A stretch of 60,527 nucleotides of DNA, taken from IMG/VR virus record IMGVR_UViG_3300043811_000231, positions 1 to 60,527 of that record. The stretch is one strand, 5' to 3'. The position numbers and the translations under genes were made by a program. A model generated the notes under the pieces. That model was given only the letters and a program-made list of their open reading frames with translations. It did not search any database and was not told the origin of the DNA. Every line of letters starts with the position of its first letter. The stretch's first letter is position 1. Origin of the DNA: a virus (lineage: Duplodnaviria; Caudoviricetes). Shown here one piece after another: positions 1 to 60,527 of the stretch.

Positions 1-127
1 AGTGTACGATGCGCCCCCGTCAATCGAGAGCCTCACTGAGTTGGACCCGTTGTTTTGGATCACAATCGTCTTATCGTACGGACCGGGCTTAATGATGGTT
101 TTGGCCGTGGTCGAAAGAGTCGTGACT
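1..127. repeat. Terminal direct repeat, identical to 60401-60527 (circular assembly overlap)
   Basis: Exact 127-nt identity of the two window ends; an ORF reads through the junction. Confidence 0.97.
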
Positions 128-213
128 TGGCCGACCGACGCTTGGAGTGAAGCGGCAACAGTAAAAACGACAGCTGTAAAAAACAGTCTGAAAAAACGAA
201 GTTTTGAGATCAT
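1..213 (-). CDS. 5' part of a junction-spanning 140-aa protein with signal peptide (small beta-sandwich, spike/fibre-base-like); continues at 60400 down to 60191
   Basis: ATG at 213 reads MISKLRFFRLFFTAVVFTVAASLQA-SVGQVTTLSTT...VIQNNGSNSVRL, in frame with the 60191..60463 ORF. Confidence 0.8.
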   Translation of the reverse strand, partial: MISKLRFFRLFFTAVVFTVAASLQASVGQVTTLSTTAKTIIKPGPYDKTIVIQNNGSNSVRLSIDGGASYT

Positions 214-243
214 TGGTTTGGAAGGATTACGGGTTACACTGAA

Positions 244-3159
244 CTACATTGAAATAGCCCCAAAAGTTTTAAACGTTGGTGATGCGATAGACCCTACCCA
301 CTGCCACCAAACCGTTCCATCGTTAACAAACCCAGAAGTAGCGCTCGGCGCACTCGAAGCGGTAGTCCCAGGAACGACGCACTTGTAAATGTTATTCCCC
401 ACCGTATAACGGTAATCTGAAAGTCGAACAGCCGTAGTCGCCGCCCACGCCCCATAATCGCCAGGCGCAAAACCGCCCGTAGCTGTAAATCCACCGGCCA
501 CCGTACAAACGAGCCCAATATACCCTCCCGCAGTCGGATTGGTTGCCAACACCTGATCACCCACACGCCAAATTCCAGTTGTAGGAGCGGTTGTTCCTGA
601 CTGATAAAACGTGCGAGGAAGCGTCTCTTGCTGAACTCCGTCAAAAAATGAAAGCTGATTCGAATTTACAATCACATCTCCAGTGCGAAGATCGTACGGG
701 CCGCTAACGACACCGCCTAGATCCGTATTCGGAATGATAAGGCGACCTGCGGAAACCGTTCCATGCGAGGACTCGTCCCGGTGTAGTAGATTATACCCGT
801 CAATCGCATACGGCCCGGTCTGAACGTACGTATGGTCCCGATTACGGCCGATCTGTAGCATCGTCACCGTTCCCTGCTGGTTGCTCCCTCCGTTCAACGT
901 CATTGCGCCCACGGAAACTTGAATATTGCCGGTAAGGCTGGAATTATAAGCCTCGAACGGAAGAGCGAACTGCGTACCCGCCCCGTAAATTCCTTTGGCC
1001 AAAAGATACCCATTTTGGTCAGTCACATTTACAACCACATATTGGTTAGTACCGCTATTTCCAAAAGGAACGCCGCCAGTAATAACATAACCGTCATTAC
1101 CAGTATCCGACGAAGACGAAATCGTCGTATTTTGATAAATCGTAGTCGCGGTCGTGTCGTACGCAGACCCACTGGTGGTCAGTCTAAACGCGTTGCCGCC
1201 CATCGCTGGCAAGTATGGAGGGTTTGTACTCGTGTTTGCAACGGTGACATTTGATCCGATCGTCCAACCTCCCGTGTTAGGATTGGAATTATAGGTCAAA
1301 AGGTTCTCAGGAGCTCCTGCTTCATCCTGATCAAAAATAAATTGGGAAGGCCCCGACCAAATCGAATAACTGCACTGTTCCTTGTGTATAAAGGAAGCAT
1401 TAGAACTTGTGTTTTCAAATAAACGACCACTAAAAATCGTATTTTTTTCACGCAGGCTTAAAAACTGAGCCTGATCTACCGCCAAACCGCCAGGATTTGT
1501 ATTGGGGTTGTTTATACTAAAAACACAATTATCTATAACGACGTTCGTATGCCCACCGCTGGTTTGAGTGTACGACGTATCACCGGATTGGTAGGACGCC
1601 GCTTCCACAATGTACGACCACGAAGCGTAATCAGACTGTGACTGCGTAGGTGCAACATACGCAACAGTCATCGAACCGTTGGTTTCATTCGCTTTGGTGG
1701 TAGTGGTTGGACCTGAAGAAGCCGAAGACGTACCACCAGAAACTACGCGATATGTGTTACCACCGTTCGTTAGAAACTGCTGTCCCTGATAAACCGTTGA
1801 AGCCGCCCAAGCCGTCAGAGTTCGTTGATTCATCCCGGCAAAACTGCAATCTCGGAACGTCACATTTCGTCCAGTACCGCCATTATTGTTAATTCGAAGT
1901 GCCACGGCGCACCCTTCCGAACGAACGCCGTTAAACGCAATAGGATCCCCCACACCCGTAAATTCCAAAGCAGCGCACATGTTCGGAGAAGACCCCCCGA
2001 TGCCGATGTTACCCCCATAAACATAAAACCCTGCGCCATTGTTGCCTTGAGATAAATTAGCCAACGGATTCAAAACTCGAATGCACGCCAATGGCCCCGT
2101 CTGAGCCGTCCCAGAATTCACGCCTATCGAACAGTCATAAACAGTGATACAAAACGAATCCCCGCCGTATACCGCGAGTCCGTACTGATTCGATTGAAAA
2201 TTACACCGGTAAAAAGAAATAAATTCCAGATTTCCGTTGGCCGGCTGCTGATTGATTTGAACACAAGTTGAAACGTTGTTCACGTAAACGTGGTCAAATC
2301 CTTCGGCACTCCCGTGACCTTGGAGGAGCACGCCGCATACGTTCCCATTGCCGTTAATCGAAAGATTTCGCAACATACTGGCGCGATCGTAGGTCTGGCT
2401 GCCCGTAACGCTATCAGGGACATAACAATCAAGTCCCGCAACCCAAGTCGTCGTGAGCCCCGCCGACCCACGCGTAAAAGTATAAACTCCCGCCGAAACT
2501 GAAAGCGTTCCGTGAATATTACCAATGGTTCCAGTTTCACTTCCAGATGCAAGCCACCCCGCCGGCGCCACAATAGTTGTGGCAGAACTATTGGCTCCTG
2601 CAATTGTCGCCCCAGTCGTAAGTTGAAACCCTGAATGTGCGCCCGTAAAAGTGTAGGCAAAAACAACCGCCGGAAGCGTAGTCGGACCAGTGTAAAGTAT
2701 CTGAGAATTCGAAGCGTTGTCCTGAACACCTTGGCCTTCTAATATAAAACCTGATACCCCGGCCGGAATAACAAGAGGCGCTGAAGTTTTACACGTAAAC
2801 CCAGCCGGAATATAGAGAATCCCGCCTTTCCCACCCGACGCCGCCACAGTGGCATTGATCGCAGCCTGAATCGCCGCCGTATCATCGGTTGTACCGTTGC
2901 CAACCGCTCCATACCACGCAACAGAAGCTTGAGTTGGTAAAATATTTTGCGGGAGCGGTCCCCACACCCCGTTCCCATACAAAATAGTGTTCGAAGAAGG
3001 GATCCCGGTACCGAGATTTGTTGGCGGCAAAACTGCCGATCCTTGAGTCAAAGATTGATTAAGCGTAAGTGTCCCGGTGATCGTAGGATTGACTAGCTGC
3101 GCACGACAAACCGTTAAAAACAACTCGCAAAAAAGAAGCATTCGTAAGAACCGTTTCAT
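244..3159 (-). CDS. Tailspike/depolymerase-like protein (pectate lyase 3 beta-helix) with N-terminal signal peptide
   Basis: WYGAVGNGTTDDTAAIQAAINA beta-helix cap; fibre motif GTGIPSSNTILYGNGVW; two W-A-A-x-T carbohydrate-binding-like modules; N-terminus MKRFLRMLLFCELFLTVCRA-Q. Confidence 0.8.
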   Translation of the reverse strand: MKRFLRMLLFCELFLTVCRAQLVNPTITGTLTLNQSLTQGSAVLPPTNLGTGIPSSNTILYGNGVWGPLPQNILPTQASVAWYGAVGNGTTDDTAAIQAAINATVAASGGKGGILYIPAGFTCKTSAPLVIPAGVSGFILEGQGVQDNASNSQILYTGPTTLPAVVFAYTFTGAHSGFQLTTGATIAGANSSATTIVAPAGWLASGSETGTIGNIHGTLSVSAGVYTFTRGSAGLTTTWVAGLDCYVPDSVTGSQTYDRASMLRNLSINGNGNVCGVLLQGHGSAEGFDHVYVNNVSTCVQINQQPANGNLEFISFYRCNFQSNQYGLAVYGGDSFCITVYDCSIGVNSGTAQTGPLACIRVLNPLANLSQGNNGAGFYVYGGNIGIGGSSPNMCAALEFTGVGDPIAFNGVRSEGCAVALRINNNGGTGRNVTFRDCSFAGMNQRTLTAWAASTVYQGQQFLTNGGNTYRVVSGGTSSASSGPTTTTKANETNGSMTVAYVAPTQSQSDYASWSYIVEAASYQSGDTSYTQTSGGHTNVVIDNCVFSINNPNTNPGGLAVDQAQFLSLREKNTIFSGRLFENTSSNASFIHKEQCSYSIWSGPSQFIFDQDEAGAPENLLTYNSNPNTGGWTIGSNVTVANTSTNPPYLPAMGGNAFRLTTSGSAYDTTATTIYQNTTISSSSDTGNDGYVITGGVPFGNSGTNQYVVVNVTDQNGYLLAKGIYGAGTQFALPFEAYNSSLTGNIQVSVGAMTLNGGSNQQGTVTMLQIGRNRDHTYVQTGPYAIDGYNLLHRDESSHGTVSAGRLIIPNTDLGGVVSGPYDLRTGDVIVNSNQLSFFDGVQQETLPRTFYQSGTTAPTTGIWRVGDQVLATNPTAGGYIGLVCTVAGGFTATGGFAPGDYGAWAATTAVRLSDYRYTVGNNIYKCVVPGTTASSAPSATSGFVNDGTVWWQWVGSIASPTFKTFGAISM

Positions 3160-3165
3160 TGAAAA

Positions 3166-3194
3166 ATTTAAATTTTTTACAGACTCTAAGTCAA
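3166..3194 (-). promoter_or_regulatory. Sigma70-like promoter directly upstream of the tailspike (probably leaderless mRNA)
   Basis: TTGACT-17nt-TTAAAT on the minus strand, 6 nt before the ATG. Confidence 0.5.
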
Positions 3195-3197
3195 GTT

Positions 3198-3914
3198 TTA
3201 ACCGAGAGATACGACCACAGAACTATCCGACGCCCCTATGCAGCGCAGGGTAATGCGTAACCACGCACCGGCAGCCAAAGTTGAAGGAAGAGCAAACCCG
3301 TTTGCCTGCTGCCACGACGAATTCCATGTTAGATTGATCGTTCCCCCCGTCGAATTATTTATATCCAAAACCTGAGACGCCCCTGCTAATACACCCAAAG
3401 ACCCCCCGGGAGAAAATGACGCCGACCCTGCCAGTACCGCCAATCCGTACGTGCCTGCTAAAAAAGTAACCTGGATATTTCCAGAAGACGCGTAATTATA
3501 TGGAACTGCGTTTCCAATATAACTATTAAAGTTCACGGCTTGCGATGGATTTGTAACAAACCCGGAAGCCCCTACATATACAGGACTGGCGGGAGCAATG
3601 CCAGTCCCTCCGACCCACCCAACCACCGCTAAAATAGGATTCCCCGAATAAATTATTATGGCCAGCACTGGCGACCACCCGTTTAACCCCGGGGTAGAAA
3701 CTACGGGCGGAAGTGGCGAAGTCGGTGTCGAAACTGTGATGCCGTTCGAACTCGCCGTTGGAATTTTTTGAACCGCCGTGTTTAATTGCTGTATAGCCAA
3801 GGCAACCTCATTAGCCCACTGCGCCACAGCCGCCTGGTATTGCCCTTCCGGAGAAGAAGGAGGCGCCACGACCCGCGGCGCATTATCAACCGAAATTGGA
3901 CTTACTAAAGCCAT
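3198..3914 (-). CDS. Virion tail/fibre-adaptor protein
   Basis: ATG overlaps upstream stop (TAATG); N-terminal coiled coil then beta-rich C-terminus; tail module context. Confidence 0.55.
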   Translation of the reverse strand: MALVSPISVDNAPRVVAPPSSPEGQYQAAVAQWANEVALAIQQLNTAVQKIPTASSNGITVSTPTSPLPPVVSTPGLNGWSPVLAIIIYSGNPILAVVGWVGGTGIAPASPVYVGASGFVTNPSQAVNFNSYIGNAVPYNYASSGNIQVTFLAGTYGLAVLAGSASFSPGGSLGVLAGASQVLDINNSTGGTINLTWNSSWQQANGFALPSTLAAGAWLRITLRCIGASDSSVVVSLG

Positions 3915-6328
3915 TAGTACACAGAGCCTGTTCGCCCATTCAAAGTCATTTTTGAAATACGCCAGCCACACCCGGCTTGATTGCTGTTTATACGCACCCG
4001 CAAGTAACGACCCGACCTCTGAATATTTACTTTAGTAATCACGTTTCCATCGCCGTTGACATTTAAATTAACCGGATTCGACCACACTACAGCGTCATCT
4101 AAATTATTACGTGACCCAAGTTGAACCGTAATTACGAACGGGTTGGCCTGCGGAACAAGTGGAAGTCCGGTCTGCAGCGAAATCATCAAAGTGTCGCCAT
4201 ACTTCCAAACTTGCGAATCTCCACCGTCCATATCCGGAGTTTCGTATTGGCAAAGCATCGCCACTCCGTCCCGGTCGTAATTTTGGTTTAAAACGGCCAA
4301 AGTTGGGTTCCCCACTGTCTCGTTGTTTTGAAACCCAGCGAGCATAAAATTGGTCTGAGAACCCGCAAACAAAGATTGCCATGTGGCTGACGCTGGCCAC
4401 GAACCCGGGTTCACCCAAGTGCCAAGCGCCACGGCCCATGTGATGTTCGGACTAAATTTGAGTCGTGAGAGTGCCGTTATCCCGTGCAATACTAACGAAG
4501 GATGAACGCTGGGATCGTAGTCGTCGATCGTGCACGAATCTTCGACATAGTTGTAAATAAAAACTCGGTACGGCGCGTCCGTGGACACCGTACCAGCCAC
4601 CGGATATACAAACCCGATCTCGAAATCCTGTTCGTTGTGATACCCGATAATCTCATCGGCCCGAGTCCGATCCAACTCTGCAAAAACTTCAACCGAATGC
4701 TGCCGTCCAATCGGTACCAATTGAGATCCGCCGGCATACCTATAAAACTCCCGGTTCCCAAAAATATACATGGTGTCGAGCCCAACCTTTGCGAAAGAAT
4801 ACCGCCCAATAAGTCCTTCATCCGTAACCTGCGGCCGAATAAAAAAAGTGCCTTGGGCGATTCCGACGTACTGCATCGATTGGATCGACCGATTTTTAAA
4901 AATGTATCCATAATCTCCCAACGTGTCACACCAAAGAATGGGGCCGTTGACGAGCACCCCTGCGTTTTGCAAAGCTCCCGCACCATTGGCATCCACGGAC
5001 AAAATCTGCGTACCGGAAGGAACAATGGTGCCTTGTGCCAAAACACCAGTCAGGTTCAAAGCTTCCATCTGAAACGCATTGTACTCTAGAAGTGGTGTGG
5101 CAAACGAGCCTGCAGCTGCCACGGCTGAAGTATTCGTCACAGCGACAAACGGCTGCGGCACAATGATCTCCCCGGCGTAATGAACCGTTGCCCCAGTGAA
5201 CCCAACACCGGTTGCCTGAAGAATAATCGTATTCGTTGACGAATTCACCGACACCACCAAGTAAATATCAGACCCGGCAAATGCAGACACCCCAACTGAT
5301 ACATACGTGCCTGGCAAATACTGAGGCGCTACCGCGGTACTGACTGTAACCTGTCCTCCCGGTGAAGGAATATTGAAATTTGCCGCCACCGCCGTTGCCA
5401 ATGTCCCAGGATCGATTGCCGCCGCCGAAACTTGCAAAACCGCCGAGTTGTTTTGAAAGTACAAAAATTCTCCGGTTTGATACGGAACAAAACTGTTGAT
5501 GTACACGTTCCCCGGCTGACCAGCAGGGATTCCCTGTGCATACCCGGCGACTTGACCATTCTGCCCAGTAATTGGAGCAACTGCAGAGACTTGAAAATAC
5601 GACGTGGTACCCCCGTACTGCATGCTCATAAACTGCCCCAGTGCGAGTAAAGATGCGGTCTGCGAATCGACAAAAATCCACCCCGTAGCGTCTCCAGCTT
5701 CTGGCATTGTGAAGGATTGGATCGTATTTAAAAGCGCAGAGGTAGCGGTTTCTCCCACGGGAATCCAGCAATCCATATTGTCCGTCGCACACCACTGCAA
5801 CAGGCTGTCATTCCATATTAAAACATAATCCCTGAATACGTTAACTCCTTTCCACTTCAAAGTAGGATCAAGGCCAATCACCGGAATAACTGTCCCGGTT
5901 CCATACCACTGCAATAGTATGGAATCAACCTGGGCAAAAACAACCCGGTTGAAAAACGTAGCTGCACTTATACGATTCTGAGAACTGGCAATATCATTTC
6001 CGAAATCGTATAATTGAGTCAGCACCGCGTCGGGAAAAACCGATGGGATTGAAATTGAATATATTTTTCGAGCCGTACCGATTATTCCGACATCTGAAGC
6101 CGGGTTATAAAACTGAGTTTGAAAAATCAAATTAACCGGAGAGTCCAACGGTTCATTTAACGACACGGATACGAACCCTTTTGCATTTTTAACAACGCCT
6201 TTTTCAAAACGAACATTAGACGCTACTGTAGCTGCACGAGGATCCGGTTCATCAGACGCCACGCGAGTGATCAGCCCCAATGTAGGAGCCGCCACCTTTA
6301 TCTCGAAACCTCCTCCAAGACGGCGCAT
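3914..6328 (-). CDS. Tail nozzle / tail tubular protein B (P22 gp10-like)
   Basis: 804 aa, beta-rich; N-terminal ASNVRFEKG and C-terminal RSGRYLRVRI motifs typical of podovirus nozzle proteins; synteny. Confidence 0.7.
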   Translation of the reverse strand: MRRLGGGFEIKVAAPTLGLITRVASDEPDPRAATVASNVRFEKGVVKNAKGFVSVSLNEPLDSPVNLIFQTQFYNPASDVGIIGTARKIYSISIPSVFPDAVLTQLYDFGNDIASSQNRISAATFFNRVVFAQVDSILLQWYGTGTVIPVIGLDPTLKWKGVNVFRDYVLIWNDSLLQWCATDNMDCWIPVGETATSALLNTIQSFTMPEAGDATGWIFVDSQTASLLALGQFMSMQYGGTTSYFQVSAVAPITGQNGQVAGYAQGIPAGQPGNVYINSFVPYQTGEFLYFQNNSAVLQVSAAAIDPGTLATAVAANFNIPSPGGQVTVSTAVAPQYLPGTYVSVGVSAFAGSDIYLVVSVNSSTNTIILQATGVGFTGATVHYAGEIIVPQPFVAVTNTSAVAAAGSFATPLLEYNAFQMEALNLTGVLAQGTIVPSGTQILSVDANGAGALQNAGVLVNGPILWCDTLGDYGYIFKNRSIQSMQYVGIAQGTFFIRPQVTDEGLIGRYSFAKVGLDTMYIFGNREFYRYAGGSQLVPIGRQHSVEVFAELDRTRADEIIGYHNEQDFEIGFVYPVAGTVSTDAPYRVFIYNYVEDSCTIDDYDPSVHPSLVLHGITALSRLKFSPNITWAVALGTWVNPGSWPASATWQSLFAGSQTNFMLAGFQNNETVGNPTLAVLNQNYDRDGVAMLCQYETPDMDGGDSQVWKYGDTLMISLQTGLPLVPQANPFVITVQLGSRNNLDDAVVWSNPVNLNVNGDGNVITKVNIQRSGRYLRVRINSNQAGCGWRISKMTLNGRTGSVY

Positions 6329-6329
6329 T

Positions 6330-7019
6330 TTAAGTTTTAATTATGAATGAAAGCCCCAACGAAGGCTGAAGATTGTTGTGCGGCGACCCTCCCCCGGCAG
6401 AACCAGAGTTAACACTGTTCACGTTCGCCCAAATCGGATTTGCACCCGCTGTTCCGTTCAAACTGGCATATTGATTAACCGAATGTGTATGCGGAGGAAT
6501 TTCTCCTATTACGAGGGTATGCTGCTCTTCGCCGAGTTGTTCTCCCAAAGTCCACGTCGTGGCAGAACCGCCTGTGCCCAACCCAAGACCGACTGGAGTT
6601 CGCCCACGCATGTCAGGAAGTCCGAAAGTAGAAGACCCGTCACCCCCAAAGGTTGTGCCGAGCAAAGTAGCCAAGGCAGGATATGAAGTGATCAGTTGCG
6701 TGCTTCCGTTGCAAGTCAACCAGCCGCTGGGTGCCGTAACCGCTCCATACATAATGATCATTCCCGAAACCAAATTTCCAGGCGTGGCCCAAACCGGCGT
6801 AGTAGAAGCGCCCGTCGAAGTCACAACTTGGCCTGCCGTTCCGTATGGCGTCGGGAGCGCCCCGGGTACCTGCGATGCCAGAAGCAGTCCGGTTGTCATG
6901 TCGAACGACACCGACAAAAAATTTATGATCAACTGGGTCAGCGCACGAATTGCCGCTGCCCCGGCAGACACAGCGGAATTGTCCGCTGGAGAGGTGGGAT
7001 CGAAGGGTGTGAGTGGCAT
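6330..7019 (-). CDS. Tail collar domain fibre protein
   Basis: GMIIMYG...APSGWLTCNG...YPALATLLGTTFGGDGSSTFGLPDMRGR and HNNLQPSLGLSFIIKT motifs. Confidence 0.9.
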   Translation of the reverse strand: MPLTPFDPTSPADNSAVSAGAAAIRALTQLIINFLSVSFDMTTGLLLASQVPGALPTPYGTAGQVVTSTGASTTPVWATPGNLVSGMIIMYGAVTAPSGWLTCNGSTQLITSYPALATLLGTTFGGDGSSTFGLPDMRGRTPVGLGLGTGGSATTWTLGEQLGEEQHTLVIGEIPPHTHSVNQYASLNGTAGANPIWANVNSVNSGSAGGGSPHNNLQPSLGLSFIIKT

Positions 7020-7022
7020 AAG

Positions 7023-7709
7023 TTAGAACCCCATCATACGGGAGGTGCGCCCGCGCACGCTGTGCGAATTGTCGTCCGCAGACGCCTGGGAAAAATAAGC
7101 CGCCGTCATTTTCAAAGCTTCGTTTTTTCCGGCAATCGAATCAGGATCAGACCCAAGCGAATAAACGAGCGCTTTGCACTGCTCCAAAATCAACATTGGG
7201 TACCGTTTCATCAAATCGTTTTCATCCGTCGGATTTACCACCGGTGACAAAAATGAGTAGGTGTCCACACTGAAAGTCGTATCAGGAGGAAGGGAACCTT
7301 CGTCCATAGGACCGGGAAAATAAATCGTCCATTGGTTGTTATTGGTTGGGTCCTGCTCAAGATACGCCGTACGTTCCGCCACGTTGATCCCAATTTGCGT
7401 CAACCGCATCACCTCCTGCCGGGTGAAAATGCGCCAAATGCTGTTCCCGTACGGCGCCCCGGTGGTGGCATACAGTGCGTTCGGACCGCTCTGCAATTCT
7501 TTAAACGTCGTCGGTAGCGCGTAAGAAAACGGCCCTGGACCAGACACATCCAAATTAAACGAAATCGTCAGCTTCATGCAATTGAACGAGCGCCGCTGTT
7601 GAATCTGGTTCAACCCTTCGTTGATCAGCGCGGGGATAGTGCCCAGCCAAGCCTCCTGCCTTGATCCAAGACCGACTGCCACCAGCGCCGATAAAGTTTG
7701 GAGGTTCAT
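7023..7709 (-). CDS. Head-tail adaptor / tail tubular protein A-like (paralog 2)
   Basis: Size, synteny, YALPTTFKELQ motif; paralog of 7706..8350. Confidence 0.65.
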   Translation of the reverse strand: MNLQTLSALVAVGLGSRQEAWLGTIPALINEGLNQIQQRRSFNCMKLTISFNLDVSGPGPFSYALPTTFKELQSGPNALYATTGAPYGNSIWRIFTRQEVMRLTQIGINVAERTAYLEQDPTNNNQWTIYFPGPMDEGSLPPDTTFSVDTYSFLSPVVNPTDENDLMKRYPMLILEQCKALVYSLGSDPDSIAGKNEALKMTAAYFSQASADDNSHSVRGRTSRMMGF

Positions 7710-8350
7710 GTTTTCTGCTGGGTCATACGCGCCATCGCCACAGCCAAGTCCATCCCTGTTTCCACGGCGAACTCTTTCGTGAATTGGTTTTCATGCAACT
7801 GATAAACAGGGTCGTTGATCGACTCGAACGCAATCGATGCAGCTTTCAAACGAACTAAATTGAAAAAATAGGTGATCAGAGGTGTCGTCTGAGTTGGATC
7901 CGTCACCGCCGACGGATACGCAAAATAATAAATTTGGTTGAGCGTGTGAAGCGCCGTTGCCGGCGCTGGAAGATCGACATAAAAATTCGGGGTACCTCCA
8001 GTATAATCCTGGGTGTAAATGAAACTAAGCGGAGGAACAAGTCCTGCGCCGAGTAACTTCTCAACTTCCGCACGACTGAACACCGGAACAAGAACTCCTG
8101 GGTTCGATCCCACGGTATCAAAAATCGGGTATCTCCCATCTTGGAGCTCTTTAAAATCGGCCGGCAAACTCGCCCGGGTCTGTCCGATCGCCACGGAACC
8201 CGTACCAGTGGCTTTCATCTGTTCAAACGAGTGCATCTCCGCGATCTTGTGCACCGCATCGTTAACGAACCCGAGGTACCGCGGCAAGAGGTCGTCCCGT
8301 TGAACCGTAGTTACGAGGTAGTTTACAACGTCTTGGAAGGTGAGAGCCAT
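7706..8350 (-). CDS. Head-tail adaptor / tail tubular protein A-like (paralog 1)
   Basis: MALTFQDVV start; FVNDAVHKI, SLPADFKELQ motifs; position downstream of capsid gene. Confidence 0.65.
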   Translation of the reverse strand: MALTFQDVVNYLVTTVQRDDLLPRYLGFVNDAVHKIAEMHSFEQMKATGTGSVAIGQTRASLPADFKELQDGRYPIFDTVGSNPGVLVPVFSRAEVEKLLGAGLVPPLSFIYTQDYTGGTPNFYVDLPAPATALHTLNQIYYFAYPSAVTDPTQTTPLITYFFNLVRLKAASIAFESINDPVYQLHENQFTKEFAVETGMDLAVAMARMTQQKT

Positions 8351-8429
8351 GGTGAAAAAGAAAACGGCAGTGATCCTTGCGCGAGCAAGAACCACCGCCG
8401 GTTAAAATACCCGCGGGACGCGGAAAGGG

Positions 8430-8636
8430 TTATACGCCGTGGACGGTGTCGGGCGCAGCGCCGCGCTTGGACGGGTCGTTGGAATCGTTGATGCCGCCCT
8501 TGCCAGTCTCAGTCTTTTCCGGAGGCATGCCGCCGAGCGTTTCGATCTGCTCTTTGGGATTGCGTGAGGGCGAATTGACTTTGCCGGAAGACGGCACTTT
8601 CACGCCGCCCGATTTTTCATTGAAGGCTTTGGCCAT
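8430..8636 (-). CDS. Small hypothetical protein, head module
   Basis: ORF fills gap in the structural operon with same-strand neighbours. Confidence 0.55.
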   Translation of the reverse strand: MAKAFNEKSGGVKVPSSGKVNSPSRNPKEQIETLGGMPPEKTETGKGGINDSNDPSKRGAAPDTVHGV

Positions 8637-8654
8637 GGTGGGAGTGGGTTGAAG

Positions 8655-9134
8655 TTACTGTTCGACGATATTGTATTTCTTGGCGACGGCGAGAATTTTC
8701 TGCGCCAGTTCGGAATCGCGGACGATGTGCAGCGCGCTCTTGAAGACGTACTCCGTCCCGTCGAGAAAAATGAGCTTTTCGCCAAAGTGAATGTTCTTCA
8801 CAAAGCGCCATTCGATTTTTACCTTCGGCACAACAGGCGCAGCCGGCTCTGCGTATTCTGGCTCTGTCGGGGCGATCGTCTCAGGTTTGGCCGGAATGAC
8901 GGCTTCCTTGGCCTGCAGTGGCGCCGCCGAGGGTGGAGGGGTTGCCAGCACGTCCGCAGCTGTCTGTGGCGCCGCGTCCTGTTCGCTAGCAGGCGGCGCT
9001 TCGAAGCCGGCCGCAGGAGGTTCGGGCGAAACAGGTTCCGCGGGCTTTGTCGAAGGCACGGAGCTCGGTATCTCCGGCGTATCTTCCGCAGAAGCCCCCA
9101 AGGCTTCTGCCGCGGTTACGATTTCTTTGGGCAT
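8655..9134 (-). CDS. Pro/Ala/Glu-rich hypothetical protein downstream of capsid gene
   Basis: Low-complexity N-terminus plus small globular C-terminus; operon context. Confidence 0.6.
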   Translation of the reverse strand: MPKEIVTAAEALGASAEDTPEIPSSVPSTKPAEPVSPEPPAAGFEAPPASEQDAAPQTAADVLATPPPSAAPLQAKEAVIPAKPETIAPTEPEYAEPAAPVVPKVKIEWRFVKNIHFGEKLIFLDGTEYVFKSALHIVRDSELAQKILAVAKKYNIVEQ

Positions 9135-9171
9135 GGCAGATACTATGGGCGCCGCGGCGCGCCCACGTCAA

Positions 9172-10383
9172 TTAGTTTCCGGTGATCAGCTGGAAATTGT
9201 ACGCATGCCCAAAGGCATTGGCGAACTTGAGCTTGATACCCAGCTTGGCGCGGAATTGCTCCTGATACGCATCCTGGCCCCGGGTCTGGATATTGCGTTC
9301 GAGGAAGAGCGGCTCCATCGTCTTTTGGACGATGTTGGGCATGTCGATGACAAACATCGAAGCCTGGTAGGCCGTGAGCTCTTGCAGGAGCGGGTGGAAG
9401 GTAAGTTCGAGAATGCCGAGCGGTGTCACGATGGTCGTGATGTTCATGCCGAACACCGTCTCGTTGTTCATGATCCTGAAACCGGCCGCGGCCGAGTTGG
9501 CGTAGTCGGATAAAGCCTGGAAAGCCAGCGGACCGCAGAGCCCGAGCTTTTGGTTCGAACCGAAGACCATGAAGCTGCGCAGCCACGCCTTGACGAGTGT
9601 AAGCGTTGTGCCGCCGGCACCGCCGCCATTCAGAATGTTGGTTGAAGCCAAACCTGCGCGGTTGATCGCATCACGCACGCCGCCGGTCTGGTAAATGTAG
9701 CCGTTGATGCCCACCAAGCGATTGCGCCGGCCGAGCAAAAATGCCTTCTCGATGTCACCGCAAATTTTTTCCAGTGCATAGATGCGCCGTTCCCGCAGCG
9801 GCCCTTCCATGTCGGAACGAAGCACCGTTCCCTTGAAGGCATTCGTAAGGAAGATGGACGAGTTGAAAGTCTCGACGAAATTTTTCAGCTCCTGGGGATT
9901 CTCGTATACGGCGCGCGTCGGCAGCGAACCTTCCTCCGCGGAGATGAACAGACGGCTCCACAGGTCAGCGTTGTTGATTGCCGCCGGGGTTGTGCCGGCA
10001 TGGCCACGCTCGACGGTGACACTGGCACTCGTGGCATCAGCCGTGACACGGATGTACTCACCTGTGCGCGAATTTTCCATGACGGTGTTGAGCGAGAGCC
10101 CTGCCCAGACCGCATTGCCGGCACCATCGTCCCAAGTGAGCGTGGTGGCCGTGGATGTGAAAGCGGCGTTCGAATAGAAATTCTGGCGGACCGGATCGCG
10201 CTCGAACCAGTTGAACTCCGTGGACTCGGCATTCTCCTTGCGGAGCATGGTCATGAGGGCGAAGAGAACGGCACCGTTTCCGATTCCCTTGGCATGGCGT
10301 ACAGTAACGTGTTGCTGCCACTCGCCGGTCAAATCATCCGTGTCAGCGTTTTGTACAGCAAGCAGGCCAGAAATTAAAGACAT
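9172..10383 (-). CDS. Major capsid protein (HK97 fold, SU10/DUF5309-like)
   Basis: 403 aa after scaffold; STEFNWFE, NFVETF, DIEKAFLLG, TGGV motifs; strong C-ending codon bias. Confidence 0.85.
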   Translation of the reverse strand: MSLISGLLAVQNADTDDLTGEWQQHVTVRHAKGIGNGAVLFALMTMLRKENAESTEFNWFERDPVRQNFYSNAAFTSTATTLTWDDGAGNAVWAGLSLNTVMENSRTGEYIRVTADATSASVTVERGHAGTTPAAINNADLWSRLFISAEEGSLPTRAVYENPQELKNFVETFNSSIFLTNAFKGTVLRSDMEGPLRERRIYALEKICGDIEKAFLLGRRNRLVGINGYIYQTGGVRDAINRAGLASTNILNGGGAGGTTLTLVKAWLRSFMVFGSNQKLGLCGPLAFQALSDYANSAAAGFRIMNNETVFGMNITTIVTPLGILELTFHPLLQELTAYQASMFVIDMPNIVQKTMEPLFLERNIQTRGQDAYQEQFRAKLGIKLKFANAFGHAYNFQLITGN

Positions 10384-10437
10384 GTGAGTAAGTAGTTGAG
10401 GTTGACGTTTTGTAAAACTTTCCTAGAGGAAACAAAA

Positions 10438-10453
10438 AGTTTCCATCCGTCAA
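10438..10453 (-). promoter_or_regulatory. Phage promoter motif TTGACGGATGGAAACT upstream of capsid gene
   Basis: Near-identical to motifs at 20177, 45688, 19716(-) and 19882. Confidence 0.6.
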
Positions 10454-11131
10454 CTACATTTTAATTTCCGTACACTTGAATTGCCGAAGGTACGCCGCCG
10501 CTTTTTCCAAAACCTCTGGATTATCTTCAAACGACCCGATAGCCGCATTGCATCCAAAACATAAAAGCCCTCGGACTTGTAACGTTTGATGCGAATGATC
10601 AACGCACAGTTTTTGGTACCGAGAATCTTTTTCTTTTCGACTGCAGATCGCACACGCTCCGTTTTGAAGTTTTAATTGAGCATCGTATTGTTCAGGAGTT
10701 ACACCGTACGTCCTTTTCAAATGCCGAGTCCTATAAACTACAGACCGTTTTTCGGGATTTGATTTGTTCCACCTGTCAACCCTGGCAGCATCACATTTTT
10801 TGCACACGTGCTTTCGAAGCCCTTTTGATTGATCGTTCCAATAAAACTCTTCCACCGGTAAATACGAATTACACTTCTTACACTGCCGCACAGTTTCAAC
10901 CGGTACTTTTTGAGAACGGAGAGCGTGTCCATCGCCTCCGTGCTCGGCAATAAAAGTCTCACGCTTTTTTCGACGCACTTCTCGTGCGTGGACGGCCGCT
11001 TTTTCAGCACACACCGCGCACGAATATTTTGTTGCCAACGCTGCTTTCCCACAAACCGCACAAAGCCCCGCCACAAGGCGCCGTTCCCGAAGTGCTTTGA
11101 CTCTATCGTTTATGACTGGTGTTTCGTTCAT
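10454..11131 (-). CDS. Endonuclease VII-family homing endonuclease
   Basis: YGVTPEQYDAQLKLQNGACAIC...VDHSH...VRGLLCFGCN..IG motif; inserted between scaffold and capsid genes. Confidence 0.9.
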   Translation of the reverse strand: MNETPVINDRVKALRERRLVAGLCAVCGKAALATKYSCAVCAEKAAVHAREVRRKKRETFIAEHGGDGHALRSQKVPVETVRQCKKCNSYLPVEEFYWNDQSKGLRKHVCKKCDAARVDRWNKSNPEKRSVVYRTRHLKRTYGVTPEQYDAQLKLQNGACAICSRKEKDSRYQKLCVDHSHQTLQVRGLLCFGCNAAIGSFEDNPEVLEKAAAYLRQFKCTEIKM

Positions 11132-11173
11132 ACGTTCGTACTACATTACGAACGTACAACGTCAACCCCTTTC

Positions 11174-12334
11174 TCACATCAACGACTCAATAATGGCACT
11201 GTCTCCTTTTACGCCTTTGGTATTTTTACCAGGCGTCGGAGTGGGAAGATTGGTCGGAGGTGGTTGAACTTTTGCTCGTGCGGGTGCTGCTGGCTTCGAA
11301 GGTACCGCGGGCTTTGCCGGTGCCGCTACAGGTTCGGCTGGAGCTGTCGCAGCCGCAGCTGCAGCCTTTCCACCAAAGCGTTTGATCGCCCCGCGGACAA
11401 GCATCGCTGTTTCCTCCTGAAATTCATCCATGGTCATTTTACGAACCCGCTCCGCTTGGTCCTTGACCAAAACGTTTGCCGCGTTTTCCACGAGCTCACG
11501 GTAGTCGGCGAGATCTGGATTTTTTTCCTGAAATTCATCCCAAGCGCGATTGTCCTGCGCCTCAGTGTGTGCATCAATGAGCGGCTGCTGATCGGCGCGA
11601 ATCTGTTCCAACACTGGATTGAGCTCCACCGCAAGAGACTTTCGCATTTCCAAAACCGCATGCGCCGCCTGGCGCCGAATGATATTGTTGAACTCTTTCA
11701 CCGCGTCCGGACCGCCGGCCAAAATTTTATCCATCGTCGCTTCATCCACGGCGGGTCCACCGATCGTGGGGAGATTTTTCTCAACCCACTCGTTGTCTTT
11801 TTTCTGAACCTCCGCGCGCTCTGCGGCAAGCTCCTCGGGAGTTTTTGGTTTGGGCGCGACCGGGGCCGTCTCCGCGGGCTTATCCGGATTGGCGGTTTTG
11901 GCAATTCGCTCCTCCAACTCCTTTTCGGTCCACTCCTTTCCGCCGATCTTGATCTTTACTTCGGGCTTGGCAGGTTCGTCGATTTTTGCCGCAGGTTCTG
12001 CCGGTTTCGCTGGAGATGTAGGTTTAGGCTCCGGTTTTACCGGCGGTACTTTTGCCGGCGTTTTTGACGATGCTGGTTTCGCCGGAGCCGCAGGCTTGAC
12101 CGGCTCAGCAGGTTTTGCCGGAGGCTCGCCCCCGGCTCCTTCTTTTGCAGGCTCCTCGCCTGCCGCCGGCTCTTCAGAAGCTGGTGCTGGTGCACTTACT
12201 GGAGGCTCGACGCCCTCTTCGCCTTTCAAAGATTTTTCAAGGCTCCAGTCGGCCGGAAGACCGAGGGCTTCAGAAACTGAAACAGTAGGAGCCGCTGATG
12301 CGGCTGCCGGTGGTGCGGATATTGGTTTTGGCAT
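11174..12334 (-). CDS. Capsid scaffolding protein
   Basis: Pro/Ala/Glu/Lys-rich and helical; lies between portal and capsid. Confidence 0.7.
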   Translation of the reverse strand: MPKPISAPPAAASAAPTVSVSEALGLPADWSLEKSLKGEEGVEPPVSAPAPASEEPAAGEEPAKEGAGGEPPAKPAEPVKPAAPAKPASSKTPAKVPPVKPEPKPTSPAKPAEPAAKIDEPAKPEVKIKIGGKEWTEKELEERIAKTANPDKPAETAPVAPKPKTPEELAAERAEVQKKDNEWVEKNLPTIGGPAVDEATMDKILAGGPDAVKEFNNIIRRQAAHAVLEMRKSLAVELNPVLEQIRADQQPLIDAHTEAQDNRAWDEFQEKNPDLADYRELVENAANVLVKDQAERVRKMTMDEFQEETAMLVRGAIKRFGGKAAAAAATAPAEPVAAPAKPAVPSKPAAPARAKVQPPPTNLPTPTPGKNTKGVKGDSAIIESLM

Positions 12335-12337
12335 AGT

Positions 12338-12598
12338 TTATCGTTTGGTTGAAATTGGATCTTTTCGTGCCAAGATACCAAGGGCTGTTGTAAAACCTTG
12401 AACAATACCTTGTTGCATGGAAATTTTTTCAGGCGGAATAATGTCGAGAGCTTCCCTTGCCCGGGCCTGGGCCACTTCAAATTCGTACTGAATCAACTTC
12501 CGAAACGGCGATTCAGGCATTTTTTCCCACAATTGGGCCGCTTCCTGCTCAGAAATTCCTGTCGCTTCGACGAGAGAGCGTTGGATTATCGATTTCAT
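12338..12598 (-). CDS. Small head-module protein
   Basis: ATGA overlap with upstream stop; helical with QGIVQG motif as in small post-portal podovirus genes. Confidence 0.55.
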   Translation of the reverse strand: MKSIIQRSLVEATGISEQEAAQLWEKMPESPFRKLIQYEFEVAQARAREALDIIPPEKISMQQGIVQGFTTALGILARKDPISTKR

Positions 12599-12906
12599 GC
12601 TGCTTTGTGACACTGCCTTCCGTGCAGATTTAGGTGATGCTGCCGGCAGAGCCAACGCACATCAAAAGGCTTGGAATAATCATCGTGGTGCATCTGAGCT
12701 CTGGCGCCACACACTTCACATGGTTGTCGTCTTAACGCGCCTCTCCGCACTGCTCGGTTTGCCAAAGACCGCGCTTTTGTATGCGCGTCGTACGCATTTC
12801 CATTTTTAAGTCGGCTACTCTGTACACTTCGATTATGACACGCATAACAGGTCCGCTGCCCGGGCCTAGAAATGTCGCTTTTGCAGATCGAACAAACTGA
12901 AACCAT
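12595..12906 (-). CDS. HNH-like zinc-binding endonuclease
   Basis: AVRRGALRRQPCEVCG...HHDDYSKPFDVRWLCRQHH motif; real start taken as ATG 12906. Confidence 0.75.
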   Translation of the reverse strand: MVSVCSICKSDISRPGQRTCYACHNRSVQSSRLKNGNAYDAHTKARSLANRAVRRGALRRQPCEVCGARAQMHHDDYSKPFDVRWLCRQHHLNLHGRQCHKAA

Positions 12907-12985
12907 CCCGAATTGTTCTTTGTGGAACACGCCCACTTGCAACAAAAAACCTAATTTACGTGCACTAAAATACCTATTTTCGTGC

Positions 12986-15283
12986 TCAAGTATTGCCGGG
13001 ATGTACTTGCGGAGGGCCTGCACTCGGCATTGTTGGACCGCGAAGGGCTTGCATGGCAGATGCCATTCCTGGGCGCGGACCTGGCCGTGGGCCGCGCGGA
13101 GCGTGGCGTGGGTTCGGCGCTCCGGAAATAGGCAGGTGTGATGGACGGTGCCCCATCGGAGGCGGCGGAAGCCCGGCAGTCGTCGGAGGACCGCCCGGGT
13201 GGGGAATGATTCCCGGCGGCGTTGGACCCCCAGTGCCCGATTCGTTGATACCGATGTCAGCCATGATCTGAAACCGTTCGGCCGGAGTAAGTTCTCCGAT
13301 TTTTGCCGCCACCGCCAAACTGGGTTTGACCGGCGGGATCGGCTTCGGTTGCGCTGCCGCGGCCTGCTGCGCCTGTTGCAATAGCGCGAGTGCCTTTTGG
13401 ATTGCGGCCGGGCGCCAACGATATTTTTCCGGATCCTCGCCGGACGCACGAATGAGCGTGAGGAAAAGCTCCCGTGGATCGAGATTGCCATCTGCGGGTT
13501 TGAACATGTCCGGAAATTGCTGCATGCCTTCCAAAGCTCGGGTGATTGCCGCCACCTTTTTTGCGTCGGGACCCGGCAGCGCGCCGTCGTGCGCGCGATA
13601 TGTAAACGTGCCTTGGATAACATCGTTGGTAATGATGAATGGTCCATTCGAAAATTCCTCCGCAGTCTGGGGATCAACTCCGCTAATTTTTCGATACAAC
13701 GTGTCGTCAAAAAACTGCTGAAAATTTGCCACGAACCTCTTGGTTTGGGGAACGATCGCGCTGACGGAAAGAAGCCGGGCGATCGCCGACAGACGCCCCG
13801 CCGCCATTTGCTGCGTTCCAGAAAACTCCGTAGCCGTCACTCCGCCACCCGCGGACTGCCCCTGAAGGTTCTGATTGGCGCCGGACGTGGCCTCGGCAAA
13901 TGAAATAAAGCCTTTCATCTCACCCAAGAAATTCGCCGTCATGTCCACCATCGGCACTTGGCGAACTATCTGGCCTATGTCCATGTTCTGACCCTCGGGA
14001 AGAATCGATATAAACTTTCCCTCCTTCTCTGGATCCTCAAAGTCCGCAATGTCTATAAGATTGGACTTTGCTATAAACACATTGCCTATCGTTCGGGTCA
14101 CGGCCTCTTGGTGACGATTCTTCAGGTAGTCCACGTAGTCCTGAATGTTTTTCAAAATCATCACCCACGACGGAGAGAATTGATAAAATGGCGATGGTCG
14201 CGCTTCGCCCACCGAATATGGGAATTGGCTGTGTTCATAAGTGGACTCGTTGCAGGCCAACGGCTCTTTCTCGTTGCCGAGGATGATTTGAAAAACCTCC
14301 GGGTCCGTACGGTCGTCAATGTCGTAGTCTTTTGGGATAATTTTCACCCAAAGTTCAACGAAATCGATCACGCCTGGATCCTTAGCATCAGCCCTGGAAT
14401 CAACCGGTGTCGCCACCTTCCCGCGCTCGTACGCCGTGCGCGAAATCAAATCCTGCCCGGTCGGTCCCGTCGCCGTGCTGGACGTGGGGTAAGCAATGCT
14501 CTTGGTGGGTTTTTTCTTGAGCTCATTCACCCCGCGCGCCGATAGGTACATAGGGTCGTCCGGCTCTAACTCACTACGGTTTTTTATTTCATCCCACGTC
14601 TTGTTAATCCGGTGACCGGCAAACCGTCCTTCCTGCATCCGATAAATCGGCATCAACGGGTCCATGTAGAAATCGTATGGCGAAACCAACTCGACACGGT
14701 TGAAACCGCCTGTGCGCGTTTTTATTTTTTGAACGGAAGTGATCGGCTGCCCGGTGTCAGGATCGGCAGTGGGTTGTCCTTCTTCATCGAGCACCGGCGC
14801 CTCCTGCCACATCGACTTGTTGATTGGAGCAAAACAGTCGTAAAAAATTCCCCGGTTGTACGTCAGGGCGTTCTCGATCCACATGAACCCAATTTGATAC
14901 ATACCAGCTGGCTGCTGCTCGGCATTCCACTTCAATAGTTCATTCATATACCTAGCGGCGCCATCGTCGTCAGGACCGCCGGCATCAACCTTGTGCGGAG
15001 TATCGTCGCCAAACAACGTCTGCGCCAAAAACGTCGTCATGGTGTGAACGTGCGTGGCAGTAATTGGAAGAATATAACGACGGGGGGTTCCCTTGGCCAG
15101 CTTCACATAGTCCTGTTTGGTCAATGTAGCATAGCACATGAGTATATCATGCGCCGCATCAAAGTCGGCCGTATAGTAATCCAATGTGGCGCGCGCATGC
15201 GTCACATAGTCCTGACCGAGTTTCAAAATTCTTTTTCGAAACTCTTCGTCAGTGTCGAGCCGGCCTGTAAGTGACTGGGGCAT
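12986..15283 (-). CDS. Portal protein
   Basis: 765 aa after terminase; ELVSPYDFYMDP and TATE motifs of podovirus portals; Pro-rich C-terminal tail. Confidence 0.85.
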   Translation of the reverse strand: MPQSLTGRLDTDEEFRKRILKLGQDYVTHARATLDYYTADFDAAHDILMCYATLTKQDYVKLAKGTPRRYILPITATHVHTMTTFLAQTLFGDDTPHKVDAGGPDDDGAARYMNELLKWNAEQQPAGMYQIGFMWIENALTYNRGIFYDCFAPINKSMWQEAPVLDEEGQPTADPDTGQPITSVQKIKTRTGGFNRVELVSPYDFYMDPLMPIYRMQEGRFAGHRINKTWDEIKNRSELEPDDPMYLSARGVNELKKKPTKSIAYPTSSTATGPTGQDLISRTAYERGKVATPVDSRADAKDPGVIDFVELWVKIIPKDYDIDDRTDPEVFQIILGNEKEPLACNESTYEHSQFPYSVGEARPSPFYQFSPSWVMILKNIQDYVDYLKNRHQEAVTRTIGNVFIAKSNLIDIADFEDPEKEGKFISILPEGQNMDIGQIVRQVPMVDMTANFLGEMKGFISFAEATSGANQNLQGQSAGGGVTATEFSGTQQMAAGRLSAIARLLSVSAIVPQTKRFVANFQQFFDDTLYRKISGVDPQTAEEFSNGPFIITNDVIQGTFTYRAHDGALPGPDAKKVAAITRALEGMQQFPDMFKPADGNLDPRELFLTLIRASGEDPEKYRWRPAAIQKALALLQQAQQAAAAQPKPIPPVKPSLAVAAKIGELTPAERFQIMADIGINESGTGGPTPPGIIPHPGGPPTTAGLPPPPMGHRPSHLPISGAPNPRHAPRGPRPGPRPGMASAMQALRGPTMPSAGPPQVHPGNT

Positions 15284-15295
15284 TTACGCCAGTCC

Positions 15296-15787
15296 TCAAC
15301 CCTCATCGCCGAGAGCTTCAGATGGTGAAGCCGTATCGGGCGACGGCCGCTTAGGTTTGGAATCATCATCCTCGGCAGCTTCATCTTCAGAATCCGCTTC
15401 GTCGGTTCCGCCGGTGCCCTCACCGGCACCTTCGCCCTCCTCTTCTTCCTCATCTTCGTCATCCTCCACGCCTTCGCAGTCCGGATCGACGTGGGTTATG
15501 GACAAAGTAACTCGGGCTGACCCTTTCTTACCAGGCACTTCGTCACCGTAGCTGGCGCCACTCGACGTGCTTTTGACGATGTAGTGAACAAGCGCACAGC
15601 CTTTTTCACCCATGGTGGCTTTATCAAGCCCAAAGGCGGCAACCTGCGGCCCGGTGAGTTCGATAGTGGGAGCGTGCTTTGGCTTACTGGTTTCCTTGCC
15701 TTTACCGGACGAAGCGATGATGCCCCCCATGGACTTGTCGTCGCCGTACTTTTCCTTGTCAGAAATGATGAGTGTTTTCTTAGCCAT
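15296..15787 (-). CDS. Hypothetical head-associated protein with very acidic tail
   Basis: Small beta domain followed by Asp/Glu-rich C-terminus; between terminase and portal. Confidence 0.55.
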   Translation of the reverse strand: MAKKTLIISDKEKYGDDKSMGGIIASSGKGKETSKPKHAPTIELTGPQVAAFGLDKATMGEKGCALVHYIVKSTSSGASYGDEVPGKKGSARVTLSITHVDPDCEGVEDDEDEEEEEGEGAGEGTGGTDEADSEDEAAEDDDSKPKRPSPDTASPSEALGDEG

Positions 15788-15850
15788 GAGAGTAAGTGGG
15801 TTGACTGGTTGGAAAGTCTTACACTCGAAACTTTCCCCTGAGTCAATTCT

Positions 15851-16027
15851 TTACATTGACCCGTGCACCTTACGGCCGTGCGTGGCTAATTTTTGAAATG
15901 AAGAGAATCCGTATTTTTTACGTCCAATTGCAGCGGCTAATGCGCCTGGGTTTGTGACGCCCGGACGTTTTGCCAGGCTTGCTTTCAAGGAGGCGAAGCG
16001 TACTCCGGTTCCAAGTTTTGGTTTCAT
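15851..16027 (-). CDS. Small basic protein (58 aa; not in ORF track)
   Basis: MKPKLGTGVRFASLKASLAKRPGVTNPGALAAAIGRKKYG...; ATGA overlap with upstream stop. Confidence 0.7.
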   Translation of the reverse strand: MKPKLGTGVRFASLKASLAKRPGVTNPGALAAAIGRKKYGFSSFQKLATHGRKVHGSM

Positions 16028-16629
16028 TTTGTTGGTGCTCCATTAAATTTACAACACGCCGTGGGAAACACGCGGAAGTCGCCTTTGCCGCAGTACATGC
16101 TACGCCCCTGGCTATCCGGCGCATGCGCCTTCGATGCGAAGGGACAACGGTGGCAACCGAAGCCGGCTCCGTTCTTAGCCACTCCATACGCCGCGCCGGT
16201 CACATCCTCAATATTGGTCATCATCTCGGGATCGCCCGCGCACTTGTTCTCCCAATGGCGGCAACTCCCAGCCTTCTCATCCACCACGAGAGGATCGAGT
16301 TCCTTTTTCCCAAAAACCCACGTACATTTGGACTTGGTTTCCTTGTTACACCGGCCGCAGTTATAGTTCCCCTCCGGATCGTACGTCCGGGTATTCCCCG
16401 TGTACATATCGGCATAGTTGGCATGGTTGGCAAAATCCAACCGCTTGTGATTTTCTTCCAGCTCCCGCTCCGGACCCTGCGTCGTTGGTTGAATGCACAA
16501 TCCGTCCTCGCCACGAAGGGGATCGGTTATTTTTCTACCCTCCACTTTGACCACCGGGGGTTGTTCAACCCGGCCGTTTTTCACCTTGTACAGACTCGTG
16601 GCAAGGCCAGATTTTTTATTTTCGTCCAC
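16024..16629 (-). CDS. Cys-rich protein with two HiPIP-like Cys clusters
   Basis: CGRC..C..GSCRHW and CHRC..C..CCKF modules. Confidence 0.6.
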   Translation of the reverse strand: MDENKKSGLATSLYKVKNGRVEQPPVVKVEGRKITDPLRGEDGLCIQPTTQGPERELEENHKRLDFANHANYADMYTGNTRTYDPEGNYNCGRCNKETKSKCTWVFGKKELDPLVVDEKAGSCRHWENKCAGDPEMMTNIEDVTGAAYGVAKNGAGFGCHRCPFASKAHAPDSQGRSMYCGKGDFRVFPTACCKFNGAPTK

Positions 16630-16630
16630 G

Positions 16631-18247
16631 TCAGTAGTCTTTCTTTTTCGGGTTTATTTTCACTGCGCGCTGGGCAAGTACGCCAGTTTTTGGTTTAAGC
16701 TCTTCCATTAAGCGCTTGGCCAGCCGAAGGCAATTTATTTTCGGATACCGGCTGGCATCCTCCAAATGGTCCGCCCCGTTGGCCTGCGGCCCTTTGATCG
16801 GATCGCCGCTCGAATAACCTGCTTCGCCCGGCTTTGGATACCGGTACTCACCCAGATGCGCCACATACAACCGCGGGCAGTTCTTTTTATCGATCCGGTA
16901 CACGTACCGGCCGTTCGGATCCTTCGCCTGCATGAGCCGGTTCACAATCGAAATTGTCGTGTCGAGACTGCGAACCTTGGTCTGAAAGACCGGGTAGATT
17001 CCGTTTTTATTCATGACCTCGATCGACGAACCCTTGTCTCCACGCTGGGCACCCGCAGGGTCGCAGAAATCCAAAACTCCCGCACATACGCTGCGATCAT
17101 TAAAAAACGGAAACTCGTTTTCGGTGATGTCCTGAACCGCGATGCACTGCTTGTCGATGTCGCTCATCTCCTGGTAGTACTCGTGAAGATCCCACCAGTA
17201 TTCCACCGGCACCAACTCCCGGCCGATCTCAAAATCCAACCGAAAATATGCGGAGAAAATATTGGCATGAGTTGACCCGAAGTCCCACCCGCGAACCAGA
17301 TACGCCCCAGTGGGCCACGGTATATCATCGAACGCATGCTTGTCCTGACGGAAGGAGTGGAAGACCGGCTTGCCGTCGAAAAGCTCTGCGTATTGCCCAA
17401 GCAAATACCGCTGCCGGTGCGCGGGCTTGTCCTCGTACTGGTTCTCTAAATCTTCGATGTATGTGGGAGGAAGATTGTGTTTATTTTCCTCAGTGCGGAT
17501 GTGCCAGAAGGCGTGCGTATTGTCGCCACTTTTGGCCTTCTTCTTTTCCAACTTTGCGATCCAATGCCGCGGGCTGGGTGGGTTGGTGTCGAGAATGATG
17601 GAGTAGTCGTCGATAAAGTTTCCGTATGCATCGCGCCAGCGCAAACACCCACGCGCCAGGTCAAGGTCACTTTCCTGCAGCAAGTCGGCCTCGATCATGA
17701 TGAACATGGAACACTCATATCCGCGTAGCTGCCCCTCCGACTTGTCCTCGTCCTTCAGCCCGCGAAATTCGATGTAGCTGCAAAGCCGGTCGCCCACATT
17801 TTCGATCCACGTCTTGATCTGGGCGCGGGTCTTCATTCCATCCGCCCGAAACGCATTGTACGCCAGCATGGCGTCATCGGACGGGATCCGAACCGTCAGA
17901 CCGCCGTTCCACTTGCGAAACAAACTGATCTCCTCGTCCTGCTCGATCCTGTATCCCCATTTCACATACGTCTCGTTGAACGTCATGACGGAGGTATCGT
18001 CGTTCGACACTTGGGTTTTGCGCACGCAGAGCACCTTGGCCCCGGCGTAATGCTTGCAATGCCGCAACGCTTCGACCGCCACGGTGGTTGTTTTACCGGA
18101 CCCGCGCCCTCCTACCAAGCCCCGCACCCGGGCCTGGGACTGGTGGAATTCAAGGCACGAAGGCCCGGGCTTGTACCAGTCAGACGGATCAGATTCGCGG
18201 TGCACCTTGTGCAGCACCTCCAGGGATTTTTCCAGCACCGTCATCAC
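16631..18247 (-). CDS. terL: Terminase large subunit
   Basis: Walker A GGRGSGKTT, DTNPP motif, nuclease motifs GWDFG, CDPAG and DHLEDASRY. Confidence 0.93.
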   Translation of the reverse strand: MMTVLEKSLEVLHKVHRESDPSDWYKPGPSCLEFHQSQARVRGLVGGRGSGKTTTVAVEALRHCKHYAGAKVLCVRKTQVSNDDTSVMTFNETYVKWGYRIEQDEEISLFRKWNGGLTVRIPSDDAMLAYNAFRADGMKTRAQIKTWIENVGDRLCSYIEFRGLKDEDKSEGQLRGYECSMFIMIEADLLQESDLDLARGCLRWRDAYGNFIDDYSIILDTNPPSPRHWIAKLEKKKAKSGDNTHAFWHIRTEENKHNLPPTYIEDLENQYEDKPAHRQRYLLGQYAELFDGKPVFHSFRQDKHAFDDIPWPTGAYLVRGWDFGSTHANIFSAYFRLDFEIGRELVPVEYWWDLHEYYQEMSDIDKQCIAVQDITENEFPFFNDRSVCAGVLDFCDPAGAQRGDKGSSIEVMNKNGIYPVFQTKVRSLDTTISIVNRLMQAKDPNGRYVYRIDKKNCPRLYVAHLGEYRYPKPGEAGYSSGDPIKGPQANGADHLEDASRYPKINCLRLAKRLMEELKPKTGVLAQRAVKINPKKKDY

Positions 18248-19056
18248 CCAACCCTCGCAAATTCAGGGATGATCTTTTTAGCCGGCTCCGGCAGTACGAT
18301 CGCCCCCACCTGCGCACCCAGCTTTTTAAAATCAACTGAGGAGAGTTTCCGAACCGTCACCGCAGGATCATCCTCTGTGGCGTTTCCCGTTGGTGCCATC
18401 TCGATCCTGCCGCCCATAAGGGCGTCCACCTGCTTTACCCCGGTCACTGCGGGCTCCTGTTCAACCTGCTTTTGCATGCGGGGAGCCATAGCCGCGGCCG
18501 GCGGGTGGATGTGGAAGTGGGTGACGGGGCCGGTATTGACAGGAGCCTTGACCGCTCCGTCAGCAGGTGCCAGCTTGGGTGCAGGATCATCACCCAAAGC
18601 CATCATCGATGACTGGTCCACCAGCGCCGCCGCTTTCGCCAGGGTGGCGATCTCCTGCGGCTGCAGAAACAATTCAGCCGACGAATATGCGTCCAACACC
18701 TTCCGAATCTGGCCGCGCAAGTCCTGCGCCACCCCCAGCGCCGCCTCACGGTTCGCCTCGATTCGCTTCTGCGCATCCTTCAGCTGCACCATGGACATGG
18801 GGGAAACGTCGGGCGTGGGCGCGCGTAATGCCAGCTGCTGGTTCAGGCGCACCAGAGTTTCCCAATCCTCCGTGCGCGCCTTCGTTTTCACTTTTTTAAA
18901 ATCGATCTTCAGTTGATCAGACACCTCCTGTAATGATGCCCCCTTGGCATACAACAGAAAAGCCCCAACCCAGTTGGTGCCAGCATGGGTGCGCGCCGGG
19001 ATTGGCTTGGTAAGAGGCTGCGGCGCCCCCGCCGGTATTGTGACGGACTCGCTCAT
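18244..19056 (-). CDS. Putative terminase small subunit
   Basis: N-terminal HTH-like region (LYAKGASLQEVSDQLKI...W); immediately upstream of and overlapping terL. Confidence 0.6.
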   Translation of the reverse strand: MSESVTIPAGAPQPLTKPIPARTHAGTNWVGAFLLYAKGASLQEVSDQLKIDFKKVKTKARTEDWETLVRLNQQLALRAPTPDVSPMSMVQLKDAQKRIEANREAALGVAQDLRGQIRKVLDAYSSAELFLQPQEIATLAKAAALVDQSSMMALGDDPAPKLAPADGAVKAPVNTGPVTHFHIHPPAAAMAPRMQKQVEQEPAVTGVKQVDALMGGRIEMAPTGNATEDDPAVTVRKLSSVDFKKLGAQVGAIVLPEPAKKIIPEFARVG

Positions 19057-19332
19057 ATCGAAAAGTCGAAATCGTGCTCAGGCCAAGCAGTTGTATTCCT
19101 GTACTGTGGAAGATGGGGTGCGGACTTCAGTTGCTCGATACCGCCGAGCAAGTGCCCGAATTCAAAAGCAAGAATCGCACTTATCATTTCACCATCTTGC
19201 CACCTCGGGAATTTTTTGCCAGAAAATTAACCGGCTTTTTCCTGCGATGATGCTGCGGAACAAAGGGCCGCGTGGGCGCCCCTGTCGCCTTAATGTTATT
19301 CACCTGCTGCTGCGGAGAGGTGGAGCTGTGCA

Positions 19333-19524
19333 TCAGCGGCTCTTTCGGTAGGCGGAGGAAAGTCCGCCGGAGCGACGGGCCGTGCTCAAGGCCACGGCAA
19401 CAGCCTGCTTGTCCGCCTGGGCCTTTCCAAACTTGGCCTTCGTGCGCGCGAACGTCTTCCCCTTGTGGAATTCGGAAATGTTTCCGGAGATAGTTTTGCG
19501 CGATGCGCCAGGCGTGAGTGGCAT
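19333..19524 (-). CDS. Small basic protein
   Basis: MPLTPGASRKTISGNISEF...KQAVAVALSTARR, a pattern common at the head of phage structural operons. Confidence 0.65.
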   Translation of the reverse strand: MPLTPGASRKTISGNISEFHKGKTFARTKAKFGKAQADKQAVAVALSTARRSGGLSSAYRKSR

Positions 19525-19689
19525 AGGCTGCAGGATGTGTACGATGAAAAATTTTGCCAGAAAATTTTCTGGGTGTATGGCCGATCTCTTTACTGGTGTG
19601 AATGACGCCCCCATGCCGGGTGCGGATGGTACCACGAAGGAATTCCCGTTTTGGAGTTCGATTTCTCGTTTTTGGATTTGGCCCTCCCG

Positions 19690-19728
19690 CAATACCCTCC
19701 GCCGTCCATCCGTCAATACCCTCCGCCG
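19690..19728. repeat. 15-bp direct repeat CAATACCCTCCGCCG flanking a leftward promoter motif
   Basis: Copies at 19690-19704 and 19714-19728; TTGACGGATGGAC on the minus strand overlaps them. Confidence 0.75.
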
Positions 19729-19881
19729 ATGCGTCTAGGATGCCCGCCAAGGCCTATGAGTTGCCGCGCGCCGCCGTTCCGCGGGCCATCTGCCCGCCTG
19801 TCAGTCGCAACAACACACCCACAGTCTCAACAGCAAGCCTGTTTTTCCGCCTTGGAAATCCTTTTCTAGTATGGAAACTAC

Positions 19882-19910
19882 TTGACGAATGGACACAAAG
19901 CCGCTACAGT
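19882..19910 (+). promoter_or_regulatory. Sigma70-like early promoter
   Basis: TTGACG-17nt-TACAGT, 9 nt before ATG 19920. Confidence 0.75.
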
Positions 19911-19919
19911 ATCGGCACT

Positions 19920-20180
19920 ATGCACAACTTCAAAACGATCAAGCCTCTCAACTTCTTTCCGGCCATTGGTTTCAAAGCCGACTGCCTACCGTCTTACTGG
20001 TTTTGTGAAGGCGAAGAGTTCCAACTGCCCGCCGGCACTGTCGTCCACGGCACACTCGATCCGGTAACACCTGGCCGCTACCTAGTCAAAGCGGAGGGTG
20101 CGCGGCCGGCTTTTCGTTTCGTTGGTTTGGATGAAGCGGAGAGGATTGAAACGGAGGAAAGGTTGGCTTGGGTGACTTGA
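19920..20180 (+). CDS. Hypothetical early protein
   Basis: ATG just downstream of promoter. Confidence 0.6.
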   Translation: MHNFKTIKPLNFFPAIGFKADCLPSYWFCEGEEFQLPAGTVVHGTLDPVTPGRYLVKAEGARPAFRFVGLDEAERIETEERLAWVT

Positions 20181-20261
20181 CAGATGGAAAGTGGATGTCC
20201 AGATGGACACTCGCCACTAAACGAGCGCACACAAGAACGGGCGCCGTTCTGCCAGCAAACA

Positions 20262-20290
20262 CCCCAAAACCGAGGTTTTTGGGGAATTTT
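20262..20290 (+). terminator. Possible intrinsic terminator
   Basis: CCCCAAAAC-N-GTTTTTGGGG hairpin followed by AATTTT. Confidence 0.45.
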
Positions 20291-20603
20291 GTCAAATGCT
20301 CGCTTGGCGAGTCATTTGTCCATGTTTGTAAAAAGTCAAGCTTTTTCGTGTAAAAACGTGTGAAAACACGAACGGAGGGTAAAATCGCGTATTTTCTGCC
20401 ATAAGATTGTTAGGACTATGTTAAATCATAGGATATACTTTAACATAACCTCAACTATTTTTATGGAGAAAGTTGGAGATTTGCAAAACAAACCCTCCGT
20501 CATAGGTAAGGCATCCGGCCAAACACCCCAAAACCCCTCGTTTTTGAGGCACGACTCTTTTTTAGTGTTGCATATTTTAGTGATCGATATTTTAGAATTT
20601 TGA

Positions 20604-21311
20604 ATGCCAATCAAAAATATATCTAACACGGTAAAAGCCAAAAGAGCCTCGGCGTTCGCAAATGCGTTGTCCCTTCCGGCCGGTAGGGTACACTGTATAT
20701 TCTCATATCAATCAGTAGGTAACAGCTCTGGAATCGTTAAAAACGTGTATTCCACAAGAGAGGAAGGAGATTTTGTTGATACAGTTCATGAGATTGAACG
20801 TATGGTGGAAGGTAAACGCAAGCTGAGCCATCCCGGAGACGGGCGGTCTCGCCCTATTGGGGTAGTTCAGTTTGTTGACCTGGCAGGTGCCCAGGCATAT
20901 GCCCGCCGAGGACAATTAAAGCTCCCTGAAGTGGGCTACGTTTGGCCATCCACTAAAGCGGCCGCGCTAGATTTAGGCGTGTCTCCCGCGTCCCTTTGTG
21001 TGCTTTTTTCACGTGCCAGGCGGGCAGCAGATGGGATTGACTCTAAGATTGTCGTGCGCGGCATTCAACTAGCCTTTACAAATCGGCCCGGTTGGCAGGA
21101 TGCATCCGGCAAGCCGGTCCGAGGCGAAAAATTTGTCCATGGTAAGAAAAACACCACTTTTGAGGAACGTTCCAAGGCGGGCAAACGCCTTTCAATGGAG
21201 GAGACTGCGACGATTTTCAAGTCGGAGAAACCGGGTGTTTGGGTTGACCCGAACGTATACGGTCCGATGCGCGAGACGTTGCCTAAAGCCGGAGAGGGGG
21301 AGAAACGTTAA
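20604..21311 (+). CDS. Protein with NUMOD1/HTH-like DNA-binding domain
   Basis: VWPSTKAAALDLGVSPASL...SRARR motif, paralogous to 33349..33765. Confidence 0.55.
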   Translation: MPIKNISNTVKAKRASAFANALSLPAGRVHCIFSYQSVGNSSGIVKNVYSTREEGDFVDTVHEIERMVEGKRKLSHPGDGRSRPIGVVQFVDLAGAQAYARRGQLKLPEVGYVWPSTKAAALDLGVSPASLCVLFSRARRAADGIDSKIVVRGIQLAFTNRPGWQDASGKPVRGEKFVHGKKNTTFEERSKAGKRLSMEETATIFKSEKPGVWVDPNVYGPMRETLPKAGEGEKR

Positions 21312-21312
21312 T

Positions 21313-21654
21313 ATGGACACAAACCCAAAAAACCCTCCGCCTTATCGGCCCGTCGCTTTTGGCGAGCCTTGCCCAAAGTGGGCAAAGAAGTGCCGGATTC
21401 TTGGCTTAGAAGTCCCGATTTGGGCGCGGCCGGACTTAAAAATGCTCTGTTTAGACTTCCCTTCTCACTGTGTGTGGTTGTGCCGTCGTGAGCGTCTGGA
21501 CGCGGCGCCGGATATGCCGGACAGGTTTGAATACGAGCTTGGGCACGGTCTGACTTTGGAAAAAGCGGAGCAAGCTGTCTGGGCGGGATGGGAAGTGTTT
21601 TTACTTCAGGGTTGCGGAAAGACTCAAAGTGAAAAGGACTTGGACAAAGTCTGA
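21313..21654 (+). CDS. Hypothetical protein
   Basis: Tightly follows previous gene. Confidence 0.5.
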   Translation: MDTNPKNPPPYRPVAFGEPCPKWAKKCRILGLEVPIWARPDLKMLCLDFPSHCVWLCRRERLDAAPDMPDRFEYELGHGLTLEKAEQAVWAGWEVFLLQGCGKTQSEKDLDKV

Positions 21655-21794
21655 CTTTTGGAAGGCCAACGCTCTTTTCCTCCGTGGAAACTATTTTCCA
21701 AAAAGCCTAAAATAAATGTTGCAATGTTGCACGGTTTATGATTCTCTCCGTGCTGTTGGCAGGCAATCCCGCCGGCCGACAAATCCACGACGAA

Positions 21795-22115
21795 ATGAAT
21801 ACATTCCAACTCTTACAAACCTTCCCATTGCGTTCACCTGAGCGCAATACCGTTACCCTGGCAAACCGGGCAACGGCGGATACAATTTTTGGCGGAATGT
21901 CTGCTCTTTTGATTGCGAAACGAGCTGACAAGCTGAACGTGCAATTTGCAGAAGCATCCTCTGCGTACGAAATCGTTGCCGATGTTTACTCGCGGAGCAC
22001 GGGCAAACGCTCCGTTCGCTTTGGCGCATGGGAATGCCCGGAATGCGGATCCGTTCACGTTGGTCAGGACAACGCGTTGAGATGCTGCGCTTATAACGAG
22101 GAGGAAAACCAATGA
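21795..22115 (+). CDS. Hypothetical protein with C-terminal CxxC zinc ribbon
   Basis: WECPECG...ALRCC. Confidence 0.6.
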   Translation: MNTFQLLQTFPLRSPERNTVTLANRATADTIFGGMSALLIAKRADKLNVQFAEASSAYEIVADVYSRSTGKRSVRFGAWECPECGSVHVGQDNALRCCAYNEEENQ

Positions 22116-22462
22116 ACACCCCTACACCCTGGGAAATTGGACACCAACTAGGTGACGGTTTTTCTATCGTTCACGAAATAGCACCTAATTGTGGAAAGTT
22201 GCTTTGCCTTGCAACCGTGCACAACACAGGTGGATGGCCTGTTCATGGTTTCCCGCTTAATGATGAAATCGCAAAAGCCAACCGGGATTTTATTATCCGC
22301 GCATGTAACTCCTATGCGGAGCTGCTTGCGGCTCTGCGCGATTTAGTCGAAAGCGCATCTCACGACCTAGAGCAAACAGGGTATCCGCACGATCAGGCAA
22401 TGCTGACCTTAGCCCATATTGATGCGGCAAACGAGGCAATTACCAAAGCAACCGCATCCTAA
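22112..22462 (+). CDS. Hypothetical early protein (TP.PW...AN..FI..A family)
   Basis: Motif shared with the next gene. Confidence 0.65.
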   Translation: MNTPTPWEIGHQLGDGFSIVHEIAPNCGKLLCLATVHNTGGWPVHGFPLNDEIAKANRDFIIRACNSYAELLAALRDLVESASHDLEQTGYPHDQAMLTLAHIDAANEAITKATAS

Positions 22463-22536
22463 GCAATTCCGCTTCGTCGTGGAATCTGCTCCGAAACGGT
22501 GAGGACCCGGGCAGATGCGACGGGCACAAAAACAAT

Positions 22537-22845
22537 ATGAACGTAAAAACGACGCACACACCAGGCCCTTGGCATATCGGCACGCGACCCGGCCCAATCA
22601 TCTATGGCCCGCAAGGCGAGGAAGTGAGAGACATGCGCGGGAGTCTCTTGGCTCCAGCTGAACACTTCGCAAACATCCGGCTAATCGCCTCCGCGCCGGA
22701 GCTGTTGGCGGCATTGCAAGATTTAATGCCGGGTGTTGAGGCTTACGCGGATTCAGTTAAGAACGATGAATATCGCTCAATGTGGGTGAATCAAATCGCA
22801 AAAGCCCGCGCCGCTGTCCTGAAAGCAACGGGAGGGCAGTCGTGA
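22537..22845 (+). CDS. Hypothetical early protein (HTPGPW...ANIRLIASAPELLAAL family)
   Basis: Widespread phage motif. Confidence 0.7.
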   Translation: MNVKTTHTPGPWHIGTRPGPIIYGPQGEEVRDMRGSLLAPAEHFANIRLIASAPELLAALQDLMPGVEAYADSVKNDEYRSMWVNQIAKARAAVLKATGGQS

Positions 22846-23108
22846 AAACCTACCTTGTCACGCTTTCTCACGACAAAGGCCGCGTCAAAATCCTGACTCG
22901 CGCAGCGTCCTACCAAAACGCGATTACCAATGTTTGCGCTGCTGAACGGGCGCCGGAGTCGGCGGTTTGTTCGGTCTGCGTCAAGGAAACTCAAAGGCAG
23001 TCACGGCGAGCGGTTAAGCTCTGCCAGGATCACGCATTCGACTGCGGAAACTAATTTCAGCACACACCGCGAATGCGGCGCCGCCCGGCGTAAAACGGAT
23101 TCACAGCG

Positions 23109-23537
23109 ATGAAAACACAAACCTTAAAAACAGAATTCGTCAGGATTCCACGAGTCGGATTCGTGGAGCCTTATTCAGTCGATCCGCTCAACCGGGCTCA
23201 TGTTTCGGCGTTGATCAAGCGTGCAGAGTCGTACTTTCTTCTAGCGGCAAAAGACTGGGAAACCGGGAATAATTCCGGGGACTCAAAGTTTTACCGGCGC
23301 ATGGAAAGGCAGTGCGCAGCGCTGCGGTCCAATGGTGCGACATTGCTTGCGCAGTTCGACATTAAAACGGATTTCCCCGGTCTTTACCCACACTTCACCG
23401 TGAACGGATTTGACGAGCACACGGTGACGGCCGCAGTCTTGGCCGCAATCGGCCATCCTCGGAACTGGCTGAGCCCAGTTAAACCAAGCCAGCACTTTTC
23501 AGATCATTGCACGGGCGGCGAAGGAGAGCCCGCATAA
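23109..23537 (+). CDS. Hypothetical early protein
   Basis: ORF in early operon. Confidence 0.55.
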   Translation: MKTQTLKTEFVRIPRVGFVEPYSVDPLNRAHVSALIKRAESYFLLAAKDWETGNNSGDSKFYRRMERQCAALRSNGATLLAQFDIKTDFPGLYPHFTVNGFDEHTVTAAVLAAIGHPRNWLSPVKPSQHFSDHCTGGEGEPA

Positions 23538-23705
23538 CCCTTTCCATCGCTGGAACTGCCCCGCCGAAAGCTGCAAGCGAGTAGGCGGCCAACAGCGAAA
23601 CAATAAAATCTAAACCTCTTTGCGCCTCAGTCCCGCAAACCTTGCCGCCGGCCAGGGCGTACTAAACTAGCCGGACGCAGCCGGCGGCAAACGGGCTGCC
23701 TTAAA

Positions 23706-24161
23706 ATGAAAAAACCACTCGTTATCTTTACTCAGCTCTTTTCTTTGGTATTTTGGGCGGTCCTGGGATGGCTCATTCTGACCAAGTGCACGGGTTGTGC
23801 CTCCGTACCTTCCGCGGCCGGCATGCCGACACCCCAGGACACAAACGGGCATGCGGTAAAGTTTGCCCGCGATTATGCAGAGCAGCGCCCTGGCTCAGAG
23901 ATCCTGTTTGGAAAAGGTGTCTCGATGCAGCCGTTTCTTACGTCCGGCATGGCGGTTGTCGTTGCACCGGCGCCGTATTCAACCTTGCGCCGAGGCGATC
24001 CGGTTGTTTACCGTCGCAAAAACGGGCTGCTGGTGTGCCACGTTATTACTGGTTGGTGCCTGAGAGGGTACATTGTGCAGGGTCTAAACAACGAAAAATG
24101 GGACGCAGAATGCGTAACGCCGCAAAACTATATCGGCGTACTTGTTGCGGCATTCAAATGA
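23706..24161 (+). CDS. Signal peptidase I, S26B (SipW/Sec11-type, Ser-His)
   Basis: N-terminal TM/lipobox-like anchor; GVSMQP (catalytic Ser), RGDPVVY, VCHVI (His), QGLNN..WD box. Confidence 0.8.
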   Translation: MKKPLVIFTQLFSLVFWAVLGWLILTKCTGCASVPSAAGMPTPQDTNGHAVKFARDYAEQRPGSEILFGKGVSMQPFLTSGMAVVVAPAPYSTLRRGDPVVYRRKNGLLVCHVITGWCLRGYIVQGLNNEKWDAECVTPQNYIGVLVAAFK

Positions 24162-26422
24162 ACTTGGCAATTCGCATTCTTCCGTTTGGAAAAACACCGG
24201 AGGGTAGGCGGAAGTACGCGTACCAACTCATTAACACTGTTACTCTCCGGACCATCCGGCAGTTGACTGAAAGCCAAGCGGAAGCCATGCGAAGCGAATT
24301 GATTCCAATAGTTCAGATCGAAGCGCCGCAATGAAAACACACTTTGAACAGCGAAACGATCCGCGATTAGCGAGCCCAAGGCTCTGTCTTGTCGTTCAAA
24401 CGGGGAATTTCAGGGCGCCGCGCGTCGTCCTGTTCGCGGCCAGTCCTATCCGCCCCGACAACGGAGCCAAACGCGCATAATTTATGAATGAGCATGTTAC
24501 AACACCGAGCCTCGGCAAAGAGTATCGTATGCGCTGGACGCGCGGGCAACTTGCTGAAATTGGAATTTTAGCGCGGGTGGACGAAGTTCTCGACCTTCCA
24601 AAAAGCACCCGGATAATCGAATTTGCCTGCCGATGGGATGGCACGCCTGTCGGCCTTGGCCGCGAAGTGGTGGAAGCTTTTGAAGCCTATCGAAAGAGAC
24701 ATGCTTGGAATATCGACTTTGGTTTATTCATTCTCCGTTCGTTATGACCCCCGAAATTTTCTGCCTCTGCGAAGCCGTCACGATCAAGCACGGCCAGCTG
24801 TGCATCCTGCACACGATCCTAAACGGGAGCTTCCCGCAGGCTCCGGCATTTGTGTCGGTGGCGTTGGCTGCCAAGGTGCGCTTTATGCACAACGAAGAAG
24901 GGGTGCATCGCCTTGAAACGGAAGCGACCAATGCGGACGGTGCGGTGGTGTGGCGCGGCGAAGTTCAAGAGATGAAAGTCTTCGTGGACCGCCAGGAAGC
25001 GCAATACGCTCAGACGGCGTGGCAGGTTGCGGCCGAGTTTTGGCCGGGCACGCACGAATTTTTCCTCCGGGTGGACGGAACAGTAATCGCATCGGCGCTG
25101 TTTGCCGTGCTGGTGCAACCGCCCCAATGAATTGTCAGGCCCGCTCGTAAACTCGCCGACTCGCCATAGATAAAATTGATGAAAGCTGCAACGAGGAGCT
25201 GTCCGCCGTCCTGAAAGACGGCTGGTTAACAACACTAGGAAATTAGAACGGGCCTGACATTTTCTTTAAAATAAATGTTGCATTGTTTGAAAATGCAATT
25301 TAGCGGTAGCACGACAATGAAACACACCACCAAAGTTGGCGATTTTGTGCGCGTTTGCTATGATGCCGTTCGTTACAAAGGCTCTCCCGTCCGCGATATT
25401 GATGAACCCGCATCCTTGGGAGTTGAGCGGCTTAAAGTCCAGGCAGTGCGGCGGCACGTTATCAAAACCGTGCACGGCTTCCACCGTTCATGGGTTCGCG
25501 TCAAATGACCGAGTATGAAATCCATTTTCAACACTCGAACTCCGCTCACTTGTCTCCAGGCAAAATCGGCTGCTTCTCTGTCGAGGCTGCTCATGAGCAG
25601 ATCACCCAGCTCAAAGACCTCGGCCACGAAATCCTTAAAGTAGAAACTCACGAATGCGAAAACGCCGCAAACGAATGACGCTCACTGAGCGGGTGATCGG
25701 GTTCCTCAACCGGCACCCGTTCTTTTCGCTGGGGGAAATTTCGCGCGGCCTTCGCGCCAACCCGGTTGCGATCAAGTCGATTCTCCGCCGTGGACTTGCC
25801 GCCGGCCGCTTTACGCGCGCCAGGTTCAAAGATACGAAGCCCGACCGCTACGTTTGGTTTTACGCAAATGACTAAGCTAATTGTCATTTTCATTCTTTTG
25901 ATGAGCTTGTGGGTTTGGCGCAAATGTGCCCGTCTGTTGCGCGAAGCTGAACACGAGTTGCAAAGCGAGTACCAGCGCACCGAACAGTTAAAACGACAAA
26001 ACCGACGCAGCAAATTTCTTCCGCCCAAGCTATGAACATTCACGACCGCGCCCGGCAGATGGTTGCCCAGTCTCGTGGGCCGATGAGCCGCGAAGAGGCT
26101 TACTCAGAGCTTGCACGGCGCGCCGGCAAGCGAGCAAGAAACCGTCGATTGAAAAAAGCTTACAAGCCCGATATATCCAAAGTTCGTTTACCCTACGCCG
26201 ACAATGACTGAAGCAGACCAAAAAGAACTCGAAGCTTTTCGCAAACACCTTGCTTGGCTTCTCGAAATAAAAGCTCTGGTACTCTTCAAAGACGGCTCTG
26301 ACTGGTGCGCTGTGCGCCCCGATTTTACCAATCTTGAAGAGAGTCCCGCATGGTTCGGGAATACTCGAATTGACGCTATTCTGCACGCGGAAACCCAACC
26401 TACCGGCGCATATTATTCATAA
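24158..26422 (+). other. Cluster of small, tightly coupled hypothetical early genes (24158-24334, 24331-24480, 24484-24747, 24744-25130, 25317-25508, 25505-25678, 25675-25875, 25868-26035, 26204-26422)
   Basis: Successive ATGA overlaps; 25675-25875 is winged-HTH-like; 25868-26035 has one TM helix. Confidence 0.55.
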
Positions 26423-27000
26423 TGCACCTTTTCCTCGACACTGAAACCACGGGCATTTTCAATTTCCGCTGCCCGATCGATCACCCGGCGCAGACGCGGG
26501 TGGTTCAGCTGGGCATGATCATGGCGGATGAAGACCGGCACGCGGTGGCAGAGCTCAATCTGCTGGTGAAACCGGACGGCTGGGAGATCCCGGCCGAAGC
26601 CTCCGCAGTGCACGGTATCACGACAAAAATGTGCGAGCGGTACGGATTACCTATTAAGCACATTCTACCCTTGTTTACGTCGCTTTGGAGCAGAGCCGAC
26701 CTTTTAGTCGCCCACAGTTTTGCGTTCGATTCGAACATGCTGCAGCGGGAATATTTTCTAATGGGTTTGGACGGCCTCGGTGCGGTATTTGCTGAAAAGG
26801 AGCACTACTGCACCATGCTTTCGTCAACGGACATTCTCAACCTTCAGGGACCGTACGGCGCCAAGTGGCCAAAGCTCATGGAAGTTTATAAGCACGCATT
26901 CGGGAAAGAATTTTCCGGGGCACATGACGCCATGGCGGACGTGCGCGCCTGCCAGGAAGTGTTTTACTGGCTCAGACAAAACCCCACCAACCCAGTCTGA
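26422..27000 (+). CDS. DEDDh 3'-5' exonuclease (DnaQ/Pol III epsilon-like)
   Basis: FLDTETTG, VHGIT, LVAHSFAFD, AHDAMADV motifs. Confidence 0.93.
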   Translation: MHLFLDTETTGIFNFRCPIDHPAQTRVVQLGMIMADEDRHAVAELNLLVKPDGWEIPAEASAVHGITTKMCERYGLPIKHILPLFTSLWSRADLLVAHSFAFDSNMLQREYFLMGLDGLGAVFAEKEHYCTMLSSTDILNLQGPYGAKWPKLMEVYKHAFGKEFSGAHDAMADVRACQEVFYWLRQNPTNPV

Positions 27001-27159
27001 TGCCCGAAGCCCTCTACAGTTCCGCCATTTACAGCTCCGAAAACATCCTTTGGTGCGGTTATTGGATCGCGGTGAAGTTCAATGCTCCACTCGAAACACA
27101 AACCAATCTGCTCAAGCGATACGAAGAAGAGATGGCATCCAAATTCAAACAAACCACCA

Positions 27160-30100
27160 ATGAAAACCGAGAACGCCCAACACCTCCGCCAAGCAGCTAA
27201 GCTAATCCGTGCACATGCAGCTATGTTAGCTGTCAGTCACTCAATAGGCGGAGCTTGGCCGTATCCGTACCAGAAACGCGAATATGAAGAGTACCTATCA
27301 GTCGCGCGCAACTTAATCCGAATTTCCAAACTCAAACATCCATGAAGACCGCGATCTATATCGAAGACGGAGTGGTGCAGCTTATACTCACCCCAGAAAA
27401 TGCGTTCGAAAAGAACGCGCTTAAATCGTTTTATGAAAAGCCGCTCGACGTGAAAATGTTCGAGGGCACCTTCTATGATTGCAATGGAGGTTGGAGCCGA
27501 CACCAGGAGACTTTCAGGCACACCACCTGCGGGCCGTTCGGTGAAAAGAGAGTGCCCGACAGCTTGATGTTCCGCATCGAAGAAGCCAAACCTTCACCAG
27601 CTCCTGTTAGCGAACCTCCGCTATGACTAGGCTCGAAAAACTTCTCAACCGCTGTTTTCAGCACAAGGTCGTCGTCAACTGCGACCGCGATCCGTACCTG
27701 TACCGCTGGTACATTTTCCGTACGAAACGCGTGGCATTGTTCCTGCACAAGTTTGTGCGTTCGGACGAAGACCGGGCGCTCCACGATCATCCTTGGGCCT
27801 TCCTCGTGATCCCGATTTGGCGCGGGTACGTCGAGCACATTCAAAAACGAGTCAGTCGTCGTACTCAACCGTCGGTTAAAAATGGTTTTCAGTGGCACGA
27901 AAATTGGGTAACAACCGAACCGAGTAAACGCCGAGTCTGGCCTATTATCGGCATGCGGTACCGGCGCGCAACGTACCGGCACCGGGTTGAGCTGTTCAGG
28001 CAAGTCTTAAAACGACGCGGATCGTGGATAATCCAAACTAAGGAACTCCCGTCCTGGTCCTTTTTCTTCCGATTCCGCGAAACACGCACCTGGGGATTTT
28101 GGCCCAAGGAAGGTTTCATTGCTTGGAACAAATGGTGGCAAAACAACTGCGAATGAATCCGAATCCACCCGCGCAAACGCCATGAGCACCGACAAAGATG
28201 ACGGAAATCCATTTCTTACCTGTGCGTTATCTGGGTTTATACCAATGATGGTTGGAGGATTCATTGCTGGAGTTTATACTCACGGCGAAGAAGCTGCGAT
28301 ACGCACTGGCATGATATTTTCTATGATCGTCGGCCTTTTCGTGTGGTGGTTATGGCAGACAGTAAAAATCTTTAAGGACAAACCATGACCCCACCCACCC
28401 CGCAGCAGCAGACGGCGACGCCGATTTCTGACACGCCTCGAACAGATGCGATTGCAATACGGTTGCTGTCAATGATGGACATGCCACGTTCTCAATCTTG
28501 CGAGTTACTAATTCACGCTTCTCAGCTCGAACGCGACCTCGCCGCTGCGCAAGCGGAGTTGGCATCCGCGCGTGACGCTTTAGAGGAAATAAGCACAGTG
28601 GCGCATTGCATATCGAAAGCCGGTCAGTTAGACACACCAGACCTAGCTTCAGCGTGGAATAAATTTGATCGAATTTCTGTGATGGCCACAAACGCAATTT
28701 GGAAAATAACCCATAAATCACCATGAGCCTTTACGCGACACCAGAGGAAAGGCTTCAGAACGCAGAAGACTCGCTTGCGTACCTGCGCGATAATATATTA
28801 ATCTTGGAGGCACAGCTCGCCGCCAGCCAGGAGTTGTGCGATGAGCTGGCGGAGGCGTTGAAAGATATGCTGTTTGCGGCTGAGAACGCCGATGAAACGG
28901 GCTATGTTGCGGATGTTGGTTTTATTGAAATCGATGCACTCTACGCAAAAGCCCGTGCCGCCCTCGCCCGCCACGCCTCGGCACGGAAAACAATATGAAC
29001 ACACCTGAAAATCCTCCAGCGTTTCCGCGTCCTGATTTCCATTCAGACAGGTATTACATTTCGCCCGCACAAGAGGGCATGACCCTGCGCGACTGGTTTG
29101 CGGGGCATGCGTTAATTGCCGCAGGGTCAATATTAGCCAACAAGGACGCAAACCCCGCGGAAGCGCAGCTAGTAGCTTCAGACTGTTATCGCATCGCCGA
29201 CGCCATGCTAGCCGAACGCGAAGCCGCCGAGGCACCGAGGCACCTTCCATGAGTCCAGAGCAACAAAAGATTTGCATAGCCGAGGCGTGCGGGTGGCGCA
29301 CAGAACTTTGGACTGCTGGCGGCTGGGCGTGTTATTCACCATCCGGTGAACGGCAAGGATTCGCTGGAACATCTGAGGCGTCAATGCTACTACATGCGCC
29401 CGACTTCTTGCACGACCTGAACGCCATGCACGAGGCGGAGGAGACGCTTAACGCCCATCAATCCATCGCTTACATAGACGAGCTTTTTAAGGTGCGCCAC
29501 GGAGGAAGTTTTAATGGAAAATGGCAGAACATCGTTTTAGCCACCGCCGCCCAACGCGCGGAAGCCTTCCTGCGCACAACCGGAAAGTGGGATGATGCGA
29601 GATGAAAACCGTTAAACAGCTACACGCGGAATGGGCTAATCGTATAATTCCGAAGGATGCCCCGCAAGTTCAACGGCAGGAAATGGAGCGCGCGTTTTAT
29701 AGCGGAGCTTTTGCTGTATTCTCGCTTCAACTGGCCGATGTTGCCGCGTTGCCAGACGACAAGGCAGAGGAAGCGATGGATAAAATCTATAACGAGCTAA
29801 TGGACTATTTCAAGATGATGTTGGCAATTCCACGAAAAGGAGGCGTCGAAAGATCGTGATCCCCCGCCTCCTTCGAGTTTTCCGGCGGTGGTGCAAGGGC
29901 GATTGGTGGCGTGTGCGCAAATCATCTTTTTATCCTGAGACTTGGTATATCGTACAAAAGTATTTCAACATGGAGTCGTCGTCTATTTTCGAGACCCGCC
30001 ATGACGCCCGCGCCGAATGCAGACGGAGGAATTGGCGATGAACGATCCAACCAAACCACCCGGCATTCCCGAAGACTTCGGCGCGATGACTGAACAGGAG

Positions 30101-30702
30101 CGCGAGCTGCGCCGCATCAAAGCGGAGCAAGGCGGCAATCCGGACGTAGCTTTTCAAGAGGAGATGCGCCAGGTCGAAGCTCAGAAAAAGCGCGCGGCCG
30201 AAGCTCGTGCCCAGTACGAACGTGAACAGAAAGAAGCGGCCGGCGGTCCTCCAGCCGTACGCCTGATGCACCTTCTGATTTCCAAGGAAAAAGGAAAATT
30301 CCGGGTGGTTGGAATGTACTCAACCCGCGAGAAAATTGCCTTGGCGATCGGCGAATGCGTCGGCGACTACTCTGCAGCCGGCGCCGTGATCGGAAATGTG
30401 GACCTTGACCTTTCGATCAAGGTGGACGCCCCCGCCCTTCCCCCGTTATGAGTTCCCGTCCCAAAGATACCGTTGAGCTGCGCATGCGCGTCGTGCGCAA
30501 GACGGAGGCCGCGTGCTTGGTGACGGGCGCCCAATTCGCGCTTACGCCGGACGCGCGGAGTTGGTGGGTTCCGCGGAGCCTGATGGGCACCACACGCACC
30601 GAGAAGGATCTGAAAACGCCCACCAACTACGATCTGATCATTTTCACCCTGCCGGAGTGGAAGGTGGACCAAGCTGACCTTTGGGACTATGTGACATCAT
30701 GA
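27160..30702 (+). other. Cluster of small hypothetical genes (27160-27345, 27342-27626, 27623-28156, 28182-28388, 28385-28726, 28723-28998, 28995-29252, 29249-29605, 29602-29859, 29856-30041, 30038-30451, 30448-30702)
   Basis: Chain of start/stop overlaps; common phage motifs LHDHPW (cupin-like), GMTLRDWFA and DLNAMHEAE. Confidence 0.6.
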
Positions 30703-30910
30703 ATCAATTTCAACAACTGGGCCGGTGCGCGGCCACGTGGCATAGACGGGAACTGAAGCGCGGGCAATCCGAGCATAAGAGCAATCCGTCGTGTCCATCT
30801 TTCGTATAGGCGTGCTAAACTAGGCACGACACGGGCCTCCCGGTGCGTAACCAATCGCACTTGTTGATTTTTATCTTGCAACAATCCAACATTTAATCTG
30901 AAACACTCCC

Positions 30911-31624
30911 ATGCCTTCAAACGAACCGCCCGAAGTTCCTCCCGTCCCTGCGCACATCGCCAACGCCTCCGAAGTTCTTTCGGTCCTCAACACGGAGCTC
31001 ACCTGCTACCGGGTCTTGTCAGCCAAAAAAGCCGCCGAAACCGATTCGATGCAGGCACCCACGAGCTACCAGACGTATCGCTATTTTATCGGAGCTCTAA
31101 AAGACGCCCAGGATCTTCTCCACGTAATGTGCAAGGTGGCAGAAGTGCAGTTGCGCGCCGCCGATGAAGCACTGCAGAGCGATCTTTTGAATCTCGCGGA
31201 GTGCTCGGATTCGGCCGAATCGCGGGTTGAAAAGTGCATGTTTGGCCCGTTTCAACTCGACAATCTACCGCCTGGCAATCCCGGCGAACCTGATTTCGAA
31301 CGGTTGCTCAAGCCGAAGATTGCTCTCAACCGTGCGTACTCACAGCTGATGCACCAGTTGGCGGTCCTGCACACGGCCCTTTTCTCTCCCACCTACAAAC
31401 TGGACTTGACGGAAGAAGAACGGTTGACGGCGTGGCGCGCCCACCGCAAGTCCGAACTCGAAAAGGTACTGGCCAATATCCAGGCCGAAATCGAAGACAA
31501 CCTGAAGTACGCCGCGGCGCTGGCAAAGGCCAAAGAGAACGTGGAAGAAAAAATCTCCACCAACGACGCCATGACATTTGTTACCGGGATTGATTCGGAA
31601 AAAACGCCCGAGAGCGGCGACTAA
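30911..31624 (+). CDS. Hypothetical coiled-coil protein
   Basis: 237-aa ORF after an intergenic gap. Confidence 0.6.
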   Translation: MPSNEPPEVPPVPAHIANASEVLSVLNTELTCYRVLSAKKAAETDSMQAPTSYQTYRYFIGALKDAQDLLHVMCKVAEVQLRAADEALQSDLLNLAECSDSAESRVEKCMFGPFQLDNLPPGNPGEPDFERLLKPKIALNRAYSQLMHQLAVLHTALFSPTYKLDLTEEERLTAWRAHRKSELEKVLANIQAEIEDNLKYAAALAKAKENVEEKISTNDAMTFVTGIDSEKTPESGD

Positions 31625-31628
31625 ATTT

Positions 31629-32024
31629 ATGACACAAGAAACAAAACCACAAGCTCGGCAGCTCACGGACCACCGTGTGAACGGCCTTAATGAAGCAATC
31701 ATAATCGAAGTTCTCGACAATCCAGGCGACGGCGGCGCAAATCACGAATACCGGATCAGCCTAAAAACCACACCAAATGCTGTTCAGGAAGTATGTGAAG
31801 TTCACTTTCAAAACGGCCCGGTTCTCGAAAGCACTTACAATGGGATTTCGAACGAAGCTCTTGTCGCAATTGTAATCGATCGCATGCGTGGCTTTCAATC
31901 TGGCAAATTTTCTTGCCGGGAAAATGCCGTGGCGCTGACCAAGCTGGAAGAAGCTATGATGTGGTTCCAAAAACGTACGCGCGACCGGCTGGCCCGGGGT
32001 GTCGAAGGTACGCACGGCGTCTGA
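31629..32024 (+). CDS. tad1: Tad1-family anti-defence nucleotide sponge
   Basis: GGANHEY, FQNGP, DRMRGFQSGKFSCRENAVALTKLEEAMMW..RTRDR..RGVEGT match the Tad1 signature. Confidence 0.85.
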   Translation: MTQETKPQARQLTDHRVNGLNEAIIIEVLDNPGDGGANHEYRISLKTTPNAVQEVCEVHFQNGPVLESTYNGISNEALVAIVIDRMRGFQSGKFSCRENAVALTKLEEAMMWFQKRTRDRLARGVEGTHGV

Positions 32025-32040
32025 TTTTTCGTATTACCAA

Positions 32041-32997
32041 ATGTCCGCTTTCTTCAAAGGCCAGACTGCAGTTGGAGCTCCAATAGGCTCCAATCGTAGG
32101 TACACGCCGTGGGCCAAGCGCCAGGAAAAACAGCATTCGATCCTGTGGTTGATCGAGCACGCAGTCACGCTGGAGATGCTGCAGGACGTACTCAAAGGTG
32201 CTGCGTACCAGACCAACGCCTCCCCTGATACGCGGCGCCGCTGGGCCGACGCCGCAGAGAAGCGCGCCTTCATCCTGAGGCACCGGCCTCCCATTTATGA
32301 AAAAATCTCCGTCGAAGAAACCGGACTCCAAAAACAAAAGCCGGGCACCGTCGAAAGCTTTGAAGCCGCGCGCCGTGAAACCTTGGGGTTTTTGGGGCTT
32401 GCCCCGGATGCACCGGAACAGCGCATCGCTCAAGTCCTGCAGCACGAAGAGCTCAAAAACCTCGTTGCGATCGAAGCAGCGGAAGTACCGCGCCCTGTTG
32501 ACCCTGCTGCAGTGGTACTTCGAGAGAGCGAAGGCGCGCTCCGTACTTACTCAGATGGCGTCAAGTACGGCCTCGACGCGTCGAAGACGGTCACGCGCAT
32601 GCAAGTCGTAGCGCGGCGCACCAAGTGCCCTCCATGGCCCACTCCTGGGCTACAAGCGAATCCAATCGATCCAGCGGAGTACACCTGCACAGAATGGGAC
32701 GTGCTCTTTTTCTGCGGCCTGCAGGACATCACACGGGAAGTTGTGACTGAGTCTCATCCTGACCAAATGCGGAAATCGCATGTCACGCCAAATGCGGCCG
32801 TGTTCAACGCAGAGTCCGGCGTGGCACCCGTGGCTTGGAAGCTTTGGATCGAAAGTCGGTTCGGAACAAAAATTGAGTACGACCAAAGCAACCTTTCCAT
32901 ACAGCGTCTGCCTCGTGGCCAGCTGGCCCGCGGTTCAACTCCCCTCGAAACCATCGAAGCGGCGCTCAAACGCTGCGACGACATACCTGCCTTTTAA
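32041..32997 (+). CDS. Hypothetical protein
   Basis: Long ORF in operon context. Confidence 0.6.
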   Translation: MSAFFKGQTAVGAPIGSNRRYTPWAKRQEKQHSILWLIEHAVTLEMLQDVLKGAAYQTNASPDTRRRWADAAEKRAFILRHRPPIYEKISVEETGLQKQKPGTVESFEAARRETLGFLGLAPDAPEQRIAQVLQHEELKNLVAIEAAEVPRPVDPAAVVLRESEGALRTYSDGVKYGLDASKTVTRMQVVARRTKCPPWPTPGLQANPIDPAEYTCTEWDVLFFCGLQDITREVVTESHPDQMRKSHVTPNAAVFNAESGVAPVAWKLWIESRFGTKIEYDQSNLSIQRLPRGQLARGSTPLETIEAALKRCDDIPAF

Positions 32998-32998
32998 C

Positions 32999-33352
32999 AT
33001 GTTTGGATTCAAAAAACGCAAATCGACCCGGGAGATCGACGACTATCGTATTCGTAAAATCGCTGAAAGCGTTTCGAGCGATTGGCACGAAAAACCTCGT
33101 CCAAAGACATGCTGCGTTTTATCCCTGGGCGAAGTGCAAATGCTAATTCCTTCGACAAAAGCAATCTTCGATGCCCCGATGGGCAACCTCGAACTAGCGC
33201 AGCTGTTCGACACGCTGAACAACAGCGTGATTATCCCAAAAGCGCCATGGGCTCCGACGCCTCACAAATTCAATCACTTGGTACAGATGCCTCAAAACGA
33301 TCCAAAAGGCATCTGCTACTACATTCCGGCATTTGTCTTTTATTCCACATGA
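32999..33352 (+). CDS. Hypothetical protein
   Basis: Operon context. Confidence 0.5.
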   Translation: MFGFKKRKSTREIDDYRIRKIAESVSSDWHEKPRPKTCCVLSLGEVQMLIPSTKAIFDAPMGNLELAQLFDTLNNSVIIPKAPWAPTPHKFNHLVQMPQNDPKGICYYIPAFVFYST

Positions 33353-33765
33353 AACCCAAAGTCACAACCACCTTCACGTTTATTTACAAGACCGACCACG
33401 GCAACGGACGCATCATTGAACGCGTGATGACGGAAACAGGCAGCCGCGAACGTGCCCGCCGACTGTGGCACACCTTCCGTTCGATCTGCGGGGGTTCGTC
33501 GCAGGTGCGGTTGTGCAAAAAAGTTGTGGTGCATCGTGTCAATTGGACTCGTTTTCGGCTATTCAACGGATCTGGTACGGAGATTCCGTTTGCCGGCCAA
33601 ATTTTTAATTCGATCGATTCTCTGGCCCAAGAAATCGGCGCCAATCCCGTTACCCTCCGTGCCGCCCTGAGCCGAGCCCGCAGAGTGAAAAAGAATAAAA
33701 ACGGTTGTTTCACGTCCTCAAACAGTGCCACGGTCCGTGGAGTGACTTATGCCTACGCCGCGTAG
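33349..33765 (+). CDS. Protein with NUMOD1/HTH-like domain
   Basis: IFNSIDSLAQEIGANPVTL..ALSRARR; paralog of 20604..21311. Confidence 0.55.
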   Translation: MKPKVTTTFTFIYKTDHGNGRIIERVMTETGSRERARRLWHTFRSICGGSSQVRLCKKVVVHRVNWTRFRLFNGSGTEIPFAGQIFNSIDSLAQEIGANPVTLRAALSRARRVKKNKNGCFTSSNSATVRGVTYAYAA

Positions 33766-33940
33766 AAAAGTGGGGCGCCCCAGGACAGAGCGCATCCGCA
33801 CAGTATGCACTTTTTCAGACGCCGGTTTGAAGCGTTTAGACTACCTGCGAAAGAAAAAAGCCCGCGGGATTTACCTCGAAGGGCTGGTGATGAAAGTCCC
33901 GCTCGATCCCTTTGAAAGCTTTCGTCTTCTCAAAAAGTGA
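33749..33940 (+). CDS. Small basic, possibly ribbon-helix-helix, DNA-binding protein
   Basis: GRPRT followed by strand-helix-helix pattern. Confidence 0.45.
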   Translation: MPTPRRKVGRPRTERIRTVCTFSDAGLKRLDYLRKKKARGIYLEGLVMKVPLDPFESFRLLKK

Positions 33941-35334
33941 GTTTGTCCCTTCGATCGTACCAGCAGCCTCACTTTGTGAAGTTGCTTCAATCCCTGATCC
34001 TCAATGACTTTGCGCATGACGGATCCGACACGGGCGTTGGGAAGACGTATATCGGTGCGGCGTTGGTAAAAGCCCTTGGCGAAGAAGCACTGATCATTTG
34101 TCCGCTCTCGATCGTACACGACTGGGAAGAGGCATTGCACGGATTCGGCGCATTCAATTACACCGTGATCAACTACGAAAGCGCCTGGCGCCGGCTGGGC
34201 GCCGTACGGCCCTGGGGGTCCGGCTCATTTTTTCAGTTCCACCGGAAATACCCATTGACGGTATTCGACGAAGTACACCGGGCCGGCGGAGAGACTACGA
34301 TCAATTCAAAAATGCTGATCGCCGCCAAGCGCGCCGGCGGAAAAGTGACCACAATCTCCGCCACAGTGGCGGACTCTCCGATGCGGATGAAAGCTTTTGG
34401 TTTTGCCGCGGGCCTTCACGATCTGCGCGACTACACGACTTTTCTGCTGGAGCACCAGTGTAAGCCTGGCACGTTTGGAGGATGGACTTTTTCCAGCAAC
34501 GAACACCCCGAGGTGCTTCCAATTCTCCACGACAAAATTTACGGCCGTGGCCTTGGGAGCCGGCTTCGCAAATCTGAAATCCCAAATTTCCCTAAATCGA
34601 CGACGGAGGTGCGCTTGTTGGGCAACCCGGACAAAACGCTGCTGCGCATGAGTGAAGAGCTTCGGGGGTACTACAACGGCCGCGCGGTTGTGGCTGAACA
34701 GTTTGCCAGGAAAGCAGAGGAAAAGAGGGAACGTGAACGGCTCGCGGCCGAAGCCAACGGCGAGGAGTACGACGAAGACAAGCCGACCGGCGAAGAGATG
34801 GCCCGGCTTATTTTCCTCCGGCAGTCGCTGGAAGCGGCCATGATCCCGTTGATCGGCGACCAGATCGAAGACGCCTTGGAGGATTCCAAGGTGGCTGTGT
34901 TCTGCAGCTTCAATGAAACGATTGAGCAGCTGAAAAAACTGGCGTCCTCGAAAAAGTGGACCTGCGGCGTGATCCGCGGCACCCAGAGCAAACGCAAAGA
35001 CGCCGCGCGGGAGGAGACGATCAAAGCTTTTCAGGCGAACCAGCTGGATTGCCTTTTTTGCAACAGCGAAGCCGGCGGGGTGGGAGTTTCTCTTCACGAC
35101 CCGGTGACGCAAATCCCCCGCACGATGTTCATCTGTCCGACATTTTCCGGCATCACTCTCAAACAAGTGCTGGGACGCGGCTCACGACTTGACGGCGGCT
35201 TCTGCCGAAACATACTTTTATTTTTTGAAGACAGCTACCAGGGAGTTATAGCCCGTATTGTCAGAGGTAAACTGAACAACATCGATTTGATCAACGATGC
35301 AGACCTGACCGGAAATTTTAAATTTAATGCTTGA
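33937..35334 (+). CDS. Superfamily 2 helicase
   Basis: DTGVGKT, DEVH, SAT, AGGVGVSL, QVLGRGSR motifs. Confidence 0.9.
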   Translation: MSLSLRSYQQPHFVKLLQSLILNDFAHDGSDTGVGKTYIGAALVKALGEEALIICPLSIVHDWEEALHGFGAFNYTVINYESAWRRLGAVRPWGSGSFFQFHRKYPLTVFDEVHRAGGETTINSKMLIAAKRAGGKVTTISATVADSPMRMKAFGFAAGLHDLRDYTTFLLEHQCKPGTFGGWTFSSNEHPEVLPILHDKIYGRGLGSRLRKSEIPNFPKSTTEVRLLGNPDKTLLRMSEELRGYYNGRAVVAEQFARKAEEKRERERLAAEANGEEYDEDKPTGEEMARLIFLRQSLEAAMIPLIGDQIEDALEDSKVAVFCSFNETIEQLKKLASSKKWTCGVIRGTQSKRKDAAREETIKAFQANQLDCLFCNSEAGGVGVSLHDPVTQIPRTMFICPTFSGITLKQVLGRGSRLDGGFCRNILLFFEDSYQGVIARIVRGKLNNIDLINDADLTGNFKFNA

Positions 35335-35382
35335 CGCAACCGAACGGTAGGTTCACAAAACCCAACACTGGCTTTAAAACCT

Positions 35383-35508
35383 ATGCAAACCGAAACGAAA
35401 AACCCAGCAGCGGTCATTCTCGGATCGATGAAATCTCCGAAAAAAGCGCGGGCTGCAAGAATTAACGGCAAAAAAGGAGGGCGTCCCTCCAAAAAGAAAA
35501 AATCATGA
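35383..35508 (+). CDS. Small basic protein (41 aa; not in ORF track)
   Basis: MQTETKNPAAVILGSMKSPKKARAARINGKKGGRPSKKKKS; stop overlaps next ATG. Confidence 0.6.
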   Translation: MQTETKNPAAVILGSMKSPKKARAARINGKKGGRPSKKKKS

Positions 35509-36848
35509 CTCCTACCGAACAAGCTCCCCCCGATTCCCATTTGGGATCCGACAATCGCTATCACCACAAATACGGTTTTTCATTTATCGCCACGATTGAA
35601 AAATGCCCGGCTGCCGAACGTTCGGAAAAAGCAGCCAAAAACCTCAAGGACGCCGGCGAGCGCGGCACGGAGCTTCACTTGATCCTTGAGCACATCGTCG
35701 AAGATTGGGCATTCGCCATCGAGAGTGGCAAACCTGTCAGCCTGGACACAATCGCGTATCGCACCGGCCCACGCGGCTCAAAACCACCCGTTCTCTCTGT
35801 ACCTGACATCAGTGCAATTCGAAAAGTCGTCGAAGAAATCAAGCCCTTTTTCTCCGTCGAGAAAGGCATGCTGCTCGGAACGGAGGAAAGGATTGATCTT
35901 CGTGGCGGCGACGGGGAGGTAATCTCCTTCGGGTACTACGATCTCTTTCTCAAGCTAGGCCGCACCGTTCTTATCATCGATCACAAGTTTGTCCGCAAGG
36001 AAGTCGAAGGGGCGGAAAAAAACCGCCAAGGCCACGCGCTCGCAGTTTCGGTGTGGCAACAGTACGCCGAGGTGGACGACGTGGTTGTGCTTTTCACGAT
36101 GCCCGACTGCGGATCTTCAATCCACCGGTTCAACCGGACAACCGACGAACTCCGGCTCTTCAACGAGCTGATGCAAATTTTCGCTCTCAAGGAACATCCC
36201 TTCAAAGTCATCCAGGCCGGCGATCACTGCGTGTACTGCCGTCACCGCTACAAATGCCCCGCTGCCATCGGCACTGTCAAAACGATGGTAACGGCGATCG
36301 AGCCGTTGGCGGTTCCTCCGAACTTTGCACCGCACCTGATCCAGACCGCCGAAGACATGGCAATTCTCCGCTACTGGGCCGACACCGTCTCAACCATCAT
36401 CGACGCGATCAAAGAGACTTCGCTTGAGTGGGCACAAAAATCAGAGGAAGGGATCGCTGCCGACGTTAACGGTCAGCATGTCGAGTATCGCGTCATTTCT
36501 CGCGCGTTGCCGCGAAAGGTGGAAAGCCCGTTTGCCGTCTGGGACGCATTCAAAGAATGGCTGCCCGTCGAAGCCGTTCTTTCCGCCAGCAAAGTTGGTA
36601 TTACGGATCTTGAAACCGCTGTAGTAGCTGTCCTTTCCGACCGGCTGATTGCTGAGGGAAAAACGCCCAACGCCACGGCGCTTGCCAAAGATTTTTCAGC
36701 GGCGCTGATCGAAAAAGGGCTGCTCACCCAGGAAGAAGGCCGTACATTTTTTCTGAAACGCGTCAAGGCCAGCGCTCGAAAGAAAAAAGGCACCGAAGCG
36801 CCCGCACTTACGGAAGGCGAGCCCAGTGTACCAGGCGAAGCCCAATAA
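35505..36848 (+). CDS. Cas4-like PD-(D/E)XK exonuclease (DUF2800-like)
   Basis: GTELH, YDL...IIDHKF, C-terminal HCVYC...CP. Confidence 0.85.
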   Translation: MTPTEQAPPDSHLGSDNRYHHKYGFSFIATIEKCPAAERSEKAAKNLKDAGERGTELHLILEHIVEDWAFAIESGKPVSLDTIAYRTGPRGSKPPVLSVPDISAIRKVVEEIKPFFSVEKGMLLGTEERIDLRGGDGEVISFGYYDLFLKLGRTVLIIDHKFVRKEVEGAEKNRQGHALAVSVWQQYAEVDDVVVLFTMPDCGSSIHRFNRTTDELRLFNELMQIFALKEHPFKVIQAGDHCVYCRHRYKCPAAIGTVKTMVTAIEPLAVPPNFAPHLIQTAEDMAILRYWADTVSTIIDAIKETSLEWAQKSEEGIAADVNGQHVEYRVISRALPRKVESPFAVWDAFKEWLPVEAVLSASKVGITDLETAVVAVLSDRLIAEGKTPNATALAKDFSAALIEKGLLTQEEGRTFFLKRVKASARKKKGTEAPALTEGEPSVPGEAQ

Positions 36849-36883
36849 TTTTTCTGAAACAAAACCAGTCAAAACAAAATACC

Positions 36884-38140
36884 ATGCCTAAAGAAGTCCT
36901 GCGCTCCGGCGCATCCGAGCCGACAACGCCGGCTCCAACTCCCGCGGAATTGCCCGGCAATTCTCCATTTACGCCCCAAGAAAGCGCCCAGATCCAAGAG
37001 ATGGACAGCCGGTTGAAAGCGATGTCGCTTGAGCCCCATCTGATCTCCGCCGCTTTGGAAGCCGAAAAGAAAAAGATCATGAAGGCCCGCAAGCCGGTCG
37101 ATCCCGAAAAAGCCTTGTTTCCTGCCCAGGCTGCTGCTCCGGACGCACCTGCAGCGACTCCCGCTTCCCAGCCAGCCGCCGCAAAGGCCACAAAGCCGGC
37201 CGCACCCAAGCCCACGGCTCCGGCTCCGGCGCCGGCTGCGCCTCCGCCCCGTGCCCCTACCGATGAAGAGCTGCGTCAGGCGTACGAGGAAGACCACGGC
37301 GCCGAGCCGGCGCCCCAAGAAACACGCAACGCTCCGGAGCCGGGCCACGTCGATGACTCTGAAGACGAAGCCGCGTCTGCCGTTGTTATTCAAAACCATT
37401 GGTCAAAGGCATCGGGCGGCGCGATCACCGGTCCGGTGGACCGCACCGATTTCAAAACGCCGCAAGTCAAGATCGTGCAGGGGTCAGGACCCCTGAGCCA
37501 GAAGTTCAACCAAGGCACGTTGATCTTCATGGACCAGGTGATCTTCGGGCCGCCCGACCCGCAAAAGCCGGGACCGCCGATCAATTTCATCCCTGTGGCA
37601 CTCCAAAAGTATTTCCGTGAAAATCTGGAGCGCGACCCGGTGACGAAAAAGGTGCCGATTGACCCCACGACAGGCGAGCCCATGCAGCCCCGCAACGCCA
37701 ACACCGCCCAGGATGTCAAAGACCTTGGCGGCACGACGGAATTTACCGTCAGTTCGGAAGGCAAACGTCTCAAGCCATCGTGGGCGCCGGCCGCACGCTG
37801 CGTCGTCATTTTGGAACGTCCCGAGGGATGCACCCACGAAGGCTTTACGATCGCCATCAACATCGGAGGCAAGGATCGGTACTTCGCGCCGGCCATCATC
37901 TTTGTCAACGGCGGTCAATACCGCTCGTTTTTCAAGCCGATCATCGATGCCACGAACTTCATCCTTTGCGAAGGAACCGGCCCGTCGCGCAAGATTATCC
38001 TCGAAAAACGGGTTTGGAAGCTCCAAGTTGTGAAGGAGCTCTCCGGAGAGAATATGGTCTTCAATCCGCGTGTGGAGATGCTGCCCGAGGCATCGTCACC
38101 CGAACTACGGGAACTCGCATCCAGTTTGCGCGGCGCCTAA
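36884..38140 (+). CDS. Putative ssDNA-binding/recombination protein
   Basis: Pro/Ala-rich N-terminus; PQVKIVQGSG motif; lies between exonuclease and primase. Confidence 0.5.
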   Translation: MPKEVLRSGASEPTTPAPTPAELPGNSPFTPQESAQIQEMDSRLKAMSLEPHLISAALEAEKKKIMKARKPVDPEKALFPAQAAAPDAPAATPASQPAAAKATKPAAPKPTAPAPAPAAPPPRAPTDEELRQAYEEDHGAEPAPQETRNAPEPGHVDDSEDEAASAVVIQNHWSKASGGAITGPVDRTDFKTPQVKIVQGSGPLSQKFNQGTLIFMDQVIFGPPDPQKPGPPINFIPVALQKYFRENLERDPVTKKVPIDPTTGEPMQPRNANTAQDVKDLGGTTEFTVSSEGKRLKPSWAPAARCVVILERPEGCTHEGFTIAINIGGKDRYFAPAIIFVNGGQYRSFFKPIIDATNFILCEGTGPSRKIILEKRVWKLQVVKELSGENMVFNPRVEMLPEASSPELRELASSLRGA

Positions 38141-38204
38141 CGCCGCCAATATAAAAGTTCGTTCAACTGCCGGTGGGCCTGCAAACCACCGGGATTTTTA
38201 TCCC

Positions 38205-38603
38205 GTGTCCAAAAGCCTCCAGCTTTGTCAAACACCGTTTTGTCGCAACGCCCGTTCAAAATCGAACGGATCGAGATTCTGCTATAAATGTGACTCGCGC
38301 AAGTATCGGCAGCGCGACCCAATCAGGGCGGCGTACTATGCTTTGAGAGCCCACGCCGCGCAGCGGGGCGTTACATTCCTGCTGGGGCGGTCGGAGTTCG
38401 AAGAGTGGTGTAAAGAAACCAATTACGTCGAACTCAAGGGACGTTTTAAAGACGACATGTCGGTGGACCGTCTACGGGAAGGTGAACCGTACTCGATCGG
38501 CAACATCCAGATTCTCACGGTGGGTGAAAACGCGGCGAAAATACGAGCCCACGAAAAAGCCATAGCCTCAACAACTGCGACAACCGAGCCGAAGCCTTTT
38601 TGA
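38205..38603 (+). CDS. HNH-type endonuclease
   Basis: N-terminal Cys pairs; SVDR...Y..GNIQILT..EN. Confidence 0.7.
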   Translation: MSKSLQLCQTPFCRNARSKSNGSRFCYKCDSRKYRQRDPIRAAYYALRAHAAQRGVTFLLGRSEFEEWCKETNYVELKGRFKDDMSVDRLREGEPYSIGNIQILTVGENAAKIRAHEKAIASTTATTEPKPF

Positions 38604-40834
38604 TGGCCACGAGTCCGCTAATTTTTCCGACATGGCCCAACCTCAGTGAAAAAACTGCGGTGCTGGCTGGACAGCCTTGGGATTGGGATGTGACAGCGGA
38701 AGACGTGACGCGTGTGCGATCGATGCCGAAGGCCGACCGCAAAAAATATATGGAGCGTTCGGATGTGTTGTGGCAGGTGTATTCGTGCGCCAAGGGCGAA
38801 AACTGGTTCCACCCAATTTCCGGAGAAAACCCTCCGTATCAAATTTTAGCCTTCGCGGCCGATTATGATCTGCCGATTGAGTTTCAGTTCGTCGAGGCTG
38901 CTTGTCGTCAGCAACTGAAGCTTGGCGGTTACTGCCCCACTCACGTCGAAACGACACTCTCCAAACACATTCGATGCCTCTGGCTTTTTGAACGTCCTGT
39001 CCTCTGCCCCAACAAAAAATTTGCCGACGAATTTTTAATCCGGCTGGGCAAACTGATCCAAGCAGATGCTTTTCTGCCAGGCATCGATCGCAAGTCTTAC
39101 GACGTGGCGATGCGTTGGACCAATGGAGGATACTGGCACGAATTGAGTTTTTCCAAGCCGGTAGCGGCCGACATTTTGACCGGTCTGGCGGTCAAGACCC
39201 ACACCGCAACAGCAACGAGGAAAACCGATCTTCCGCTCAATGCAGTGGCAAATCTGTTGTTGGCAAAATACCCGCGATTCGAAAAATTCTGCGCCGGGAC
39301 TTTAAGACTGCACGGCACAGGCATCCGCTTCTGGGATGAAAAGGCCGACAATCCCAACGGCGCCATGGTGGTCGAAAAGGGATTCACCTGCGTTACCGGT
39401 GACAAGCCTTTGATGACGTGGGAGGAGCTGCTGGGAAAAACCGTCGTGGAGAATCTGCGCTTGACCAATTACGGGGAAGTCGCCGGAGATCTCTACTTTG
39501 ATGGGATAAAATATTGGGTGAACTCCCATAAAGTTTACCAGCATCTGGAGCGTGCAGATACGCTGCTGCGCATCGCTTCATTTGGGTTCGACCGCTCCCG
39601 AAAAAAGGATGAGCCCATGAGTCCGGCCGAACAAGTGTTGAGTTACATCCATAATGAAAACCGCGTGGATGGCGCGGCGCCCCTCTTGTATCAGCCCCAA
39701 GGGATCGTGCATTACCAAGGCAACACGATTCTTAATATCAGCCGGGCCAAGCCGATGCAGATGGCGGACAAAGAGCACGCGATGCCGGAGGACTTTCCGT
39801 GGCTCTGGAACTTTTTCAACGTGGTCTTTGCCCATCCCGAACTTCTGCCACGGGAGCATTATTTTGCGTGGTGGCGCCGATTCTACATGGGCGCTTTGGA
39901 ATGCAAACCAACCAACGGTCAGGCAATATTTATCTGCGGTCCGCCAGGCTGTGGCAAAAACTTCATCTCCGAACTTCTGCTGCCAATGAGCATGGGCGGC
40001 TCAGCTCCCAATCCGTACCGTTATCTGATGGGCGACACGGATTTTTCCGATGATATTTTTGCTTCACCGGTTTTGGCGATAAACGACGAAGACGCGCCTC
40101 CAGAGCAGAAACGCACGATCTTCGAACAAAAGGTCAAGGGCATGGTGGCAAACAACGAGCACAGCTACCATCCCAAGTTCATGAAAAAAGTCCGCATTGA
40201 ATGGGGCGGACGGCTGGTGTGCACGCTCAACGACGGTCCGAAGGACGTGGAGCTGCTGGTGGGAATTAACGTCAACACCTTCCACAAGGTCAGTTATTTT
40301 TTGGCCCAAAAACATAGCCACGTGTTTTACGACAAGCACAAAAACCGGACGATCGCAGAGAAAGAACTGCCGTTTTTCCTGCGCTGGCTGGTGGACACGT
40401 GGAAGCCTCCGGCCGAAGTTATCGATGTGGGCCGCTTCGGCGTAAAACCGTTTCACGACCCATCATTGATCAAGAGTAACCGCCAGGGTCAGATCAGTTA
40501 CAACTTGCTCGAACTGCTCAGTGCGTGGATGTCAGCGGATCCGAAATGGAACGGCAAGCAGCCCATCTGGCAGGGAACGCCCACGGACTTGCTGAAGGCC
40601 ATGACGCAGGATCAATCATTGGAGGTACTGCTTAAAAATTGGGATCCGACACGGCTTGGCCGTTCCTTGGGCGACCTAGCACGCGCAGAAACCCCCGGCG
40701 TCAGTTTCGATCCGCAGCATCGCGGCCGGCGTTATATTTTGGACAAGGTTCAAATCAGTGCGGCAGTACAAGGCATCACTGTTTCGACAAGTCCAACGCA
40801 GCTGCATTTTGGAGGTTCAAATGGCACGCCGTGA
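38603..40834 (+). CDS. Primase-helicase (DUF5906-like P-loop)
   Basis: ADYD primase-like motif; Walker A GPPGCGKN; Walker B AINDE. Confidence 0.8.
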   Translation: MATSPLIFPTWPNLSEKTAVLAGQPWDWDVTAEDVTRVRSMPKADRKKYMERSDVLWQVYSCAKGENWFHPISGENPPYQILAFAADYDLPIEFQFVEAACRQQLKLGGYCPTHVETTLSKHIRCLWLFERPVLCPNKKFADEFLIRLGKLIQADAFLPGIDRKSYDVAMRWTNGGYWHELSFSKPVAADILTGLAVKTHTATATRKTDLPLNAVANLLLAKYPRFEKFCAGTLRLHGTGIRFWDEKADNPNGAMVVEKGFTCVTGDKPLMTWEELLGKTVVENLRLTNYGEVAGDLYFDGIKYWVNSHKVYQHLERADTLLRIASFGFDRSRKKDEPMSPAEQVLSYIHNENRVDGAAPLLYQPQGIVHYQGNTILNISRAKPMQMADKEHAMPEDFPWLWNFFNVVFAHPELLPREHYFAWWRRFYMGALECKPTNGQAIFICGPPGCGKNFISELLLPMSMGGSAPNPYRYLMGDTDFSDDIFASPVLAINDEDAPPEQKRTIFEQKVKGMVANNEHSYHPKFMKKVRIEWGGRLVCTLNDGPKDVELLVGINVNTFHKVSYFLAQKHSHVFYDKHKNRTIAEKELPFFLRWLVDTWKPPAEVIDVGRFGVKPFHDPSLIKSNRQGQISYNLLELLSAWMSADPKWNGKQPIWQGTPTDLLKAMTQDQSLEVLLKNWDPTRLGRSLGDLARAETPGVSFDPQHRGRRYILDKVQISAAVQGITVSTSPTQLHFGGSNGTP

Positions 40835-42767
40835 TGTGATTCTCGACAGTGAAAGTGACTGGAGCGAAGAAGTGTCCATTCGTCTCATGTGCATGAAAAA
40901 GTACATGTCCCTTTCGAAGACGTACCTTTGGTCAGTCGTTACGGACGGGTATCAGTGGGTTGGGACGCCGAACGAATTCCGTGAAAATTACGCAGCCCGA
41001 GCCATTGTTTGTGACAAAAATTCAAACTTGTGGGCCGTCAATTCGAACTTTGACCAGGAGTGGTTTGAAAACAATTTCCCCGACCTTGCTCCACGGACGA
41101 ACCGATGGCAGTGCGTTTCTGACTACTCAGTTTATCACCAACGGCCGCGCGCTCTGGAGCACATGCACAAAGCTCTTACTGGAAAAACGAAGTCGAAGGT
41201 GGAGCGCAAACAGATGAAAGGAGTTGATTTCCACGAAGTTTTTCCGTTCGAACAGGACCACATGAAAGCGTACAATTTGGACGACGGTGTGGTGGCGCTG
41301 GAAGACCTGAAGGCGTTGCGCCAGCTCGGGCCAATGTCAGCAACGGAGGTTTCTGTAGCCTCTCACACGCGCATGCTCTGCCGTCGCGGCATCGCTTATG
41401 ATCCTGAGTACATTGAAAAATGTCGTCAGCAGCTCGAATGGATCCGGCACAGCGTGAGGCAGGAGCTGCCTTGGTACGCCAAAGGCGAAAAACCCATGGC
41501 CGTGCAGGCGTTCAATACCTACTGTTGCTCTCACGGTATCGCGCCGCCCGCCAACCTCCGCAAAGGCGATGAAGACTTTACGGACTGGATGGCAGCCAAC
41601 CCAAAACTGGCTCCCGTGCTCAAAGCTCGCCAGCGATACGAGCTTGCTAATCGAAAGCTCCAGCATATCGATAAATTTCTCTCCCGTTGCTATGAAGGAA
41701 TCTATTACCCGGACTTACTCTACTGTGGGGCGCCGCACACGCGCCGATGGTCCGCCAAAGGCAGCTCTGACGGATCGCAAACCGACGAAGACGCCACCCA
41801 CTCCGGCTTCAACATCCAGAACATGGACAGGGAGCCGATCTTTGGCGACCTCCTACCGGACTTTATTTCTCCACTTCCACCGACAAAAAGCGGCAAGCCG
41901 CTTCCCGGCATATTCGTCCGCAATTTCCTCGTACCGCGACCCGGCAAAAAATTTATAGTTCTCGACTTCAGCCAAATCGAACCGCGGTGCCTGGCGTGGC
42001 TGGTAGGCGCAGAGGACTTTCTAGACATGGTGCGAAAAGGGTACTCGGTGTACGAAGCTCACGCCCGGGCGCGCCTTGGTTGGGCCGGTGGCGATCTGAA
42101 AACTGAAAACGCCGATCTCTACCGTATGGCCAAGGCTCAAGTGCTGGGCCTCGGGTACGGCTGCGGCGTGGTCAAGTTTCCGGCCGTGGCCTGGTCAATG
42201 GCTCGGCTGCGGATCAATCACGAAGAGTCGGAAAAAGCCGTGTACGGCTACCGCAACGACAACCCACTGATCGCCGGCCGCGGGTATAACGGAGGCCCGG
42301 TGGGCATCTGGGCACGCCTGCAGCAGCTCTGCATCGCTTCATCGCAAGGCACCGATCCGCTGGAAGTGCAGCTACCCAATGGCGAAACGATGCGGTACTT
42401 CAACGTGCAGCAGTACACCCGCTACGACGAACAGGGGAACGGCAAGTTCTGCTACAAAGCCGACAAAATCCTGGGCGACCCAGATCCCCGCGGCGCCAAA
42501 GATATTTACGGTGGCCGGTTGACGGAGAATGTGACGCAGCGCATGGCCCGGGATCTTCTGGCGGAAGCCGTGCTTCGGATCGAGCGCGCCGGCATGCCGG
42601 TGTGCTTCCACGCCCACGACGAATTGATTGCGGAGGTTGACGCCTCGAACGCTGCGGAGGCGCTGGTGGAGGCGAAGCGGCTCATGGAAATCGTGCCGGA
42701 CTGGGCGCACGGCCTTCCGGTGGGTGCGAGCGGCGGTGTTTATGACCGCTACTGTAAGGCTGAGTGA
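40821..42767 (+). CDS. DNA polymerase family A
   Basis: Exo DSE and NSNFD; NIQN, motif A DFSQIE, motif B KAQVLGLGYG, motif C HAHDE; GGAGG upstream. Confidence 0.93.
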   Translation: MARRDVILDSESDWSEEVSIRLMCMKKYMSLSKTYLWSVVTDGYQWVGTPNEFRENYAARAIVCDKNSNLWAVNSNFDQEWFENNFPDLAPRTNRWQCVSDYSVYHQRPRALEHMHKALTGKTKSKVERKQMKGVDFHEVFPFEQDHMKAYNLDDGVVALEDLKALRQLGPMSATEVSVASHTRMLCRRGIAYDPEYIEKCRQQLEWIRHSVRQELPWYAKGEKPMAVQAFNTYCCSHGIAPPANLRKGDEDFTDWMAANPKLAPVLKARQRYELANRKLQHIDKFLSRCYEGIYYPDLLYCGAPHTRRWSAKGSSDGSQTDEDATHSGFNIQNMDREPIFGDLLPDFISPLPPTKSGKPLPGIFVRNFLVPRPGKKFIVLDFSQIEPRCLAWLVGAEDFLDMVRKGYSVYEAHARARLGWAGGDLKTENADLYRMAKAQVLGLGYGCGVVKFPAVAWSMARLRINHEESEKAVYGYRNDNPLIAGRGYNGGPVGIWARLQQLCIASSQGTDPLEVQLPNGETMRYFNVQQYTRYDEQGNGKFCYKADKILGDPDPRGAKDIYGGRLTENVTQRMARDLLAEAVLRIERAGMPVCFHAHDELIAEVDASNAAEALVEAKRLMEIVPDWAHGLPVGASGGVYDRYCKAE

Positions 42768-42770
42768 CTT

Positions 42771-43214
42771 ATGCAAAATTTCGAACAACGGTTTTGGGTG
42801 AAAGTTAAAAAGATTCCTGGTGGATGCTGGAACTGGTTGGCGTTTAAGTACCAGGGATACGGCCGATTTGGAATGGACACAGCTGCTGGCTATCGAATGC
42901 GCGGCGCGCACGTTGTGGCATACGAGCTTTTGATTGGTCCAGTTCCTAAAGGAAAAGTGCTGGATCACACTTGTCGCAATCGGGGTTGTGTAAATCCAGA
43001 GCACCTTGAGCCCAAAACCAACGTAGAAAACGTAATGATCGGGAAAGGAGCGTGTGCGGTGCACGCTCGCGCAACGCACTGCATCCACGGCCATCCACTA
43101 TCAGGGTCTAATTTAATGATTCGAAAGCAGGGAGGGCGGTGGTGCCGACTCTGCGGAAATCGACGCATGCGCGAATACCGCGTTCGGTTGAAGTGTGTAA
43201 AAATTTCCAACTAA
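42771..43214 (+). CDS. HNH homing endonuclease
   Basis: RFW.KV..CWNW..GYG, LDHTCRNRGCVNPEHL, THCIHGH. Confidence 0.92.
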   Translation: MQNFEQRFWVKVKKIPGGCWNWLAFKYQGYGRFGMDTAAGYRMRGAHVVAYELLIGPVPKGKVLDHTCRNRGCVNPEHLEPKTNVENVMIGKGACAVHARATHCIHGHPLSGSNLMIRKQGGRWCRLCGNRRMREYRVRLKCVKISN

Positions 43215-43414
43215 GCAACATTTATTTCTGTGAACAATAAGTTGACACCAAAGCAAGTTTCGTTCATTCGTCGAAGCAGTGAATCCGACTCTGCGCTTGC
43301 CATGCGATACCGCGTTTCTCGATCAGCCGTGCTTCGTGCTCGGATTGGGCGCACTTTCCGATTCGTAAAAACATTACCCGAGAGGAAATCTTTACATTTT
43401 GGAAAATCATTTCT

Positions 43415-43813
43415 ATGAACACTAACGGCACCCCCGAAAGCGCAAACGCACACCAGTTTGTGAGAATGGAGAAAACGGAACTCCTTTCTGTTTTGGAAAA
43501 AGCGTATGCGGACGCCAAGCCGATCAATGATTCGATCGTGGACATCAGTCTGCGCGTCCAAGCCATCACCGCGGAGATTTACCGTCGTTCGATCATCAAA
43601 CATCTGCCCGGCATTCCCGTAGGGCGCCGCCGCACCATCATGAAGGTGGACACGCGCGTTCATCCGAACAAAGGGCTGCCGGCGATCGTGCAGCGCATCG
43701 CGCAGCTTCAGCAGGAGAACATCGAAATCACCGCCGTCGAGTACGACGAAAACACTGGGGAATATTCATTTTTCACAGACCCTGAATTCAACATCGAGGA
43801 ACCCAAATCATGA
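43415..43813 (+). CDS. Hypothetical protein
   Basis: Operon context. Confidence 0.55.
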   Translation: MNTNGTPESANAHQFVRMEKTELLSVLEKAYADAKPINDSIVDISLRVQAITAEIYRRSIIKHLPGIPVGRRRTIMKVDTRVHPNKGLPAIVQRIAQLQQENIEITAVEYDENTGEYSFFTDPEFNIEEPKS

Positions 43814-44130
43814 TGAACAGCGAACTGATGGTTTACTGGCTTCGCGCCATGGTCCAAGCAATGCCGCCGGGTGGAAAAAAACGAGCGGCCGTCATGCTCG
43901 GGCTCTCGCCTTCCGGCTTTTCCAAGCTGCTCAACAACGCCGAGCGCGGCTTTGATGAGAAAACGCTCAAAGCCGTGGCATGGGTCGAGAACTCCAAAGC
44001 CCACAAATATCCCGAGGCGCAATTCCCCATTACCAACCGCATGACGATTGGCCCCATCATCGTCGAAATGCGCAAAGGCGCAGGCGGAGAAGAATTTCCC
44101 GTATGGCGGCTTGCCCCAAAACAGCAGTGA
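43810..44130 (+). CDS. HTH DNA-binding protein
   Basis: KKRAAVMLGLSPSGFSKLLN helix-turn-helix. Confidence 0.6.
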   Translation: MMNSELMVYWLRAMVQAMPPGGKKRAAVMLGLSPSGFSKLLNNAERGFDEKTLKAVAWVENSKAHKYPEAQFPITNRMTIGPIIVEMRKGAGGEEFPVWRLAPKQQ

Positions 44131-45113
44131 TTTACTACAACGAAAACGATCCCAAAGCAGCAGCATGGCTCCAAGCTCTTATAGACGCTAGGGAGATTGG
44201 TTTTGGCGTTGTGGACAAACGCAGTATTTGTGACGTTCAACCCAATGAGCTTTCCGGATTCGATCAACACCACTTCTTCGCCGGAATCGGCGGCTGGCCT
44301 CTCGCCCTTCGAATTGCGGGTTGGCCTGACGATAAACCGGTTGCCACTGGGAGCTGCCCATGCCAGCCGTTTTCTACTGCCGGAAAACGAAAAGGCGTTG
44401 CTGATTCGCGCCATCTTTGGCCGCAGTTTTTCCGACTCATTCAAGAGCGAAAATTTCCAGTTGTCTTTGGAGAACAGGTTGCGAGCAAGGATGGCCGCAT
44501 TTGGCTCGCCGGAGTACGAGCTGACCTGGAAAACGTGGGATATGCCGTCGGGGCCGCCGATCTGTGCGCTGCGGGCGTCGGCGCGCCGAACATCAGGCAG
44601 CGGCTTTATTGGGTGGCCGACTCCAACGTGTCCAGTGATAACCAACGGCCACCAAGCGGGAAACAACCGATATGTGACCGGGTGCGTCAAAGCGTTGATA
44701 GGCTGGAGCACACCAAAAGCGAGCGACTGCCAAGGAGGCCGGACAACAGAGACCGAGGGCGGAGGGAATGCGCATCTGGACCGGCAGGCGAGGATGCAAC
44801 TGCTCGGCTGGGCCACTCCACGGGCCAGGGACTACAAGAACAACGGAGTGAGTATCGCCCGGGCGGCGAAGGGTGTGGCGGATTCGTTGGATTTGCAGTG
44901 CAAGTTGGTGTGCCGGAATGGAACGGAAGGACCGTCGCCCTTGAGTGCCAGGATGGATACCGGCGCGCCTCCGCTCAATCCGGCGCATTCCCGGTGGCTT
45001 ATGGGCTACCCAAGCGCATGGGACGACTGCGGGGTTACGGCAATGCAATCAATCCGTACCTCGCGGCGCAGTTCATCCAAGCCTCTGAAGAAGCAAGACT
45101 CTGTATAGAATGA
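44127..45113 (+). CDS. C5 cytosine DNA methyltransferase, alpha (catalytic) chain
   Basis: Motif I FFAGIGG, IV GSCPCQPFS, VI GEQV, VIII RQRLYW, X RLRGYGNAI; no motif IX in this frame. Confidence 0.88.
   Translation: MIYYNENDPKAAAWLQALIDAREIGFGVVDKRSICDVQPNELSGFDQHHFFAGIGGWPLALRIAGWPDDKPVATGSCPCQPFSTAGKRKGVADSRHLWPQFFRLIQERKFPVVFGEQVASKDGRIWLAGVRADLENVGYAVGAADLCAAGVGAPNIRQRLYWVADSNVSSDNQRPPSGKQPICDRVRQSVDRLEHTKSERLPRRPDNRDRGRRECASGPAGEDATARLGHSTGQGLQEQRSEYRPGGEGCGGFVGFAVQVGVPEWNGRTVALECQDGYRRASAQSGAFPVAYGLPKRMGRLRGYGNAINPYLAAQFIQASEEARLCIE
44245..45108 (+). CDS. C5 methyltransferase beta chain in overlapping +1 frame (TRD repeats plus motif IX); start uncertain
   Basis: Three G-W-x-T-P modules and LNPAHSRWLMGYPSAW, nested within the alpha gene. 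Confidence 0.75.
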   Translation: MSFPDSINTTSSPESAAGLSPFELRVGLTINRLPLGAAHASRFLLPENEKALLIRAIFGRSFSDSFKSENFQLSLENRLRARMAAFGSPEYELTWKTWDMPSGPPICALRASARRTSGSGFIGWPTPTCPVITNGHQAGNNRYVTGCVKALIGWSTPKASDCQGGRTTETEGGGNAHLDRQARMQLLGWATPRARDYKNNGVSIARAAKGVADSLDLQCKLVCRNGTEGPSPLSARMDTGAPPLNPAHSRWLMGYPSAWDDCGVTAMQSIRTSRRSSSKPLKKQDSV

Positions 45114-45673
45114 AAATCCTTGCTATAGATCCCGGGCTCTCAGGAGCGGTGGTTTTGCTTGGTCCCGGCGAGCTACAGGTTCGCACAGACTTCAAGCACA
45201 TTGAAGACCTGACACGCGCTATCGATGAATTTGCACCAAGCGCGAGCCACGCGGTGGTCGAGCTTGTAGCCGCGCGTCCTGGGCAGGGTGTGAGCTCCAT
45301 GTTTACCTTCGGAATGTCGGCCGGCGTGGCGCTCGGATCGCTCCACTCGAACGGATTCTCCGCCTACGACAAACGGAAGAAAAAACTGGTCGAGGTGGCG
45401 CCACAGAAATGGCAGCGCTACTTCCGAGAGCTTGAAACTGAACTCGATAAAAGTTTTGGGGATGCTCGACTGCCCTTCGATAGTAAAGCCGTGGCTCGTA
45501 GGTTGCTCAGCCACTCTGCCGAGTTTCTCGAACGCGCCAAAGACCACAACACCGCTGACGCTCTGCTCATGGCTCTCTGGTACGTGTGTACCGCGCCCGA
45601 ACTGGGCAGCTTACGGGAACGGGATAAAATGCGGATGCCGTGGCTGCAAAAACGCTTCAATCAGCCGATTTGA
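45110..45673 (+). CDS. RuvC-like Holliday junction resolvase
   Basis: LAIDPGLSGA, VVE, QGVSSMFTFG, ADALL. Confidence 0.88.
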   Translation: MKILAIDPGLSGAVVLLGPGELQVRTDFKHIEDLTRAIDEFAPSASHAVVELVAARPGQGVSSMFTFGMSAGVALGSLHSNGFSAYDKRKKKLVEVAPQKWQRYFRELETELDKSFGDARLPFDSKAVARRLLSHSAEFLERAKDHNTADALLMALWYVCTAPELGSLRERDKMRMPWLQKRFNQPI

Positions 45674-45687
45674 CGTTGAGAAAATAA

Positions 45688-45703
45688 TTGACAGATGGAA
45701 AGT
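45688..45703 (+). promoter_or_regulatory. Phage promoter motif TTGACAGATGGAAAGT
   Basis: Exact 16-nt match to 20177-20192. Confidence 0.65.
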
Positions 45704-45726
45704 TTTTACGAAGCTGGCACTCACTT

Positions 45727-46434
45727 ATGAAACAACTGCCTTTTGGTATTATCTTCGGCGGCACGCTTCCGGCAGTCGCCGTCTTATCCTCCACCAAGAC
45801 CACGATTTCCGGCACCGTTACCCAATTCAATGCGTGGATCGCGGAGATCAACACGAACTTCGCCAATTACGGTTACGCTTCGACGCCTAACCTTCCTCTC
45901 CTTCCGACCATCCCCACTCCCGGTTCCACGGCTCCCAACGGCATTGCCTATTTCCAATCGACGCCGCCCGGCGGCACGAGCCTCGGAAGTGGGCCGGCAT
46001 CAAGCTTCCTCCTCATCGACGCCTTCACGAGCAATGGGTACAGCGATCCAAGCGGTGCGCTCGACACGCTGACGGCCGATGCCACGCTGCTCAGTCTGGC
46101 CATAGCCAGGGCCTCCCTGTCCACCGCCGCACCCGTCGCCATCACGGTCCAGCCGACCAACCAGTCGATCGCCCACAATGCCGCCGGCGCAATCGCGCTC
46201 ACGGCCACAGGAACCGGTGCTCTTTTCACGTGGCTTGTGAATCTGCCCAACACGACTGGCTTCCAGCTCTGCACCACGGCAGACGGCGTGCTCTCGACCA
46301 TCAACACGGCCTCCCTCACTATCACCAATCCGCCTCTGGCTAAATACAACGGTGCCAAGTTCGCCTGTATCGTTGATTCGGCTGCCGGCGGTCAGCGCCT
46401 CTGGTCCACGGTTGTCACCCTCACGGTCACTTGA
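45727..46434 (+). CDS. Ig-like domain protein (possible capsid decoration)
   Basis: C-terminal ITVQPTNQS...W...LTIT...NGAKFACIV...LTV I-set pattern; shares promoter motif with capsid gene. Confidence 0.7.
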   Translation: MKQLPFGIIFGGTLPAVAVLSSTKTTISGTVTQFNAWIAEINTNFANYGYASTPNLPLLPTIPTPGSTAPNGIAYFQSTPPGGTSLGSGPASSFLLIDAFTSNGYSDPSGALDTLTADATLLSLAIARASLSTAAPVAITVQPTNQSIAHNAAGAIALTATGTGALFTWLVNLPNTTGFQLCTTADGVLSTINTASLTITNPPLAKYNGAKFACIVDSAAGGQRLWSTVVTLTVT

Positions 46435-46460
46435 CCGGCCGACTGGCCTTTGTTTCAAGG

Positions 46461-46496
46461 AAAACCCCGGAGCTCTGTGCTTCGGGGTTTTTATTT
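46461..46496 (+). terminator. Intrinsic terminator
   Basis: AAAACCCCGGAGC-loop-GCTTCGGGGTTTT then TATTT. Confidence 0.8.
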
Positions 46497-46537
46497 GCAA
46501 AACCAACCCAACTCTGAAAATAGTCTCTTACATACCG

Positions 46538-47608
46538 ATGAAAACCAAACTCTTCAGCTTCCTCAGTCTCTTCGTGGCCCTCACTTTTGGCCTCTTTTCT
46601 CCCACTTATGCTGCCGTCACAACCGGCATCACCCAGCCGATTTCGGTGCCGTACAACAACCCCACGCTTACCACGTTCACCATCCCGGCTGTCAATCCGA
46701 ACAACTACCTACTCCGCGGAGACGGCTCTCTGGTATCCGGTTCGGATCTTGCCGCCGTAATTTCCGGCGGTGGGAGTGGCGTTACCGGCTCCGGGTTGGC
46801 AGTTTTTCAAACGGCCCCCACGATCATCACACCTGTAATTTCCACAGGTTTGACGGCATCCGGTTCAGCTGCGAATGATTTTTCGGCTTCCACCGGTGCC
46901 TTTAAAGCATCGTCTGGAGCAACTACGTTGCCCAATCTCACGAGCAACGGCCTTGTTACCACCAGCGGAGGCACCGGTCTATTGTCTGTGACGGCCACGA
47001 CGGGCTCAGGAAGCGCCGTTTTGGCCACAAGCCCTACGTTGGTAACTCCGACCCTCGGAGCCGCATCGGCCACCAGCATCGCCGTCAACGGCGGCATTGC
47101 ACAGCATCTCGTGATCAACACGTCCACGTCGGGCCAGACGCCCGCAGCCACCACCAGGACGTACATTACAGGCTCGGCAATCGCCATCCCGGCGACCGGT
47201 CTTCAAGTCGGCACCGTGCTCCATTGGCATTTCGACATGACGAAAACTGCTGCCGGGTCTGCTTCCAGTACGATCGACATCGCCTTTGGAACCGCCGGCA
47301 CCACGGCTGACACGGCGCAAGTTTCCTTCACCAAACCCGCCGGCACGGCCGCATCCGACGAAGCGTTTTGCGAAGTCGAGTGTGTCATCAAGACCATCAA
47401 TGCTTCGACCGGCGTGGCCATTGGTGAATTCACCATGGGCCATAATTTATCAGCCACCGGTCACGCCACTATTCCTTTCGTGGCGGTGAACACCACTTCA
47501 GGCTCGTTCAACACGGTTTCGCCAACCTTTGTTGGCCTGTGTATCACGACCGGCGCCTCCGACGCCATCACGATCAACCAGGTCAGTTCGTACGCGCTGA
47601 ATATGTAA
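46538..47608 (+). CDS. Fibre-like protein with N-terminal signal peptide
   Basis: MKTKLFSFLSLFVALTFGLFSPTYA-A; fibre motifs LLRGDGS and TGSGSAVLATSPTLVTPTLG. Confidence 0.75.
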   Translation: MKTKLFSFLSLFVALTFGLFSPTYAAVTTGITQPISVPYNNPTLTTFTIPAVNPNNYLLRGDGSLVSGSDLAAVISGGGSGVTGSGLAVFQTAPTIITPVISTGLTASGSAANDFSASTGAFKASSGATTLPNLTSNGLVTTSGGTGLLSVTATTGSGSAVLATSPTLVTPTLGAASATSIAVNGGIAQHLVINTSTSGQTPAATTRTYITGSAIAIPATGLQVGTVLHWHFDMTKTAAGSASSTIDIAFGTAGTTADTAQVSFTKPAGTAASDEAFCEVECVIKTINASTGVAIGEFTMGHNLSATGHATIPFVAVNTTSGSFNTVSPTFVGLCITTGASDAITINQVSSYALNM

Positions 47609-47642
47609 TTTGGGGTCAGTTGTTCTTTACATCGCATGGACT

Positions 47643-47672
47643 AAAAGTCCGGGTTAAAAGCCCGGACTTTTT
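47643..47672. terminator. Bidirectional intrinsic terminator between convergent modules
   Basis: AAAAGTCCGGG-loop-CCCGGACTTTT. Confidence 0.85.
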
Positions 47673-50600
47673 AGTGCGCGTAGAGCAACGTCCTGACCTG
47701 CGGCACCAAGGCACGACGCTCAGAAATCGCCTGCTGGTAAAGCTGCTGCTGGCTCGAATCAAGAGTGCGTTTGAAAGCAACTTCTCGTGCCACACTGCCG
47801 GTGAAGGGCGACTTTGACGCGGCGTCCTTCAAAAAATACTGCATGATTTCGCGTTTGGCAATCGCCTGCTTTGTGGCGTCAGTGATATTTCCCGGGATCT
47901 GCTCTGCCTTGGCTTGAATCAACTGTTGCAGCGTATCCTTGGCTTTCTCCACATCGTTTTCGCGCAGTGCCGTCGTCAAGGCGCTGTACTGGCTAGGTTG
48001 ATCGAAACCACCGCCTCCGCGGGCAATCCCAAGGGATTCGGTATAACGGCCTGCAGCCGCCCTGATCTGTTGTTCCGGAGATTGCACGGCCGCTTCCTTG
48101 ACGCCCACGGCGTTCTCCAACGGCCGAGCGGCGCCTTTGAGCAAAGCTTCCCCCACGTCTCCAAAATTTCCATTTTTTAAATCGGTCATGACCCCTGGGC
48201 CGCTTTTGTCCTGAGTAACCCCCTGAATCGCATTTCCGACCAAAGGATTGAGCTGTTTGACGGCCGCAATCGCGTTCTGGGCGAGCTGGCTGCCCCCCGG
48301 GCCTGCCGGAGATGCCTGCTTGTAGAACGACGCATTGTAACCGGTACCGAGTGTCACGCCGGCATTGACCAACGGCCCGGCATAAGGATGAAGAAACCCG
48401 CCAATGATGTCCTGGCCGGCATTGTCGATAATCTTGCCCGAACTCTCGCCGCGCATCAGCCCGGAAGCCACCGCGTTCGCCCCCGTCAGACGCATTCCGC
48501 GCCGCACGCCGGTCCATTGTTGCGGATCAACGATGATCGCTTTGCCGTTGGCTGCGGTCTTGCCGGTATCGATGGCTCCCAACGGTACTCCAGTGCGCCC
48601 GAATGGCTTTCCGTTGATTGCGTAGTTGATTGCCATCGGCACTGCAAAAAGACCGGTCACAAGTGTCCCAAGTTCAGCTGCACGCATTTTGATAGCGGCA
48701 CTGGTTGACGCGGCCGTGACGCCAGGACTGCCGGTGACGCGGCGAAGCGCCTGCCGGTTGAAACTCTGGCCTGCCACCACAAAGGGAGAAACGCCCCAAT
48801 CCTTAAGACGTGCGGAGATTTGCCCCTGGAGCCGTGGGTTATACTGGCCGACCTGGTTGATAAATTCACGGCGCGCGGCTTCCGAATCCTTGGCCCAGCC
48901 GCGGGCCACCATGTTGTCGTACATGTCGTTTCTCACCAAACGTGCGGCCTTGTCCACCAAATGGATCAAGCGGCCCGTTGCCGACGTGCTTTCGAACGGC
49001 GCGCGTCCGGCGCCCGTCTGCGCCAATTTTGCAATGTCAGCGCGAACCTCGGCCGAATCAGCCACAACGCTTGCGGCGCGAGAGGAAATTCGAGTAAGCG
49101 CGTCCACGATGTTCACGCCGGGGAGCCGGCGCGCCAAATCGCTGACCACGGATTTTCCGCCGGGAGAGCCGGCAATCGACGTGATCAGGTTCATGACATG
49201 GAACACGGCATTGACCGGCCCCTTCAGCTGGATTTTATTCAGCACGTTCGAAATATGCGAAAGGGCGCCCGACTTGAATGTTTCGTCAAGATTCATCGCG
49301 CGCGTCACCTCCGGGTATACGCGCGGGTCCACGTACATGTTACGAATCAGCGTGCGGCCGGAACCACCGGGCAGTCCCTTTCGCTCGATTTGGATTTTGC
49401 GCGGCGTGCGTCCGTTGATTTCCGGAGGCTTTTCACCGGGCGGCACTACGGCGAGTCCGTCTTTCTGGAGTTGATCGTACATTTGGCGTTTCGCCGTCTC
49501 TTCAAAATTGCCCGTGATCATGCGCCGGGCGATTTTATTGTAGTCGGTTTCGTAGTTATCGGCCGTGCCGTACGCCTGCTTGGTGAAGGCTGATCCTTTT
49601 TTTAATGGCGCCGTGAGATCGCCCTTGCGGGTACCGGTGCCTTTCGGTCCCGAAATCGGTTCACCGGCTTCATCTTTGGGTTCGAGATTGACGAAGGCGC
49701 CGGTGTCGAGCCCGGGCTGCGCCACAGTGCCACCAAGGTCCGCGTGCTGCTTCTGTGCGATGGGTTGAACAATGTCTTTGTGCCGCTGAATCGCCTCCTG
49801 AATTTCCGGATCCTTCATGGCCGCGTCCAACTCGGCCTTGGTTTTGAACGGGGAGTCTTCCTTGCCGACGATTGACGTGACATTTTGGGCGTGCTGAAAA
49901 AATTCCTGAAAAGTTTCTTTGTCGCCGGCTGCAGCCGCTTTTCCAGCCTCACGAAGAAGTCCGGTTTTGATCGCTTGGAGACGGTCTTCCACTAAGACCG
50001 CGCCAAGCTTTTTGGCGAAGTCTTCGTCGTGAATGTGATCGCCGAGCACAACGCCGGCATGGGCGGCTGCGATTTCCGGACCTGCTTGTGCGGCCGAAGC
50101 ATAGCGCACAAGGGCGTTGCCGCTATCTTCCGAAAGGGCACTCGTACGCGGCGCGGATTCGCCGGCAATCTTTTTCAACATCCCACGAATTCCGGGCGAG
50201 TTATCCGTCAAAATTCCAGACTGCGCCGCTTCAGTTCGCGTGGCGGATCCCGGTGCCTGTGTGCTATCTTCAATCTGCTTTTGACCGCTACCGTTTCGAT
50301 AATCCGCCACGAAATCCTGAATGTCATCAGGCGTTGCCGTGCCCGCGGCCGTCCCCTCGCCGTGTAGCTCGCGCGCCGCACGAAATAGATTTTCAAGATG
50401 GGGTTGTACCGATTCACCGAACCGATCCATCATCTCCTTCGACCAATCCGTAAATTTGGTGATGCCGCGTTCGAGGGTAGCGGCTCCCTTCACAACGTAA
50501 GCTGCAAAAATCTGAGGGTCTATTGTATTCGTGGCACCCGTCCCAAACCCACGTTCCTTGATCACAGAATCCGCCCATTTTTCAGCGGCCGAGCCGGCGA

Positions 50601-52821
50601 TCAGCCCACGAGACGAAGGATTCGTCGGAGTGGTTTCTGGAACTGGAGTCGCCGTGCCAATACCTTCGGACGGGGGTGTTTTGCTTGGGGGCGTTAGAAT
50701 AATTTTACCGTCTTCTGCGGTTGTTCGCGTCCATCCTGCTTTTTCCAACTGCGGCATCACATTGTCTTTCAATCGAAGAGCCCCTGCGCCGCCGTTTTTA
50801 TATTTTAAATACTTCGGATCTATTGTGACTTTTTTAACTGCCTGTTGATACTGTTGCTGAGTGTTTGAGCGTGCCAAAAATTCTCCGTCTGTGCCTTGAG
50901 AATGGAGTAATTGGTCTGCGGGCTTTCGATAAGATGGATCTGCTTTTAAACTCGGATCGAACTCAATCATGACGCCTTTGTTAGCGCCTTGACCAATAGC
51001 CATTTCCGGCGAACCTGCCATATACAATCCAAGATGCCGAATTTCCGAATCACTTGTACCCGGATCAATGAACGACATTGCTGAATCCGGATCCATTTCT
51101 CTAAAAAAAGACTGTGGCCTACCGCCCGCATTCGCTGGTGGGTTGTTAACTGCGTTTTGAACCTGCTCTAGTGTGTACTGGCCTTGTGGAAGATGGTCCG
51201 GTACGTCCGGAAGATCGACCCCGCGACTGCGGAGGGTATTGAGATTGGTCGATCCGCCGGTCCCGTCCTCGCGCAACACGTCGATCTGGGTGTACCCAGG
51301 ACTCGTGATGCTTGGCATCGATGGATGTGTTTGCGGCCGTTGGACCGTGTACACGTACTTGTCGTCAGGCCGCGGGGCATCCTCGACGGATGGGTAAACC
51401 GGTGCCTCGGGAGCAAAGGCTGTGCTCGTGGACGGCGTGCCGCCTTCTGCCGTTGCTGCGGCCGTAATCGGTGTGGTTTCATCGATTCGACCGCCGGCGT
51501 CATATAACGCCAGTTTGGCCGGCTCGGGCTGCGGCGCGTCGTGGGGTTGGACTTCGGTGTTTGGGTCAAACGTTACCGACTTGTCTTCTGGGTTGAGCCC
51601 CAACGTGGCCGTGGCAGGCTGTTCCTGCGCCCCGCGCACCTCGGGCTGCCCGGGCATGAGCTGCTTTAGCTGCTGCGTCACAGTGGCTGGGTCTTGGCCT
51701 GTTTTTGCAGCAATGACGGGAACTGCCTCGGCAGGCGTTTTTCCATCCAAATCAGCGCCACTGACGCCTTTGAAAGCTTTGATGATCTGCCCAGCTAATT
51801 CACCGCCGGCATGCAACACAACGCCGCTCACGAACGCGCCGCCGATGCGTTCAGCTGCCGCTCCAACGCCTGTTTGGTCAGGTTGGTTTGCCTGTTGAGC
51901 AAGACTTTGACGAATCGGTTCAAGAGCGGTTTGCTGAACGGCAACATTTTTCCCAGCATTCAAAAGCCTACCCGTCAAACTTGCTCCTTTTTCAAGTTCT
52001 CCACCTACCGGTATAAAATTTGTCGGGTCTGTAAGATTGCCGCCAATTTCCCCAGCGACAGAAAGTGCCTTTTCGCCAACTCCTGTCGCGGGAGGCAAGT
52101 CCTGGTAGGACTGCTGCTCTCCGGATTGTTTGGCCTGCGCTACTGCGACTTGGTCTTGTGCGGAACGAAGGGCTGCGAGATTTTCCGGAGTGGAAAATTG
52201 ACGTACCCGCGCTTGCGCCTTGGTCAAAGCAGCGTTGAGCCGGTCGTCAGTATACCCTGCGAAGGGTTTGTCGAGATCGCTGTCCGGATTAATCGAGGCC
52301 GTCAACGCGCCCTGAAGTCCGCCACCGCCCTGCGCCCGGGCGGCTTTTTCATCCTGAATCTGTTTTAACAAATCCTGCGCCTCCAAAAGCTGCTGCGGAG
52401 CTGTGGGCGCACCGTACCCGGACGGGTTCGAAACGATTTCCTTCACTTTGGGCATTTCCGAAGCTGCCACCATCTCACCGGGGATGGTGGACTCGACGGC
52501 GTGCATAAAATGCAGCCCGTACCGTTCGATCGGTGTAACCGGAGTGTCGAAATCGAATTTGGCATACCCTTGGTTGAAAGCAGCGACGCGCGCCTGCTTT
52601 TCATCGTTGGTCAAACCCGCATCGTTGAGCGTGCTGGTGATGTACGGATGCTCAGGAGCAACGGGGGCGCTCGGATCGAATGTTGGCGTTTTGGCGACCG
52701 GTTGGGACGGCGCGCGCGCCGGCGGGACGTCAGGCTCGACCGGGGCATTAGGATCAAAGGCACCGGCCGGAGGCGCCGGGGCGTCAAGTACCGTCACAGG
52801 GCCGTTTGGATCGAAAGGCAT
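47671..52821 (-). CDS. Large internal virion / DNA ejection (polyvalent) protein
   Basis: 1716 aa, Ala/Gly-rich and helical; last of three ejection-like genes; N-terminal FDPxxP repeats. Confidence 0.7.
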   Translation of the reverse strand: MPFDPNGPVTVLDAPAPPAGAFDPNAPVEPDVPPARAPSQPVAKTPTFDPSAPVAPEHPYITSTLNDAGLTNDEKQARVAAFNQGYAKFDFDTPVTPIERYGLHFMHAVESTIPGEMVAASEMPKVKEIVSNPSGYGAPTAPQQLLEAQDLLKQIQDEKAARAQGGGGLQGALTASINPDSDLDKPFAGYTDDRLNAALTKAQARVRQFSTPENLAALRSAQDQVAVAQAKQSGEQQSYQDLPPATGVGEKALSVAGEIGGNLTDPTNFIPVGGELEKGASLTGRLLNAGKNVAVQQTALEPIRQSLAQQANQPDQTGVGAAAERIGGAFVSGVVLHAGGELAGQIIKAFKGVSGADLDGKTPAEAVPVIAAKTGQDPATVTQQLKQLMPGQPEVRGAQEQPATATLGLNPEDKSVTFDPNTEVQPHDAPQPEPAKLALYDAGGRIDETTPITAAATAEGGTPSTSTAFAPEAPVYPSVEDAPRPDDKYVYTVQRPQTHPSMPSITSPGYTQIDVLREDGTGGSTNLNTLRSRGVDLPDVPDHLPQGQYTLEQVQNAVNNPPANAGGRPQSFFREMDPDSAMSFIDPGTSDSEIRHLGLYMAGSPEMAIGQGANKGVMIEFDPSLKADPSYRKPADQLLHSQGTDGEFLARSNTQQQYQQAVKKVTIDPKYLKYKNGGAGALRLKDNVMPQLEKAGWTRTTAEDGKIILTPPSKTPPSEGIGTATPVPETTPTNPSSRGLIAGSAAEKWADSVIKERGFGTGATNTIDPQIFAAYVVKGAATLERGITKFTDWSKEMMDRFGESVQPHLENLFRAARELHGEGTAAGTATPDDIQDFVADYRNGSGQKQIEDSTQAPGSATRTEAAQSGILTDNSPGIRGMLKKIAGESAPRTSALSEDSGNALVRYASAAQAGPEIAAAHAGVVLGDHIHDEDFAKKLGAVLVEDRLQAIKTGLLREAGKAAAAGDKETFQEFFQHAQNVTSIVGKEDSPFKTKAELDAAMKDPEIQEAIQRHKDIVQPIAQKQHADLGGTVAQPGLDTGAFVNLEPKDEAGEPISGPKGTGTRKGDLTAPLKKGSAFTKQAYGTADNYETDYNKIARRMITGNFEETAKRQMYDQLQKDGLAVVPPGEKPPEINGRTPRKIQIERKGLPGGSGRTLIRNMYVDPRVYPEVTRAMNLDETFKSGALSHISNVLNKIQLKGPVNAVFHVMNLITSIAGSPGGKSVVSDLARRLPGVNIVDALTRISSRAASVVADSAEVRADIAKLAQTGAGRAPFESTSATGRLIHLVDKAARLVRNDMYDNMVARGWAKDSEAARREFINQVGQYNPRLQGQISARLKDWGVSPFVVAGQSFNRQALRRVTGSPGVTAASTSAAIKMRAAELGTLVTGLFAVPMAINYAINGKPFGRTGVPLGAIDTGKTAANGKAIIVDPQQWTGVRRGMRLTGANAVASGLMRGESSGKIIDNAGQDIIGGFLHPYAGPLVNAGVTLGTGYNASFYKQASPAGPGGSQLAQNAIAAVKQLNPLVGNAIQGVTQDKSGPGVMTDLKNGNFGDVGEALLKGAARPLENAVGVKEAAVQSPEQQIRAAAGRYTESLGIARGGGGFDQPSQYSALTTALRENDVEKAKDTLQQLIQAKAEQIPGNITDATKQAIAKREIMQYFLKDAASKSPFTGSVAREVAFKRTLDSSQQQLYQQAISERRALVPQVRTLLYAH

Positions 52822-52860
52822 TAACGTACCTTCGACGAAAATCCGCCGTTCGACAACCTT

Positions 52861-54279
52861 TTACGTGCCCATGGCTGCGGGCAACGACGGGATTTGCCCG
52901 GCACTGGGCTGCACGGCTTCCGCCGGCTCGGCTGAAGTTGGGCCGGTTTTGTGGTACCGAACCCCATTCTGCATAAAATAACTGTCAACCGGCAAATCGC
53001 TGAACTTGCTGGCCTTTTTACCCGAAACTGCGGGGGTACCGCCGGCTGGCTGGGATGTTCCGCTGCGGCCACTGCGGATTGGAACCGGATTCGGATTTCC
53101 GACCGAGGGCGATGCCAAGGCATTCTCCCCGGCCTTTGGAGGGGTTCCCAACGGACCCACGCCCGCCGTAGGGGTGTCCTGGGGCGCCGTAAGCGCCGGC
53201 GCCTTTACCGGAAGAGCTCCTGAAGGGCCGCTGTCGCCCGTGCGAGACACATCCTTAACGTCGCCAGATGACGAAGTCACGGAAGACGGTTTGATCGCCG
53301 CGCTCGCGCCTGTGCCCGGCGCGGCCGGCGAGGTTTGCAGTGGCGTAGTAGGTGCCGGAGTCGCCGGAATGCCGAGTTTGGCCGCAAGCGGCCCGTACGC
53401 ATTGAGCCCGTACTTGTTGACGGCCGCGGGATCTTGAAGCAGCGCGGAAAGAGCGGCACGATCAGACGCACTTTCCGGGCCTTTCGTGCCCATGCCCAAA
53501 AACGAAGACTTGGGCTGGCCGGTTTGGGAATTGAAATACTCGTCCACGAGCTTCTGCTGCGCGGCGTCGTTGGCCGCTTTTTGATCGGCTGCATCCTGGT
53601 CTGACTGCCCCCCTTGAGGAGCGACCCGAATCGTCATGATGCCTGTATCGGGATCAACCTGCGGAATTCCGGGCTGACGCGTGATTTGGCCAGTAGCAGG
53701 ATCGACGTGTTCCACATAGGCGGCACGCGGGATTCCACGGCCGCGCTCGTATGTTTGCTGGCTGCCTACGGGCTGACCTGTCGTCTTGTCAATTTCACTA
53801 GTGGTGGTAATTTGGTTGCCGTATGGATCGAGAGTGCCGGGCTTGACAACGGTATTGTACGGCGCCGCTGCCGGATTGTCTTTATACGTTTCCGCCGCAA
53901 AGTAACCGCCGCGGGCCTGAGCTTCTCCCGCTTGAGACAACAGCAACTGACCCTCGTTTTTCAAGTTGTCCAACTGCTGGCCCAACAAAGCTTTTCTTTG
54001 AGGGTTGGTTTCTTGTTCGAAGGCGAGTTGAGTTTGAGCCATTCGATTTTTGAGATCCTGAGCCTGCTGCTGAAGCTGAATATTTTTCTGAGTGGCTGCA
54101 GACTCAGTTTCGGCCTGACTTGCTTGTGCCGCAGCCAAACGTTGCTGCACCGGAAACGCCTGGGCGCGCTGCGCCATTTCCTGACGAATCATATTCTGTT
54201 GAATCTGCGCCTGTGCAGCTTCCTGAATCTGATCGCCTGGCTGTTTGTACCCCTGCTCAGCTAAAGTTATGTAGGGCAT
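52861..54279 (-). CDS. Internal virion / ejection protein
   Basis: Gln/Ala-rich coiled coil; synteny. Confidence 0.6.
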   Translation of the reverse strand: MPYITLAEQGYKQPGDQIQEAAQAQIQQNMIRQEMAQRAQAFPVQQRLAAAQASQAETESAATQKNIQLQQQAQDLKNRMAQTQLAFEQETNPQRKALLGQQLDNLKNEGQLLLSQAGEAQARGGYFAAETYKDNPAAAPYNTVVKPGTLDPYGNQITTTSEIDKTTGQPVGSQQTYERGRGIPRAAYVEHVDPATGQITRQPGIPQVDPDTGIMTIRVAPQGGQSDQDAADQKAANDAAQQKLVDEYFNSQTGQPKSSFLGMGTKGPESASDRAALSALLQDPAAVNKYGLNAYGPLAAKLGIPATPAPTTPLQTSPAAPGTGASAAIKPSSVTSSSGDVKDVSRTGDSGPSGALPVKAPALTAPQDTPTAGVGPLGTPPKAGENALASPSVGNPNPVPIRSGRSGTSQPAGGTPAVSGKKASKFSDLPVDSYFMQNGVRYHKTGPTSAEPAEAVQPSAGQIPSLPAAMGT

Positions 54280-54282
54280 TTG

Positions 54283-55143
54283 TTATGCAATAAAATCAGT
54301 GGCTAGACTGTCAGAAGTCGGAGAGCTCCCCTCAACAGGAGTGTAGCCGCCGCCGCCTGCCGAAGGCCCGTTGATACTGTTGTACAAAGAATAAATTCCT
54401 TGTGCCGACTGAATACCTGTACCAATCGCGTTTCCAATATTTGGTTGTTGCACGTACGTCGGCTGCGGACTGTATGGATTGTTTCCGAGGAGCCCAGTCG
54501 TAATTTGAGCCTGTTGTTGATAAGGTGCGTAAAGTGCTTGGTTGACCTGCCCCAAATATGTCGAAGGCTGAGCAACCAAACTTTCGCCAAGTCCGACAGC
54601 CCCCTGCTGAAGCTGCCGTTCCTGCTGGTAATTTTGAGACAGGATTCCGGCACGTGTCTGTGCCGCCTGATTAGCCGTCGCCGCCGTGCCCGCCTGCTGT
54701 GCCTGCTGCATTGCGGTGGAAAAACCAAGACCGTTATTAGCGTAATTCGCCTGCGTTCTCGCGTTCTCGTTTTGGCCCTGGCTGATTATCGAATTATACG
54801 CCTGATTAGCGTAGTTATTGACGATTGGAGAAGTGAGATCGCCTCCCGCAAGTTCGTTGCTCGTGTACGCGTTTGCCGATCCCAACAAGGGATTGCTCGC
54901 CGCACTGTTTAATGAATTTGCGTATGCTTGGGACGCTGCGACTGCCTGCGGATTCACGGTGCCGTTGTTTAGCGCCCCGTAAATGTTGTTCATCGAGGTA
55001 ACGGCTCCCTCGTTGGGCGTGTTCATCTGCCCATAAGCATTATAAAACGTAGGCGGCAGTTGTTGCGGTTGTGACGCATTCATCGACCCGTACGCGGAAA
55101 GCCCACCCCCAACAACGGCTCCGATTGCTGCAATGTAGCCCAT
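54283..55143 (-). CDS. DNA ejection / pilot protein
   Basis: Gly/Ala hydrophobic N-terminus (AAIGAVVGGGLSAYGS), Gln/Asn/Ala-rich. Confidence 0.65.
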   Translation of the reverse strand: MGYIAAIGAVVGGGLSAYGSMNASQPQQLPPTFYNAYGQMNTPNEGAVTSMNNIYGALNNGTVNPQAVAASQAYANSLNSAASNPLLGSANAYTSNELAGGDLTSPIVNNYANQAYNSIISQGQNENARTQANYANNGLGFSTAMQQAQQAGTAATANQAAQTRAGILSQNYQQERQLQQGAVGLGESLVAQPSTYLGQVNQALYAPYQQQAQITTGLLGNNPYSPQPTYVQQPNIGNAIGTGIQSAQGIYSLYNSINGPSAGGGGYTPVEGSSPTSDSLATDFIA

Positions 55144-55145
55144 GG

Positions 55146-55658
55146 TTATGTTTTCGGATTACAAACGATGCGGTCCATCGCCTGATACCGGGCTTCATCA
55201 AATGGTTGATTCGGGCAGCAGAAATCCCAGGCTACACGAGCGCCTGCAGCTGTTCCAAGAGAATCGAAAGAAATCCGTTTCACAGTGCTAAAAAAGGCTT
55301 CCAGAGCTTGTAAACCTCTTTCTGTTTCGTCAAATGCTTTCTCAGCCCGTCCATCCAAAAATACCCCATAGTGCCTGCGATGGCTGTCCAGAGCGATTGA
55401 TTTATTACGTTCGATTACAAGTACAGGGCATTCACGGTACAATGCTGAGAACAAGACCCTTTTGACCAAAATCCCAGAATCGGAAATCCCCACATTTTGA
55501 TGGGGGAGATTTTTCACGTATTCCGCCATCGCCAAAAAATTCATGGAAAACCAAGTAATCGGCTCATGAAGACAAAGTGTAGCTCCCGAACTCAGAAACG
55601 CCGCCATCCACGTGGTTCGTGATCGAGGATAACCGGTAACAAGAAAATTACGCTTCAC
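55146..55658 (-). CDS. Sulfotransferase-like (P-loop) protein
   Basis: FLVTGYPRSRTTW...HEP resembles the 5'-PSB loop; GTG start overlaps upstream TGA. Confidence 0.65.
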   Translation of the reverse strand: MKRNFLVTGYPRSRTTWMAAFLSSGATLCLHEPITWFSMNFLAMAEYVKNLPHQNVGISDSGILVKRVLFSALYRECPVLVIERNKSIALDSHRRHYGVFLDGRAEKAFDETERGLQALEAFFSTVKRISFDSLGTAAGARVAWDFCCPNQPFDEARYQAMDRIVCNPKT

Positions 55659-56209
55659 AGTTCCTTTTGAGCCAAAGCCGCCCAAACCGGGAGACGCGCA
55701 CCGATAAGAATGACCGATGCCACTTTCGGAGGAATGCCTAAAATCAAGGCGGTGATAGCGGTAAACGCGCCTGGATTCGGGTGCAGTTTTTTCCCGCGCT
55801 GGTGCAGCAACTCTGTAACCGCCTTTATCTTCTCAGCGCTTTCGGGAAAAACTTGCAACGCTCTTGAAACGGATTCCCAGAGTGGATCCGGGCACTCTTT
55901 AAAAAACGAATTTCCCCAGCCTTGGACAATCTCATGGTTATCCAATGATTTTTCAACAGACTCTAAAAGCAAGTCCATCGGCTGACTAAGACGCCCGTAA
56001 ATAGCTTCAATTGGCGCATGTTTTCCTCCGAAAGTTAAAACTGCCGAAGCAACTGCCATCTCAAACGAACCAGAACCGCCCGCTGAATTTTTCAACGCAC
56101 AGGTGCTGGCATTTTCTCTGAAAGCCGACATCCGATGAGCTTGCTCAACTTCGAATACCAGAGCTTCTTCATTCTTCGTGAGTGGAAGATCTCTCCAAAA
56201 AACGATCAT
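55655..56209 (-). CDS. Citrate synthase / citryl-CoA lyase-fold protein, catalytically divergent
   Basis: NAST, GGKHAP, GWGN, DPL, HPNPG, ARLPVWAA align in order with citrate synthase motifs. Confidence 0.7.
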   Translation of the reverse strand: MIVFWRDLPLTKNEEALVFEVEQAHRMSAFRENASTCALKNSAGGSGSFEMAVASAVLTFGGKHAPIEAIYGRLSQPMDLLLESVEKSLDNHEIVQGWGNSFFKECPDPLWESVSRALQVFPESAEKIKAVTELLHQRGKKLHPNPGAFTAITALILGIPPKVASVILIGARLPVWAALAQKEL

Positions 56210-56550
56210 GGTGCCTCCGCAGCAACGCCCGCTTTCGCCGGACCTTGGTACGCCACGTCGCGCCGTTTTGCAATTTCATCAACCTTGGTTTTGATCTCAT
56301 AAATGGCGGTTTTCATGTCGGCGAGCTGGTTTTTTTCGTCCGCCTGCTCCGCTTGAACCGCAACCATGGTTGCCCGGGTTTCTGCGCCTGTCTCAACATT
56401 TTCGCACCAACGCCCCACCCGGTAAGCGAGTCCGCAAAGGACGCCGCTCGCTACGATGACACTGACAAGAGTTCTCCATGTAGGACGCATGCTGCCTTCA
56501 TCAACATCCCTATCGTCATCTCTTCGCCTCCAATGTTTCGGGGGTGCCAT
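56206..56550 (-). CDS. Membrane protein with coiled coil (i-spanin/holin-like)
   Basis: One TM helix then heptad pattern; lysis context. Confidence 0.5.
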   Translation of the reverse strand: MAPPKHWRRRDDDRDVDEGSMRPTWRTLVSVIVASGVLCGLAYRVGRWCENVETGAETRATMVAVQAEQADEKNQLADMKTAIYEIKTKVDEIAKRRDVAYQGPAKAGVAAEAP

Positions 56551-56556
56551 TGTTTT

Positions 56557-57180
56557 TTAATTTGTAAAACAGGCATTTATCGCGGCTTCGTAGTTGGGAA
56601 AAATGTGATGCGCTCGGACGCTAAAGATCGGAACCCCGGGCGCCGGCGAGATGCTGACCGTATTCGGTATGCTCTGGTAACCAGGCGCGGCCAGAGGAAC
56701 GATGTCTCCCTCCACCCACACGTGCGATAATACGTTGGCTTTGTTGAGCACGTCCGCACTGACCAACCGCGGACACGCAAAAACAACCGCCGGAATACCA
56801 AGGATAGCAGAGAGAGTTATGGCCAGCGGACCCCCGCGGCTGTGCCCACAAACGCCGCCGATTTCGTAAGCGTTGAGCGGTTTGCCGGAGAGCCATCGCC
56901 ACGAACGCACTGTCTGCCAGATGCCACGCGACATTGCACCGAGCGGTGTATCTACCGGCAAGAAGTCAAAATCAAGAATCCACTCCTCGCCGTCGCGTGT
57001 ACCAGCGATGCCTAGAATCGGCTTACCCCCAGGCCCCGGTACGAGCGCACCGTACGGCAACGGCCCATCAAGATCGTCGGCGAGCAGCGTGTCGATCAAT
57101 CCCGACTCTGTACCGGAACCGGTAAGAGGGAGATTGTAAGCCGCTTCCTGTGCTGGAAAAAAGGAGCGGGGGTCGAACAT
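56557..57180 (-). CDS. Class 3 lipase (alpha/beta hydrolase)
   Basis: IAGT...WILDFD lid, GHSRGG nucleophile elbow, FACPR, GDIVP, AHH. Confidence 0.88.
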   Translation of the reverse strand: MFDPRSFFPAQEAAYNLPLTGSGTESGLIDTLLADDLDGPLPYGALVPGPGGKPILGIAGTRDGEEWILDFDFLPVDTPLGAMSRGIWQTVRSWRWLSGKPLNAYEIGGVCGHSRGGPLAITLSAILGIPAVVFACPRLVSADVLNKANVLSHVWVEGDIVPLAAPGYQSIPNTVSISPAPGVPIFSVRAHHIFPNYEAAINACFTN

Positions 57181-57182
57181 AA

Positions 57183-57635
57183 CTATTGAGGCACAAGCGA
57201 TGGGTTGGCCTGAGCCACGGCGATGGCGGCATTGATTCCGGCGGCAAAGTCTTTCAACTGGCTCCACTCAGCGCCGGTAATAAGAGTCGGGTTACTACCC
57301 GAATTAACCTTCGCAATGTCTCCATTAAGCGCGTCGAGTGCGGACACGCCGGTAAGATCCGCCTTGGTGTGGGACAAATTGGCGATAATCCCGGCCAAAA
57401 TCGTGTTATCGGCCGGCGTAAGCGCCGTGCCCGAGGCAACGCCTGGCAAATCGTTGGCGAGCTGCTGAAGCTGGGACACCGTGGCGATCTTATTTTGAAT
57501 CGAGTACGCCGCGCCAATCTCGCCAGTGTTGGCCACAAGATCAGCTGCGGCCGTGGCTTGAACTTGGGCAGTCGTGCAAGCAGAAGTAAACAGAAGCGCG
57601 AGCAGCGCGACGGATAGGACAAGGACGTTTTTCAT
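57183..57635 (-). CDS. Lipoprotein (o-spanin-like position)
   Basis: MKNVLVLSVALLALLFTSA-C lipobox. Confidence 0.7.
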   Translation of the reverse strand: MKNVLVLSVALLALLFTSACTTAQVQATAAADLVANTGEIGAAYSIQNKIATVSQLQQLANDLPGVASGTALTPADNTILAGIIANLSHTKADLTGVSALDALNGDIAKVNSGSNPTLITGAEWSQLKDFAAGINAAIAVAQANPSLVPQ

Positions 57636-57892
57636 GGTATGGTTGATTTCGTTGGGTCTGGCAGCGGCTGCCCAGCACGGGCCACCGTTTGATTGAGATA
57701 CGCTAGCAGCGTTGTGCCTGCCAAGGCAAGCACCTTGACGCAGTCGAGAATGATTTGCCCGCGAGTAAGCGCCGACAGTTCGGCCGGTGTAAGGCTGCCA
57801 AAAACGTCCTCAACCGCCATTGCATTCGTCACGACGAAAAAAATCACGCCGGTCAAAATCGACCTTCCGTACTTTTTTAAAAAAGAGAGCAT
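57632..57892 (-). CDS. Putative holin
   Basis: 86 aa, two hydrophobic helices, basic N-terminus. Confidence 0.55.
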   Translation of the reverse strand: MLSFLKKYGRSILTGVIFFVVTNAMAVEDVFGSLTPAELSALTRGQIILDCVKVLALAGTTLLAYLNQTVARAGQPLPDPTKSTIP

Positions 57893-57893
57893 G

Positions 57894-60194
57894 TTAGTTA
57901 ATCTGTTGAATGATACCTTCGGCATTATAAGTTACGCTGGTAAAAGTACCGACCGTGGCAAAAGTAATCGCCGTGGACGCCTTGGCCCGGATGTGGAGGG
58001 GCACGCCCTCGTAAGCCCCGACGCCGAGTGCGTTGGTAATCGTGGTCAGGAAGGTACCAGTCACGCTGGAGAAGTTCATGGTCAGCGTGCGGGAGGTATT
58101 GGTTTCATCCGTGTAGGTGCAGGTGCAGGTGAAGGAGTTCGTGGTCGAAGCGGTGACGTTGATGTTGGCCGACACGATGAAGCTCCCGTCCGCCGCGCCG
58201 ACCGTGTAAGTGGAAAATGCGGCGGCGGCACCTGTCTGCCCGGTGACACGCCCGGAGGCATAGATGGCGGGGTGACCCCAGCCAGCCGTATTTACGTTAT
58301 TATAGACCGACTCCTTCCCTTGGTTAGAGAGAGTCGTGCAGGTAATCTGCCCACTGGCATTGACCCTTCCACCACCGATTCCAACTGAAGTCGTGGCATT
58401 ACCTATCGTATTTGTCACCACCAAAGCTCCTTGGTTGCTCGATCCTGAATTGGTACCGGTCGTCGTGCTGTCCACGATGACAAGTGAATGCGCTCGTGAG
58501 GTAGTCAGGCTGCCCGCCACTGCCGCTGGGCCAACCATCAGAACGTTCTGAATATCTGTCGCGGCGCCGGCAGACGAGTCGGTAAAAGTCGGCGCCCCCA
58601 TGTAAATGCCCTGCAGACTTGTAGCCGTATTAGTACCGGTAACCGTAGTAGTGTAAGCGGGAAGCGTTAGCGTCGTGCCAAAGGTGGTCGCGCCAGATGG
58701 ATTGGCTCCGTAGGTGTAGGCACCTCCTAGGATCGACTGGCCAGAAGCCACATCGAGTGCGTAATCATTGGTAATGGCCAGCGTGGAGGCCGTCGGCTGC
58801 CCAGCGATGTAATTCGTAGCTGCAGTCGTAATCGTTCCGGAGGCGGCGGAGTAGGTGGGGATGCCTTGGTAAAGCGCCGCCACTGTCGCCGGCTCTGAGG
58901 TCTGGAAGGTCGTCGTTGCGGAGGGAATGTTTACCCCGGTCGCAACCGGGGTCGTTGGATTAGTCGAAAAGGTATAAGCCGTGCCTCCAAAGTTGGAAGG
59001 TCCGGCTTCCACGTCGAGCGCCCAAGGTTGGGATAGAATGGCGTTGGTGCCCTGGATCGGCGGCGCACTGATGTCGAGGGTTGAAGCCACGGTGAAGGTC
59101 TGCGAGGCAGATGCGCTGGCAAGAGTGTCCGCCACAAAGTGATATTCGTACTGATCCGCCACGGTGCCGGTCGTCGCCCAGGTGCGCGTAGCGCCTGTCG
59201 TCTGCAACACGGGTACCGTCGTTGCGGCAGTTAAACCTGTATCCGCAGCTGCCGTGATCTGCACGTCAGGTAGCACGCCGGAAGTCTTGGCGGTTGAAGT
59301 AACGGTGAGCGGCGCTGTCGTTGCCGTACCATTAAATACCGCAGGCCCGGTGAATGTCGCAGTGCCCGTTCCAATGGTTACGGATCCAGTAGATGTCTTG
59401 AATGTGCCTGTGCTTGCAGAAAAGTCATTCGCACCCGAACCTGAGGCCGTCAGTCCGCCTGCAATCACAGGCGTCGTCATAGACCACGAGGTGGTCGAGC
59501 TGGCACCAGTGAATGTGTTAGCTGCGTCGGTTCTTGCCACGGTGGCCGATGTTGCCGGGAACGTCATTGTCGTCCCATCAGTTCCGGCCAAGGTCAGGCT
59601 GTTGTTGAAGGTGAGCGTTTTTGCTGCGCCGCCCGTCAACGTGTAGCTGCCAGTCGTGAACGTATCTCCATTGATCGTCGAAGAAAATGTCGCGGCGTTC
59701 GCAACAGTGAGAAGCCCCGCGCTACTTATGCTCATCGCATCTGCCGCAGTCGGGCTTCCTACGATGAAGTGGATGGCATTACTGGTCGTAGTTCCGATGG
59801 CAAGATCTCCGCTATTAGAGTAGAGATAGGTCGCACTCGGCGCATTGAAATTACCACTACCGGTGAACGCCGAGCTGTTAATTCCGAAATCGCCATAGTA
59901 CGTCGTCGCCGTACCGAGGTTATTATTGACGATATAGTCGGCCGAAGCGCCGGTTCCCGCATTCGTATTTTGAAGAATAGATTGAAAATATCCCGTTTGA
60001 CTCCCCGTGATCTGAAGACCTACACCAGTGTCAGTAATCACAGGAATTCCGATATTGACGGGAGCTGTCAATGTGGGGTTGACGGTTAAACCGGCGACTG
60101 AGCTAATGCTGGGACTTCCGCCCAAAGACGCAGATTGAGCACCGAGCCCCAACGCCGTACTCAAAGCAAGTACGAGAAAAATGAATTTTTTCAT
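57894..60194 (-). CDS. Long Thr/Ala/Gly-rich tail fibre-like protein with signal peptide
   Basis: MKKFIFLVLALSTALGLGA-Q; fibre motif KTLTFNNSLTLAGTDGTTMTFP..SATVARTDAANTFTG. Confidence 0.78.
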   Translation of the reverse strand: MKKFIFLVLALSTALGLGAQSASLGGSPSISSVAGLTVNPTLTAPVNIGIPVITDTGVGLQITGSQTGYFQSILQNTNAGTGASADYIVNNNLGTATTYYGDFGINSSAFTGSGNFNAPSATYLYSNSGDLAIGTTTSNAIHFIVGSPTAADAMSISSAGLLTVANAATFSSTINGDTFTTGSYTLTGGAAKTLTFNNSLTLAGTDGTTMTFPATSATVARTDAANTFTGASSTTSWSMTTPVIAGGLTASGSGANDFSASTGTFKTSTGSVTIGTGTATFTGPAVFNGTATTAPLTVTSTAKTSGVLPDVQITAAADTGLTAATTVPVLQTTGATRTWATTGTVADQYEYHFVADTLASASASQTFTVASTLDISAPPIQGTNAILSQPWALDVEAGPSNFGGTAYTFSTNPTTPVATGVNIPSATTTFQTSEPATVAALYQGIPTYSAASGTITTAATNYIAGQPTASTLAITNDYALDVASGQSILGGAYTYGANPSGATTFGTTLTLPAYTTTVTGTNTATSLQGIYMGAPTFTDSSAGAATDIQNVLMVGPAAVAGSLTTSRAHSLVIVDSTTTGTNSGSSNQGALVVTNTIGNATTSVGIGGGRVNASGQITCTTLSNQGKESVYNNVNTAGWGHPAIYASGRVTGQTGAAAAFSTYTVGAADGSFIVSANINVTASTTNSFTCTCTYTDETNTSRTLTMNFSSVTGTFLTTITNALGVGAYEGVPLHIRAKASTAITFATVGTFTSVTYNAEGIIQQIN

Positions 60195-60527
60195 GGGGTG
60201 GGAAAAACCGTTTGGGTGCCGTCCGTTGCGATGTCGAGTGTCGTAGACCCGCTTACCATGATTGCAACGATAGGGGGTCGATAAACAGAACCGTTGCTAT
60301 TGGTTGTCGGGGCTGTTGGAACAATGTACTGCTGCCCCGCAGGAAGAAGGATGCCGGTTGTTGCGGTGGGGTTTGTCCCGGCGAGCCCGCTCGCAGGATC
60401 AGTGTACGATGCGCCCCCGTCAATCGAGAGCCTCACTGAGTTGGACCCGTTGTTTTGGATCACAATCGTCTTATCGTACGGACCGGGCTTAATGATGGTT
60501 TTGGCCGTGGTCGAAAGAGTCGTGACT
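60191..60527 (-). CDS. 3' part of junction-spanning signal-peptide protein (starts at 213)
   Basis: IQNNGSNSVRL...PTATTGILLPAG; stop overlaps ATG of the fibre gene. Confidence 0.8.
   Translation of the reverse strand, partial: VTTLSTTAKTIIKPGPYDKTIVIQNNGSNSVRLSIDGGASYTDPASGLAGTNPTATTGILLPAGQQYIVPTAPTTNSNGSVYRPPIVAIMVSGSTTLDIATDGTQTVFPTP
60401..60527. repeat. Terminal direct repeat, identical to 1-127
   Basis: Exact identity with 1-127. Confidence 0.97.

What the first reader, a model, noticed from the sequence alone, without database searches (positions are those of the whole stretch)
57894..60527. Tail fibre, tailspike and spike-base-like proteins all begin with Sec signal peptides
Seen: 57894..60194 (MKKFIFLVLALSTALGLGA-Q), the junction gene starting at 213 (MISKLRFFRLFFTAVVFTVAASLQA-S), 244..3159 (MKRFLRMLLFCELFLTVCRA-Q) and 46538..47608 (MKTKLFSFLSLFVALTFGLFSPTYA-A) each have basic n-, hydrophobic h- and Ala-ending c-regions, yet their bodies have typical fibre/tailspike motifs. 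Three are consecutive in the late operon, right before the lysis cassette. Known: tailed phages normally assemble fibres in the cytoplasm and use the N-terminus for virion attachment. Inference: these may be exported and attach at or after lysis, act as soluble depolymerases or decoys, or coat the host.
Basis: partly seen in the sequence, partly recalled or inferred. Interest (0 to 1): 0.82.

Follow-up and report, generated by a model that had tools for sequence, protein, structure and literature searches.

The report
Phage tail fibres carrying secretion signals
An uncultured short-tailed phage puts ordinary bacterial secretion signals on its fibre- and spike-like proteins, so this host-recognition gear probably folds outside the cytoplasm, where tailed phages are thought to build all their parts.

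Summary
The window is a complete 60.4-kb podovirus genome with 127-bp terminal repeats.

**The four leaders.** All four named proteins begin with Sec-type leaders. The one on the 971-aa spike is the weakest, because it has a Glu in the hydrophobic core.

**Why the leaders are real:**
- All 3 full-length relatives of the spike carry a leader followed by Gln.
- 42 of 119 listed relatives of the 766-aa fibre carry one, and 25 of those 42 have Gln at +1.
- The 140-aa junction protein belongs to a family with 18 leader-bearing and 24 leaderless members. The leaderless ones start exactly at the predicted cut.
- Leader status of this small protein and of the next fibre gene agrees in 12 of 12 loci.

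**Context.** The genes sit in a mobile cassette with membrane proteins, a lipoprotein and a lipase-like enzyme.

**Precedent.** GenBank records of cultured Cellulophaga phages label similar leader-bearing proteins as found by mass spectrometry in virions.

**Open question.** Export is well supported. I could not settle whether the proteins then join the particle at lysis (my best guess, about 0.5) or act as free enzymes or decoys.

This scan has noted the same phenomenon on other DNA many times. I found no paper describing it for tail fibres.

The parts
244..3159 (-). P971: leader-bearing beta-helix spike-like protein with CBM5/12-like repeats; 17 Cys
   Evidence: ORF. Residues 79-122 match the N-terminal cap of pectate-lyase-like beta-helices, below Pfam's cut-off. 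Three full-length relatives, 38-54% identical, all carry leaders. Cys count.
3100..3159 (-). P971 leader, residues 1-20 (MKRFLRMLLFCELFLTVCRA|Q); weak because of Glu12
   Evidence: Aligned and conserved with the leader of the 1566-aa protein of relative G001.
2944..3099 (-). P971 post-leader segment, residues 21-72: candidate anchor
   Evidence: Residues 1-72 are 51% identical to residues 1-76 of G001's 1566-aa protein, after which the two diverge. Its LGTG.PS..T.L.G.G.W motif also lies at the N-terminus of leaderless fibre proteins in L136 and L138.
1..213 (-). P140, 5' part (residues 1-71), including leader residues 1-25 at 139-213 (MISKLRFFRLFFTAVVFTVAASLQA|S)
   Evidence: Bases 1-127 repeat 60401-60527.
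60191..60527 (-). P140, 3' part: small beta-sandwich protein between the two large genes
   Evidence: Family of 46 proteins. Model pLDDT 92, eight strands. Ortholog in G001 is 46% identical and carries a leader.
57894..60194 (-). P766: leader-bearing long fibre-like protein; leader residues 1-19 at 60138-60194 (MKKFIFLVLALSTALGLGA|Q)
   Evidence: P0049 is 53% identical over residues 1-164, leader included.
59505..59684 (-). P766 residues 171-230: widespread phage-fibre repeat module
   Evidence: 101 of 116 pattern-matched stretches in IMG/VR encode relatives, most of them of this segment. Shared with G001's 1566-aa and 619-aa proteins; P356 matches the neighbouring residues 242-274.
57900..58316 (-). 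P766 C-terminal domain, residues 627-765
   Evidence: 51% identical to ORF56 of record BK067788; 69-75% identical to C-termini in L004 and L005.
46538..47608 (+). P356: leader-bearing fibre-like protein at the end of the plus-strand block; leader residues 1-25 at 46538-46612
   Evidence: 73% identical over 33 aa to P766 residues 242-274. No family hit.
45688..46434 (+). P248: protein with a C-terminal Ig-like 'head protein' domain and a possible weak leader from Met14
   Evidence: phrog_613, E 4e-7.
3198..3971 (-). P257: leaderless short fibre or socket candidate; N-terminal ~55 aa conserved, C-terminus variable among relatives
57632..57925 (-). P97: small protein with two hydrophobic segments (holin-like by shape only)
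   Evidence: No family hit.
57183..57635 (-). P150: lipoprotein-type leader (LFTSA|C)
   Evidence: Lipoproteins of similar size and place occur in G001, L114 and L116; those of G001 and L114 are 34% identical to each other.
56557..57267 (-). P236: class-3-lipase/esterase-like alpha/beta hydrolase (GHSRGG), no leader
   Evidence: phrog_21992, E 1.4e-10. Weak Pfam Lipase_3 hit. Homologs travel with the cassette in G001, G003 and L114.
60401..60527 (.). Direct terminal repeat (identical to 1-127): complete, circularly closed assembly

Best explanation
P971, P140, P766 and P356 carry genuine Sec/signal-peptidase-I leaders. P971-P140-P766 form a tail-fibre/tailspike cassette that the host Sec system exports late in infection. 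The leaders are cut (after Ala20, Ala25 and Ala19), and the proteins fold and probably associate with one another in the periplasm.

They most likely dock onto otherwise finished particles only when the inner membrane is breached at lysis. Docking would use the conserved segment just after the leader.

**Shown:** presence of the leaders, their conservation, their modular gain or loss, their co-variation between neighbours, and the fibre ancestry of the proteins.

**Inferred:** export, cleavage, periplasmic folding and late docking.
For: 1. **Leaders are conserved while sequence diverges.**
 - All 3 full-length P971 relatives have a leader followed by Gln.
 - 42 of 119 listed P766 relatives have a strong leader, and 25 of those 42 have Gln at a candidate +1. 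The background Gln frequency is 2.7%.

2. **P140 family shows a natural experiment** (46 proteins). Judged by where the domain starts and by eye, 18 have a ~26-aa leader, 24 have none, and 4 are unclassifiable. The leaderless ones start M-IKQVT exactly where the leader-bearing ones are predicted to be cut.

3. **Leader status co-varies.** The P140 homolog and the next gene agree in 12 of 12 loci: 10 both with a leader, 2 both without. Fisher p = 0.015 ignoring relatedness. In L117 the upstream gene is also leaderless and starts at the cut site of its L114 and L116 homologs.

4. **The proteins have fibre ancestry.**
 - The P766 repeat is shared with many IMG/VR phage fibre genes, most of them leaderless.
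 - Module relatives hit PHROG tail families and the endosialidase-chaperone domain.
 - P971's post-leader motif occurs at the N-terminus of leaderless fibres.

5. **The anchor is conserved.** P971 residues 1-72 are 51% identical to the first gene of the same slot in relative G001, and the two diverge afterwards.

6. **There is a cultured precedent.** Cellulophaga phage phi18:3 gp085-087 and phiSM gp08 begin with leaders followed by Gln. Their GenBank records annotate them 'structural protein ... experimental MS/MS proteomics'. They lie directly upstream of lysis genes.

7. **Cysteine content fits.** P971 has 17 Cys, whereas the core internal proteins have 0 in 2474 aa. Leader-bearing P766 relatives have about twice the Cys of leaderless ones.
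Against: - No attachment is shown, and no docking partner was identified.
- The cassette is dispensable for the backbone. Relative L087 has a single 182-aa gene in the slot, and G002 has leaderless fibres there.
- The cassette moves between positions and travels with membrane, lipoprotein and lipase genes, as an envelope-acting or exit module would.
- P356 lies on the other strand, at the end of the replication-gene block.
- phiSM gp09, a leader-bearing 'pectate lyase', is not MS-annotated. MS detection can also reflect co-purification.
- P766, P971, P356 and P140 themselves hit no PHROG tail family.
- The P971 leader fails my strict rule.
- The Bacteroidota O-glycosylation sequon is not enriched.
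- SignalP could not be run.
Confidence: 0.48

Rival explanations
1. The proteins are exported but never become part of the virion. They would be free periplasmic or released proteins of a mobile 'envelope' cassette. Possible roles are glycan-cutting enzymes that clear capsule or slime for exit, or fibre-derived binders that mask or destroy the receptor to block superinfection and protect progeny.
For: - The genes always sit beside membrane proteins, a lipoprotein and a lipase-like enzyme, and next to lysis genes in cultured phages.
- The cassette is absent or replaced in close relatives and changes position.
- P971 has the build of a secreted glycanase: leader, beta-helix and CBM-like repeats.
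- P356 is outside the late operon.
- phiSM gp09 is not MS-annotated.
- Exported non-virion genes inside tail regions are known, for example lambda Lom (passage seen in PMC12309495).
Against: - Leaderless homologs of the same module exist (L117, L124, and 24 of 46 P140 relatives). They would be trapped in the cytoplasm until lysis.
- The post-leader anchor is conserved while distal parts are swapped.
- Module relatives carry tail-protein and intramolecular-chaperone domains.
- phi18:3 gp085-087 and phiSM gp08 carry MS/MS structural annotation.
Confidence: 0.32
2. The proteins have a dual fate. The leaders are inefficient, especially that of P971. Part of each protein would fold in the cytoplasm and join particles in the classical way, and the rest would be exported as soluble enzyme or decoy.
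For: - The P971 leader has Glu12 and fails a strict rule.
- Both leaderless and leader-bearing forms of the same families function in nature.
Against: - The P766, P140 and P356 leaders are canonical.
- Co-variation of leader status between neighbours in 12 of 12 loci suggests that all partners must be in the same compartment.
Confidence: 0.12
3. The proteins are not exported. The hydrophobic N-termini would be uncleaved membrane anchors, buried helices, or products of wrong start calls.
For: - There is no experimental data and SignalP was not run.
- Alternative TTG codons exist inside the P766 and P971 leaders.
Against: - The n-h-c layout has small residues at -3/-1.
- Leaderless P140 relatives start at the predicted cut.
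- P140 has no alternative start before codon 51.
- The P766 start is coupled to the previous stop.
- Gln at +1 is strongly enriched among relatives.
Confidence: 0.05

Closest known systems
Cellulophaga phage phi18:3 gp085, gp086, gp087 (KC821620) and phiSM gp08 (KC821616)
   Same: - They are large late proteins beginning with a Sec-type leader followed by Gln.
- In phi18:3 there are three in a row, directly upstream of TM proteins, a glycosyl hydrolase and a lipoprotein.
- The records annotate them as structural by experimental MS/MS.
   Different: - I found no sequence similarity to the window's proteins. The tblastn of P766 against the phage collection found only BK067788.
- Host and phage backbone differ.
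- The records do not mention the leaders.
- The underlying paper (Holmfeldt et al. 2013, recalled) is not in the library and was not seen.
Classical leaderless podovirus tail fibres and tailspikes (P22 gp9, T7 gp17: recalled), and the leaderless relatives found here (L117, L124, G002, most loci)
   Same: Fibre repeats, a beta-helix, a conserved N-terminal segment with swapped distal parts, and a position in the structural operon.
   Different: Here a cleavable leader precedes the N-terminal segment, so the protein should leave the cytoplasm where the particle is built.
Exported phage accessory proteins encoded among tail genes: lambda Lom (seen in PMC12309495); Bor, Cor and T5 Llp (recalled)
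   Same: They carry a signal peptide or lipobox, are encoded within or beside tail-fibre genes, and act on the host envelope.
   Different: Those are small outer-membrane proteins or lipoproteins with no fibre architecture. P971 and P766 are large fibre- or spike-like proteins with leaderless phage-fibre homologs.
Leader-bearing proteins of unknown function obeying the Q-rule in Porphyromonas gingivalis prophages (PMC10367356, passages read)
   Same: They are phage-encoded Sec substrates with Gln after the cut, read as adaptation to the host's secretion system.
   Different: They are described as five genes of unknown function, not as fibres. Which genes they are is given in a supplement I could not open.
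Sec-exported and signal-anchor-release endolysins (fOg44 Lys44, P1 Lyz: recalled) and filamentous-phage coat proteins pIII/pVIII (recalled)
   Same: They are phage late or virion proteins that use the host Sec system before release.
   Different: Endolysins are not virion parts. Filamentous phages assemble at the membrane and are not tailed.

Membership tests
Sec / signal peptidase I signal peptide | Positively charged n-region | tested here: met
   P766 MKK, P140 K4/R6/R9, P356 K2/K4, P971 K2/R3/R6.
Sec / signal peptidase I signal peptide | Uninterrupted hydrophobic h-region of about 8-15 residues | tested here: inconclusive
   Met for P766, P140 and P356. P971 has Glu12 inside the stretch and fails the rule, but its relatives P0002-P0004 have clean h-regions.
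Sec / signal peptidase I signal peptide | Small residues at -3 and -1 (AXA-type cut site) | tested here: met
   The sites are LGA|Q, LQA|S, TYA|A and CRA|Q. Leaderless P140 relatives begin at the equivalent position.
Sec / signal peptidase I signal peptide | Actual translocation and cleavage | not testable with these tools
   Needs reporter fusions or N-terminal mapping. SignalP is not available here.
Bacteroidota Q-rule substrates | Gln at +1 after the cut | tested here: inconclusive
   2 of 4 window proteins (P766, P971) have it. So do 25 of 42 leader-bearing P766 relatives and 3 of 3 P971 relatives. P140 and P356 do not.
Bacteroidota Q-rule substrates | Host belongs to Bacteroidota | tested here: inconclusive
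   - There is no Shine-Dalgarno sequence upstream of genes.
- The TAnnTTTG motif is not enriched: 27 matches against 23 expected.
- No relatives were found in bacterial genomes.
- No organism names came with homologs.
- The Q-rule paper compared only five groups.
Bacteroidota Q-rule substrates | Enrichment of the general O-glycosylation sequon D-[ST]-[AILVMT] (motif recalled) | tested here: not met
   Observed against shuffled expectation: P971 3 vs 2.6; P766 2 vs 3.4; P356 1 vs 1.2; P140 0 vs 0.7.
Phage tail fibre / tailspike | Sequence modules shared with phage fibre or spike proteins | tested here: met
   The P766 repeat occurs in 101 confirmed IMG/VR stretches. P971 has a beta-helix cap motif. 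P356 shares a segment with P766. However, none of the four hits a PHROG tail family.
Phage tail fibre / tailspike | Conserved N-terminal attachment segment with exchangeable distal part | tested here: met
   P971 residues 1-72 against G001's 1566-aa protein: 51% identical, then divergent. This rests on one pair only.
Phage tail fibre / tailspike | Physical presence on the virion | not testable with these tools
   Needs virion proteomics or cryo-EM. The only support is by analogy with Cellulophaga phage records.
Exported moron-type envelope proteins (Lom/Bor/Llp-like) | Small outer-membrane protein or lipoprotein without homologs among virion proteins | tested here: not met
   P971, P766 and P356 are large and share modules with leaderless fibre genes. 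Only P150, the lipoprotein, fits this description.

The most novel reading that the evidence does not exclude
Some tailed phages arm themselves outside the cytoplasm. A mobile cassette encodes Sec-exported fibres and spikes with a small beta-sandwich partner, plus a lipoprotein, membrane proteins and a lipase-like enzyme.

The fibres fold in the periplasm. They snap onto finished but fibre-less particles only in the seconds between breach of the inner membrane and rupture of the outer membrane. Lysis and the last step of virion assembly would then be one coupled event.
Probability: 0.4. Interest if true: 0.9.

Novelty: new variant of a known kind. Interest (0 to 1): 0.72.

Why it matters
Textbook assembly of tailed phages takes place entirely in the cytoplasm. 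If host-recognition proteins routinely pass through the periplasm, several things follow:
- They gain access to disulfide formation, pyroglutamate capping and host glycosylation.
- The order of assembly and lysis would have to be rethought.
- Host-range prediction and engineering of such phages would need the leader and the export step.
- Virion proteomics and depolymerase mining would need re-reading.

The P140 family offers a clean comparative handle. Half its members carry a leader and half do not, and the leader status of neighbouring genes changes in step with it. The cultured Cellulophaga phages offer a direct experimental system.

Tried and rejected
**Complex prediction.** P257 x3 with P971 residues 21-80 x3 gave 'no answer' (score 0.00). 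The controls were not run. This is not evidence either way.

**Searches for relatives that found nothing:**
- P971 relatives in IMG/VR, by single protein and by alignment.
- Bacterial genomes, scanned with the capsid alignment and the P971 alignment, so there is no prophage and no host name.
- Cluster look-up of six NCBI-sourced fibre relatives, which gave no names.
- The capsid search, which gave 352 clusters but no organism names.

**Failed or empty locus scans.**
- The full P140 alignment and a leaderless-only alignment were too variable to scan with.
- A single leaderless member found no locus. Only 2 leaderless contexts are therefore in hand.
- Weak P140 matches L127 and L128 were dropped from the co-variation count, because they lie inside larger unrelated-looking ORFs.

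**Host and motif tests.**
- The Bacteroidota promoter motif is not enriched.
- The O-glycosylation sequon is not enriched.

**Limits of my hydropathy rule.** It over-called three leaderless P140 relatives and two long proteins. I therefore classified that family by domain offset and by eye.

**P140 against the small protein in the same slot of L102.** No similarity.

**Fold of P140.** Only weak PDB likeness (best hit Ena3A, E 0.03, TM 0.5), so no function follows from it.

**Literature.** Searches, and passages read, turned up no paper describing signal peptides on tail fibres.

**Earlier scan notes.** No notes exist on this genome and no look-alike sequence is held.
Full report
**What the window is.** The window is an IMG/VR virus record. 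Its first 127 bases repeat its last 127, so the unique genome is 60,400 bp and the assembly is closed.
- One long minus-strand block runs from about 19750 down through base 1 and on from 60527 to 47671.
- A plus-strand block runs from 20604 to 47608.
- The portal matches Pfam SU10_portal.
- Relatives of the capsid protein carry PF17236.
- The terminase is only about 25% identical to those of cultured podoviruses.
- The capsid has at least 352 related clusters, many on contigs of 55-72 kb, and 24 related IMG/VR loci.
- The phage therefore belongs to a large uncultured group of short-tailed phages.

**The observation.**
- The junction gene (P140) is real because of the terminal repeat.
- A simple n/h/c rule was applied to 78 ORFs. 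At the adopted starts it called P766, P140, P356 and the lipoprotein P150, with two further weak calls.
- The rule did not call P971, whose hydrophobic stretch holds Glu12.
- P140 has no in-frame start between codons 1 and 51, while its conserved domain starts near codon 28.
- The ATG of P766 overlaps the stop of P140.
- No Shine-Dalgarno sequence precedes any late gene.

**The leaders are real.**
- The three full-length relatives of P971 (38-54% identical) all start with a leader followed by Gln, although the region after the leader differs.
- Of 119 listed relatives of P766, 42 have a strong leader, and 25 of these have Gln at a candidate +1 site. The Gln background is 2.7%.
- P0049 is 53% identical to P766 from residue 1 to 164.
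- The strongest case is P140. Its family has 46 members.
- By domain offset and by eye, 18 members carry an N-terminal extension of about 26 residues with leader features, 24 do not, and 4 cannot be classed.
- My crude rule mis-called five of these.
- The leaderless members begin M-IKQVT, exactly where the leader-bearing ones read A|xIKQVT. The leader is thus a detachable module placed in front of an otherwise identical protein, and the predicted cut site is supported.

**What the proteins are.**
- P766 residues 171-230 form a repeat module found in 101 confirmed stretches of IMG/VR. Most of the 80 kept loci encode leaderless fibre-type proteins. Six loci (five distinct proteins) have leaders, each followed by Gln, judged by eye from a hydropathy listing.
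- The C-terminal 140 residues of P766 are 51% identical to ORF56 of record BK067788.
- P971 has the N-terminal cap motif of pectate-lyase-like beta-helices, below Pfam's cut-off.
- P971 also has repeats like those of carbohydrate-binding modules seen in P0005 and P0006.
- P356 shares a 33-residue segment with P766.
- P140 models confidently (pLDDT 92) as an eight-stranded beta-sandwich. It resembles many small uncharacterised phage proteins, and only weakly resembles solved structures.

**Context.**
- In the closest relative, G001 (capsid 91% identical), the same slot holds the following genes in order:
  - a P257-type gene;
  - a 1566-aa leader protein;
  - a P140 ortholog with a leader (46% identical);
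  - a 619-aa leader protein;
  - two further leader proteins;
  - a lipoprotein, a lipase homolog and a TM protein;
  - the conserved internal virion proteins.
- P971 and the 1566-aa protein are 51% identical over the leader plus about 50 residues and then diverge. This is the pattern of a conserved attachment segment with swapped distal parts.
- G002 (capsid 80%) has leaderless fibre genes in the slot.
- L087 has only one 182-aa gene there.
- G003 (capsid 74%) carries four leader genes plus lipase and TM genes. They are inserted between the two halves of the P804 homolog.
- The lipoprotein and the lipase of G001 are 34% and 39% identical to those beside the P140 module of the unrelated backbone L114.
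- The leader-bearing genes are therefore part of a mobile cassette.
- No peptidoglycan hydrolase of four common families is found in the genome, so 'lysis cassette' is a reading, not a finding.

**Co-variation.**
- I fetched P140 homologs with their neighbours from IMG/VR and metagenome contigs.
- Leader status of the P140 homolog and of the next gene agrees in 12 of 12 usable loci.
- Ten loci have both with a leader: the window, G001, L114, L115/L119/L120 counted once, L116, L121, L122, L123, L125 and L126.
- Two loci have both without: L117 and L124.
- L127 and L128 were dropped. L126's neighbour has a weak leader.
- The upstream gene agrees in L114, L116 and L117, but not in L123.
- In L117 the upstream protein starts M-ITSQ, where its L114 and L116 homologs read A|NITSQ and A|NISSQ.
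- Fisher's test gives p = 0.015, but the loci are related, so this is only indicative.
- The upstream proteins of L114 and L117 hit PHROG 'tail protein' phrog_1640 right after the leader position.
- That of L116 hits many tail-fibre PHROGs and the endosialidase chaperone domain.

**Precedent and literature.**
- In GenBank records of cultured Cellulophaga phages, phi18:3 gp085-087 and phiSM gp08 begin with leaders followed by Gln.
- They are annotated as structural 'based on experimental MS/MS proteomics analysis'.
- They lie just upstream of TM proteins, a cell-wall hydrolase and a lipoprotein.
- phiSM gp09, a leader-bearing 'pectate lyase', has no such note.
- A paper on Porphyromonas gingivalis phages notes five leader proteins of unknown function that obey the Q-rule (passages read).
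- The Q-rule paper compared only Bacteroidetes, Chlorobi, Spirochaetes, Chlamydiae and Cyanobacteria (passages read).
- My searches found no paper that describes signal peptides on tail fibres of tailed phages.

**Host.** The host is unknown. Gln at +1 and the lack of Shine-Dalgarno sequences point to Bacteroidota. Against that:
- the promoter motif is not enriched;
- the O-glycosylation sequon is not enriched;
- no cellular relatives were found.

**Reading.** Export by Sec, with cleavage, is the well-supported part. I put it at about 0.85.

Several points favour late docking to the particle:
- the fibre ancestry of the proteins;
- the conserved post-leader segment;
- the concerted gain or loss of leaders in neighbouring genes, which suggests partners that must meet in one compartment;
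- the MS-annotated analogues in cultured phages.

Other points favour free envelope-acting or receptor-masking proteins:
- the cassette is dispensable and mobile;
- it keeps company with a lipoprotein, a lipase and membrane proteins;
- P356 sits outside the late operon.

I rate late docking at 0.48, exported but non-virion proteins at 0.32, a dual fate at 0.12, and no export at 0.05.

The proposed timing is inference from general knowledge of holin lesions, not a result. It places docking in the interval between holin-type breach of the inner membrane and rupture of the outer membrane.

**Earlier notes of this scan.**
- Notes of this scan describe the same phenomenon on many other genomes.
- They gave me three leads: the Cellulophaga records, the sequon and the cysteines.
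- I checked these here. The first holds.
- The second does not hold in this window.
- The third holds for P971 and, on average, for leader-bearing relatives of P766.

Noticed in passing
whole window; 56206-57925: No match to Pfam SLT, Phage_lysozyme, Amidase_2 or Peptidase_M15_4 anywhere in this complete genome. The putative lysis region holds a 2-TMD protein, a lipoprotein, a class-3-lipase-like enzyme (GHSRGG) and a TM protein. The lipase-like gene travels with the cassette in G001, G003 and L114 and may be the lytic enzyme.
   Followed up: partly
3914-6328 (P804); G002, G003, G004: This virion structural protein (phrog_3287) is one gene here and in G001. In three relatives it is split after about residue 95, with 1.4 to 15.5 kb of other genes between the halves. 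The inserted genes include glycosyltransferase-like genes and the leader-gene cassette.
   Followed up: partly
57900-58316: The C-terminal 140 residues of P766 are 51% identical to ORF56 of a record named Nitrosopumilaceae spindle-shaped virus (BK067788). A receptor-binding-type domain is thus shared between a bacterial podovirus and a putative archaeal virus.
   Followed up: no
47671-55143 versus 244-3159: The three core internal virion proteins (1716, 472 and 286 aa) contain no cysteine at all in 2474 residues, whereas P971 has 17.
   Followed up: partly
upstream of 10383, 15787, 8636, 12334, 57635: Late genes lack Shine-Dalgarno sequences and instead have C/A-rich leaders, such as tcaacc...acttactc just before the ATG. 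This may be a phage-specific late promoter or a translation signal.
   Followed up: no
10454-11131 and 16024-16629: Two small proteins inside the structural operon are very rich in cysteine (14 of 225 and 11 of 201 residues), like zinc-binding proteins.
   Followed up: no
L015 4669-11158; L056 2296-8152; L120 1319-6598: Other viral and metagenome contigs carry runs of three to six consecutive leader-bearing fibre-like genes. In L056 the run lies directly upstream of small TM proteins, a lipoprotein-like gene and an M15-type peptidase-like gene.
   Followed up: partly
45688-46434: P248 has a C-terminal Ig-like domain of a PHROG 'head protein' family (phrog_613) and a weak leader-like stretch from Met14. 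It precedes P356 on the plus strand, after a RuvC-like resolvase and a cytosine methylase.
   Followed up: no
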